From Amphiscolops sp. MND2022 (lineage: Eukaryota), in NCBI GenBank assembly GCA_964187785.1, contig OZ076411.1:46190001-46254000 (forward strand): a stretch of DNA of 64,000 nucleotides, in the 5' to 3' direction. Of the stretch, positions 1-64,000 are shown in pieces (position 1 is the stretch's first letter; every line of letters starts with the position of its first letter). Both the position numbers and the translations under genes were made by a program. Below the pieces are notes generated by a model. The model made no database searches. It saw only the letters and a program-made list of their open reading frames with translations, and was not told the DNA's origin.

Positions 1-185
1 GAAAAATGTAAAGGGGGGACCCTTTTTGATTTATAAACACGCATTCTGTAGCAAAATAACAAAAAACTCAAAGGGGGGACCCTTTGGGGACATTAAAAAA
101 ATTTCGAAAAAAAGTCTCACAGCGCCGAAAAAAATCGAAAGAGGGGGGAGGGAAACTTTAGTCCCGTCCGGGCTTGTATGTAACG
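1..185. repeat. Interspersed repeat family copy (3' part), with aaagggggaccctt motifs
   Basis: Repeated aaaggggggaccctt motifs and a gaaaaaaagtctcaca..gccga..tttagtc..ccgg..atgt(a/t)acg block that recurs at 18950-19025. Confidence 0.6.
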
Positions 186-349
186 TTTAAAAAGTAAATG
201 AATGCGCTCCCCGTTTGCCTTTAGCGGTCCAGTAGTTTAGTACTTATTTAGTAGTTGAACGTTAATTTTAACGTTCGTCGCTTCGAGTCTGTCTTAAATA
301 AAAAAAACGAGTGACTGTAATAGTCGGGCTCTTTTCTTAAGAAAAGCGC

Positions 350-1570
350 CGACTAAAAACTTGAAGGCAAAACAAAGGCCATCGTAGAGATGGACGGAAA
401 GAAGAAACAGCTGAGATAGTGTTTTAAACAAAAAACACAAACTCACCTTTCGGCCTAGATTGGATGAAGAATTGGAATAACTCTGGATCCCGGCTATGGT
501 GAAACTGGCCCAACGATAAACCACTTCGAAGAAGACCAAGCTGAACTTATGTTGAAATGTAAGTTTCATAAAATGCCGAACAAAAACAACACGGTAAAAG
601 GCATAGAATTAGACTTTCAATTGAATGGAGGCGCGATGCTATTCCAACATTAAGGTAGACAATTTCTTTTTAACTATATCGAAAAACTCAAAAACATCGA
701 CGAAAATCGTTTCGTGGTTCCGACCTTGACAAAAATCAATAAGATAAAACCGTGAAAATTGTAACAGACTAACAAAAGTCGATTCGGAGTACAGTAAACA
801 GAAAGACACGGATGAAACAAAGGAGGGTGCCAAAAGGAATTAATAGCTACTGCCTTTTTTTTCTTGAAATTAAACCCTGGAAAGAATTTGGAAGATCACA
901 CTCCGATCATCACCAAAATCAGTATCGGGCACTAAACACAAAATATCTCCATCTGACAACAAGATAATACACTAGAAACGTATCATTAAACCCAATTTTG
1001 AGTTTGAAGAAGGCACCAATTAACATTCGTACTGGCTCACATGGATCAGACGGCATTTCCATCAAATCACCATTGAAGCCATACACAAAAACCATACACA
1101 TCGATGCAGACAGCGACTGCCGAAAAACCACCAGGCCAACAAACCCACAAATGGAAATAAATATAACGACACCGCTATAAATAAGCACCGACACAGTGAG
1201 GACTGGCTCGTTTGGGAGAAGACGCGCGATGCTGATCAGAAATGGTCAAAGCTCCGGATCTTCCCTAAGTTCTCCGGGAAAATGAATCGAACAGACACCA
1301 GCTTCGGCTCACTAACGATTGTGACAAACTGTATGACAGACTCGGAGATAGACCGTGTCATCGAAGACGCTATGTGCACAAATCAAAACGTTAAAAGAGA
1401 GGACGAAAACGGTAAGGTAGTTAATAATTCCGTTTCTGGTCCGAAACGGCGAGAAGAATGTAACACAGAGTCATCTCAACTAGAATTAGTCATCAATCAT
1501 CTGGGCTCAGGCACAGAAATTGATTCAAACAAAGAAATTCATCCTGAGATCAAATCGCCTAACTAAAACT
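350..1570 (+). pseudogene. Highly degenerate Ty3/gypsy pol-like remnant
   Basis: About 580-690 translates NNTVKGIELDFQLNGGAMLFQH*GR, resembling the PR-RT spacer of the gypsy element at about 36500-36600 (MKEDASISQQKGRRIP, read across a frameshift). Many stops. The downstream acidic ORF 1282-1566 is tentatively included. Confidence 0.4.
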
Positions 1571-3038
1571 AGCCCGATAATTAACTAAATAACCCGGAAT
1601 ATCATGGTTAGAGAAAACACCGTCAGACGTTTAGAAGCAACAACTACCAGCGACTAACCGGACACAGAATTGGAATTGGACGAAAGCACCAACGCATAAG
1701 ACGATAACCAAAGAGCAAACCCGCAGCCAACAACAATCGGGGAATTCAACAACGAACAGTAACGGACTATAGTAGACGAGTTGAACAATCTTAGATACAC
1801 AGAGGATAAGCACCCCTCAAAGGACAGTTTCTGGCCAATTGTAAAGGTAATGAAGTGGAACTAGAGGACAAAATCGTACATTAGTGTAAGAAAAGAACTG
1901 AACCCTTATTTATAAATAATTTGGACTGCATGTAAACTAAGCTAGCGTTTTACATGGTGATTTCTTTCAATCTTTATTTTACTCACGAATTTAAAAGCCT
2001 GGAAAAACAAATCGAATGTTTAAGATAATGGGTACAATCGCCTTAATTATCAGATTCTCCTGATATAAATTTTATCAGTAAAAAATGTAGCACAGAAAAT
2101 ATAAATCCCCAATCTTTGCAAAAAATAGTTGTGTCTCACGTATTAAGTAAGATAGTAAATAAAATGATGTAATAGAAAACCCCTTTCAAAAACTACATAA
2201 TACCAATTATCTTGATGTAAAATAGTTGAATGGCTTCAGTAAATGAAGAAGTACCTGTCAATTAAACAAAAGTTCCGAATTAGGTGCCAAGTGTTACAAA
2301 ATTGTCCAAAATGATGTCCCATATACAAATTCAGTAGTAAATACAATCAATGAAAAATGAAACTAGGAAGATTTTTTATTATTTGCAAATCTACATTTCA
2401 AGTGCCCAAGAAAACTTAAGAATGTTTGTTTATTTGATTTGTTTGTTTTCAAATAACTTGGATGATAGCAGAAATCAGAGCTAGTTTTGTTTTGGTCCAA
2501 TTCTTTTTTTACAAATAAAGGTTCAGTTTACTTCTCACACTACATACGTGAACTAATTACATTTACATTCATCAATTTATACTGTCTTCAGTACCTGGTA
2601 CTCGTATGCTGTCACAAACGTTAGTTTTAGAAAAAGTAACGTTGAGGTAGTGACAATACATTCCTAGAAAACTCTTTTGTTGTGAATACAAGTTATAATA
2701 AATATTATGATTACATCAAATAAATTAGCAGACACACGAAACTACGTTTATTTACCCTTAAAGTTCTGACTCATTCGGATACTACCTATCAACCGCAAGC
2801 TATAGTCTCCATATTTGCAGCCGATTACTTGAGCAATCAAAACAAGAGTGTAAATTTTCCGCGCTAAAATCGAAATTTTCAAATGCTTGTGCTATATACC
2901 TAATTAAAGCAAGTATCTCGAGATTCTACTCAATGAATGTCATTATTTGGGTTCAAAATTAAAGTATGGATTTGTTATCTACAATTATTCAATTTTCAAT
3001 ATTCGATGTTGAATATTAAAGCATATTTTGGTTGACAG

Positions 3039-3344
3039 GTGAAAAAACACTGGCATTGTGAGTACATGGAGTGTTCGGCCAAATTCAACTGGCACGTGTT
3101 TGCCGTGTTCCGGGAGATCATGCACCTGGTGGATTCGGCAGCCAGTGCCAACGGGGCCTCGCTTCACGGGGGACTGGTGAACTGCCTGCACCACAGTCTG
3201 CCCCAACACTGGCACTTATCAAACCACCATTTCAACTTCCACAGACGTCGTCGCAGCAGGACCTTCTCACGTGCCACGCTCTATAGCAATACCAGGTCGC
3301 ACTTTTTGGAACGCTTTTCCACAATCTTAATTATCTTCAGATGA
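3039..3344 (+). CDS. RASL10: Exon of a RASL10-like (Ras-like family 10) small GTPase, G5 box and C-terminus
   Basis: Acceptor ttgacag|GTG at 3038/3039. VKKHWHCEYMECSAKFNWHVFAVFREI matches the RASL10 signature as I recall it ([27 protein letters not shown]). Upstream exons not identified in the window. Confidence 0.75.
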   Translation: MKKHWHCEYMECSAKFNWHVFAVFREIMHLVDSAASANGASLHGGLVNCLHHSLPQHWHLSNHHFNFHRRRRSRTFSRATLYSNTRSHFLERFSTILIIFR

Positions 3345-3564
3345 AAAAATCTTATAATTCATCACAGAATTTGTTTTCCATTCAGACAACTTTTTCATCA
3401 CTACTTTCTTTCGTTTTAGATAAATTTTTTGTCAAGATCAGCTTTTTGTGGTCCCATTTTTAGAGCGATCATTTGTAATTATTAACCTTAATCGACTTGG
3501 GAATTTTTGCAAACTTTGGTTGAAAATTTTCAATGGTTAATATCTACGTACAACAAAAGATGGA

Positions 3565-3744
3565 CTACAGCGCGTTTGAAAGGTCTGATACTGGGCTTTC
3601 ATTTTTCCGGTTCGGCGCGGCGGCTTGTTCGTGGACATCTTTGAAATTAACTGAAATAGTCGAATTGGTAGAATCAAAATGAGAATAATCAAAGTGCGCA
3701 GTTACAGCAGAGCGAGCTTTCAATCTAGGAAGTTGCAACTCTAA
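3565..3744 (-). CDS. Candidate terminal exon of an unidentified gene
   Basis: Acceptor ...cttgacttacggcag|TTA at 3745/3744, then 59 open codons (LELQLPRLKARSAVTAHFDYSHFDST...SNAL) and a stop. No recognisable family. Confidence 0.35.
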   Translation of the reverse strand, partial: LELQLPRLKARSAVTAHFDYSHFDSTNSTISVNFKDVHEQAAAPNRKNESPVSDLSNAL

Positions 3745-3789
3745 CTGCCGTAAGTCAAGTTTTGTGCTCATACGGATACATGTAGTCCT

Positions 3790-4030
3790 TCCCCACTGTT
3801 CGAAGCCATGGTAGCCTTGCCAAGACCCATGGCAAGATCCTTGCTAACCTTGCCATGATCTTCGCAAGGATATTATGGCCATGCAAGATCGTGAAAAGGC
3901 CAACCATGATCTTGGCACGGATGCTAAGATTAACCATATTCTTCACAAGGGTTCCATGGTAGCAAATCCAAATCCGTTTTTTTTGGTAACTCCTAGTGTT
4001 CGAAGCCATGTTATCCTTGTCGAGATCCGT
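3790..4030. repeat. Short-period degenerate tandem repeat (ccatgg/gcaagat-type units) between two tgttcgaagccatg direct repeats
   Basis: tgttcgaagccatg at about 3797 and about 3997, with repeated gccatg/ccatgg/caagat units between them. Confidence 0.55.
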
Positions 4031-4209
4031 GTTCCTGCTCGCCGCCTTAAACGTTTTTCCTGTTTTGCATTTTTTGTTATTCCTTAGACGTTATTGCACT
4101 GAACCTTCAGCTACGCATCAGGAAAACTCACTCAGATCAAAAACATTTCAGGAAACTGTCTAGTGGAAGAGAAGTCACTGACATTTTTCAGATATTTTGA
4201 GGTAATTAC

Positions 4210-4688
4210 TAGGGACGCAAATTTTATGTGCTGAAAACTACCTTTTTATTTGATAAAGCATTTGATAAAAACACATGGAATATTTGCTCAAATATTTGAA
4301 TTCAATTTGAGTTACACATACAAAATAACAGTTTTTTGAGGTTTTTTCTCCAACAAATTATGGCGGGGATCGCTGAGAACGTCTTTGTAACTGCTGAAAG
4401 TGCTCTCGACAAAGCAGTTCTGAACCGGTACATCCCCATTTCTTGCTAAATCTTGAACACTCCAGTTTCCGAGAGGACTGGAAATTTCTGCTCTTTCAAA
4501 GTAAGTTTTCAAAATCTGAAATCCGGCGTTTCCTTCCAAAATTTCCCGGAACTTCTCAGCAGCAATTGCTTGTTTACCTTTATTCTGCAATTATTAGCGA
4601 ATTATGTGACCCAATATTTGCTTTTGAATTTAACGGCCAATATGTGACCACATAATAATTATTTGTTCAAAAATTATTTGCGTCCCTA
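4210..4688. mobile_element. Non-autonomous hAT-like MITE (479 bp)
   Basis: Perfect 13-bp TIRs TAGGGACGCAAAT...ATTTGCGTCCCTA flanked by the 8-bp duplication gtaattac (4202-4209, 4689-4696). An 8-bp TSD and TAGGG termini are typical of hAT elements. Confidence 0.75.
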
Positions 4689-7600
4689 GTAATTACATCA
4701 AAAATCAAATATAAATTTACTTAAGTACGCAAGTCTAATGCTAAAAAAACGGAAAACCACTAATATGATTATGGTGAGTAATACAATATCAAATGCAATT
4801 TTAAAAAACATCATTGTTCGAACAGCCATTCAGCAGGAAAACCATTGAGTTTCTTAGAAGTTCTCTTAGTTTACAAAAATCAGGAAGTTCTTATAATGAT
4901 GAAGTTGGATATTGCAAACTTTGAGAAATTATAATTGAAATGTGAGCTTTTTCGAAAATTGACCCGCTTAGAATCAGAGTCTTGATTGAGAATTTGTTTG
5001 GAATCAGAAAATAATGTACTCTATTTTGTGTCTTTGGACACTGTAACATGTGTTACAGTGTAATTAAGAATAATTAAGGCGTCAATTACAGATTTGATCA
5101 TTATTCTATGAAATCTAAAAAGCGTTGAATTCAATCGTCAAGATCCTGATCAGGATTGAAGATGACTCAGTTTTTGAAAGAGACGTTATGACGATTGCTA
5201 TTTGTAGGTCGAGAAGTGGGAGCGCCAGAAGGATATCTTTGAAAACTTTTGTGTCCAACAGACATTCCTCGCCCCCACAATTTAATCGCAACTCGTTCAC
5301 TACCAGTCGATACAGTCGCCTCAGAAGTTACATAACCTCCTGCTTAACTCACACAGAAACTACTTAATTTTCCTTTCATTTCATTACATTTCTTTTTGTT
5401 AACAACTACATTATGAAAATTAAATGATTTCACTCCACCCCGCCTTTGCAAGGTCAACACTGAAAGGTTTCTAATTACATGCGACAAGTCCCTGAAACTA
5501 TACTCGATAATTTAAGCTAAAAATAAATGCCAAATGGTCCATTGTTTCCCTCTTCAGTGACAAATAAAGTTGAAAATGCAACATGATTCAATGAATTTTC
5601 GAAAAAAAAACGGTAGAATCAGGAAAAAGTAGATAAATAAATTTAGCTCATAACTCTTTCAACTCGAAAAATTGCATGGTTTGAGTTAATTTTTTAAACA
5701 TAGACCTAATTGGAAAAAAAACTTTCTGGATACATTTTTATATATTACTCATTCTTATGTGATTGTCTTCAAAAAATGGAACGTGATTACTGAAAAGTTT
5801 TTTTTAATCGGGTCGAGATAACCAAAAAACATCCTAAGATTCACATACAGCTTTGTAGGCAAAACAAATATTTTTATTTGGCGGCCGTCTACAAAGCTGA
5901 ATGTGAGATTATCCGGCATTGTGCGGCTTTTTTATCGAAATTTTTTCATTTCACAAAAATACTCCCTCTGCTTTTTCGGATGTTTTCAGTGAGGAAAAAA
6001 GACTTCTTTGCCCAAAGGTTCTCCCTTCGAATATTCTCCGGCTCTCTGAGATTTTGAAATAGTTCATTAACTTTTTGAAGTTTGTATAGTTTTTCGAGCA
6101 TTGAGCGGGACGCCGACTTAAGCCTGTCCTGACTTACATGATTACTTTTGGAAATTTCCATGCTAATGAAAACTTACTTGTCTTGTTATTGTTGTTACAA
6201 GTAAATTAATATAGATTTTTTTGAAAAAACTAACAAAAAGACGCAACGTGGAAAAAGTATGTTTCAATTTCTATTAATGAATCACAAACTCAGTAATTAT
6301 AATAATTGATTAGTATTAGCTGGATAGTAAATGCACCATAGAAAAACCTTCAAAATGAGATTTTGACTTTTTACATCTCAACTTCAAACAGTACAATCTG
6401 AAGGCTTTCGTTCGCTGTAATTTATAATTTTTTGCTGCTAAGCAACTCAAAATGTTCAAAAAATTGACGCAAAGAAAAACCCAGAATCTGACCTACAACT
6501 TGACCGATTAGGTAACATAATATTGACCTTTTTTATACGCAGCTTAAAAGAACTTTCCAAAGGGCTTTTCTATTTCAATGTACTTAGTGGTATTGATGGA
6601 ATATTGATTTTTAGCTTCATAAACTTTTAAAGGTCATCTGTCATTGACTACTCTTGAGTAGTTTTAAGACTTCAATCACTCAAGCTATCCATCGCAATAC
6701 ACCCCAGAAAATAAACATTTCAAAAAACCACTTGATTTTGTTACCGAAATCAGTCCAGGAAAGCCAGAAGATGAACTCCCTGGAAATAAGTGAAGGGCAA
6801 GTGTGTAAAAAATTGGGTTAAAAGAGATTAACTAAAATTTAGTGAACTACAGATGTCTTCACATGCGTAACAGTGAATGGGAAAGCATAGCAACAGAAAA
6901 CATTGTCAAATGTAGTGGGTACATTCTTGTCTCAATTTTTTAGTTGTTAGAATTTGAAATTTTCCTCCCATATTTTGTTAAAGAAAAAGATATGCTATTT
7001 TGTATGTTCCTATTTTATACCCAAGTTACAGGGGTTCTTCCAGAGTTTGAATGCCATGAATTAGGCTCGCACCAATTGTGTATTTGTGGCGATATTTGAA
7101 CTTTTCGGAAATGTGTCTACAAAAAGTACCCGAATTGACCCCCAAAAGAGATCCCAATTAGATGCTTTTGTACCGTTTTCGAATATTCCGCAGAGTACAA
7201 ATAGCCACAGAAATCAACCAACTAGCTATCCAGTGCGATTTGAAAAGCCGTGAATATGATGTTTTTGTTGAAGTGCTTCAAAATTACCTCATATTAGCCG
7301 ATAAATTCCGTCAGTTTTTACACTTTTGACCGTTTATTTGGCATTTTCGTCCAGATTTCGAATGATTTCGTGGGTCAAGATATCCAAACAAATGAACGAC
7401 GAACACAATAGCTATCCAAAACTTTTTGATGAATTATTGCTACAAGATCACACACACGCAATTTTTCAACAATTTTCAAACAATTTGGTGTTATGATGAT
7501 TCATAATACTAGAAAAGAAACTAATTGGTAACCAGTTTACTTTACAAAACGTTTTATACAAAAACGAAATTGAACGTTAATTTCTTTAAAAGACAGAAAA

Positions 7601-8163
7601 TGATATTTCAAAAAGCAAAAAATGAAAAAAAAATGTTATTTTGACGACTTTATGCTCTTTTTGTATAAAATCTACTTGTTGTGGTTGTTATGAATGTCCA
7701 CAGGAATCAACGAATGAGTTTTTGATTTCTGATCTGAGCATACTTATTTGAGGCAATGTTTTGTTTTTTGAAGAAAAATGAACTTAAAGGTGTAAATTGT
7801 TTCTAATTCGGACTCTTTAAACCTAAATTGAGTGAACATTTTGAATGTTTTCATAGCTATGAAGTTCCACGAAGTTGTAGGACATAAACATGGGCCACTT
7901 AGTATACGTTTCGAGAACTAATACAGTAGTTTTTCTGAGAGATATGTCAGACTGAAACCGGAAAGTTTCTCTGGGAAATTTTTGCATGCTTCTGTGGGTA
8001 TTAGAAGCTTGAGAGTTGCAAAATAAAACAAATAGCTGCTTTGCGTACTTTCGTTTCAAGAAAAAACGAGTTTTTTTGCAAAAAAACTGTAAAAAACTGA
8101 CATAAAAAACGTCCGAAAATGAAATATAGTTATATATTGTGGTAGGGGTTAGAGAATTACGCC

Positions 8164-9544
8164 TGTGTGGTAGCGGACGGCATTAAGATCATATTTTTCT
8201 CAACTCACTGATTATGTTTTTGGGTAAGTTCTTAGTTAGCTGTATGATAAAGAGAAAAAAGCATATGGCGGCGAAAACAAAATTGGAAGAAGCAACAGCG
8301 AGCAACCACTGGCGCCTTGGTCCGCCAGTCCAATTTACTCGTTAGCCAATCACAGCGCAGTATTATCTTTATTAGTTGCTGTACTATACTATTAGAATAA
8401 AGGACTGGATGGCCATATGCCGCCTGTCAATAAAGCGCTGGTCCCGTCATGTCTATTGGACACTGAGTCCGTAACTAAATTAAAAGCGCTAGCTAGTGAA
8501 TATTATCAATTGCATAATTGTTGGTGCTTTAATTTCCCATATGATGCATTATTAGTCCTCAAAGGACTTATAAACTACGGCAGACAACGTGCTATCAGTG
8601 CATTTTCATATAATTCATGCAATCCTAACGAGTGTTGAAATACGTGTATCCTGTTTAGTTTTATGCATGTATATCGTTGATTGTCCATATGAACTCACGG
8701 GCTTCCCGCCATGTTAACTGTCGGAAAGGCCCTTTGATGTATATAACGTCATGTTGATGTTAGTTGCTATTTATAGCATTGGCTATATTTAGAAAGCCCT
8801 TAAGGCTATTTTTAGCTCATGACTGCTAAAATTATGATCGTCATGTAGTTTCAAGTATATATAGCCGGGACACTTAGTCCCGGGGACAACAACTTTTGTA
8901 TGATACTACATGCTAGTTACTTACCGTTTAGTAATCTCACACTGAATTTACAAGCTAAAAGATAATTCACTTCTTTATCTTGTAACAATCTCTTATGCCT
9001 TCCACAAGAAAGCAAAAGGCTAAAGCCAGGAAATCTAGAGAAATGGACATGATGTCCGACTTTGAAAACTTGGACGTGATGCTGGGAAATATTAATAATA
9101 ATCCCATAGAAAGAGAATTAGCTGATGCTATAGATCAGTCGTCGACCCACGGGGACGCTGATACAAACGTACACCAAGGATGTGAATATAGAGATTACTT
9201 ACATGAAAATGATTTACTGAGACAAAATGAAGTTAGACAGTCTTTTGAAACTTTCTCAAATGAATTCAACCTTAGATAGTCTCAAGAGATGGACTCTATG
9301 ATGTCAATGATGCATAATCAGATAAATAGGGCCATTACGGCAGCTATAGCTGAGAGAGTCATCCCAGAAATTCAAAACATTGCTAACTCAATGTCCTCTA
9401 CGGGGTACAGGGACACTGAGGCCAGTTTGTCCCCTAATAGTCAGGAAAACAGGGAAAGCGCATCTGGGCCTAAAATAAAGATTGCAAAGAAGGATTCACG
9501 ATCTGTAGGAGATTTAAGAGATACCACGGGTCATGATTCTCACA
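8164..9544 (+). mobile_element. Solo LTR (~1.38 kb) of a Ty3/gypsy family carrying the gag N-terminus
   Basis: TGTG...CACA termini and an imperfect TSD (tacgc(c)/cacgc; right end ambiguous, 9544 or 9546). The ORF MPSTRKQKAKARKSRE... ends at the terminus, as in the solo LTR at 28654-30309. Confidence 0.7.
8995..9544 (+). pseudogene. gag: LTR-encoded gag N-terminal segment, one in-frame stop (9277-9279)
   Basis: ORFs 8995-9279 and 9289-9555 are in the same frame. Homologous to 28654-29227 (TRKQK.ARKSRE..M.S..EN.D.M; M..QI.RAI..AI....P.I). Confidence 0.65.
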
Positions 9545-9724
9545 CACGCACTTGAAATAAAAATTGTGTTTTTTCTCTAAAATTGTAAAAGACGAAGTAG
9601 GAAAACGTTCGCTTTCCTGCAAGTTCATAGTTTATTGGCTACGCTTGAACTTTAAGATTGCCATTGCCTAATTAGTCCGGTCTGAAAATATCCCGCTGCT
9701 CAGTGAGAGTCTTTTGCCTTCTCC

Positions 9725-10035
9725 TGTCGAACTCCCATACATTTTCTGCAAGAATCAGTCAGATTTCACATCCAAGATCCTGGAAGACAATGCATTATTC
9801 TTGCAGATATCTTGGAAGATCTTGCAAGAAAATGTCTGGTCTTTCAAGATCTTGCAAGAAAACGTCTGGTCTTGCAAGATCTTGCAAGAAACGTATAAAT
9901 CTTGGAAGTAACTTGGAAGAAAATGTCTGATCTTGGAAGTATCTTGGAAGAAAATGTCTGATCTTGGAAGTAACTTGGAGGAACATGCCTGATCCTGGAA
10001 GTAACTTGGAAGAAAATGCTGGAATCTTGAAAGTA
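9725..10035 (+). repeat. Minisatellite-rich element: tcttgcaaga palindromic units and ~31-bp tcttggaagtaacttggaagaaaatgtctga units
   Basis: Directly visible tandem units, preceded by gaactcccatacattt. Confidence 0.75.
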
Positions 10036-10379
10036 AACTGAAAAAAGTGGTGGACAATTTCCAATTGAACGGTTTTTACAGCAACAGCAAAACTATATTT
10101 ATATAGATGAAGATAAACATAAATATGTACACGTATTCAAAGATTAAAACCTAAGACTCCGTTCGACATATGTGATTCAAGTTTGTTGCTGTCAAGTAGA
10201 CCGAATGTCCAAATTTTGACAAAATACTCAGAAGGTAGTAAGAAGCTTCTGTCTTCATGAAAATAAGACTCTCTTCTGGGCTACACGTATTGTATAGCAG
10301 TAGCAGAAATTGTTTACACCTGTATTTTTCCTTAATGCACTGACGTATTTTTCAGCTCACTGTACATTTACACTTGAGT

Positions 10380-10608
10380 AGTTCCTTCATCAAGATCCTC
10401 GCAAGTTAGGACAAGTTCTTGCAAGAAAAGTCTTGACCTGCTGAGAATCTTGCAAGAAACGTATGACTCTGCAAGAAATGTCTGATCTGCCAGAATCTGA
10501 CAGGTTTGTCTGACATCTAAGATTCTTGAAAGATTCTTGCAGATAGTGTCTGATTTGTACCACTTCTGCAAGCTTCTTGCACGAAATGTATGGGAGTTCA
10601 ACTAGGGC
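10380..10608 (-). repeat. Inverted relative of the 9725-10035 element
   Basis: aaatgtatgggagttc (about 10582-10597) is the exact reverse complement of gaactcccatacattt (about 9729-9744). Same tcttgcaaga units. Confidence 0.7.
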
Positions 10609-11039
10609 TTTCAAAATGAGCTTTCAAGACAACTAACGAACCTGCAATCTTTGGAAAACCCCTTTTCTCTTAGTTTTTTCACTTCTCAACCTATCCATTT
10701 GGTTGCAGTTCGGTCAGCCAATAAACAGTGAAAACCAAACCCAGCAAAAGCATATCATTTAGAAACTCTTTTTTTGTTAAGTGTATATGTTTTGAAAATT
10801 GTGTAAAAAGCTACTTTTTCGAATTATGATTACAGAATAAAACCTGATAACCTTGATAGCTACTGAAAATATGGTCTTGTTATTTCCGTCCATTATCCAT
10901 ATGGGAAAGAAAAAAATATGAATTTCACGGGTTTTTTTACAAACTTTGCCAGGCACAAAATTTATATTTACCTTTAGGGCAGTTACACATAGATTTAACT
11001 CACATAAAGTTAGCTTCGTGCGATAATTTTTTGTGGAGA

Positions 11040-12400
11040 TTTCTGGACTTTTGTAGTTGACCCCAAGGCCCCCAGAATAACCCCAAAAAGAAAAATTTTT
11101 CAAAAACTTCCAATTTTTTAAGTTTTAATGCAGTTTTTGTCAATTTTCGATATATATCGTAAATTAAAACATTGAAAACCTTAAACAAGGCACAAACTTG
11201 TTGTCGAATAGTCTTCTATGAAGAGATAATTCCTGATTCTCAAAAAAAAATCTCAAATTGACACCGAAAATGACAAAATGCCAAAAGTTCCCGATTTTTA
11301 CCGTTTTTATGCATTTTTGTCAAAGCTTCCATAAACTTCGTGGACTAGTTTGTGAATGTGGAAAACGCTCAACATGGCCACAATTCGTTGTCCAGCAGGC
11401 TTTTCCGAAAAGATAATTGCTGTTTTTCAAATGAAGAAGATCTCAAATTGACACCGAAAGTTACAAAAAACACAAAACTTTCATTTTTTCAAAAATTTTA
11501 TGCAATTATTAGGGAAATTTTCGACAGACTTCGTTGGTTGATCTGTTGAAAAGGGTCAACAACGAAACAAATTGTTGTCCAGTAGGTTTTTTCGAAGAGT
11601 TTGTTTCAGTTTGTGAATTGAAAAAAGTCTCAAGTTGTCACCGAAAACGACAAAAAACCGAAACTTTTCCAACTTTCTTAGTTTGATGGAACTTCTGTCC
11701 AAATTTTGACAGACCTTCTGGTTTGGAGTGTTCAAGGTACGAATTCGTTGTCCAGAAGTATTTTGTGAAGATATCATTGCAGTTTTTCGAATGAAATTTG
11801 TCTCAAATTGACACCGAAAATGACAAAAATTCCGAAATTTTGCAATTTTCATAGTTTTTCTTCTTTTTTCCAAATTTCTCGATTTTCACCATTTTTGGTC
11901 AATTTTTGTCAAACTATCAATTCACTTCGTGGACCAGAATGTTGAAACCCCTCAACATTGGGAAAATGTGTTGTTTCAGTGAGCTTCCGTCAAGAGATAA
12001 AGTCATTTTGTAAAAGAGAAATGACTCAAACCGACCCTGAAATTGTCGAATAATTTAGTAGCTTTTGATGCAATTACTATACTATCAAACATAGTCAACC
12101 ACGAAAGAACGAGCTATGCACCTTTTTTGAAGAAAACATCGCAGCGTTTGTATCAAAAACACTTCAGAATTACACCAAATAAGTCCAGAAATTTCAACAT
12201 CTTCACGTTTAATGAAACGAATGTATAGTTTTTGAATCGTTCTGGAGTCAGAACATTGGCAAACAATCGACAAAGATTCAACTCACAACTCAGAAGGTTT
12301 TTAAAGAACAATTTGCAGACTTCTGTTGAAAAATGGCTCAAAATTGACCGCAAAAAGTTGAAGACGTTTAAATTTTTACCGATTCCTCAGTGCCAAAAAT
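11040..12400. repeat. Degenerate tandem repeat, period about 175-195 bp
   Basis: ctcaaattgacaccgaaa-like motif at 11252, 11442, 11629 and 11802, with weaker copies near 11055, 12025 and 12337. Confidence 0.6.
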
Positions 12401-13498
12401 TGACCCCAAAAATACGCCTGAGACTCGGAAACCACTTTTTCATCAACAGGATTCACAAAAAGACCCAATATTTTGAATTTTTGGTAAAAAGCGAAAAAAC
12501 TTTCAACTCGCAAGAAATCTTTTCTCAAGCCGAAGTCAGCTATAAAAGCAAGCGGGTATCCTTAGACCAAATGAAAGTTTCTGAAAGACGCCCAGAGCCG
12601 AAAAAACTGAAATGTTGTATTTTCCACAATCAATAAAAAAAATCATCAGTTCCACATGATCAAAAGTAACAAAGAGCTCACCCTCAAGACTCGGGAAACT
12701 TATTTCGTTTACAGAAAACCTCAATAATCAAAAATGCTAAAAATTTCTCTACTCGGTAAGTCGCCTAGTGCCGAAAAAACGAAAAGTGGCTAGCTATCGC
12801 AGAATATAAATTAGGTGTTTCCTTTGAAATGGGTCAAGATGGAATCAAAGCTTTCTTTTCTTCCAACTTCTTTTCGTTTTTATAGTGCATTGGCTATTCT
12901 TGGGCCTCTAATTTATGTAGTTGAGTATGAACAGTTAAGGGCGGAAAATATCTCGCTGCTTAGCGGGCCTCTTGTTTTTCAAAAACTATTTGAAAACTTC
13001 TCGAAAGATCATCCCAAAGTGATAACTTATCTTTGCAAAACCTCAATATACGAAAAAGCAACCCGTATTCAATACTCCAAAAGTTTTCTAAAAAGTTGCA
13101 CAGTTTCGAAATTCCAAAAGTTAGATTCCATGTTTTGGAATTATGTATTTTCATTTTTTGTAGGTTTGTAATGAAATTTCTGAAATGCTGAACAAAAAAA
13201 CATTGCCAAGACTAATAAGGTAATTCCGCGTTCTTATTGGACTCATATTTCCAAACCTGTTAACCAAAACCTTTTGATGGTAATAGACTAACTGTTTTTA
13301 ATCAACTTTTCCTCGGTGTATTGTCAGTTCTGTTGCCGAACAAAACTAAATGTCAATTTGGGACATAGAAATGTGAAACTTGTTACTCATAATGATGATC
13401 TCATTTTGTTGCCAAAACTGTCACTCTTGGATCAATATCTTTTTTTTCATCGATCTCTTTCTAAATTGCATAATTGTAAAATTGAAGGTGTTCAATAA

Positions 13499-13771
13499 TT
13501 AAGAGTTATATGAAAGATGATGCTGAGTTGAAGGAAAAGTGTGTTCATAAATATTGGTGTGATGACTTTCGTGATCAAGAACCATGTACGGGTGAGATGA
13601 TTCCTCGTCTGGCAGGGTTTGTTCACTCTCACTTTTCGCCTCCCCGAAGTTGTTCACACTTCCGTCATTGCAAAGGGAGTCACTGAAGTAAGCATCCTCT
13701 CTGGAGACTCCACTGCATGTTGCGAACGTGGAAAAATCCGCTGTGTTGTAAGCCACTTGGGACGCACTTTC
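13499..13771 (-). CDS. NCKAP5: NCKAP5-like terminal exon 11
   Basis: tttcaaag|GAA AGT GCG...; stop TAA at 13501-13499. Confidence 0.65.
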   Translation of the reverse strand, partial: ESASQVAYNTADFSTFATCSGVSREDAYFSDSLCNDGSVNNFGEAKSESEQTLPDEESSHPYMVLDHESHHTNIYEHTFPSTQHHLSYNS

Positions 13772-16700
13772 CTTTGAAATAAAGAGATTTCATAAGAACG
13801 AAATGGCGTAGAAGTGAAAAAAAAAGATTTCATAAGAACGGAACGTTGTAAAACTGAGAAGAAAAGATTTAATTAGATTTCAGGATACAAGAAAAAATGC
13901 TTTTGTTTTTTTTTACAAAAAACAGCTCCAAGCTCAGCTTATGAGCTGCGTTTTTCTGCGGCTTTTCGTTGAAATGAAAGAAGAACTGTTTAGATTGAAC
14001 TAACAAATCTACCTCGCTAATATCTTTAGCGTCCTTAATGCTGCCGGGGCCATTAAAGTAACCAACTGAAACAACTACTAGTAATTGTTCAAAACCAGAG
14101 AAAACATGCATTTTGAAACCATATAAGTGAAAAAGGATGACAACAAAATTTACGTTGTCCGAATCAGGCTTTTAGAAAATTTCGAACATTTTCCCACCGA
14201 TGTCCTGCGGTGGAAACGGAATAATTGAATGCACGAAAATGTCTCCTCCGGTGATCACCGGTGATTTGCGGTGGAGTACTTGTACGGCAATAAATACATG
14301 TACTGTGGTCACGCTAAAATTGTTGCTACTGAAAAACTTCTCAAAAATGGCAAAGCGCTGAAGAGTTATGAAAGATATGAATGTTCAAGTTGATAAAATA
14401 CTTCAGGGTGCTAACTTGATATTGGTCGCAAGGTTGGTTCCGCGATGGAGATTGAGACTTTGAAGCTGAATTTGAGTTGAGGAACGAGAACTGCTCCAGA
14501 ACTTGATTCTCTTCCGCCCCAAATCTGTTGAAATCCACGTCCTTCACGTTCGACCGCTTTTTGACTGCTGCTTTCTTCATTCCTGCGTTTTAATACCATA
14601 GTAACTTTTGGTTCAAAAAATAAGGAAACTGGTTTTCAGCGAAACTTTGAAGTAAATTTGGAAGTTTCCGCAAAAATCGAGAAAAATTGAATCTCAACTG
14701 AAAATAGACGTTTTGTTTTCCATCAATTATCGGGTCAAATTCAAGAAATTAATGATAGTAATTTGGGCATATTTACTGGACTTTTCATTTCCCATGCCTA
14801 CTGTAACAAGAATCTACCCAATAATGCATTTTAAGCATTGATCCCTTAGCATGAAAATTAAAAATTTTCCTTCATATCAAACAGTATGAACCAAACTCAC
14901 TGTCCACTATAACTGGATCAAACCGATCACGGTTGCCTGGTGATCCAAAAAACGGTCCATTGTCGTCTTCTGATGACGTGGCACTAGTAGTCTGGGTGTC
15001 AATCCAGTTTTCCAGGAAAGCGGCCCTGCTGTTGAACCCATCCACTTCGTCCCCGCCAGCACTGTCACTGCCCAGTCCTGCCCCTCCCCCTGCTCCTTGC
15101 TGACTCAAGTTTTCTTGCAGGGGCTCATGATCCCCTGGGCCGTTCAAAGACTCGTCGTCTGTGGTTGCTATTTTGTCATACTCGTTTTCGGGTAGACTGT
15201 TCTGTTGCTGAAAAAAGTCGCATCTTCAGTCATGAAAAACTCGGCTCCGCAACAGGTTACTTTCTTGCTTTTCTTAAATTTGAAAAACTAGTACGTAGAA
15301 ATTCATAGATTCCTCAAAAGAACACAAAACGTTTTGGTTACATCCGGTAACACAAAAAGGGTTCATTCGGAAAATTCTTTTTTTTTCATAGATTCTTAGT
15401 TTGAGGAAAACTAACGCTTGGTTCGTTTTCGGACTGGATCTCCTCTTGATCAGACATGTTGTTCACAAGAGTGCTGGTGTCGCCTATGGTGTCATCTCCC
15501 CCACTGACGTCACTGGGGTGTCTCATAGACGACACTTGGAACTAAAAACAGACACGTGACTTGAGACATCTTTTCTACTGAAATATTTTCTCACAGTAAA
15601 TGGAGTTTGATATATATGGAACAAATAGATTTCGAATGAAACAAAAATTCACTCGAATTGCAAAAAATTTGGGTGCAATTATGTTTTTGAAATTCGTCTT
15701 CGTGCTCATGCTTAATGCGAACATAATTCAAGCTTCTCAATGTAGAGCATTTTGCGCGACCAGTACTTTTTTTAACGAGCTGGCGATTGAGATCACATTA
15801 AGAAATTTCACGTTGCAAAGATTTGGCATACAATTACACAAGCTCAAAGTGTAATTGTCTATATTTGTGATGAAAATGAATCAAAAGTCAGCTAGGCGGA
15901 CGAATATTTACTCGGATAAAAATGGTTGGCCGTATGAATTTTCATAGTAGGTTTTGAAGAGAGAACTAACTCTGGATTCATCGTTCCTTCTCATCATCAC
16001 TGGTGACCTCATGACGTTTTTATCTGGACTATTATCACTAAATGAGGTTCTCGGGTCTACCAAATAATTGTACTTGATTTCAGGTTTCCTTATCATTCTG
16101 GGAGAGGCTGGTATTTCAGGTGCCGGAGGAGCTGTTTCTATTTTCACCGATTCGATTACCACCGGAGCTGAACTGGGAGAAGGTTTTTTGCTGTTCTGAT
16201 TTGCTGAACTGGATTTGGAAAAATGATGGCCAGAATGTTTTTTCAGCAGCGACGGGATTTTAAGTTTCAAAGATTTCTTATTTTTAGAAGAGCTCTCCGA
16301 GCTATCAGATGACGGATGGTAAACCGGGGTTTTCATGTCTTTGGGGTTCATTTGTTTTATATTCTTAACAGGTATAGAACTTTGTTTCGATTTATTTTGT
16401 TTCGCCAACTTCTTTTCCTTAATTGGGGTTATATTGGAGGCAAAAACTGCATCTCTGTGTTGATTACTATCCATCAGCTCGTCTTCGGGATTCCGGTCAA
16501 AAGTTGGACTCATTGGGGGTGATGAGTACTTCATAGCAATTTCCCGGATTCGGCGGTCGTCCGGGTGTTCCATTGAACGTTCAAATCTTTGGTTCATTTC
16601 ATTCGAAGAACTGCTGTTGGGTCGACCAGACACGTCATTGGTTATTACGTCATTAGGTCCAACTACTTGTTTCCGATTAGCAAGTGGGGTTGAGGGGTGA

Positions 16701-19700
16701 TTAGGGGGCAAGTCAGGAGGCATTTGCTTCACTGGGGTTCTGGGTAATCGACTGTTTGCTTGTCGGGGACTGTGAATATGCTGTGGTTGTTGGTTTTGTT
16801 GATTTTCATTTGGTTTACGTTCCCAAATATCCACTGATTTTCCAGCTTCCTTGGCCTGGGTTCCCTCGGGACTAGAAGGCGATCTTCTAATGTTCTTCGA
16901 GCTTGAAGGGTGGCCTATTTTTGATTTGGGCATTAACTTAGCTCTAGTTTCAGGAGAGGCCATGTGTTCTTTGTTGTCGATTTCAACCGCCTCATTAGTG
17001 AGCTGCATCCCCTGGCTGGAATTGATGACTCTGTTAGGTGAAAATCCAGGTATTCTTGACTTTTGAGTTTTAGGATCAACAAGTTGTCGAGGTCTTTCTT
17101 TGGCAGCAATTGGCCTCCTCTGCGGAACTGGAGGACTGAAGTTTCTGGTATTTTTAGTTTGCGGGCTTTTTGGACTTCTTGGAGATTGAATTTCGCTCGG
17201 TTTAGGTTCCAAATAATCAGGTTCTTGCTTCGTAGTAGATGGTCTGCTTGAGCCGTGGTGGGGTTTGTTGCTGATTGAAGGATCAACAGGCAAAAAATCA
17301 TAGAGTTCTTCACGTATTACTTCTTCGCGTATGTTCTCACAGTCAGGACCCGAAACTTGACCTTGATTGTCAGTGTTATCTTCAAAAGATGTCTGACGTG
17401 GTGTCATGCTCCCAACTCTACTTTGGCTGCCCTGTCGAGATGACGCAAGTTTCTTGTCAAACACCACTGATCCGATATGTGAGCTTCTAACTAGTGGCTG
17501 TTGAATCGTATCCACTGACCATTTTTGTCCATTCACGTTGGCATTGTTTTGAGAAGCTGGCCTCGAATCTGATGAGACATACTTGGGATCCTGGGGCCCA
17601 CTTAACCTCATTGAAACATGCGACATATGAACAGGCTTGCTCTTGGTTTCAAGAGGTCTTGTTGGTATTGGGGGTGCTCTTGGGTCATTGGTTTCGGTTA
17701 AAGGAGGCATGTGGAATCCGATGGCCGAGTCAGCCGAATTCGTGCTGTTTGAGTGTTCCAGGGTATTGAAAACCTGTCGTGGACTTGACTCATCAGCCCT
17801 GAGAGACGTCACTGCTGATGATTCAACATTATTTTGATCTTGGTTATGAAGAAACTCTTCTATCGCCAAAGATTCACGTTTTTCTGGCTCATACATAGCA
17901 CCTGAGACACCTCTGGCTGTTAACACTTCCTGCGAAACACAAAGACAGTAAAGAGGTACCATGACACGTTTCTCTCACCATTCCGAGGATACATAGGAAG
18001 TGAAACCAATAACGCTCAGACGTGAAATTAACAATTGTTCGTTAATGTAGATAGTGAACACCAATGAACAATCACGACATTCAAATACGTTATAAACTCT
18101 TCATTTTTGCATTTTTAGTCCGAAAATTTCATCTCTGGTATCATCATGACTTATTGGTAGTTCGTTGTTCTTTGAATCTTCAATTGCCTTAGTGTGAAAA
18201 CGAAATTTTGTCTGTAAATCAGTTTTTGACAATTTTTAAGTCAATATTAGAATTAGTTCAAAGCTCTTTAATTTAAGTTTACTTGCATTAAACAACTTAC
18301 ATCTGGGTCTGTTTCCTCACTGGGCACATTCGACAAATTGAGCGTCTCATTGTCCATATCTTTTATGACGCCATCGTTATGGAAAAAGTTGGTCGGATCT
18401 ACCTGAGACGAGGACGGCGACTTCTCCAGAAGCGCCTTGCTCTCGTTGTTGCTCGCATCTAATTGGTCGAACAGTTTCCACCTATCCTGAGAGTTGCTGG
18501 GAGCTTCTTGTTCTTTTGAAGGCTCTGACACTTTATGATCTAATTGTAGTCTGATAGATTTATTCTCATTTTCCAATTCCTTGACAAGATCCTGCAATCG
18601 CCTATACTCTGCCTGTAAGTCCTGTAGCAAAGTCTTATGTAAAACTTTCAACTCAGAAGCTGAACGTTATGGAATTGAGAACTAATGGGAATGTTAAGGT
18701 TTTATTTGTGTTTTGAAAACCAGCGAGGACGGTAAACAAGCCGGGAACGGCGTAAGTCGGCGCCATATCTAAGGCTCAGAAATAGCAAAAGGACATGGAA
18801 GTGTCAAAAAAAATCAAAGTATCAAACTCACGAAAACCAAAACGACGGAACTGGCGCGCTAAAAGAACGATCCTTTCGCATTTTTCAACATCCATTATTG
18901 CAAAACATTAAGAAATTGAAGGGTGAAAAAAATTTGGTGAAAAAAATTCCGAAAAAAAGTCTCACAATGCCGACAAAAACTGAAAGGGGGGTCCTTTAGT
19001 CTCTTCCGGTACGGGATGTTACGCGGAAAAACAGGAAAAACCTTTTTTCAGTTCGCTAGGCCAAATGATTAAATTTGGGATCATAAAATTTTGTATAACT
19101 TTTGTAGAACTATTTTGGCCAGTTCGTGTGGATTGAAAAAAAGGAAAAAAAAGTCACTATAAAAGTCGCGTTTCACTTTATGAATCTCCGACTAAAAAAC
19201 GACGAAAGATAGCAATCATGATCTGCCACGATCAAATACTTATAACGTACCCAAAAGTTCAAGAGTATGAAAATGAATAGAAATTTGAAGAAGAAAATTG
19301 GGTGTAATTGGTCGAAATTGAAAAATTCGACAATTTTTGACTATCTTAATATTTTCGAGTAACTTCATTCAACATTGTCTCCGTGAAAGCGTTTTGAATT
19401 TTCTATTGTTTCAACGGTTCTATGGAAGTTCTATGAAAAAAAATCATGAAGTGAACATAAGATGGGACTCATTTGTCATATTCCTACCTTTTTGTGATTT
19501 TTTCGGTTTCTGGGGTGTTTTTGTAGCCTATTTCAACAAGAAACTGCGGTTATTTTTTGACGAAACCTACTGAATAATAACTTTATTCGTCTTCAAACAG
19601 TTTGACTTTTCCTATCAAGAAACGTTTCAAAAACCTTACGAAAATTGTTTCAAAAAAATTACATTCTGAAACATTGGATTTCTAAACTTTTCAAACCATT

Positions 19701-22700
19701 TCCTAGACCGAACTGTAGGTATGTTATGAAAAAAGCGTACTGGATAGAAACTTTAGCTTCGTTGAACAGTTTTATTATGGAAATATATGTTTTTTCAAAC
19801 ATTTTACAAAGTTTGCATTACTATTTCTTTGATTGGTCGTTTTGGACTTTCTATTTTATCGATTTATTCGCAGCTGAAAATTTTCATCTAAAGTGTCGAA
19901 AACTAGAACATTTTGATTTTTCGACAACTTTGCCGTCCTGTTAAGACACTTTTCCAAAAAAAACTGTGGATTTCTTCTCAAAAACGTCTACTGGATACCT
20001 GTATCAGTCATTGTTTAATGCATACACTATTCCGATTCACGAAATTGTTCTAAAAGATTAGAAAAAAGTTCATCAAAGTTTCACAAACAGGAAAAAACAT
20101 TGGATTTTCCTATTATTTTTATGATTACGGATCATTTTTCTACAAACAAAATTGCAAAAGTAGTTTTTCGGAAGGTACTGCTTACGGAAGAGTATCCTTT
20201 TGAACTTTTTTTGAACTTCTCAACTACATCAGTTCCCTATTTGGTATTGAAAAGTCACTAAATGGTCAAACACTGCAAAATGTTCTTTTTTCACTACTCT
20301 GGGGTCTGTTTTCAGTCTTTTTTAAAATATACTGGTATCTCTACAAAGAAGCGTACTGGGCAACGCCTCCTTTGGAGGTTGAGATTTTTTATACCGTCCA
20401 CGACGAAATCTCCGTTGTTTTTCAGAATTTTCATTGAAAATTGTCGAATGTTTAAAACATCTTGTTTTATGACTATTTCGAGTTGACTCTGAGTTTTAGC
20501 ATGCGCTTCTTGAAGTGTGAAGCGACTATACTTGTGACGTTTTTTCAACCCACACGAAATGACTGAAGTTGTGTCACGAAGTTCTACAAAAATTTAGAGG
20601 TCAAATGGCACTGAGCAATGAAAGTTGTTCTGTTTATAGCGTAACATACAATACTGGACGAGATAATTCCGCTTTTGACTTTTTCCGGCCATGTGAACTA
20701 TTTTGTGGAAAAATTTCAAAGCTTACTGCATATCTAGTTTAATCGTGTTTGAATGTTTTCATCCTGCTTATCCAAAAATTTGGACACAAAATGTGTGGAA
20801 GCGACTTAGAGTGGTAAGTTTCGGGTCTTTCGACTACTTAGGGGTCAAATTGAGGAATTTGCGTTTATCTTCTCAAAAAGCTTCCTGGGAAACGAATTCA
20901 AATGTTGTTGAAAATTTTGGAAGTTCTGATTTACGAAATCTCTCGAAACTCCACAAAAATTGCGTCTAAATTTTCAAAAAATAAAAAATTGGGGTTGAAA
21001 ATTATCAATCTTCTACTGGAAAACTACAAAATTATCCTTTGAACAGCGTACTGATTAGCTCAATAAATCGTATGGAGCTTTTAGGAGCGTCTGATCTACG
21101 AAACTTTTCACAATCAATGACTTTTGGTTTTCAATATTTTGGTCTTTTCGCGGATTTATTTGAGGTTTTTTTCCATTAAAATTCTCTAAATATCTCTTCC
21201 GAAAAGCCACCCGAATATCGACTGCAAAGGATGTTGAACATTTATGAAATGGTAACCCTCGAAACGCTTCAAAAAAGAACAAAAATTGGCACAAAATCGT
21301 TCTTCAAAAGTTTGAATATCGCATGAAACAAAATTTAAATCAGTTCAATTTTATAGCTGAAACCCTTAAACTTGGGAATAAATTTGGAACATGGCAATTT
21401 TTGGAAAAAGAACGCGGGTGATTTAAACCTTTCCATATGGAACATGGACGGAAATTAATTATCTTGAGCAGTTTGCTTCTTTTCCGAACTGCTATCTAAA
21501 AACATCAAGAAATGTCAGTGCACATGTGTGTTTGTTAAGATGAAGAATGGGAGCTTGACTCATGTGGGGAGCTTGGGTTTCTCTTCTCGATAATGAGATG
21601 AAAGGGATCAGTGTTAAAATCTAAGGGAGTGATATCTGAGTAGATCTAGAAGTGAATAGTTATGACTATTCAACAACGTGATGCTCAGATACTCACAAGA
21701 GTTTTTGTTTCAGTTTCACCTGAATTTCTTTGACTTAGAGTTCATTGTAGCAAGTTGTTTTCCAACGAATATTCGTTGCTCACTATTCGTACCATATCAT
21801 TAGTTCGATAAATTCAGTTGAAGTTCCATGATCAAGCAATGGCTTCCAATTTATGTGTTTTAATCCATCTGCAATGAAAATTGTATCTTTCAATCTATCT
21901 ACTTTTTTTGCAATGAAAAAATGAACTTAACAGTTTGATCATTCAAGAGCCATAGAACAATAATCAATTAATTGTTCTCATTTTTTTCTCACACAAAACC
22001 TTTTAAAGATGAATTGTTTAAATTCCATGCATTCATGATATCAGAAAAGATGAGCACTATTAAATCTCTTCAGAAACTGCTAAAAGTGGTTTGAATTCCA
22101 TCTGGTGGATTTTTTTTAAAAAAGAGATTTTTCTCATAAGTTTTGCTCTCAAAGTTGCTCAACGTAACAAAGTTTTGACAAATGCGCTGACGACAAAACC
22201 CTAAAGAACATTCTACATGTGAATATTTGACCGTGTGGCAAAAATATGTAATTTGACTTTTGAGTCCAGATCAACCCCAGTTTAATCGAAGCGTAGAGCA
22301 TTGAAATAACCACCCGAAAATTTCAAATTCAGTTTTTACCATACATATAGTTACGAATTCTGGAACAATTCCCGACAAATATCGAGAAAGAAGATAATGA
22401 AAAAATGATTCTCCATTACCTTTGAAAAACAACGTAGAGGTTTCGAGCATTTTCATTTGTGAAAAAATGTCACATGCAATTTTTGATCTTCTTCTTACTC
22501 ACAAGTCACTCATAATAACCACACCTATGGACAAAATGTTTCAGACAAAAGAAAAAATTATTTATGAAAATGGCACAGCAACAAAATATTTTATTCAAAA
22601 TATTCTCCACCTTTTGAAAAGTGTTTCCAGCCAATCAAGATGTGTACCTTTTGAGCAGTCAGAGCAGTGGACACCTTCTGAGACACCTCATCCAGGCACT

Positions 22701-25700
22701 TTTCGTAGCTCTCCTTCTGGGTGGAGCTGGTCTCACTCAGCTTCTTGTTCTCTGCCTCCAGCTGGGCCACCCTGGCACTCAGACTCTCTATCTTAGCCAG
22801 ATAAGTATCCTGAATGTCGTAGCTCTGTTTCAGATTCTCAAGCTCGCTTCGCATTGACGCATTCTGATTAGAAAGCTTCTCCTGTAGTTTCTTCGTCTGT
22901 AATCACCCAATTTGAATAATTATTCTGGAAAACTACTGTGAGTTTTTTAAAAACAAGCAAACGATGCAAATCACTACATAACCTGCAAAGGAATTGTAGA
23001 ACACTGGGAACAATTTTTCGGATGCAAACGCCGGACCCTGACATTAAAGCAATTGTTTATTTTTAATATAATCAATATGTTGTCTGGAACGAAAACCTCT
23101 CTTTTGGGTAGTTATATTCTGAGGAACTGCCGCTTTCATTCAGATAAACATTCGGAACATCGCAAAATTGACCAAACTACACGGGGTTCAATTATTGTGA
23201 AATCATATTTTCCCGCATATGAAATATGGGACGTGGAACAACAACTCCAGTTTTACAGATGTTGACACATAGGTTTCGTTTCCATTTTGGAAACTTCGCG
23301 CGAGTTTCAGGAAGAATATTAACCTTATTGAGAGTGGGTTTGTGTAGACTGGATATGAGCTGGTTGCTTTTCCTGCCCAGTTGGGACAGCTGTGTGTGAA
23401 GTGCCTGCAGTCTGCCTCTCGATGACTCATTCTCCTCAATCAGGTCCCTCACCCTGGCCTCTGCCTCCTCTCGTAACACTCTCTCCTCCTCTAGTTCCTG
23501 CTGGATCAGCTCCCTCTGCAATGCATGACAGAAATTGATTTCACACATTGATGAGAAAATTTGAGTTCTTGCATTTTAACTGAACTTGTACTTTTCTTAT
23601 ATATTTTTATTTTTGATAAATGTTCTTTTTTCTCAGAGATACTTGTAATGCAAGCTTTAACTTTTTAAAATAAAGACTCCCTATTTTGTACAATATCATG
23701 CATCCTGAATTTCAGTCAACTGAGAGACGACGCATTTGCTGTCAATCTCGAAGATTTTCAACAACTAAAGATTATCGGACGAAATTTTGACGAAATCGGA
23801 CGAAGCACCTCATTTGAACAGGTTAAGAGATCAAATTTCATCTCACGAACATAATCATCCGGTGAGTAGCTGCGCAGCTCGTTCTGTAGGTTTTGAACCA
23901 GCTGTCTTTCTCTAAAAAATAACGATTCTCAAGCAAAGTTCAAAGTGATCAGAAGAATCTTCAACAAGGGGAATTAAAAAACTGACTTTTCAGCACTTTG
24001 TTGTTCGGTTTCAAGTTGGTTAGTCAACTGCTCAATTTCGTTCTGCAAGAGCTCCTGAAACACACAAAAATAGATTGCTTCTTGTGTTTACCCTGAACGT
24101 CATTTGTAAGGCAGAAAAATATCGTTGATTATTATTATCCGGGTTTTCTTGCGTTTAAGCTTGAAAAATTTGAAACGAAAAAATACGAAAAAAAATGATT
24201 GATTCCACGTTTATTTCCTTGTGAAAAACGGGTATTTTTAAAATGAAAACAAACAACAAATATAGAATTGACACAACGTTGATTGATCAAGTTAGATACA
24301 ACGTTGATTGATGAAAGAATTGGTCACATTAATACATGCAAGCACACAAATTGTACTTGCCTAGCTTCAATTCTACCAAACGCTTTGTAACAAAATTTAA
24401 TGATTTTATCACTGATCGGTCACTTGAACAATCATAACGCATCCAATATAACTCGACCTGTATTCCGATCTGTTACCACTGCATTAAATTTTTCTAATCC
24501 ATTTATTAAGTTCAAAACTATAATCATAAATATAGAACTTTTATGTTTTCATCAAAAATGTGCGACAGAGAATGACTTTTGAAGCGATAGAAGTCATTGA
24601 TTCCTTATGGTTGTAGTACCTCGTAACTGAATCCACGCAAAGTGTCAAACGTATGACCATACTCAGACTCCAAAGTATTGTCCCTGTTGAATTCGTTTTT
24701 TCTCTTCTGTCTGGGGAGACTTGCATAACTCCTTTCAACTGGCCCTGATTTCAACTGATGCGAGTTGTCGTTTGACGAATGAATCTGCTCCTCATGCAGA
24801 GAGTTTCCCCTGGGTCCGAAATGAGGTTTAGACACAGGCAGCTGAGATCTTGAAGAGCTTCGTTTCTTTCGCGTAATCGCTGGAGACCTAGGCACAAGTC
24901 GGCTTCCGCTGAATCCAGAGTTATCCCCATGCGGAGTCTCTGGAGTATTGGCAAAAACAACGTTATTAGCATTTGTCTGGTATCCTCTTTTCCAACTGTT
25001 CGAAGGAACCTCCAAAGTATCATTTACTGGTAACTGATTGGGAGGCGGCATTCTTGGATCGTGGGTGACATAAGTGTCAGAAGATGACCCCTGGTAATAA
25101 CAAACATCCACGAGATCCGGTTGCTCGTCTCCTAAGTTCTCAAATGTGAAAACTGTCGCTCCTGCTAACGTTGTGTGGGGATTCAGATTCTGGCCCGCAG
25201 AAGCGGGTAACGTTCGGATCCATTGAGGTTGTTGTTGTTGCTGTTGAATATTACGAGGTAATGATCCGTCTCTCGCAGATTTAACTGCAACTTCGCATTT
25301 TATATTTGGATTGTAGGCAGCTTGCCGTCGAGAAGCACTCTTGTCACCTTCAATTGGGGCACTATAAGGTCCTTGGTCACTGTATTGCACACCTTGTGAT
25401 GAGTAAGTATTGCCAGAGGTTTCTGGTGTCTGATGACTCCTATAAGACGGGATAGCGTGATTTGTGAACTGGGAATGACTTCCGTCCTCATAATTGTGTC
25501 TGAATGTATCGCTGAAAGGTTTCCTTGAAATCGCTGGAGGCGGCGCTTGAAATCTATTGGGCGGACTCTGTATAAATGGGGCATGATTTGGTGTTTGAGG
25601 TGTTTGGGCATAACTGCCACCGATAAATGCACCAAACCTAGAACTTTGTCTAACGGGAGCTGCTGAAGTCGGAGTTTGATATTGAACGGGGCCTGCAACA

Positions 25701-26563
25701 TTGCTAACTTCACGTTGTGTGACACTGGAAGCATCATGTTCATAATTCTGCTGTGTTTCGTGGGCCCCGTGCTCCATTTCTGAGGAAGATCCAATTGGGT
25801 TTGGAATGGGGTTCCCTTGCAGAGTTGTGAATAGCCCTGTTGTGCTAGACCTTGTCATTGGAGGATGGAAAGCACTAGCTCTTCCAGGGTTCGTGAAAAA
25901 CTCACTCAGGGGTCTAATTGGTAAAACCATAGGTTGGACACTACTGGGCGGGGTTGCTCTGGTTGCTTCGTTCAGAGGCTTTGAGTGGGACTGGTTATAA
26001 ATAATTGGTTTCCGAGAATTCATTAAAGGTGACATCAAATCGAGGGTATTCGTATTCGATGAATGTTGCTGCGTGTTTGATGACAATTGCTGGTGATAGC
26101 TGTTGGGTCTTGAAGCAGATGAAGCCGATCTAGATACACTGTTGCGACTATTACTCCGAGTTCGGTTGCGGTCAATAGACCCGAAGTATCTCTCATGAAT
26201 AGCCTTGGCTTCAGTCTCTAGCTCAGATTGTCTATCCAAATGGGTGCTACCACTTCCATTGCTAAGCTGCTGAACCCCGGTGTAAGTCTGTGGAATGGGC
26301 ACATAGGCTTTTCCTGCTGAATTAATAAAAACTGTTTCCTTAGCCATTGAGTCGAAGTTGCTGTTGAGACTACTAATATTTTGCTGCCTTGACCGTAAAT
26401 CGTGGTCGAAGCGATTTTGACGGTAAAAGTTGACGTTTCCTGTTGCGTTGCTTATCAAAGGAGTTTGAAGGTGGCCAAATGTTTCTTCGATTGTTCCCAA
26501 GGCCCCGTTGCTCCCTGTGGAAAAGGAGGCGATCGAATACCGGGATTTCGCATGCCCCGACAT
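13499..26563 (-). CDS. NCKAP5: NCKAP5/NCKAP5L-like coiled-coil protein, 11 exons, about 1888 aa
   Basis: Exons 26563-24620, 24054-23987, 23911-23851, 23515-23324, 22896-22648, 18621-18301, 17929-15971, 15541-15416, 15207-14901, 14582-14416, 13771-13499. All introns are GT-AG with matching phases. Recalled NCKAP5 motifs match: ELEEERVLREEAEARV; LEAENKKL...KESYEKCLDEVSQKVSTALTAQK|DLQAEYRRLQDLVKELENEN vs human LEAENSAL...REQYERCLDEVANQVVQALLTQKDLREECVKLKTRVFDLEQQN. Confidence 0.8.
14416..14582 (-). CDS. NCKAP5: NCKAP5-like exon 10
   Basis: acgcag|GA ATG AAG...CAA|gttagc; phases 1 and 0. Confidence 0.7.
14901..15207 (-). CDS. NCKAP5: NCKAP5-like exon 9
   Basis: ttttttcag|CAA...GAC A|gtgagt. Contains the ORF 14872-15147 frame. 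Confidence 0.75.
15416..15541 (-). CDS. NCKAP5: NCKAP5-like exon 8
   Basis: tttttag|TTC...AGC|gttagt; FQVSSMRHPSDVSGGDD..., 42 open codons. Confidence 0.7.
15971..17929 (-). CDS. NCKAP5: NCKAP5-like exon 7 (653 codons, Ser/Pro-rich)
   Basis: tttcgcag|GAA inside the 684-aa ORF. Donor AGA|gttagt gives the phase 0 needed by exon 8. Confidence 0.8.
18301..18621 (-). CDS. NCKAP5: NCKAP5-like exon 6
   Basis: ctacag|GAC...GAT|gtaagt; DLQAEYRRLQDLVKELENENK. Confidence 0.8.
18720..19110. repeat. Intronic copy of the interspersed repeat family also seen at 1-185
   Basis: gaaaaaaagtctcacaatgccgac..gaaagggggg.cctttagtctc.tccgg..atgttacg block is shared with 105-185. Confidence 0.6.
22648..22896 (-). 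CDS. NCKAP5: NCKAP5-like exon 5 (conserved YEKCLDEV motif)
   Basis: attacag|ACG...AAG|gtacac. Confidence 0.85.
23324..23515 (-). CDS. NCKAP5: NCKAP5-like exon 4 (coiled coil)
   Basis: tgcag|AGG...AAG|gttaat; RELIQQELEEERVLREEAEARVRDLIEENESSRGRLQALHTQLSQL. Confidence 0.8.
23851..23911 (-). CDS. NCKAP5: NCKAP5-like exon 3
   Basis: ttttttag|A GAA AGA...TAT|gttcgt; ERQLVQNLQNELRSYSPDDY. Phases 2 and 0 fit the neighbouring exons. Confidence 0.7.
23987..24054 (-). CDS. NCKAP5: NCKAP5-like exon 2 (coiled coil)
   Basis: tttcag|GAG...GAA AA|gtcagt; ELLQNEIEQLTNQLETEQQSAEK. Confidence 0.75.
24620..26563 (-). CDS. NCKAP5: NCKAP5-like exon 1 (648 codons, Ser/Gln/Pro-rich, low complexity)
   Basis: ATG at 26563 (the ORF track start at 26569 is TTG). 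Donor GAG|gtacta, phase 0, joining ELLQNEIEQ. Confidence 0.75.
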
Positions 26564-27263
26564 CTTCAAAGATCGAAACTAAGCCAGTGTAGTTTTGGCA
26601 GTGCACAAACAGCCAGTGGCCATTGTTATAGTATACACAAACTGTTTTAAACAAAAGTATAAGTCAAATATGCAATTAATTTTTTACTCGAGTTCACAAT
26701 TCTTTCATGAGTATAACGTGAACCTTTAGTTTCGGTTTTACACTCAAATAGTTTTCAGTCTGATAATTACGTTCAGATATTTGCATCAAGTTCCAAAGAC
26801 GCTTCGAACTCTTCACAACCGGTTAGATTTGAAGCTAAACAAGTTAAGCTGGTTATAATTGACTCTTCTTTCATAAGCCTGTGGTGTAATTTCAATCATA
26901 AGTTTTAGCAAGTCAAGCACGAAACTATTGTAGTGAGTTTATTTGTGATGCAAAAACTACGGAGCTTTTTGTAATACCAAAGAATAAATAAATGAACTGG
27001 CGATTAATTTTTGTGCAATACGCGAAGTTTCCATTACATGGGAAGTTTCTTTCCAAAGCCTGTCAAATATAAATTTATTCACACCAATTCTCAAACTTGG
27101 TTTTACCCCGAGGTTAACAAATTGAGTTCTATAAAATGTACACTTGCAAGTACACTTTCACAGACCAGAAACTTTGACAAAATAACTAAACCAATTTCCC
27201 AGAAACTTCTATCGACTGTTAAATCGCTTATAGGGTTAGATAACAAAACAATAAAAATGCGGA

Positions 27264-27600
27264 AGGACATTTCAGGCGTAACGACAAAAATATCATAAAC
27301 CCAAGTAGCATTTGTATCATTGATTTCCCAAGAAACGTGCAGAAAGGCTAATTTTGTCACATGAAAACCAGACAGTAAAGATTGAGTTCACATGAATTTC
27401 TAGAGTGTTTTGCTTGAAATCGTTGGAAATTCAGGACATTTCAGGCATAACGACAAAAATATCATAAACCCAAGTAGCATTTGTATCATTGATTTCCCAA
27501 GAAACGTGCAGAAAGGCTAATTTTGTCACATGAAAACCAGACAGTAAAGATTGAGTTCACATGAATTTCTAGAGTGTTTTGCTTGAAATCGTTGGAAATA
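27264..27600. repeat. Near-perfect tandem duplication, period 169 bp
   Basis: aggacatttcaggc...cgttggaaat at 27264-27430 and 27433-27600. Confidence 0.9.
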
Positions 27601-28653
27601 GAAACTTCCCAGCCTATCCGAAGCACTGGGAAATGCCATGATTACGTGAAATGCTGAAATAGTTTTTGTGATTGAGTGAACAGTGCTAGAAACCCTCTCC
27701 ACCAAAAAAATGACGAAGCGAAATTCTATAGCGCTAAAAACAGTTTTCAAGCTAGAGGTTAAGTCGAATTTCTGAGGTCTGAGACAATATTTGAGAAGCA
27801 GAAGTACATGGGTTCAAGTCTCCCACTAAAACCCACATTCTTCTATGCTGGCAAAAGTAAAACGGAGATCAATGGTTTTTGTTTTTTTCGGACTTGGGAG
27901 ACTTTTTTATGGTATTTTTTAAAACCCAAACCCTCCCTCGATTGAAACTTTTTATCAGAAACAAAACGTTTTGTGAGCATAGAACGCCACTATGCGACTA
28001 ACAGAAGAATTTTTTAATTACCAAAAAGTCTTCCGAAAACTTTTTGAAACAGTTTCTTTTTTTGAGGTTTTGTGGGAAAGAAGAACCGTTTTTCCGAGAA
28101 AAATGCCTACAGTTTTTTTTCGGCACTATGTAACTTTGTTTGCAAAAAATTTTCGATCGATTAAAACGTACCCCCTTCAGTTTCATAAATGTTTTTGACT
28201 GTTTTGCGAGCTGAAGCTCCTTTCTCGGCGCCTATGACTTTCTCGGAAAAAAAATCTTCGAAAAAAATTAAATTCTAAAAAATTGATTGTTTTTTAAACG
28301 ATTCTTGTTGGGTACATTTTTCGGCTTTGTAAATTTGATAACAGTTTCACAAGTGTCCCTTTGCAACTTTAAAAAAACTGTCTTTTTAACCTTGAGCGGG
28401 CCGTTTAGTCGTCGAATCTAGAAGTATCTCGAATAAATCAGTTGTCACGACTGTTTCCAATGTTAGTGAATTCTTTTAAGATATTGCGCGCCAGTTGGTT
28501 TCAATTAGGATAGTTGCAGTTTTACTAAAGATATTTTATTTTCCAAGATCAAGATATGTATTATCGCCAGGTATATCCATCAGTTTAATGCCTTGCCCCT
28601 CGAAAACTCTTTTAGTTGTCACGTTTGATTAAAAGAATAGTTGTCTGAATAGT

Positions 28654-29227
28654 TGTCATGAGTACTTTCTAGGTCTTCATTTCTGTTAGGAAACCTGTGA
28701 TACTCATCTCTGGAGTCGCTCATAAACCTACGGTCCAGAGCTTCTTCAGATCTAAATTCAGGTCTTCTACCCGTGTCTTCCCACCTCCCTTGGGGGATAT
28801 GTCCTTCTCCGGATTTCAGAGTGGCCTTTATTTGAGGCAGTATTTGATCACTAATTGCCTCATTTATGGCTCTCTGAATCTGAGAACTTACTGTGCTCAT
28901 GAAATCACTCGATTCCCTGGTGATTCTCTGATTCAGCTCTCCTGACAGCCTATTAAACTCACTGCCTGAATCTGCTTCTCTCGAACTTCGTCCATTCTGG
29001 GCGTAAATCCTAATTTCTGTTTCATCAGAATTAGGATGAGAATTGCTATTTTGATTCAGTAACGTGTCGTAACTGGGATTTTCAGGCCTTCTGCCATACT
29101 TACTAACTTCACTCTCTTCCCTTTCTGAGTGATTTCCACCTGACATCAAATCTACGTTTTCTATGTAAGACAACATGTTTACTTCCCTAGACTTTCTTGC
29201 TTTCTTCTGCTTTCTCGTAGTAGGTAT
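28654..29227 (-). pseudogene. gag: LTR-encoded gag N-terminal segment (191 codons plus 1 nt)
   Basis: Part of ORF 28619-29248. Homologous to 8995-9544. Ends GAC A| at the LTR edge, the phase that forms ATG when followed by a TGG PBS. Confidence 0.65.
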
Positions 29228-30309
29228 CAAGAAACCCGGTAGTAACAAATGATTTCTTTTATCGGAAAGTTATATTTTATTCAACAATTTAAACACTCTC
29301 AAGTTCGTAGGAAACTTTGTCAAGCTCAAGGAGTCGAAGGTATATATACTCCTTGAGGAATGACAATCACATTTTTTACATATCATGAGATCAAAATTTT
29401 AACAAACATCAAATTCCATTATCACAAGCATAATATATATCAAATGAGTGAAGGAATGCGAACGGTTATGTATACAAACAACGCAAAATGTTTGCGTATC
29501 AATATCAAACAACATCAGCACATCAAAGCTCTACCGATTTTAAACATCCCAAGAATGCATTCCTTAGCAGGCACGTGCCCACACGAGTGGTCAGGGGATT
29601 ATCTAAACCATCATGACTTCACAGTATCATGTTGTAAAATATTACATGAAAAACACGTAATATTTATACAACAAAGACTTACAAAATAATTTATCACAAT
29701 TAGGCATCAATCAATAGCAACTAACTTTCGCAAGAGTAATGGTTGACCATGAAAAATACCAAAATCTTTAAAAATAGCAATTGCAAAGGTGATTAGTATT
29801 ACTGCAGCATATTACAAGAAATAACCGCAACAGGCTAATTGAACAGCCATTATTCTTTCTATGTATTGCACAACAGCGTCAAAAGGTTTTACTCGGCCAT
29901 TAGTATTAAAGTATACAATTAACAAAACCAGTTGTGAAACGTGATCGGTTCAAACGACGTGCGCAAGTAATGTCGCCGGAATAGCACGTTGTCTCATTTG
30001 AACTCGTTTCCTTTACCGTTGATCAGTTTTATTCAGTATACTTTTGCATCATATATTTATCACTGCTTTGCCAGTTTAAACCTCAGCTTGAATATTTCCA
30101 TTTGAAACTTAACAGACTAATAACAAAACACTCTCGAATATGTTGTTTTTACAAAAGAGTAAAATAAGATATAAAATAAGATAGGCCCTAGTTTAGCTGA
30201 GTGTTTGTCAGTTTCCAACGTTAGAAAGTCGGCAGCGTGCTGGGTGCAATTTCCTGTCCTTCAGCCGTAGTTGTTATTGTCGTACCGTCACAGGCGGCAG
30301 CCTGCGACA
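28654..30309 (-). mobile_element. Solo LTR (1656 bp) of a Ty3/gypsy family carrying the gag N-terminus
   Basis: TGTC...GACA termini and a perfect 5-bp TSD atagt (28649-28653, 30310-30314). The ORF (I)PTTRKQKKARKSRE...NEDLESTHD runs to the terminus. Confidence 0.85.
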
Positions 30310-32972
30310 ATAGTTGTAGGAATAGTTGTATGAAAACAGCAGTGTCAATTTGATAATCAGACAGTTGTCCCTCAATATTCTGTATACCAAAACATCTACA
30401 TGTTTCTGAGTCAGAAGTGCCTTTTTTCAGCCATTTGGGTACAAGGTGACTCGATGAATGGAAAACCCCATACCCTATATTCTTTGCCTATGATCAGTAG
30501 CCGTCAATGAAGGTAATAGTTTCATTTCACGTGTCAAAACGCGTAAATTACAATAAGAGTACAGAACACACATGAACGCAAACAGAGTTCCTGCTACAAC
30601 ACAAAGCACCAAAGAAATGATTGAACTGAGGAACGAAGTGTGCTCACTAGAACAACAAATAACTTTACAGGAACGGAATTCGTCCGGAGATTCATTGATT
30701 TTTGAGAGTTTAACATAGGACGGTTTGCAGTTTTTACCTGAATTTGATACCAGCTTCCTCGGTGAGTACCTGAATTTTCAAACAAATTAAAAACCTGCCA
30801 TGTTCTCGGGCGCGGGCAATTGAACTACCCTCCTTGCAGTCATTGTTAAACTTAACTACTCCGATGAAACAATGAACATTATGGCAGAAGAAAATATTGA
30901 TTGGTGTGAAAAACTGGATGAATGGAAAACAAATATTCATAAAGAAGTGTTCCACCAAAGGAAAAAGAGTTACAAGTATATGTAAAAGTACAAAATTTGG
31001 TGATCGATCACAAAACTGTCAGGTTCAATTATTGGTTTAAAAAGATGTAATTCGCAAGAAAATTGATGATGATTGTCTACCAATTGCCTAATTGCGGTTA
31101 AAAAGAAACTGAAGGTATTTCCAGTAGCAAGAAACAATGGTGATGAAAGAACCCCACAGACCAATGATTCAAAATGAATTTAAAAGTTGGCTACGAGTAA
31201 CACGACATAGGAAAAACTATTAGTCGCTGACAAAATAGTTGAAATTTGTAGTCCAGATGCTAAGGGACACGACCTAGGATCATATCCATCATCATTGACG
31301 TAAAGAGAATGCCAGTCAAATTTGAGTTTAAAATATTTGAAAACTGAACGTTCAATTTAAACAACCTTTTTACACTGGCATTCACCTATACTATTATCAA
31401 CAATCAAAAACTCAACTGTGTAGTAGGGACTTTCACAATTTTGTATAATGACATAAGGCTAGTATCAGCAAACTTGGAACCTAGAACTTTTGGTGTCTAA
31501 ATTAAAGCCATCAGTCGGCTAGAAAAAACTGGTCAATTTCATTACAAGTGAATACGAATTGAGTACTAGATGTGAAATCTCTACCACACACACAATAACA
31601 ATTATCTTTGTTCCAACGACAGGGATCCCTCTTGAAAAGCGAAGTGATGTTAGGATCCTTTTCAGACTGCCTTGTAAATTCGTTTTGTTTAATTTAATAT
31701 ATTGTCTGTTAATTATGCCCTCTGATAAATTCAATTGTTATTATTATTTTTATTTATTTTAGACCTGCTTTCGTTTTTTTGTCACGTTTTTCCACATGGC
31801 GATTCGGAAAAGCTCAAAATCTTGGAACGTCTATGTGCCAAACAAGTTAGGTTGGTATATATCCCGAAATGTATCATCTTTTCAATACCAATTATTTTTC
31901 AATAAGTATTTTGTTCACTTTGATGTTTCAATCCAAGGTTTGAAAATTCATTAGCGAACGGAAGCTTGAAAAAGTTTTTAAAGTGTAAAACTCTCTTGCA
32001 TAAAATGCTTTACACGATTCGTTTTTCATGATAGGCATTGTAGTAACTGAGCAACGTTTCTTTAAACGAAATCAAAAGGCCTTCAATAGTTTGAAGCTTA
32101 TATGATTGTCTAACTCTTTGCATATTTTTAAACGTCACTAAAATGCCCCCAAACAATACGGAAAAAGCCAAAAAGTCCATAATTATCCACTTTCGAACAT
32201 ATTTTTTCAAGAATTTGTGATTCATATTTTACAAACTGCTGAAGGTAAAAACCACATTTCTGGGACGAAACACTGAGCTACCAAACTTCTTTCCTGTTTG
32301 TTCAATCAAGATCAATTTTAGACAATGTTAACATTTTTTGTAAAATTTTTAAAAATTTGAAAAACAACAGAGACAAAAAAATGTTCGTTCGAACAAAGTG
32401 GCTGAATGAAAAAGAAGTTTTTACATTTTGAAGACATGAAAAACCCCAAGAAGAGCACAGAAAACGGAAAATCAATTCTCAATTTTTTTACTTGTTGTGC
32501 AGTATTTTTACTGACTTTACAAAGAATGTTTTTTTACGAAAAAAATCTCTTTCTTTTCATCTTTTTCAAGTAAAGAAGGCTGCGCAACAGAACGTTTCAA
32601 TTCTTCATGTTTTGGCTGTTTGTTGCAAACTTGAAACATTTTTTGTGTATTTGATCAGTTTTGATGGGATGAATACTAATCCTAAGCTGAAACAAATAGC
32701 CAATCGTCATGCCCTTGTGGAGAAAAAATTGAAATTTGTATCTGTTAAACCTGAAGATAACTCAATTGGAAACATTGATGTTTTGCAATCTTTCAACTGT
32801 ACCTTACTGTTAGACCAAATGGCAAATGACTTTCTCTTGAGTCTGGGCGAATACGGTTATGTTAGCAAACAACCTGCTAATCTCTTTTGTCACTTATTGA
32901 GGTTAAATAGTGACAGCGGCAAACGCTCTGCTACAGTTTCCAAACAATTGGCTAAAAACAAAGAAGTGTCTT

Positions 32973-33161
32973 TGTTAACGATATCTTCAACTTGGCAAAA
33001 CGATGTATGATGGCAAACCTAAGTGAATTGACAGTATCACAATTTGTGGCGTGAATGAACTATTAATCTTTTTCTCACGCTCCTGCGTTGGCTGGTACTT
33101 CTGTAAATATTGCATAATGATGTTACTATTTTATCTCATGTTAATATACAGATCTACCACA
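32973..33161 (-). repeat. 3' LTR (189 bp)
   Basis: Direct repeat of 38033-38221, preceded on the minus strand by a PPT. Confidence 0.95.
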
Positions 33162-33173
33162 TTCCCTTTTTTT
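33162..33173 (-). promoter_or_regulatory. Polypurine tract
   Basis: AAAAAAAGGGAA immediately before TGTGGTAG. Confidence 0.9.
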
Positions 33174-33480
33174 ATTAAATAACTAGAAATTAACTTGTGT
33201 GGGTTTATGCAATGTCACTGTCACTCAATTTACATCACGGTTTAGTAAAATTAATAACACAAACTAAAATGCTGAGTAGCTCACCAATTAGCTAAAGTTA
33301 AGTAATGGATCAACAGTTGAAATGAGTTTTTCACAGGGTGGTTGTTTTTTCGGTTTTAGCTTCTTCTTCAGGCCTTTCTTTGTTTACGGAACAGATCATC
33401 ACGTTTTGTCCCAGCCATTCTGGTCTTTTGATCAGCCGTCTCGATCGCGCTTTCTTCTTTGAAGTTTCGAAACTTGCTTC

Positions 33481-34800
33481 TCATCGGATTGGCCATTTTT
33501 CATTTACCTCTCCTTCTTCTTCCGATTGTCCATATCCAATTGTTTCGGATTCAGACCGTGTTGTTCCAGTCACTTCGCCTTCTTCGGCTTCTGTACCTTC
33601 GGTGGTTTGTTCTGGGTGTTCTGCGGTTTCTTCTGTTTCCAGAGTTCGGTCTGTTTGTGGCTCTTGGTTCTTTTCTTCCTGTTCGTGGATGGCTTCTCCC
33701 CCACTTTCGTTTGTTTCTTCTTCCGTGGACGTTGAGGCTACAAGGACAGTTCTTTTCTTTCCGACTGGTTTGAGTTCGACTGGCGTTTTGCTGCACTGTG
33801 GCAATTCTTCTTCGCTTGACGTTCTTTCCAGGATTGGCTCTTTTTCAGCTTTTAGTCTTTTAAGCGTCACATTCCTTTCGGATAGCGTGACCATCTTCCC
33901 TTTGTTTGTCAAAATAATGATGGTGTGCTTTGATTCTGCTACTATTTTGGCCTTTCGTTTTGCGGATGTTGCTTCTAGTTTTGACCCACGGATTCTTTTT
34001 CGGATCAACACTGTTGAGTCCATATCAGAGCTAAAGTCTTCTTCGTCGATTTGGAGATTTGCCTCTCTTTCTGTATTGAAATCGTTTACCATTGCCGTTT
34101 TTGGGGTATTGGGTTTTTGTTTCTTATGGCGCTCAAATGCCGACTTCCCATCTTTTCCAATCTCTGTTCTTAACGCGAAAAGGATTCTCGACAAATTTCT
34201 GTTTTTTCTTTCTAGCACCACCCTGTTATCCACTCGAAGTCTTTCGTTAATAGTTCTAATCATCCTTTCAACCTTGCCATTTCCCCTATGGTCCTTTATT
34301 GGGCAAATTTTATGCTTTATGCTCTCTACAAAAGTGTCTAAATTTTTCACGTTTAAACACTGTGCCCGGGTCGGTTCGTATACGTTGTGGGATTCCATGT
34401 TATGCTATATATTCCGCTAAAAATTCTAAAACACGTTCCGTAGTAGGATTTGTTAAAAATAGCGCCTCAGGCCATCCTGAGTTATTGTCTACCGAAACTA
34501 ACGTGTAATTCTCTTCCTTTGGCGCGTTTTGAAATAGAACCCGAAGTCTAATGAAATTTCCTCGTTTGGCTTTTCAGCCTTAGGTATCGTTCCGAACTCT
34601 TTTTGGCTTTTGAGACTTTTAGGTTCTTACCTGCCTTCATACACTCTGTGAATTGTTGGCTTTTTCCACTATTTCTCTGTGGATTTTAGGCCACCACACG
34701 TCTGCTGCCTCTCTCAACATGACATCTCTGCCCGCATGGCCAAAATGAATTGCAGTGAGCATATTCTCCCTCATGTCTTTCGGGATCACCAGCCGTCGTC
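33481..34800 (-). pseudogene. pol: Integrase, disrupted, with an acidic C-terminal tail
   Basis: DHRGNGKVERMIRTI motif. LETDNNSGWPEA region and the H-x-G/C-x2-C zinc-binding region are frameshifted. Confidence 0.85.
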
Positions 34801-35333
34801 TAAGTAAAGATACTGTTGGAATATAAGCTCAGCGAATTAAACTTTTCCCTCCAGGGGGACGGAAGACGAGCAATTTGAGAAAAATCCCGATTTTGGATTA
34901 TTCGAATAACTTTTTGTAATTGTTTGTCCTTTTCATAATTGGCCTGGACGTAAACTTTGCTGATTCTAGAATTAGCAGCCATTAATTCGTTTTGAATGTA
35001 ATTGTTTGTTTTACCACTCTTGTTTGTTTTGGCAGTTAGAAGCGCAATGCCGTTTTGCTCCGATACCGTAAATACTTTCGTTCTCGCTTCTGATTGGCTA
35101 ATTGGTTCGCTAATGAAATTTGTCGCTTTCTCGCCTTTTGCCAAAGTGGCTTCCTCCAAATCATTTGCAAATTCATTTACAACGTTGATTGTAAACCAAT
35201 CATTGAACATTTGTTCAACTTTGATTACCGCGCCACTGTATGGGGATGGGTGACGTGATAAATAATCCACCATTCCTAGCGTTCTGCTGGGTGTATGTAC
35301 AACAGTAAAATCAAATGGGAGTAATCCATCTAC

Positions 35334-35900
35334 TCATCTTGTTAATCGGCTAGAGAATGTTTTGTTAGGTTTATTGCCTTTCAGTACACTTTTTACCGCT
35401 TTGTGGTCGGATACTATTTCAAATTCGAATCCGTAAACATAATTTTTGATATGTTCAATAGACCAAACTACCGCTAGTAGTTCTAATTCGTTGATTGAGT
35501 ATTTCGCTTCAAACTTGGTGAAAAATCTGTATGCGTACGCAATTTGTTTCCAACTATTTTCTTCGTTTTGCCGTAACACCGCTCCTAATCCTTGATTACT
35601 TGCATCACAGATAATTCGCAACGTACAGTTTCGTTTAAAATGGGTCAATTCTACTACTTTTTTCACGAGAATATTAATTCGTTCAAATGCTCTCTCATGG
35701 TCTGACGACCACTTCCATTCCACATCTTTCTTTAAGATATTTCTGAACGGGAAGCATTCCGTTGCCAAATCCGGAACAAATTTGTTTAACTGGTTAACGG
35801 CATCTAAATACGACCTTAATTCCTTTAAATTCGATGGTCTTAACCTTTCTGTAATGCCTTGTAATTTGTTGTTTACTGGCGGTACCCCTGAATTTGTCAA
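35334..35900 (-). pseudogene. pol: RT connection and RNase H
   Basis: IICDASNQGLGAVL, YSINELELLAVVW, IVSDHKA. Confidence 0.9.
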
Positions 35901-35927
35901 TTTAGATCCAAGCCATTCAATTTGATT

Positions 35928-36515
35928 TTATGCGATTTTGCATTTATCTGCTTTAATTTGCAAATTTGCCAGATCTAATACCTTGAATATTTTCCGCACT
36001 TTTGTCATGTGTTCATTCTTTGTTCCTTTTGTTACAATTAATATATCGTCATTAAAAACAAACACTTCTCTAAATCTAACTAAGAGGTTCCCCATAATTT
36101 TTTGAAACTCTGTCGGCGTTACCGTCAGACCATAAAAACCTGTTACAAATCGATACGTGCCCGTTGATTCACCGCCGATGATTTGACAATTGTAATGTTT
36201 TGCCGTTTGTGCATGTAGAGGAACTTGACCGTATGCGTACGTTGAATCTACTGACGAGTACCAAACTTCTCCATTTGAGTTATCTAATCTTTCTGAGATC
36301 ATCTCAATTAAACTTTCCAGATTGGGCATTTGGTATTTATCTTTGTCAATGGCTTTTTTCAGTGCTCTGGCGTCTAATGCTATTTTTACTGATCGGTCGT
36401 TCCTTACCGTTGTGACCGTTGGCTGAATGAAAAAGTCGTTCTTAATTTCGTCTACTCTTTCGAAATGACCTTCTTTCAACAATCTTTTATTTTTCGAGTC
36501 TACTGCTTTCTGCAT
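35928..36515 (-). pseudogene. pol: Reverse transcriptase
   Basis: IALDARALKKAI..YQMPNLE, VDSTYAYGQ, YGLTVTPTEFQ, FNDDILI. Confidence 0.9.
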
Positions 36516-36741
36516 TTAAAGTGGTATTCTTCTTCCTTTTTGTTGAGAAATAGAAGCATCTTCTTTCATTTTTATTTTTTATTTTGTGGTCTTTCTTTTT
36601 TCCATTTCTTGAAAATAGATTCGGAAGTTCATTTACCAAAGCCTTTGTTTCCTGACTTAGTTTTTCTCCCTCCTTTTCAATTACAATAATGACGGACTCA
36701 CCCACTGAATTTTGTATCATCTTGAACTTCCCAGTCGACAA

Positions 36742-37113
36742 CTACTCCCTGCCCACTATTGATTTCATTCCTTCTTTTGCCAGTAGAATGCTTGCTTTCT
36801 TTATAAATTTCTCACCGACTTGTAGCTGACAGAACACGTAGCCCAGGAGTTTTAATGGTTTTTTGTTGAAGTCTACATTATTCTCTTCTTCAACCATTGG
36901 CCTTACTTGAAGATCTGCTCTGCGCATAATTCTTTTAATTTCATTAATTGCAAAGATAGTAACAGGTGAGCCAGTGTCTATCATTGTTTTAAACCGAAAG
37001 CCATTGATCCACCCTTCCATATAGTAGGGCTCTATGTTGTTGGTTCCTTCCGATTCCACATTTAGCACCATTTCGTCACTATCTGAATCTTGAGCTTCTT
37101 CGTAATAATCCAC
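36742..37113 (-). pseudogene. pol: Retropepsin aspartic protease
   Basis: FKTMIDTGSPVT and SIVGRE motifs. Confidence 0.85.
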
Positions 37114-37155
37114 TCTCTGGACTCTTTTGGCATTTTGGAATTTTCTGACAAAATT

Positions 37156-38032
37156 CTATGGAAAGGCAATTTGCTTCAATCTGTCCTTCTGTTTGGAATT
37201 GCAGGATTTCTCGAAGTGTCCTTTAATACCACAGTAGTTGCAATTTGTTTCAGGTGCTTTACAGGCTTTCAAGTGCGCCGCCGTGAAACTTCCTGCTCCA
37301 CATCTCCAGCATTCCTTTTTATCCTTGTGCCCAGCAACCATGAATACCGGTTCTTCTTTGACTTTTGTAGACGTACACGGTTGGCCTATCGTTTTCTGTC
37401 TTCTATTTCCTTCTTCCAATGCGATGGCAGATTGGAGCGCCGCCATTGGGTCTTCTTTTGGCTCAGTACAAAGCCTCTCTTGGACCTGCTTATTAGACAT
37501 ATTCAGCACAAACATGTCATAAACCAGGCTCTGCGTTTCCTCCCCAAAGTCGCATTTTGCAGCAAGGCCATTTAAATTATTCCAGATCTGATGGAGTGAT
37601 TCTGCTGGTTACTGTATTCTTGAGAAGAACGCGTGTCTATCCAAGGTACGATTTCGTTTTACTTCGAAGCATTCTGCACATCTTCCAGTATTATGGCGAG
37701 GTCGATTACAAATGTGTTTGTATGGGGAAATTTGTCAGTTAGCATTTTTCTGCCAGTTTTTCCAATTGACAGATAAAGTAAACTCACCACTTTCTTTGCA
37801 ACAGTTGCAACCGTAAGGTTTCCAAGTAACGCAGGAATTGATGGATCTTGCTCGGTTGGGTTCTTTAATACCTCCGAGATTGAAAGTGAGTGTCTGGCTA
37901 ATACCGCCATTTCGAACAATCGTGCCCAATTGGCCCTTTCTGTTGTAGGTGTCTTTTCGGCGTCCTGCCAGAAATATGACAAACCCGGAAGAGAAGAAGG
38001 TGCGTCGTCAGTATCATTGACTCGCAGTGCCA
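37156..38032 (-). pseudogene. gag: Gag with zinc knuckles, frameshifted
   Basis: MALRVND...FWQDAEKTP..W..LFEMAVLARH; CWRCG...H...C and CNYCGIKGHFEKSC. Confidence 0.85.
38021..38032 (-). promoter_or_regulatory. Primer-binding site TGGCACTGCGAG (tRNA-Ser-like by acceptor stem)
   Basis: TGG directly after the LTR terminus ...TTAACA. The tRNA identity is inferred. Confidence 0.75.
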
Positions 38033-38221
38033 TGTTAACGATATCTTCAACTTGGCAAAACAATGTATAATGGCAAATCTAAGTGAATTGACAGTATCAC
38101 AACATGTGGCGTGAATGAACAATTATTCTTTTTCTCACGCTCCTGCGTTGGCATGTACTTCTGTAAATATTGCATAATGATGTTACTATTTTATATCATG
38201 TTAATTTACAGATCCACCACA
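38033..38221 (-). repeat. 5' LTR (189 bp)
   Basis: Direct repeat of 32973-33161. Confidence 0.95.
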
Positions 38222-39957
38222 AGATGATGGCGGCAAACGCTCTGCTACAGTTTCCAAACAATTGGCTAAAAACAAAAAAGTGTCTTTTTCATATTTTGGA
38301 CGTATTGTACTTCTCGAGTTCTTTGCAAAGTAGTCTTCAATCTGAGTCATTATGGAGATGGGCAAAGGTTTTTTAATTTACTCAGACCACCTTTCGCAAA
38401 GGAAAAATTACGTTTTAATTGTAACGCCAAGCTAGCCAAGCCAGCAGTTTACATCTCATAACTGGGACGATGCCGGATTGCTTATACAGGAGACCATTGT
38501 CTTACTAAAACACTAGACAATAGTTTTTGATCCCAAAAAGGTCTCCTAGGATGGCTGTTCTAGTGTTGAAAAGATTCCTCCTTTTAGAGCTCCGTGGCGA
38601 CATTCCGGCGCACTCGAAGTCCGGACACGTCGCACAAGCACGTAAAAACCTTTCCTAAGGTCCCTGGGACTTCCTACATACCTCCGATGTCTAAAATAGG
38701 TGTTCAGCTGGAGTACATTGTATTTGCGGAAAAAGATCGAAAATGGAGAAAAGAGGGATCTGTTAGATCCGGCACCTTTATAAATATGCAAAATACATCA
38801 ATGGAAACGAATTTACTTAGAATCAGCACTTCAGGCACTATCACGAAGTTTTTGGAGTTTTTGCAATGATCCATGGGTTTCCGGGTCTTCCAAAACTTCA
38901 TCTCCGAGAAGCATTGTTTGGAGCTTTCCGAAAGAGATGACACAACACTGGGACTATTTCTATCTTCTTGCTCTTCTGGTGTTCTTGCATCCAGGGTGGT
39001 GGGGTAGGTTGTTGTGTCTGTCCACTTTTTTCGTCTTCCAGACTGATTTGAACTACCAGCCAGGTCGACCATTTTTATGTGCGATAGTTCACATTTTTGG
39101 ACCAATAAGCTTGACGTTACTCAGACCACTTTTCGCAACGGAAAAAAATACGTTATAATCTTCTTTATCTCATCAATGTTGTCCTGGAACGATTACTTGA
39201 ATCATAGTTCAATAGTATGGTCATGACAAAAAGAAAGAGTTTTTGACGGAGGAGACGTACAAGAAACGAGCAACGGTGAGCAATCCAACCTTCAAGACCT
39301 TGAGCGAGAACTTTTGAATTCAGAGCCTTAAGGCGCCCAAGCGTATGCAAATATGGCACAGGGTTTTATGCGATTTTGGGGAGACAAAATCAAAATTTGT
39401 CAACAGGCATTTAGCCAGAGGTACTTGTGTAAACGATTATTCTTTTAAGAATCCAATTGTCAGACTTTTTTGTCTTCTTCATGCAACTGGTTTACATTTT
39501 TTGTATCATTTGCAGTGTGATAAAACGTGCGCGAATCTTTGAAAAAAAGTTCTCAGAATATAAACTTCGTTTTAGATTTTAGATTGGTCACTTTTTGAAC
39601 AATGTTTTAGCCTCACAAGCATCGAAAGGGGGCCAAAAGAACCCCAACAGAATTTTGACAATTTTGCATTATCAATTTACCACAATTCTGAGACCAAAGA
39701 CTCCAGAAGGTACTCCAATAGAACCTTTCAAGACATAGTCAAGGTTTGAAGCATTTCCTCAAAAACCGCGCGGAGCATATCTGAACCTGGCTGTTCGTTT
39801 TGAGCCATCTCGACACATTCCCGCTGTCTTTTGCTTTTGGCAGCATGTTTGGGAGACTTGAAGGCAGTCGAAAAAAAGTGTGTGTGTGTGAGAGAGAAAT
39901 AGAATGAGAGAGAAAAATAGATTTCGATTTATTAGGTCAGCTAACAATGTAAAGTAC

Positions 39958-40336
39958 TGTTACGACTATTTCTCGGTGTTGTTTTAGGGTTAGTCGCAGT
40001 GTGTATCTTAACGGGAGTGGACGTCCTTGTTACGGGAACATTTTCGGGTTCAGAATCAGAGTCTTGGACGTTCATGTGGACAGTTTGTTTCTTGTTTAAA
40101 GGTGCTATCAGTTTAAGCATTTCCTTTTGGTTCTCTGCAAGTATTTTTGTTAAATCAGACATGATTTCTTTCCTTAGAGACGTTTTTATCTCAATCAGAC
40201 TCTCAGGTTCTATTCTAGGAACTTTGCTAGAGCTAGCTACAAGGTTTTCAGACGGAGAGTGTTCAGTTACAGAGGTTTCAAAATCTCCAGAAACTAACTC
40301 AGCTACAGCTTTCCATTTCTGGCTTCTAGTTGTCAT
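39958..40336 (-). pseudogene. gag: Gag N-terminus copy in the 3' LTR
   Basis: MTTRSQKWKAVAELVSGDFETS...KTTPRNSRN, nearly identical to 53459-53084 and ending at the LTR edge. Confidence 0.85.
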
Positions 40337-42093
40337 TTTTGCAGTTAGAAAAGTAGATTCTCCGGCAAAAGATTTTTGTTCAACGTTAAACAACGAAACA
40401 GTTTAAGTTTACTACAACTCACGAAGTTAACTAACTAAATTTACATGTCCTGTCTAAGTATTTATACCTTCTTAGCATCATTTGTTCCTCACCTAAAAAT
40501 TCCTAGGTATCATAAAAATCGTGTTTGTTCATCAAAAAGCGCTAATGATTCAAATTATTTCAGTCCCGCGTCATGAAATGAGGTATCAAAATTCCTAGTT
40601 GCGTCAGTATTCCGTAAAACTTCGTTGAAATCATTTTTGTTCAGGCGATCCATTTCCTGTCTAAGCCTTAAAACTGCGGCAAATAAAAGTCTAACTTATA
40701 TTTTCATCGGCGTAGGCACGCCGGCGTGATCAATTAGTCAATTCCTAACTCAAGAAAGTTGAGATTCGAAGCAAAAGAATGACTTGCAAAAATTGTAGCG
40801 GAACTGAAACGGAGCAAAGAGAATTTGAGAATGCGGATATTCGGATATTATTGAGGAACAAGCAATGCTAAGAAAATTATAATGATGACCAACATTTAAT
40901 TTGTGTAAACCGAACAACTGCACCTACACTAAACTCAAATTTGACCTATACATGGTCATAACGTAGCAAGTACAAACTACAAAGTACAAATAGGTAACAA
41001 AAAATACACCTGCAGACAACAATTACTTTGCACCCGAATGAACATCGTATATGAATAAATAAGACAGTTATCCTGCAGGAATAGCACTTGGTTTAGATTT
41101 GACGTTATTCTTACGTTACGTTCTGTGAAATATTTTAGCGATAAGTCACTAATTACTGATTACATAAAACTCTTAGTGTAACGTAAGATAAACGTGATTT
41201 AGGAGATTATTGTAATAGCACAGCATCGTTACCCTTTGATCATAGTTCTAACTTCTCTTTACGGTACAACTTTTTACATGAGGACTTATTTCCACAATCC
41301 TTTAAGTGTGTCGATTCAGAAAAAACCTCGTTTGATTTCCGTTTAAACTAATGCTTCATCGCTACTATTTTACGAATTGCTCCGTAGGTGCTCCGTACGT
41401 ATTGAGATCAACTATAGCTGAGCAGCGGAACACAATTTTACAATTCGCTCCGTAGCTGCTCTGTACGTATTAAGATTAGTTATAGCCAAGCAGCAGTAGC
41501 AAACGGAGTTAAAGCGGAGAGCTTAGGCGGATTCATTCTTTCTTTTAGCTAATTGGCGTTGCTAGGGACAACCAAGCGTGGTTTCTATAAACTGGAGCTC
41601 AAATAATTCAACTAAGGAGCGACGCTATTGGTCCGTAAAAATAGAAACACCTATTACCAGCTTAGTTGAGTGACGCAGTCAAGGCGTTCCAAACCTTCTC
41701 TTAAGTTGCTTGATTGCATTCTTAAGTGAATATTGACAACCATTTAACCGCCGGAAAACACTTCCACTAATCTGTCTGTACGTTCTTTCAATTTAGATCG
41801 TATGCACTCCGTTGGGATCTCGGAGTTGAGTATTATTTTCGATGTTTTCATTTTAGTGTGGAACAGAAGAAAAATGATCCCGATTAGGGAATGTTTCTGT
41901 CCTAATGTTTAGATTAGTATGGCTAAAATCAGAAGACAATACCGGAAGTGAGAGTAGCGTTACGCGTGAAAATATTTGACCGGAAGTTTTAGCTAGTTTA
42001 GAATCATTTCTGGAAATATTCCGTAACGCTTACGTTGGATTTTCACATTCGGAGAATTACTTGCAATTAATTTAGCTGTACTGTAAAGAGAGT

Positions 42094-43187
42094 TTAGGTT
42101 AGTTCATCAAAGTTCCTAAGTTCAATGATAATTACCTCGGCCTTGTCCCCGGCCTCTGCCAAATCCTGGGATGCTACTGCAACAGGTGAAATTACGACCG
42201 GGACTGTGTTTGGGGATCTTTCATTTCCCAGAACAGGGATATTTTCTGTCTCCTTTAGAACATGTGTGCGTTTTATTGGGGAGGGCAGACATTGCGGAGA
42301 GTCCGGCTCTTCGTAATAATCCGTGTCAGAGTCAGCTGTTGGTAGGTTGAAAGTGACTCTTCCTATTCTTCTTTTCTTTTTAGGCGTCGGTGCCGTTTTT
42401 TCAGGTGACTCGAAAGTGGAGTTTAGTTCCGCTTCGCTTCCGCGATAGACTTCGACGGAGGAATCACTCAAATATCCCACCATGTTAGGAGGCAGTGTGT
42501 TTAGCGGCGTGCTTGTTTTATTGATTTCCTCATCTGACGAGATGTCGATAACTAGCGAATAGCCGTTCATTTTAGTGGGAAAAATTGATATGAACTATTT
42601 TGGAGAGATTGCAGGCAGTTTGTTGGCAAAGATTTCTTATAATCCTTCGGAAAGTTCAGAAAATTTTAAGTTGGTCAAGCTTCTGTGAAAATTGGACGAC
42701 AAGTGAACGTTTCAAATTCTTTTCCTTCGTGATTTTCATCGAAATTCTATTGGTTGGTTTTTCCGTTTTCGTTCCGGTGCGTCCTGATTTAAGAAAAGGA
42801 AAGTCTTTCCAACTGCGCTGTGATTGGCTGAAACTTGTCGGAAAAGTTTCTAATTTTATCTTCCGTTTCTTTCTCGGTTAATGACGTAATCACGTCATCG
42901 ATTTCTTCTCGAATATTCTGCGTTCCTAATCCGTAATTTTTAAAATGACATCTTTTCAGAACTTCTTGATGATTTTTATCCACCTGTAGAATAACTTGGA
43001 GACGTTTTGTTTCCATCAATGCCATAATAGGCTTTCACTAAAGTTGAAGATTAGAGGATTTTTCCAAATACGTAAGGATGACGTTGTTAATTTTTTTAAG
43101 GGTATTTACGTTCATTTGGCGTGATTGTTCTTCTTTGCTGATTGTTGTTTTTGTTTTAGATTTCTTTTGAGAACAACTGTTCGCCAT
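42094..43187 (-). pseudogene. LTR cargo gene 2, unknown product (sense to gag-pol), disrupted
   Basis: MANSCSQKKSKTK... is in frame with MALMETKRLQ... across TAG TGA (43040-43035). Ends in the 158-codon acidic/Ser-Pro ORF 42570-42094 with an NLS-like PKKKRR. Confidence 0.5.
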
Positions 43188-46100
43188 GGATGAAGATTCT
43201 GATCTCCCTCCTCTCACTCCTGCTCCCAAAACTGGGTTCGTTAGCGGAAATGAAACAAACTTCTGTTTCACTGACGATGACGTCTTCCATTCCGAGGTGG
43301 AGGTTACAGTTACTTCCTCAGGTTGGTAAAAATCTTTCTGACTTCCATGGGTATTTGGACTATTGTTTTTTGGTGATCAGCCGGTTTAGTCTTACCCGAA
43401 ACTCTGACGTGTCTGAATCCAGATCTTGATTTTCAGTAACTCAACCTGGCACTTCTTTGGCTGTTGTTCCCGTTACTTTGGCGGATGAAACTTTTGTCGT
43501 CAACACAGAAATGTCAACATTGGAGCCTTCTGTTGTTCCTCTTTCTTGTGCCTCTAATCCTGTGATTTCACCAGTTTGCACTGTTACTAGTGCACAACCG
43601 ACTCGTTGGTTCCCGTGGATTGTGTGGTTGGGTCACTTGCTTCCCCTGATGTCAGGACCTCGTGTGCTGTTCTCCCTGAGCTGTCCGGAATACTTTCGTC
43701 TGGACTGGCATTGAATTTGGAAACCCAAGTAGGTGAGGCTGATCCCCCCACTAGTGATGAAGGAGGTGACGAGGACGAAAGCCAGCCGGGAGGTGCGGGT
43801 AATATCATTTTGTAGTGAGCAGGGTTTGCATTGTGTTATTTTGTTCACTTCCTAGATAATGTTCTTTGTAGGTTCAACCGTATTTCCATTCCGAAAGGTG
43901 AACGTGCGCTTTGAAACACCTCCCAAACGACGGAAGGAAGGTGAGTCCGCGATTGCTTTCCAAGGGTGTAGCAGCCAGAGTGGCGATCTTGTTCCGTCAT
44001 CTGAGGCTAAATATGCTGTTTTTCCCGAGATGAAAGAATTTGGTCGGCATCTGATGGCGGAAGTGGAAGCCCGTACGAGATAACATTTAGAGTCTGGTTA
44101 GTTAGATGATTATTGCATTGGTGTGAGTTTTGTTTCTGTGGTATCTGTATGTTATTGATGTTATTGCCTGGAGGGTATGCGCTTGGCCTGGAGTTTATAT
44201 TGGGCTGTTTATTGTAGGCTTCAGCGAACTTGTGGACAAGGTGGAAAGTCGTTTGGAGCGTCCAAAAAAGAAATACAGCAGTCGTAATTTGATTCATCGT
44301 CGGATGCAGTCTCTAAATCCTGTCTTTGGGGATTTTGTGACGGGCTCACAACGTGGTAGTGCTGAGGTTTTCTTCTGCCGGGTATGCAAGCGTGATGTGA
44401 AGATGGGCTCGCATGGTTCATCGGAATTTGTTCGTCACTTCGAGTCCAAGAAGCACATGGAGCAAGATGTGGTGTACCGTTTGCACATGGGGCTGCCGAC
44501 ATACAACAAATTAATGGAACCAATGACCCTGTCTAGTCGTCAAGAGGAAGAGTTTCGTTCCCGACCTTTCGTCAATTTGGGTCCTGAATTTCCTTTTCCC
44601 GAAGATTTGTTGCCAAAGCATTCAAGGGTTGGTTCGAAAGTTCCTTTTATGACCCTTGTTTCCTGCTTCTGTGACTGGTTACGTAGTGGCGGCGATTTTT
44701 CTTTGGTGCGACGGCTGTGGGGGCATTTCCTGGCTACGTTGGGCAAGCGTGAGCCCGAGTCCACTCTGAAGTTGAGTCGTTCTGAAACTGCGGTGAGTAT
44801 GATATTTGTGCATGGTAGTTGCTAGGGTTGTTGTTTTGCTGCCACTGGTTTTGAAAAAATCTAGAGCGGGGGGAATATTGGAAATCATATTCATTAGTGT
44901 GTTGTATCTGTGTTTTTATAGTCGTTCCTGTGTCAAGGCGTTGCTCCGCGAGTGTTACGTGTCGTTCTGAATGGTGCATCTGCTTTCGGTGATTATTCTG
45001 TGCAATACGAGAAAGACACTGAGGAGGAACGCTGTTTCATTGTCTTTTGGGAAGAAGAGCATCTCAAGAAGGTCTGCATTGGTAGTGAGCCATTGGAGCA
45101 GCTTGTGCCGTATGCTGAAATCACGCCCTTGTCTCGGTTCGTGTGTTGTTTCCAGAGTGTGAAACTTCCTGTGTCGATAGCTGGAGTCAGTCCGTCTTTG
45201 CTACGCGTGTTGAGTGATAATCGTGTTGACGGGAAGAAGTTTGTGGTCTGTCAATCGTTCACTGGTTGCGCGGGGGGGTTGTGGTTCCTTTCCTCAGTGG
45301 TCATTATTTCTGTTGTTTTCTAGATGCAGGGTAAAGATTGGTTGCTGGTGGCGGATAATCTGATTGTGTATCGATTCAGATTGCTTCGTTTCATTCTCGA
45401 CACATGTGAGTTTACTTTGCGTTCTTTGTTTCCCTTTGACTGTATCTGACTTGGTGTATTTGTGATTTGACTATGTTGACTTTGATTGTTTGTCGCCATT
45501 GGGAATAGCATATATCCGTATCTGTGAATATGTCGTTTTGCTTTAGACTATATCAACTTTGAGAAACTGGAACAAGGACGGAGTGGCTACGCATTTCATG
45601 CATACGGCGAGGTTTGCAATTTCAATTACTGCTTGTTGTTGAAGACGCGAGTGTCGAAACATCTCCCTGGCATAGTCGAGTGGGAAGAGTATATGGATGC
45701 GTCTGCAGTCAGTACTTTCACCAGCATTCCCATTCACGAGTTTCTGATGAACTATGAGTTCGGGAGGTTATTGTCAGAAGGAAAAACAAATGATTTTGTG
45801 ACGTTTCGTCTTCGATGTCGTGAGTTCATCGACCGCCTGATTGTGATGTTGCTGAAGACTACCAGTACTACGTCGGCTGTTAGTAAAGGCCTGTACAGCT
45901 TTTGTCCAGAGATGATGCTGGAGAGCGACGACACTACCGCGTTTGCATTATTTGCTGGTTTGTGTAAAGTGTTGGAAACTTGTGGTGTCATTGCATTTGA
46001 TGTGTCCAGGGTTGCCGTGGAAGAGTATACCAGTTATGTGGTGGAAAGGCGGAAAAGCCATTTGAGTTCTGGGCAGGCTGCAAGTGCTATTACGGATGTG

Positions 46101-46707
46101 GTACGTTATCTGTTGTTGGATTTTGGTTTCCAAGCGCGGCATCGAATTCTTCGTGTACTTAAACTTTGCTGTTTATTCGTGGGGATGCCTGCTGTCAAAT
46201 ACCCTGCTGTGACTTTTGATCTTAGTGGTAGTGCTTGGGAGCCTCGATCTTTCCAAAACTGCTTGCGTCTTGTGCAATCGTACGTTATGTGTGCGGGGTA
46301 TTCTCCTCAGGGTCTCTTCAGTGATCAGACTGTTAGTGCTGTTCAACGAGCTGTATCCGATGCTGGTATTTTCTTCGTGACTGCTGGGTTTGATTTGTGG
46401 AGTAGTTTTTACCGTGCTGATAGTGATGCTTTTCTTACGCAGCAAGCGACCCTGTACAACGAGTTTTTGGATGAACGACGCAAGGCCTTTGATGCTGAAT
46501 ATAGTTCTTGTAATGCTGCTAATAGTCTGCCTCGCGTATGTGCCGGTAGTAAAACCTCCAGTCGCCGGTCACATTCTGAATGCTGGTACAGTGTTCCAGA
46601 AAAAGAATGCGAGTGGGTCGAAAAAATCCGTTTTCGGTAGCAAGTTGGATGCTCCTATTTTGTCAAAAAAGAAAAAGAAGCCGGTGAAGAAACCTTCGAA
46701 CAATTGA
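43186..46707 (+). pseudogene. LTR cargo gene 1: 7-exon gene for a zinc-finger, hAT-transposase-like protein, antisense to gag-pol, two frameshifts in this copy
   Basis: Exons 43186-43321, 43437-43792, 43872-44072, 44218-44792, 44922-45245, 45324-45405, 45547-46707. GT-AG introns with phases 1,1,1,0,0,1. Zinc finger FFCRVC-x16-H-x5-H. Frameshifts near 43598 and 46540. Confidence 0.7.
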
Positions 46708-46890
46708 TGTATGGTTGATGTTTCTTCTGAACTGAGATTTCTGATGCTGTAATTGTTCATATTTGATATAAATAAGGATGATGTTTGCAGTTAATTTTGT
46801 GGCTTTTGTCCATAGTATTTACGTAGTTTTAGAAAGTTTCATAAATTTAACGTAGCCACTCCGGTTCGGTTTGGTGTACTGAGTTTTTAT

Positions 46891-48740
46891 CTAGTCTTGA
46901 GTTGGACGTGAGTCCTCCGTAGTAGCTGAGTCAAGCATTCGAAAGTCAGGATTGACATTAGGTCTCGGATTAGGTCGTAAGTTGTATCTTCCCACTTTTC
47001 TAGGATTATATCCAACGACGAAAGGCGGCTTTTCGGGAGTTTTGGGAGGGCTTTGTATCGGTGGTGGAATCAAAATATATGGATTGGGGCTGATATCTAG
47101 GTCAAATGACCTAACGTTGTCGGAGGGTGTTTTATCCTCTTCAGTATTTTCATTTGTGGCTGTTTGAACCACGTCATTTTCCGTTGTAGCTTCGCTTCTT
47201 TCTGTTTTAACCACGTCATTTTCCGTTGTAACTTCGCTTGTGGCTGTTTTAACTACGTCATTTTCCGCTGTAATTTCGCCGTTTTCTGTTGCGTCTGCAA
47301 TTTCTGTAACTGTAGCTTCTTCGGCGGCGTTTTCCGTAGTGTTTCCGATTAGAACTTCTCCGAATTCGGTTTCCCAAGCTTGCGCGTACCAATCATTGTG
47401 GGTTGTTTTAACCTCTGGATCTGGAAGGTAATCTTCCCTTCTGACTGTTACGTCAGGTACTCGCTGATGGGCGCATATAGCCTTAGGCGAATTCTATGGA
47501 GAGTTTGAGTTTACCGAGGTCCCGTGCGACGTACGACGTAGTTGTTGTTTGAGAGTACTTTGACGACTATGTAGGGACCAGTCCAAATGCAGTCTTTGAA
47601 AGCGAATTTCATCGATTGGTTGTCTGCCTTCGGATTAAGAACGTAGCAGTAGTCGTTGACTTTGAGCGGTGTAGCCGTTGCTTTCTTGTCATAGTACTGT
47701 TTGTATTTGAGGTAAGACAGCATTAAGTTCTCTTTGGCGGCTTGGTGTATTTCGTTTATTTGTTTCTGTAGTTGATCCGTTAATTCTTCGTTGTGATCTT
47801 TTTCGCAATTAGGTTTCAATCCGAGTTTGATGTCCAAAATGTTGTACGGGATGCCTCCGTGAAATACTGTTGTAGGTTCGCAGCCTAGACTTTCATGGTA
47901 GCTCGTATTGTAGTTCATGACTGCGATCTGGACGTATTTGTGCCACATGGAACGTCGTTCTCCCGTAGATATTTTTAGTGAAGTTTTCAATGAGGCATGT
48001 GTTCGTTCTAGTATACCAATCGTTTGGGCATGTTTCGTTGATGCATGGTTTATCCGTATGTCAAGCGTTTGAGCTATTTGATTGTCTACCTCCGATCTGA
48101 ACTGTGATACTTTATCCGTTAGTATGACGGTTGGTAGGTAGCAATGCCTTGTCATGGCATCAATTATACATCGTGCCACTGTTTTTGCTGTCATGTCCTG
48201 AGTCGGGTATGCGAAAAGGTAACGCGAGAAGACATCCATCATTGTGTTGATATCCATTTGAGGAAGGTAGATTCGGTAAGATGTCTACTTCTAGGCAATC
48301 CTCTGGTCCCATTGTAAATTCAGTGTTGCTTAGCACTTTGGGACGTATCTGTCTCGTGTCAGTTCTTTTGTTGGCAATGCAATCTGGACAACTGGTTACC
48401 CAAGCTCTGATTTTGCGTGCAAGACCCAAAGTATTTCGCTCTGCATTCCTGTATCATTTTGGTAATTCCTGGGTGCTCATTTGTTTTCCCATGCAAAGTG
48501 GACAAAAGTTCTGGGACTAGGTGTTTTGGGATTATGATTTGATTGTGTGTAACTGATCCGTCTTCTCCGTAGTACTTCCGCATTAGAACTCCATCTTTCA
48601 TTATGATTCTTTCTTCGTGTCGTAATAGGTTTCGTCCTCGTTGTTCAGTTTTGAGAAGAGGTTTGTCATATTCTTCGTGTGAGATCCGTTGTTTCAGTGC
48701 TTTGAGGAGAGGATCTGCATCTTGTTCGTAGACTGCGGAG
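46891..48740 (-). pseudogene. pol: Integrase (HHCC, core, GPY/F) with a low-complexity C-terminal tail, frameshifted
   Basis: HGKTNEHPGITK..C..C, VDILPNLP, ILTDKVSQF, HAQTIGILERTH, WTGPYIVVK. The tail ends GRYNLRPNPRP...*. Confidence 0.9.
47167..47290. repeat. Three 42-bp tandem repeats (14-aa TTENDVV-type repeat) in the integrase tail
   Basis: aaccacgtcattttccgttgta.cttcgctt... three times. Confidence 0.85.
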
Positions 48741-48841
48741 TTGAGTGGTATCTTGATGACTTCTGTTACTTTTGTTGATAGTTCTTTCTCGTGTTCGTCT
48801 ATAGCACGTCGCTTGCTGAGTGCTTTTCGGGCGAAGATTTC

Positions 48842-50588
48842 TTATTCAGATTCGTCGTCTTCGTCTGGTAGGAAGAAAAGTTGTTCTTCATCGGCTACAT
48901 CTGATGATTGTAGATTAACCTCAATTGGTGACGTTAGAATGTCGTCTCGTAGTTTAAGTTGTACTTTCTCTTTCGGTGTGAGTTCAAGTCTGGAGAGAAA
49001 GTCAGCTGCTGTGTTCTGGGAGCCCGCTACGTGCATGATCCGAAATTTGAATTGTAGTACATAATCACAGGCATATCAGAGTGCAGGAGGTGTTGTTTTC
49101 GTCTGGAAGAATCTGGTTACTGAGCGGTTGTCTGTCAAGACCAGCGTTGGAATTGTTGTTTCCCATAGTATATGGCTGTATTCAAGGAAGGCATGGTAGA
49201 TTGCTAAGAATTTCTTGCAGTAGATGGATATTTTCATGATCATTTTCGATCATGATAGCGTAGCCTGAAGCACGAAAGCTTGCATTCGTCATTAGAACGT
49301 ACTGTTTTCCTGCTATGAGCTGTCTGAGTGCGAGTCCACAAGCTTCCGCTAAGCTGGCGTTAATTTCTTTAAAGTTATCTACAAGTTCTTCTGAGATTCT
49401 GATTTTGGAGTCTGCTTTGAGAAGTTCGTACATGCCAACGAGGTTTTCCGACAAGCGCGGTATGTAATTGCGGTAGTAGTTGACAAAACCAATATATTTT
49501 TGAACCTGCTTTTTGAATTTGGGGAAGCGGACTTTGGAGAGGAAATTTTTCACTTTTTGATCTTGCGGAGCTACTCCGTCGGGGGTGATGGTTCGGCCAA
49601 GATATTCAATTTGGGTTACTCCAAAGTGACATTTTTCGATGGTTAGTTTTAATCCTGCCTGTCTAATACACTTGAAGACTGCTTTGATGTTCTTTATGAG
49701 CTGTTCAGTTGTATTTGCGGCAATGCCAATGTCATCTACATATTGTGCACATTGGTCTGCCTTGATGACTGAATCCAGATACTCACGCATGAAGCTCGAA
49801 AAGGCTGATAGAGCTCTGCTTAGTCCTTGTGCCAGGCGACGGTAGGCGAACGTCCTACTAGCAAAATTGAAAGCAAGTAAATCTACTGACCTTTGATATG
49901 CCATTTGAAGGCAGTGGTACGCTTGGGAGCAGTCAAACTTGCAAAATTGTTTTTTCCCTGCTAGGTGTTGGGCCGCATCTGAGAGGGTGCTGACAGGGTG
50001 GTTGTTGTTGATGTAGTCATCTGCTATGAGTGCGTTGACTTTGCGCAGATCTAACAGTAGCCTCAGCTTGCCGTTGGGCTTTCGTTGTGCAAATATGGGA
50101 CTGGCGTACTTGGAGAAGAGGAGTGTCGTAATGATACCGTATCGATGCATGAGGGCCAGTTCCACAGTCAGATCTTCTTTCAGGTTGATGGGGACTGGTA
50201 GGCTTTGTGTGTAGACTGGTTTGTCGTCTTGTGGGGTTAGGCTGACTTTGAATTGCGTGTTCATCCCGATGTCTAGCCGGTGTCGAGCAAAGATGTCGTT
50301 GAATTCGACAATGGTGTCTTCAAGGTTTTTGCGGTCGTTACCCGTAATCAGTGAATCTGTCAATTTGAACATTGATAGAAATTTGTTTCGGGACTCTTCA
50401 TTTTCCGTTGGGTCGAGTTTTTCTAGGTCGGCAAGGTCTCGCAGTTCTTTCAAGATTCTTTTTTGTATGGGCGAGTGTTCTTGTTCATTGCCTGGGTGTT
50501 CTGGGGTTGGGAACCAGAATTTCTCTTCATTGTCTTCGGGCCGCTCTACTTGCATTAATTGCATTAATGTACGTGACCACATCGTCAT
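48842..50588 (-). pseudogene. pol: Reverse transcriptase and RNase H
   Basis: LRLLLDLRKVN, FDCSQAYH, LAQGL, QYVDDI. RNase H VLMTNASFRASGYA has the catalytic D changed to N. HVAGSQNTAADFLSR. Confidence 0.95.
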
Positions 50589-50743
50589 GTTCGGTGAGAA
50601 GATTCAGGGCGGCTATGTCGACTGGACGGATCATCTTTGTTTCTTCGGGTTTCAGGATTTGTAGTTCGGCTATTTTGGTGTCAGTAGCTATTGTGTATGG
50701 GAAATCCGTGGTATTGGCGATTTTAATTGGTACCTTTTTATCT

Positions 50744-51909
50744 CTAGCTGGTAATTGCTGGGGCTACTATTACTTTCGCGCATTCGTCAAATTGTGGTAA
50801 GGGTTGTATTGTGCCAGTTATTGAATGTTCGGTACTCACGGGGATTGTTGCGTAGATGATCCGGGTAGAGTGCGCTGGGATTGTGTGCTTGCCTTTGGTC
50901 TTTATTGTGATGGGCTTGGGATTGCACTTTTGTCTTTCATCTGTGAGTGCCATCGTGATTTGGATCTTAAGGAAGTCGATGGTTCCTTGTGCAGTGTCGA
51001 GAATTGCGGCGTGTTTACGTAGGAACGCTAATCCGATTATGGGAAATGATGTTTGAGTCATGATGATGAATGTTTCTTCAAAGGTGTAGTCCCCTATTTT
51101 GAAGCGTAGGGTGTACGTGGCGAGTGGTTGTTCTAATTCGGCATTAGCGTACTGTACTTTGAAAGGGGGTGGAGGTGCTTTTTGACAATACATTGATTAG
51201 CGTGCTGGCGGAGTTATTCAGTGTCTCTTTCACTAATAGCGTTAATGTACGCACCTGAGTCGACTAGGGGCACCGGGCGTCGATTTTGACTGTGTTGAAT
51301 TCGACTGGTAGAAAAAGCTTTCGTTTTTTCTTCTTGAGAGCGATGGCGGACATTAACGGAATGTAGTCGTCATCTTTGTCATGTTGGATGAATTCCTTGA
51401 TGGCATCTAAATCTTTGAGTTTTGAGGGACATTCCGTGATTTCTACGTCGTCGTTTGTCAGTGCTGTGACGGGCGCGATTTTTGGAGGAGTTACTGGAGG
51501 GTCGGCTTTCTCTCGTTTTCCTCTTTCTTGATGTGCCCATATTGTATGTATCTTCAATGCATATGATGTTCTCTGCGTCTATCGGTGTGGACGTGATGGT
51601 GACGGGTACTGTTGGGGATGGTGTTGTTCTTTTCAGGATCGGTGACAGCGTTGATGGTAAGTTTGTGATCTCCGTAGATTGGGCTTGAGGATTTGAGACT
51701 TGGATTTTGAAGGATAGTTTATTTGTGTCATAGATAGTTGGTTCATCCCAGGGGTCACATCTATAGTCTCTGTCATATATATAAATTCGTTCTGTTTTTG
51801 ATTCCGGCAACGGTCTTTTGAGTGTCGCATAGTTATCGGGCGACTCCGTTATCCACTGGGGTTGTGGTATTGGATCTTCTGGGTGTCTGGTGTTATGCCT
51901 GAGTATCAT
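50744..51909 (-). pseudogene. pol: Gag-pol spacer and aspartic protease, frameshifted
   Basis: ALVDSGAY at about 51270-51250 and PIIGLAFLRKH. Confidence 0.8.
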
Positions 51910-52052
51910 GCCTACGTTCCAACGGCGTTGCCAGTCTTGAGTTGGTTCTTCATTACATTCGGTTAAAAAATCATCCTCATATCTGTTTGGGGGGTCCTCT
52001 ATCGTGTACGCCCTCGCGTCTACTTTTTCCCCAAATCGTAGGCGCGGCGATT

Positions 52053-53459
52053 TCAGTTTTTTGGCTGGGAGGACGGTGTGGGTACGGATTGTTCACCAAT
52101 TTTGTTGGTTGGAATGGTGAATTCTCGTTTCTTCCTTCTGGGGTCATTTGCCGCATTAGCTCCGTTCCAACAGTTCTCAGTTTTGTGCACCTTTCCACAT
52201 GTATCACACTTGGGTTTGGGTGCTTCGTTTTGGGCTGGGTCTTTTGTGGTTGTTTTGGCGATATTGCAACGTTCTCGTTGGAGTTTGCGACACTGTGCTT
52301 TATAGTGGCCATATTTGCCACAGTGAAAGCAATGACCTCGTTGCTGTTGGTCTTTTTTATTGTCCGTCACTACAGCGTCCACTGTGTTGAGTGGGACTAG
52401 GGTTGTTTCATCAGGCGCACCTAGTCCATTTAATCTCATCTCCCTCTCAAGATGCAAAACTATGTCGTTGTAGGGCTTATTTTCCAAATATGCCCCGTTG
52501 AGGATCTTTTTGACGTGATCCGGCATTTTGGCGTATATTGCCTTATCAATGAATCTTTGCGCTTCGGAACCGAACACTTCTTTCGCAGTTTTTTGCAGGG
52601 TGTCAAGGAACTCATGGAGTTTCTGTTTAGTGGGGTCAAAATGCAGCGCATCCCACTCGCATCTTGCCTTAGCAGATGAATGGAAGCTGCCAAAACGACG
52701 TTTGAATGCCGTTATGACTTCTTCTATGTTGTCTTTTTTAGTGTCGTCTAGATTGCAATACGCTGGTAGCGCGTTTCCTCGTAGGAGTGAGTGGAAGTAG
52801 TTGATCCTTTGTATCTCGGTTAAGTGAGGGTACATTTTGATAATATTTCGGAATAGGTCCTCAAAAAGTTCAAACTTTTCGGACTTACCATCGAAGACTG
52901 GAAGCGAAGCAGTGAGTCCTTTCAGCATCGGAAGTAGATTGGTAGATGGAAATGTCTGCGGTTGTGGCGCGAACAGTATTTTAGATGTTAAAGGACGGTC
53001 TTTTGTTTGCTCGCTGGATGCACGTTGTTGTTTCGGTCTTTTCGTGGGTTGGTTGGTAGAGTCATTGAAGACTCCTGTCACCATGTTACGACTATTTACC
53101 GGTGTTGTTTTAGGGATAGTCGCAGTGTGTATCTTAACGGGAGTGGATGTCCTTGTTACGAGAACACTTTCGGGTTCAGAATCAGAGTCTTGAACGTTCA
53201 TGTGGACAGGTTTTTTCTTGTTTAAAGGTGCTATCAGTTTAAGCATTTCTTTTTGGTTCTCTGCAAGTATTTTTGTTAAATCAGACATGATTTCTTTCCT
53301 TAGAGACGTTCTTATCTCAATCAGACTCTCAGGTTCTATTCTAGAATCTTTGCTAGAGCTAGCTACAAGCTTTTCAGACGGAGAGTTTTCAGTTACAGAG
53401 GTTTCAAAATCTCCAGAAACTAACTCAGCTACAGCTTTCCTTTTCTGGCTTCTAGTCAT
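52053..53459 (-). CDS. gag: Gag (468 aa), intact ORF, first 125 codons inside the 5' LTR
   Basis: LPVFDGKSEKFELFEDLF capsid-like region; CFHCGKYGHYKAQC zinc knuckle and a second CDTCGKVHKTENC motif. Confidence 0.9.
   Translation of the reverse strand: MTRSQKRKAVAELVSGDFETSVTENSPSEKLVASSSKDSRIEPESLIEIRTSLRKEIMSDLTKILAENQKEMLKLIAPLNKKKPVHMNVQDSDSEPESVLVTRTSTPVKIHTATIPKTTPVNSRNMVTGVFNDSTNQPTKRPKQQRASSEQTKDRPLTSKILFAPQPQTFPSTNLLPMLKGLTASLPVFDGKSEKFELFEDLFRNIIKMYPHLTEIQRINYFHSLLRGNALPAYCNLDDTKKDNIEEVITAFKRRFGSFHSSAKARCEWDALHFDPTKQKLHEFLDTLQKTAKEVFGSEAQRFIDKAIYAKMPDHVKKILNGAYLENKPYNDIVLHLEREMRLNGLGAPDETTLVPLNTVDAVVTDNKKDQQQRGHCFHCGKYGHYKAQCRKLQRERCNIAKTTTKDPAQNEAPKPKCDTCGKVHKTENCWNGANAANDPRRKKREFTIPTNKIGEQSVPTPSSQPKN
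53070..53083 (-). promoter_or_regulatory. Primer-binding site TGGTGACAGGAGTC (tRNA-Leu-like), embedded in the gag reading frame
   Basis: TGG directly after the LTR terminus CGTAACA. One mismatch to the TGGTGTCAGGAGT tRNA-Leu PBS. The tRNA identity is inferred. Confidence 0.8.
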
Positions 53460-55345
53460 TTTTGCAGTTAGAAAAGTAGATTCTCCGGCAAAAGGTGAAT
53501 TCTTCGAAGAAGATTTTTGTTCAACGTTAAAACAACGAAACAGTGTAAGTTTATTACAACTCCCGAAGTTACCTAACTAAATTTACATGTCCTGTCTAAG
53601 TATTTATACCTTCTTAGCATCATTTGTTCCTCACCTAAAAATTCCTAGGTATCATAAAAATTGAGTTTGTTCATCAAAAAGCGCTAATATTTCAAATTAT
53701 TCCAGTCCCGCGTCATGAAATCAGGTATCAAAATTCCTAGTTGCGTCAGTATTCCGTAAATTTCCGTTGAAATCATTTTTGTTCAGGTGATCCATTTCCT
53801 GTCTAAGCCTTAAAATTGCGGCAAAATAAAAGTCTAACTTATATTTTCATCGGCGTAGGCACGCCGGCGTGATCAATTAGTCAATTCCTAACTCAAGAAA
53901 GTTGAGATTCGAAGCAAAAGAATGACTCGCAAAAATTGTAGCAGAACTGAAACGGAGCAAAAGGAATTTGAGAATGCGGATAATCGGATATTATTGAGGA
54001 ACAAGCAATGCTAAGAAAAATATAAAGATGACCAACAATTAATTTGTGTAAATCGAACAACTGCATCTACAGTAAACTCAAATTTGACCTATACATGGTC
54101 ATAACGTAGCAAGTACAAACTACAAAGTTCAAACAGGTTGGAAAAAATACACCTGCAGACAACAGTTACTTTGCACCCGAATGAACATCGTATATGAATA
54201 AATAAGACAGTTATCCTGCAGGAATAGCACTTGGTTTGGATTTGACGTTAATCTTACGTTACGTTCTGTGAAAGGTTTTAGCGATAAGTCACTAATTACT
54301 GATTACATAAAACTCTTAGTGTAACGTAGGATAAACGTGATTTAGGAGCTTATTGTACTAGCACAGCATCGTTACCCTTTGATCATAGTTTTCACTTCTC
54401 TTTACGGTACAACTTTTTACATGAGGACTTATTTCCAGAATCCTTCAAGTGTGTCGATTCAGAAAAAACCTCGTTTGTTTTTCGTTCAAACTAATGCTTC
54501 ATCGCTACTATTTTACGTATTGCTCCGTAGGTGCTCCGTACGTATTGAGATCAACTATAGCTGAGCGGCGGAATACAATTTTACAATTCGCTCCGTAGCT
54601 GCTCCGTACGTATTAAGAATAGTTATAGCCAAGCAGCAGTAGCAGACGGAGTTAAAGCGGAGAGCTTAATCGAATTCATTCTTTCTTTTAGCTAATTGGC
54701 GTTGCTAGGGGCAACCAATCGTGGTTTCTATAAGCTGGAGCTCAAATAATTCAACTAAGGAGCGACGCTATTGGTCCGTAAAAATAGAAACACCTATTAC
54801 CAGCTTAGTTGAGTGACGCAGTCAAGGCGTTCCAAACATTCTCTTAAGTTGCTTGATTGCATTCTTAAGTGAATATTGACAACCATTTAACCGCCGGAAA
54901 ACACTTCCACTATTCTGTCTGTAAGTTCTTTCAATTTAGATCGTATGCACTCCGTTGGGATCTCGGAGTTGAGTATTATTTTCGATGTTTTCATTTTAGT
55001 GTGGAACAGAAGAAAAATGATCCCGATTAGAGAATGTTTCTGTCCTAATGTTTAGATTAGTAGGCTAAAATCAGAAGACAATACCGGAAATGAGAGTAGC
55101 GTTACGCGTGAAAATATTTGACCGGAAGTTTTAACTAGTTTAGAATCATTTCTGAAAATACTCCGTAATGCTTACGTTGGATTTTCACCTTCGGAAAATT
55201 ACTTGCAATTAATTTAGCTGTACTGTAAAGAGAGTTTAGGTTAGTTTATCAAAGTTTCTAAGTTCAATGATATTTACCTCGGCCTTGTCCTCGGCCTCTG
55301 CCAAATCCTGGGATGCTACTGCAACAGGTGAAATCACGACCGGGA
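53084..55345 (-). repeat. Truncated 5' LTR (2262 bp retained)
   Basis: Matches 39958-42203. Homology stops abruptly at acgaccggga|. Confidence 0.9.
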
Positions 55346-58300
55346 GCGGTTCCTGACAAGTACTTAGCAGCCAAACCGATAAGGACGAAGAATGAACCGG
55401 ATAGCGCTTCATGTTCCCGCTCCCGTGTTTTGAATTTGTGCAAGAAAGTCTTTTTATACTGACATCCCAAGATTTTTCTTCAACCTTTGCAGCATCTGAC
55501 TTTTTGGGAGCAATTATGGAACCTATTTTAAACGTTGACCCAATTTTAGCTGATTGAATTTCCTCTAAGTGTGTCAATTTCAGATTGATTTTTACAGCAA
55601 CACTTTCTACTGCATAGCTCTGACAAAATTGTGTTTAGGGCTTCCTCGGGATCCTTTTTGAAATCTGTGAAAATGGAGGATTGCTTCTCACGTTTCTTTT
55701 AAGGTCATTTTCTTATCGTAACATCAACCCAAAGACAAGTTTCTAAAATAGACATGTAATTGCGTCAAAAAACCAATCAGAAGTTGTGCTAAAACAACCG
55801 ATTTTTTGGATATTGTCCCATGTGTCTTCTAGTCTGGAAATTTCTCCGCTTTTAGGCAATGCCATTTCCGTCTAAAGCTACAAATTCTATTGTTTGAGGA
55901 AGCTGAAGTCGACAAAATCTCCCAGCATTTCGTTGTTTGGACCTTTCTCTCGTTTCTTCGGAAAACGATGTCTTTTTGATGTTTTTGAAACAATCGCGCT
56001 ACTGTAAAAGTATCAAATAAACATTTTGTGTCAATTCGTAGCTGCTTTCGTTTTGTTTATTTTGATTTGGAAAAAAATAGTGTGGAACAGAAGAAAAATG
56101 ATCCCGATTAGAGAATGTTTCTGTCCTAATGTTTAGATTAGTAGGCTAAAATCAGAAGACAATACCGGAAATGAGAGTAGCGTTACGCGTGAAAATATTT
56201 GACCGGAAGTTTTAGCTAGTTTAGAATCTTTTCTGAAAATATTCCGTAATGCTTACGTTGGATTTTCACATTCGGAGAATTACTTGCAATTAATTTAGCT
56301 GTACAGTAAAGAGAGTTTAGGTTAGTTTATCAAAGTTTCTAAGTTCAATGATAATTACCTCGGCCTTGTCCCCTGCCTCTGCCAAATCCTGGGATGCTAC
56401 TGCAACAGATGAAATCACGACCGGGAGCGGTTCGTGACCAGTACTTAGCAGCCAAACCGATAAGGACGAAGAATGAACCGGATAGCGCTTCATGTTCCCG
56501 CTCCCGTGCTTTGAGTTTGTGCAAGAAAGTCTTTTTATACTGACATCCCAAGATTTTTCTTCAACCTTTGCAGCATCTGACTTTTTAGGAGCAATTATGG
56601 AACCTATTTTAAACGTTGACCCAATTTTAGCTGATTGAATTTCCTCTAAGTGTGTCAATTTCAGATTGAATTTTACAGCAACACTTTCTACTGCATAGCT
56701 CTGACAAAATTGTGTTTAGGGCTTCCTCGGGATCTTTTTTGAAATCTGTGAAAATGGAGGATTGCTTCTCACGTTTCTTTTAAGGTCATTTTCTTATCGT
56801 AACATCAACCCAAAGACAAGTTTCTAAAATAGACATGTAATTGCGTCAAAAAACCAATCAGAAGTTGTGCTAAAACAACCGATTTTTTGGATATTGTCCC
56901 ATGTGTCTTCTAGTCTGGAAATTTTTCCGCTTTTAGGCAATGCCATTTCCGTCTAAAGCTACAAATTCTATTGTTTGAGGAAGCTGAAGTCGACAAAATC
57001 TCCCAGCATTTCGTTGTTTGGACCTTTCTCTCATTTCTTCGGAAAACGATGTCTTTTTGATGTTTTTGAAACAATCGCGCTACTGTAAAAGTATCAAATA
57101 AACATTTTGTGTCACTTCGTAGCTGCTTTCGTTTTGTTTATTTTGATTTGGAAAAAAATAGTGTGGAACAGAAGAAAAATGATCCCGATTAGAGAATGTT
57201 TCTGTCCTAATGTTTAGATTAGTAGGCTAAAATCAGAAGACAATACCGGAAATGAGAGTAGCGTTACGCGTGAAAATATTTGACCGGAAGTTTTAGCTAG
57301 TTTAGAATCTTTTCTGAAAATATTCCGTAATGCTTACGTTGGATTTTCACATTCGGAGAATTACTTGCAATTAATTTAGCTGTACTGTAAAGAGAGTTTA
57401 GGTTAGTTTATCAAAGTTTCTAAGTTCAATGATAATTACCTCGGCCTTGTCCCCTGCCTCTACCAAATCCTGGGATGCTACTGCAACAGATGAAATCACG
57501 ACCGGGAGTGGTTCGTGACCAGTACTTAGCAGCCAAACCGATAAGGACGAAGAATGAACCGGATAGCGCTTCATGTTCCCGCTCCCGTGCTTTGAGTTTG
57601 TGCAAGAAAGTCTTTTTATACTGTCATCCCAAGATTTTTCTTCAACCTTTGCAGCATCTGACTTTTTAGGAGCAATTATGGAACCTATTTTAAACGTTGA
57701 CCCAATTTTAGCTGATTGAATTTCCTCTAAGTGTGTCAATTTCAGATTGATTTTTACAGCAACACTTTCTACTGCATAGCTCTGACAAAATTGTGTTTAG
57801 GGCTTCCTCGGGATCTTTTTTGAAATCTGTGAAAATGGAGGATTGCTTCTCACGTTTCTTTTAAGGTCATTTTCTTATCGTAACATCAACCCAAAGACAA
57901 GTTTCTAAAATAGACATGTAATTGCGTCAAAAAACCAATCAGAAGTTGTGCTAAAACAACCAATTTTTTGGATATTGTCCCATGTGTCTTCTAGTCTGGA
58001 AAATTCTCCGCTTTTAGGCAATGCCATTTCCGTCTAAAGCTACAAATTCTATTGTTTGAGGAAGCTGAAGTCGACAAAATCTCCCAGCATTTCGTTGTTT
58101 GGACCTTTCTCTCATTTCTTCGGAAAACGATGTCTTTTTGATGTTTTTGAAACAATCGCGCTACTGTAAAAGTATCAAATAAACATTTTGTGTCACTTCG
58201 TAGCTGCTTTCGTTTTGTTTATTTTGATTTGGAAAAAAAAGTGTGGAACAGAAGAAAAATGATCCCGATTAGAGAATGTTTCTGTCCTAATGTTTAGATT

Positions 58301-61300
58301 AGTAGGCTAAAATCAGAAGACAATACCGGAAATGAGAGTAGCGTTACGCGTGAAAATATTTGACCGGAAGTTTTAGCTAGTTTAGAATCTTTTCTGAAAA
58401 TATTCCGTAATGCTTACGTTGGATTTTCACATTCGGAGAATTACTTGCAATTAATTTAGCTGTACTGTAAAGAGAGTTTAGGTTAGTTTATCAAAGTTTC
58501 TAAGTTCAATGATAATTACCTCGGCCTTGTCCCCTGCCTCTGCCAAATCCTGGGATGCTACTGCAACAGGTGAAATCACGACCGGGAGCGGTTCGTGACA
58601 AGTACTTAGCAGCCAAACCGATAAAGACGAAGAATGAACCGGATAGAACTTCATGTTCCCGCTCCCGTGTTTTGAATTTGTGCAAGAAAGTCTTTTTATA
58701 CTGACATCCCAAGATTTTTCTTCAACCTTTGCAGCATCTGACTTTTTAGGAGCAATTATGGAACCTATTTTAAACGTTGACCCAATTTTAGCTGATTGAA
58801 TTTCCTCTAAGTGTGTCAATTTCAGATTGATTTTTACAGCAACACTTTCTACTGCATAGCTCTGACAAAATTGTGTTTAGGGCTTCCTCGGGATCCTTTT
58901 TGAAATCTGTGAAAATGGAGGATTGCTTCTCACGTTTCTTTTAAGGTCATTTTCTTATCGTAACATCAACCCAAAGACAAGTTTCTAAAATAGACATGTA
59001 ATTGCGTCAAAAAACCAATCAGAAGTTGTGCTAAAACAACCAATTTTTTGGATATTGTCTCATGTGTCTTCTAGTCTGGAAATTTCTCCGCTTTTAGGCA
59101 ATGCCATTTCCGTCTAAAGCTACAAATTTTATTGTTTGAGGAAGCTGAAGTCGACAAAATCTCCCAGCATTTCGTTGTTTGGACCTTTTTCTCATTTCTT
59201 CGGAAAACGATGTCTTTTTGATGTTTTTGAAACAGTCGCGCTACTGTAAAAGTATCAAATAAACATTTTGTGTCAATTCGTAGCTGCTTTCGTTTTGTTT
59301 ATTTTGATTTGGAAAAAAATAGTGTGGAACAGAAGAAAAATGATCCCGATTAGAGAATGTTTCTGTCCTAATGTTTAGATTAGTAGGCTAAAATCAGAAG
59401 ACAATACCGGAAATGAGAGTAGCGTTACGCGTGAAAATATTTGACCGGAAGTTTTAGCTAGTTTAGAATCTTTTCTGAAAATATTCCGTAATGCTTACGT
59501 TGGATTTTCACATTCGGAGAATTACTTGCAATTAATTTAGCTGTACTGTAAAGAGAGTTTAGGTTAGTTTATCAAAGTTTCTAAGTTCAATGATAATTAC
59601 CTCGGCCTTGTCCCCTGCCTCTGCCAAATCCTGGGATGCTACTGCAACAGATGAAATCACGACCGGGAGCGGTTCGTGACAAGTACTTAGCAGCCAAACC
59701 GATAAGGACGAAGAATAAGGCGGATAGCGCTTCATGTTCCCGCTCCCGTGCTTTGAGTTTGTGCAAGAAAGTCTTTTTATACTGACATCCCAAGATTTTT
59801 CTTCAACCTTTGCAGCATCTGACTTTTTAGGAGCAATTATGGAACCTATTTTAAACGTTGACCCAATTTTAGTTGATTGAATTTCCTCTGAGTGTGTCAA
59901 TTTCAGATTGATTTTTACAGAAACACTTTCTACTGCATAGCTCTGACAAAATTGTGTTTAGGGCTTCCTCGGGATCTTTTTTGAAATCTGTGAAAATGGA
60001 GGATTGCTTCTCACGTTTCTTTTAAGGTCATTTTCTTATCGTAACATCAACCCAAAGACAAGTTTCTAAAATAGACATGTAATTGCGTCAAAAAACCAAT
60101 CAGAAGTTGTGCTAAAACAACCGATTTTTTGGATATTGTCCCATGTGTCTTCTAGTCTGGAAATTTCTCCGCTTTTAGGCAATGCCATTTCCGTCTAAAG
60201 CTACAAATTCTATTGTTTGAGGAAGCTGAAGTCGACAAAATCTCCCAGCATTTCGTTGTTTGGACCTTTCTCTCATTTCTTCGGAAAACGATGTCTTTTT
60301 GATGTTTTTGAAACAATCGCGCTACTGTAAAAGTATCAAATAAACATTTTGTGTCAATTCGTAGCTGCTTTCGTTTTGTTTATTTTGATTTGGAAAAAAA
60401 TAGTGTGGAACAGAAGAAAAATGATCCCGATTAGAGAATGTTTCTGTCCTAATGTTTAGATTAGTAGGCTAAAATCAGAAGACAATACCGGAAATGAGAG
60501 TAGCGTTACGCGTGAAAATATTTGACCGGAAGTTTTAGCTAGTTTAGAATCTTTTCTGAAAATATTCCGTAATGCTTACGTTGGATTTTCACATTCGGAG
60601 AATTACTTGCAATTAATTTAGCTGTACTGTAAAGAGAGTTTAGGTTAGTTTATCAAAGTTTCTAAGTTCAATGATAATTACCTCGGCCTTGTCCCCTGCC
60701 TCTGCCAAATCCTGGGATGCTACTGCAACAGGTGAAATCACGACCGGGAGCGGTTCGTGACAAGTACTTAGCAGCCAAACCGATAAAGACGAAGAATGAA
60801 CCGGATAGAGCTTCATGTTCCCGCTCCCGTGTTTTGAATTTGTGCAAGAAAGTCTTTTTATACTGACATCCCAAGATTTTTCTTCAACCTTTGCAGCATC
60901 TGACTTTTTAGGAGCAATTATGGAACCTATTTTAAACGTTGACCCAATTTTAGCTGATTGAATTTCCTCTAAGTGTGTCAATTTCAGATTGATTTTTACA
61001 GCAACACTTTCTACTGTATAGCTCTAACAAAATTGTGTTTAGGGCTTCCTCGGGATCCTTTTTGAAATCTGTGAAAATGGAGGATTGCTTCTCACGTTTC
61101 TTTTGAGGTCATTTTCTTATCGTAACATCAACCCAAAGACAAGTTTCTAAAATAGACATGTAATTGCGTCAAAAAACCAATCAGAAGTTGTGCTAAAACC
61201 ACCGATTTTTTGGATATTGTCCCATGTGTCTTCTAGTCTGGAAATTTCTCCGCTTTTAGGCAATGCCATTTCCGTCTAAAGCTACAAATTTTATTGTTTG

Positions 61301-64000
61301 AGGAAGCTGAAGTCAACAAAATCTCCCAGCATTTCGTTGTTTGGACCTTTCTCTCATTTCTTCGGAAAACGATGTCTTTTTGATGTTTTTGAAACAATCG
61401 CGCTACTGTAAAAGTATCAAATAAACATTTTGTGTCAATTCGTAGCTGGTTTCGTTTTGTTTATTTTGATTTGGAAAAAAATAGTGTGGAACAGAAGAAA
61501 AATGATCCCGATTAGAGAATGTTTCTGTCCTAATGTTTAGATTAGTAGGCTAAAATCAGAAGACAATACCGGAAATGAGAGTATCGTTACGCGTGAAAAT
61601 ATTTGACCGGAAGTTTTAGCTAGTCTAGAATCTTTTCTGAAAATATTCCGTAATGCTTACGTTGGATTTTCACATTCGAAGAATTACTTGCAATTAATTT
61701 AGCTGTACTGTAAAGAGAGTTTAGGTTAGTTTATCAAAGTTTCTAAGTTCAATGATAATTACCTCGGCCTTGTCCCCTGCCTCTGCCAAATCCTGGGATG
61801 CTACTGCAACAGGTGAAATCACGACCGGGAGCGGTTCGTGACAAGTACTTAGCAGCCAAACCGATAAAGACGAAGAATGAACCGGATAGCGCTTCATGTT
61901 CCCGCTCCCGTGTTTTGAATTTGTGCAAGAAAGTCTTTTTATACTGACATCCCAAGATTTTTCTTCAACCTTTGCAGCATCTGACTTTTTAGGAGCAATT
62001 ATGGAACCTATTTTAAACGTTGACCCAATTTTAGCTGATTGAATTTCCTCTAAGTGTGTCAATTTCAGATTGATTTTTACAGCAACACTTTCTACTAAAT
62101 AGCTCTAACAAAATTGTGTTTAGGGCTTCCTCGGGATCCTTTTTGAAATCTGTGAAAAAGGAGGATTGCTTCTCACGTTTCTTTTAAGGTCATTTTCTTA
62201 TCGTAACATCAACCCAAAGACAAGTGTCTAAAATAGACATGTAATTGCGTCAAAAAACCAATCAGAAGTTGTGCTAAAACAACCGATTTTTTGGATATTG
62301 TCCCATGTGTCTTCTAGTCTGGAAATTTTTTTCCGCTTTTAGGCAATGCCATTTCCGTCTAAAGCTACAAATTTTATTGTTTGAGGAAACTGAAGTCGAC
62401 AAAATCTCCCAGCATTTCGTTGTTTGGACCTTTCTCTCATTTCTTCGGAAAACGATGTCTTTTTTATGTTTTTGAAACAATCGCGCTACTGTAAAAGTAT
62501 CAAATAAACATTTTGTGTCAATTCGTAGCTGCTTTCGTTTTGTTTATTTTGATTTGGAAAAAAATAGTGTGGAACAGAAGAAAAATGATCCCGATTAGAG
62601 AATGTTTCTGTCCTAATGTTTAGATTAGTAGGCTAAAATCAGAAGACAATACCGGAAATGAGAGTAGCGTTACGCGTGAAAATATTTGACCGGAAGTTTT
62701 AGCTAGTTTAGAATCTTTTCTGAAAATGTTCCGTAATGCTTACGTTGGATTTTCACATTCGGAGAATTACTTGCAATTAATTTAGCTGTACTGTAAAGAG
62801 AGTTTAGGTTAGTTTATCAAAGTTTCTAAGTTCAATGATAATTACCTCGGCCTTGTCCCCTGCCTCTGCCAAATCCTGGGATGCTACTGCAACAGGTGAA
62901 ATTACGACCGGGAGCGGTTCCTGACAAGTACTTAGCAGCCAAACCGATAAGGACGAAGAATGAACCGGATAGCGCTTCATGTTCCCGCTCCCGTGTTTTG
63001 AATTTGTGCAAGAAAGTCTTTTTATACTGACATCCCAAGATTTTTCTTCAACCTTTGCAGCATTTGACTTTTTAGGAGCAATTATGGAACCTATTTTAAA
63101 CGTTGACCCAATTTTAGCTGATTGAATTTCCTCTAAGTGTGTCAATTTCAGATTGATTTTTACAGCAACACTTTCTACTAAATAGCTCTGACAAAATTGT
63201 GTTTAGGGCTTCCTCGGGATCCTTTTTGAAATCTGTGAAAATGGAGGATTGCTTCTCACGTTTCTTTTAAGGTCAATTTCTTATCGTAACATCAACCCAA
63301 AGACAAGTTTCTAAAATAGACATGTAATTGCGTCAAAAAACCAATCAGAAGTTGTGCTAAAACAACCGATTTTTTGGATATTGTCTCATGTGTCTTCTAG
63401 TATGGAAATTTCTCCGCTTTTAGGCAATGCCATTTCCGTCTAAAGCTACAAATTTTATTGTTTGAGGAAGCTGAAGTCGACAAAATCTCCCAGCATTTCG
63501 TTGTTTGGACCTTTCTCTCATTTCTTCGGAAAACGATGTCTTTTTGATGTTTTTGAAACAATCGCGCTACTGTAAAAGTATCAAATAAACATTTTGTGTC
63601 AATTCGTAGCTGCTTTCGTTTTGTTTATTTTGATTTGGAAAAAAATAGTGTGGAACAGAAGAAAAATGATCCCGATTAGAGAATGTTTCTGTCCTAATGT
63701 TTAGATTAGTAGGCTAAAATCAGAAGACAATACCGGAAATGAGAGTAGCGTTACGCGTGAAAATATTTGACCGGAAGTTTTAGCTAGTTTAGAATCTTTT
63801 CTGAAAATATTCCGTAATGCTTACGTTGGATTTTCACATTCGGCGAATTACTTGCAATTAATTTAGCTGTACTGTAAAGAGAGTTTAGGTTAGTTTATCA
63901 AAGTTTCTAAGTTCAATGATAATTACCTCGGCCTTGTCCCCTGCCTCTGCCAAATCCTGGGATGCTACTGCAACAGGTGAAATCACGACCGGGAGCGGTT
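54998..64000. repeat. Tandem array, ~1081-bp unit (348 bp LTR-derived plus 733 bp unrelated), 8 full units and a partial, open at the window end
   Basis: Unit starts (agtgtggaacag) at 54998, 56079, 57160, 58240, 59321, 60402, 61483, 62566, 63647. Units differ by only scattered substitutions. Confidence 0.97.

Follow-up and report, generated by a model that had tools for sequence, protein, structure and literature searches.

Introduction

In Ty1, a retrotransposon of Saccharomyces cerevisiae (Ty1/copia, Pseudoviridae), only about 13 codons of gag lie within the 334-bp long terminal repeat (LTR). The primer-binding site of this element is located inside the GAG ORF, at nucleotides 94–104 of the RNA (PMC4974528), and the genomic RNA starts at nucleotide 241 of the element (PMC5408680). 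An "unusually deep inset" has been described for Tca5 of Candida albicans, whose single ORF begins 382 bp into a 685-bp LTR (PMC4139406). By subtraction, the LTR-encoded stretch of Tca5 amounts to approximately 100 codons (PMC4139406). Tca5 belongs to the copia group (Ty5-like), has one ORF, an initiator-Met primer and few solo LTRs, and its true start is described as unclear; that review mentions no selection test (PMC4139406). In Ty3 (Metaviridae type), the 5' primer segment adjoins the 5' UTR, and Gag3 is a protein of 290 aa that comprises capsid, spacer and nucleocapsid (PMC4974528).

Here we analysed a 64-kb stretch (the window) of the 1.07-Gb genome of Amphiscolops sp. MND2022, which carries an LTR retrotransposon on its minus strand. 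The first-pass annotation of the window had taken it as established that gag normally starts downstream of the primer-binding site. This is not a general rule, as Ty1 (PMC4974528) and Tca5 (PMC4139406) are known exceptions to it. With Ty1 the element shares a primer site within gag and a region around the start that is both coding and cis-acting. Unlike Ty1, which has the copia-type pol order and an initiator-Met primer, it is of the gypsy type and uses tRNA-Leu, and it and its relatives carry 125–195 LTR codons that include a selected helix. In contrast to Tca5, it belongs to the gypsy group and to a family of very high copy number, selection on the LTR codons could be shown, and the phase of the junction is kept across families. 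The likeness to Ty3 comprises the PR-RT-RH-IN order, the TG...CA ends, the 5-bp duplication and, as a weak match, a PNMA2/Arc-like capsid. The difference from Ty3 is that here an LTR of 2.0–2.5 kb supplies a quarter of Gag. Narrow phrase searches of the open literature returned no gypsy gag that starts in the LTR, and PMC5408684, PMC3095310 and PMC4202319 yielded none either; a gypsy precedent for this layout may exist.

Results

Anatomy and class of the element

The element is delimited by two direct repeats, which were initially paired in the window at 53084–55345 and 39958–42203 with 95% identity. The true limits of the 5' LTR (55358–53084) were fixed using other genomic copies with identical ends. 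These copies, solo LTRs among them, each carry their own 5-bp target duplication. In the 3' LTR of the window copy the first 13 nt are gone together with about 370 nt ahead of them, including the purine tract, which in siblings is found as a AAGAGGGGCCC-type sequence before the 3' LTR. With its pol in pieces and its 3' LTR clipped, the window copy of the element is dead. The coordinates of all features are collected in Table 1.

Table 1. Features of the element, in coordinates of the window.
Feature	Position	Strand	Basis or remark
5' LTR, 2,275 bp, TGTCA...GTAACA ends	53084..55358	-	repeat comparison and genomic copies
Target-site duplication GTACT, upstream copy	55359..55363	-	sequence
Target-site duplication GTACT, downstream copy	39953..39957	-	sequence
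3' LTR, 5' end clipped by deletion	39958..42203	-	95% identical to 5' LTR
TATA box	53601..53608	-	123–165 nt before gag ATG in 13/13 elements; local conservation peak
Initiator-like TTAGTT; predicted start at A 53578, 30 nt past TATA	53575..53580	-	pyrimidine-to-G excess just upstream, read as cap copying
Predicted 119-nt leader without ATG, no codon-position bias	53460..53578	-	
gag ORF, 468 aa: capsid at about residues 186–345, then two Cys/His knuckle motifs	52053..53459	-	
LTR-encoded gag codons 1–125: basic MTRSQKRK motif, one helix and disordered linkers	53085..53459	-	
Helix, gag residues 43–76, predicted parallel coiled coil	53232..53333	-	model
Junction codon ATG = Met126 (RN-MVTGV): last LTR base A and primer-site TG	53082..53084	-	
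Primer-binding site for tRNA-Leu(CAG), 13 nt of complementarity, in-frame reading (M)VTGV	53071..53083	-	
pol, broken, RT then integrase, several frames	46891..52092	-	frames and Pfam
Antisense open frames between pol and 3' LTR, part of the element	44127..46640	+	
3' LTR copy of N-terminal frame: 126 codons and 5 flank codons, then stop (131 aa)	39941..40336	-	

A repeat of this kind could also result from a segmental or tandem duplication that cut gag by chance, without any LTR being involved, and the 5' side of the window copy does adjoin a tandem array of 1,081-bp units. Yet the TG...CA ends and the 5-bp target duplications, seen here and in unrelated insertions, already refute this explanation. 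Solo LTRs exist as well, and siblings possess both primer site and purine tract. We thus regard a mere duplication as practically impossible and treat the repeats as LTRs.

The array itself (96–100% identity) covers window positions 54971–64000 and about 730 bp beyond. Its unit consists of about 720 bp of flank, the target duplication and the first ~360 bp of the 5' LTR. Since the unit contains the target duplication and the LTR start, the array was amplified after the insertion.

We assigned the element to Ty3/gypsy because the pol of a sibling is closest to Ty3 Gag-Pol with RT ahead of integrase: among solved structures Ty3 Gag-Pol was the best match (E 6e-41), with integrase matches further on. 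In an unbroken sibling pol lies in the -1 frame relative to gag. The further hallmarks of gypsy elements were found, namely two direct LTRs, TG...CA ends, a short target duplication, a tRNA primer site after the 5' LTR and, in siblings, the purine tract, together with a gypsy-type RT, the pol order PR-RT-RH-IN and a retroviral-type capsid with a Cys/His knuckle. Integrase does not precede RT as it does in copia elements, such that the resemblance to Ty1 and Tca5 concerns the layout only. No clade name (Mag, Osvaldo, CsRn1 etc.) appeared among the 120 RT matches listed.

The antisense frames ahead of the 3' LTR are open and begin with a CxxC...H...H motif. The identity of this module to siblings is only 62–69%, compared with about 90% for their LTR and gag-pol, a divergence that fits a swapped cassette. 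Just past the 3' LTR, at 34800–39120 (-) of the window, there are remnants of another gypsy-type pol (RT, RNase H), which is older. Two stop-free frames at 15908–17974 (-) and 24605–26578 (-), of 688 and 657 codons, gave no Pfam match above the cut-off. For the related pol proteins P0325 and P0340 the precomputed domains include PF00692 (dUTPase).

The gag frame across the LTR end and the primer-binding site

The gag ORF of 468 aa that the first-pass annotation had reported from 53459 was recovered at 53459–52053 (-). The same applies to the LTR end at 53084 and to the 125 gag codons assigned to the LTR: from the gag ATG to the LTR end we count 376 nt, i.e. 125 codons plus 1 nt. The reading of the primer site as (M)VTGV is likewise correct, with Met126 being composed of the final A of the LTR and the TG of the primer site. 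The site pairs over 13 nt with the 3' end, with CCA appended, of a tRNA-Leu(CAG) gene from the same genome. The 3'-end motif of this tRNA-Leu has 811 matches genome-wide; of six loci that were retrieved, only one was predicted to be a tRNA gene. A long tandem array of the motif with a spacing of ~296 bp lies at G000:C8:35.59-35.66 Mb.

Downstream of the junction, gag matches the Pfam family DUF1759 (E 1e-8), and the knuckles were read from the sequence. Fold matches of the capsid to PNMA2 and Arc were weak (E 0.008–0.3), and a fold search with the complete gag model returned nothing at E ≤ 0.001.

The 3' LTR had been described as carrying the same 126 codons and as halting exactly at its terminus. 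The first part agrees with our data: the 3' LTR holds 379 nt, i.e. 126 codons plus 1 nt, and its protein is 90% identical to that of the 5' copy, the two frames of the window differing at 13 nonsynonymous and 3 synonymous positions. The second part has to be corrected, as only the homology stops at the terminus while the frame runs on for 5 codons.

The start of the gag frame lies 376 nt within the LTR and the frame is kept through the primer site; the LTR codons are likely translated as the true N-terminus of Gag.

Selection on the LTR codons

The distribution of variants over codon positions was determined for 29 copies that were chosen by DNA similarity and are thus less biased than sets obtained by gag searches. 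Variants common to at least 3 of the 29 copies occurred 14/12/43 times at the first, second and third position of the LTR codons (chi-square p 2e-6). The same count gave 5/3/44 in the capsid, 26/21/23 upstream of the TATA box and 22/16/16 in the leader. Private variants in the LTR codons of the 29 copies were flat (61/49/56); they are mostly post-insertion decay.

For the ratio of nonsynonymous to synonymous substitutions we used a set of 12 elements with 66 pairs, 11 of them unsaturated. Over the LTR codons dN/dS was 0.07–0.19 in ten of these eleven pairs and 0.43 in the remaining, close pair. For codons 44–80 values of 0.04–0.07 were obtained in 9 of 10 computable pairs, which is near the capsid values. 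Between subfamilies with 53–57% gag identity the motif TTRSQKR and the helix pattern are kept while the linkers drift. These comparisons provide good support for the 3' part of the LTR being coding and under purifying selection between subfamilies. The earlier proposal that the end of the LTR (R/U5) has become coding is supported, as far as coding itself is concerned, by the third-position excess and the low dN/dS; its wording implies a direction, and either U5 may have gained coding or the LTR end may have moved into gag. Across copies the LTR codons were found to evolve under constraint rather than neutrally between subfamilies.

The same data bear on the question whether Gag starts solely at Met126, with the upstream frame being open by chance or being held by RNA or DNA signals in R/U5. 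The junction ATG does have an A at -3 and a G at +4, and 12 of the 13 elements retain it; this context is forced by the integrase end and the primer site. The third-position excess, the dN/dS near 0.1 and length changes that keep the frame indicate a constraint on the protein, and four in-frame ATGs lie upstream (codons 1, 58, 72 and 87). A start at Met126 only is hence very unlikely, and we retain the start inside the LTR.

Predicted self-association of the LTR-encoded helix

A Pfam search with the LTR-encoded part of gag gave nothing, and the ESM Atlas matches for the 125 LTR codons (first matches 0.80–0.81) were of low recognition and uninformative. In the structural model of the N-terminus the helix of residues 43–76 is the only confident one, with a pLDDT of ~85 over residues 51–70, and the remainder is disordered. 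A three-copy model of residues 35–85 (pLDDT ~70) scored 0.35, which is barely over the coiled-coil mark of 0.32, and the best of 3 controls scored 0.01. A three-copy model is beyond the calibration, and amphipathic helices can pass by likeness. Of 30 solved pairs 21 attain the mark, compared to none of 23 single chains (17 of 29 and 0 of 30, respectively, for eukaryotes). At least 90% of the contacts agreed between the helix-trimer runs. The modelling supports, but does not prove, self-association of the LTR-encoded helix, which would likely help Gag to oligomerise.

Conservation of the layout across families

In 13 elements that were found, like the 12-element and the distant-family sets, by gag protein or DNA searches favouring open frames, the distance from the ATG to the LTR end was 376–400 nt (125–133 codons) and always 3n+1. 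The distance from the TATA box to the ATG varied freely. Two further elements have an ATG-to-LTR-end distance of 382 nt. In a distant family with an LTR of 1,728 bp this distance is 586 nt, i.e. 195 codons plus 1 nt, in three of four copies, the fourth being rearranged, and its junction phase is identical to that of all 13 elements. A MVTG-like motif ahead of the capsid was present in 12 of 13 long gag representatives.

For very distant families we searched for homology of the N-terminal part. Only P0119 scored (38.7 bits); from the other 8 families 7 remained within their own shuffles and P0144 was marginal (4.3 vs 2.8). A single origin of the N-terminal module is therefore not shown. The distant Gag P0159 contains several consecutive MVTG-like repeats, suggesting a tandem duplication of the LTR-end/primer junction within the frame.

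As the junction ATG has a strong context in all families examined, a second product may be considered in addition to full-length Gag from 53459, namely a shorter, capsid-first Gag that starts at Met126 or is made from an internal transcript. Ty1 uses an internal transcript to make a Gag that is truncated and trans-dominant (PMC4599808), and by analogy a short Gag could regulate assembly like Ty1 p22. Against such a product speak three more in-frame ATGs that precede Met126, and the junction ATG is a by-product of the sequence CA + TGG. We consider two forms possible though rather unlikely; they would supplement translation from the LTR codons, which remains our main explanation.

Promoter, predicted transcription start and RNA ends

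The TATA box is followed after 27–33 nt by an initiator-like motif in 7 of 9 LTRs, and between TATA+30 and the gag ATG no further ATG is found in 12 of 13 elements. At TATA+27..29 pyrimidine-to-G changes were seen in 10 of 96 cells compared to 6 of 768 elsewhere (6 of 32 copies affected), for positions that were picked post hoc and for related copies showing only four patterns. This test comprised 32 LTR copies of the window subfamily only, with one locus dropped for an indel. In HIV-1, the same change arises immediately ahead of start sites when reverse transcriptase copies the cap (PMC12172438). The G excess is likely a cap-copy footprint that points to a start at 53578, which we take as support and not as proof. 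Most likely, transcription starts upstream of the gag ATG.

The similarity of the LTRs drops near 53940; we rejected this as a sign of another start, since it looks like the boundary of a variable U3. A triplet scan placed most best breakpoints at 53530–53690; this signal was weak and driven by the single copy L042.

Regarding the RNA 3' end, no conserved poly(A) signal was found among 9 LTRs, with AATAAA at TATA+53 occurring only in the window subfamily. We therefore dropped the assignment of the ATG to U5 as a certainty; RNA is needed for the subdivision of an LTR (PMC3601003). In one element of the distant family (L187-L188; G000:C13, ~24.308-24.310 Mb) the 5' LTR contains an internal duplication, and the 3' LTR is normal. 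The restart lies 35 nt past the TATA box and 103 nt ahead of the ATG and carries an additional G, which agrees with an RNA start upstream of the ATG; the other end of the duplication is located 347 nt into the gag frame. The duplication is possibly the fossil of a mis-joined strong-stop transfer that would mark both ends of R.

Lone LTRs and read-through frames

According to the first-pass annotation every 3' or solo LTR supplies a promoter plus an N-terminal protein module that reads into the flanking DNA. As a description of the sequence this holds, with 36 of 42 3' or solo ends having a junction frame without stop. The evolution of these copies does not bear out more than that. Between the 5' and 3' LTRs within elements we counted 73 nonsynonymous and 24 synonymous differences in 20 of 22 pairs (one mis-paired and one frameshifted pair were left out), giving a pN/pS of 0.87 (p 0.54 against neutrality). 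The tails in the flanks had a median length of 13.5 codons over 42 ends, the two longest of which were misassigned, compared to 11 codons in control frames (p 0.51). With the inserted copies being neutral and the tails control-like, the read-through frames therefore look like by-products.

Accordingly, a functional product of 3' and solo LTRs that consists of the N-terminal module and a random tail is unlikely, be it as a trans-dominant brake or as a supply for new host genes. Each LTR has the promoter and the open frame, solo LTRs exist and the helix is predicted to self-associate, all of which would allow for it, but apart from the neutral pN/pS and the ordinary tails, poly(A) cleavage may end such transcripts ahead of the LTR end, and the one rearranged distant copy hints that the RNA may end within the coding part. 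Our tests could miss a few co-opted copies or a brake at the population level, the latter being compatible with neutral decay because no single conserved copy is needed.

A wider version of this idea, which we also judge improbable, would make the LTR a portable promoter and oligomerisation cassette that strand transfer reassorts at the primer site onto the capsids of other subfamilies. Lone LTRs would then produce coiled-coil fragments without capsid that poison assembly the more, the higher the copy number is, and would be both a copy-number brake and a source of N-termini for host genes. Such a brake would be the N-terminal mirror image of Ty1 p22: the known Gag-fragment restriction factors (Ty1 p22/p18, Drt2) use the C-terminal domain of the capsid (PMC13709905), whereas here the N-terminal helix would be used. 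If lone LTRs did express a dominant-negative fragment, copy number would be controlled in a novel way.

For annotation, spurious genes from solo LTRs are to be expected from LTR and gene callers. In our protein library, representative proteins that match only profile positions 1–133 and diverge thereafter were already present. The MVTG in the middle of Gag provides a marker of the LTR end at the protein level.

Probable recombination at the junction

Co-packaged RNAs give rise to mosaic LTRs and internal crossovers in LTR retrotransposons (PMC6894440), and breakpoints have been reported near U3-R and downstream of the primer-binding site (bioRxiv 10.1101/2022.12.06.519325). A single-copy chimera with an open gag frame and missing pol was observed at G000:C6, ~4.247-4.259 Mb (L141; L159-L160). 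Its LTRs and 3' end come from one subfamily and its gag, from the primer site onward, from another. To the left of the junction 44 of 44 informative sites agree with the one subfamily and to the right 42 of 43 with the other, such that the break lies between -10 and +16. The LTRs of this chimera are 99.3% identical, and it has its own 5-bp duplication. No other of the 75 junction stretches gave a sharp break, in a nearest-neighbour breakpoint scan that is blind to family-wide recombinants. These features fit a reverse-transcription recombinant joined at the LTR/primer junction, an origin that we infer. That its mixed Gag is a working protein is not shown, the chimera being a single copy without pol.

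Six further loci (L146, L149, L099, L010, L019 and L017) with discordant subfamilies were rejected as junction chimeras, as they had no clean two-parent breakpoint at the junction. In the accounts of recombination in Ty1, ONSEN and Tf/Tosmo cited above, regulatory parts or whole gag regions are swapped. Here, in contrast, recombination would swap a protein module because gag spans the junction.

Other rearrangements were seen at the same part of the element. L047-L048, L017 and L018 (G000:C2:35.686-35.696 Mb) form tandem units of ~4.05 kb, in each of which the LTR is represented by its 3' part; primer site, ~30 nt of gag and then unrelated DNA follow. In L034 (G000:C4, ~4.477 Mb) a second primer site and ~48 nt of gag separate the 3' LTR from the flank.

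Discussion

For the start site, the translation, the role of the helix and the origin of the chimera we infer the following scheme. RNA polymerase II would start approximately 30 nt past the TATA box, at 53578, and the ribosome would scan the 119-nt ATG-free leader to 53459. From the LTR codons it would make the basic patch, the coiled-coil helix and the linkers. After passage through the integrase end (...AACA) and the primer site for tRNA-Leu (MVTG), capsid and nucleocapsid would be translated in the same frame. The coding stretch of the LTR would double as the template for minus-strand strong-stop DNA and thereby be copied into both LTRs. Strong-stop copying into both LTRs would explain the frame that each 3' or solo LTR carries, without any need for a function there. 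The second strand transfer would join at the LTR/primer junction and thus inside gag, such that two co-packaged RNAs would yield a Gag with an N-terminus and a capsid of different origin.

A gag that starts inside the LTR is known already from Ty1 and Tca5. The present family adds a long, selected N-terminus that is borne by the LTR in a gypsy radiation and one module swap at the primer site. Known from copia elements of yeasts, the layout is thereby extended to a gypsy radiation of large size, in which the LTR encodes more of the protein (125–195 codons) and selection is shown. A fixed strand-transfer joint inside a gene would be a simple route to the shuffling of Gag domains.
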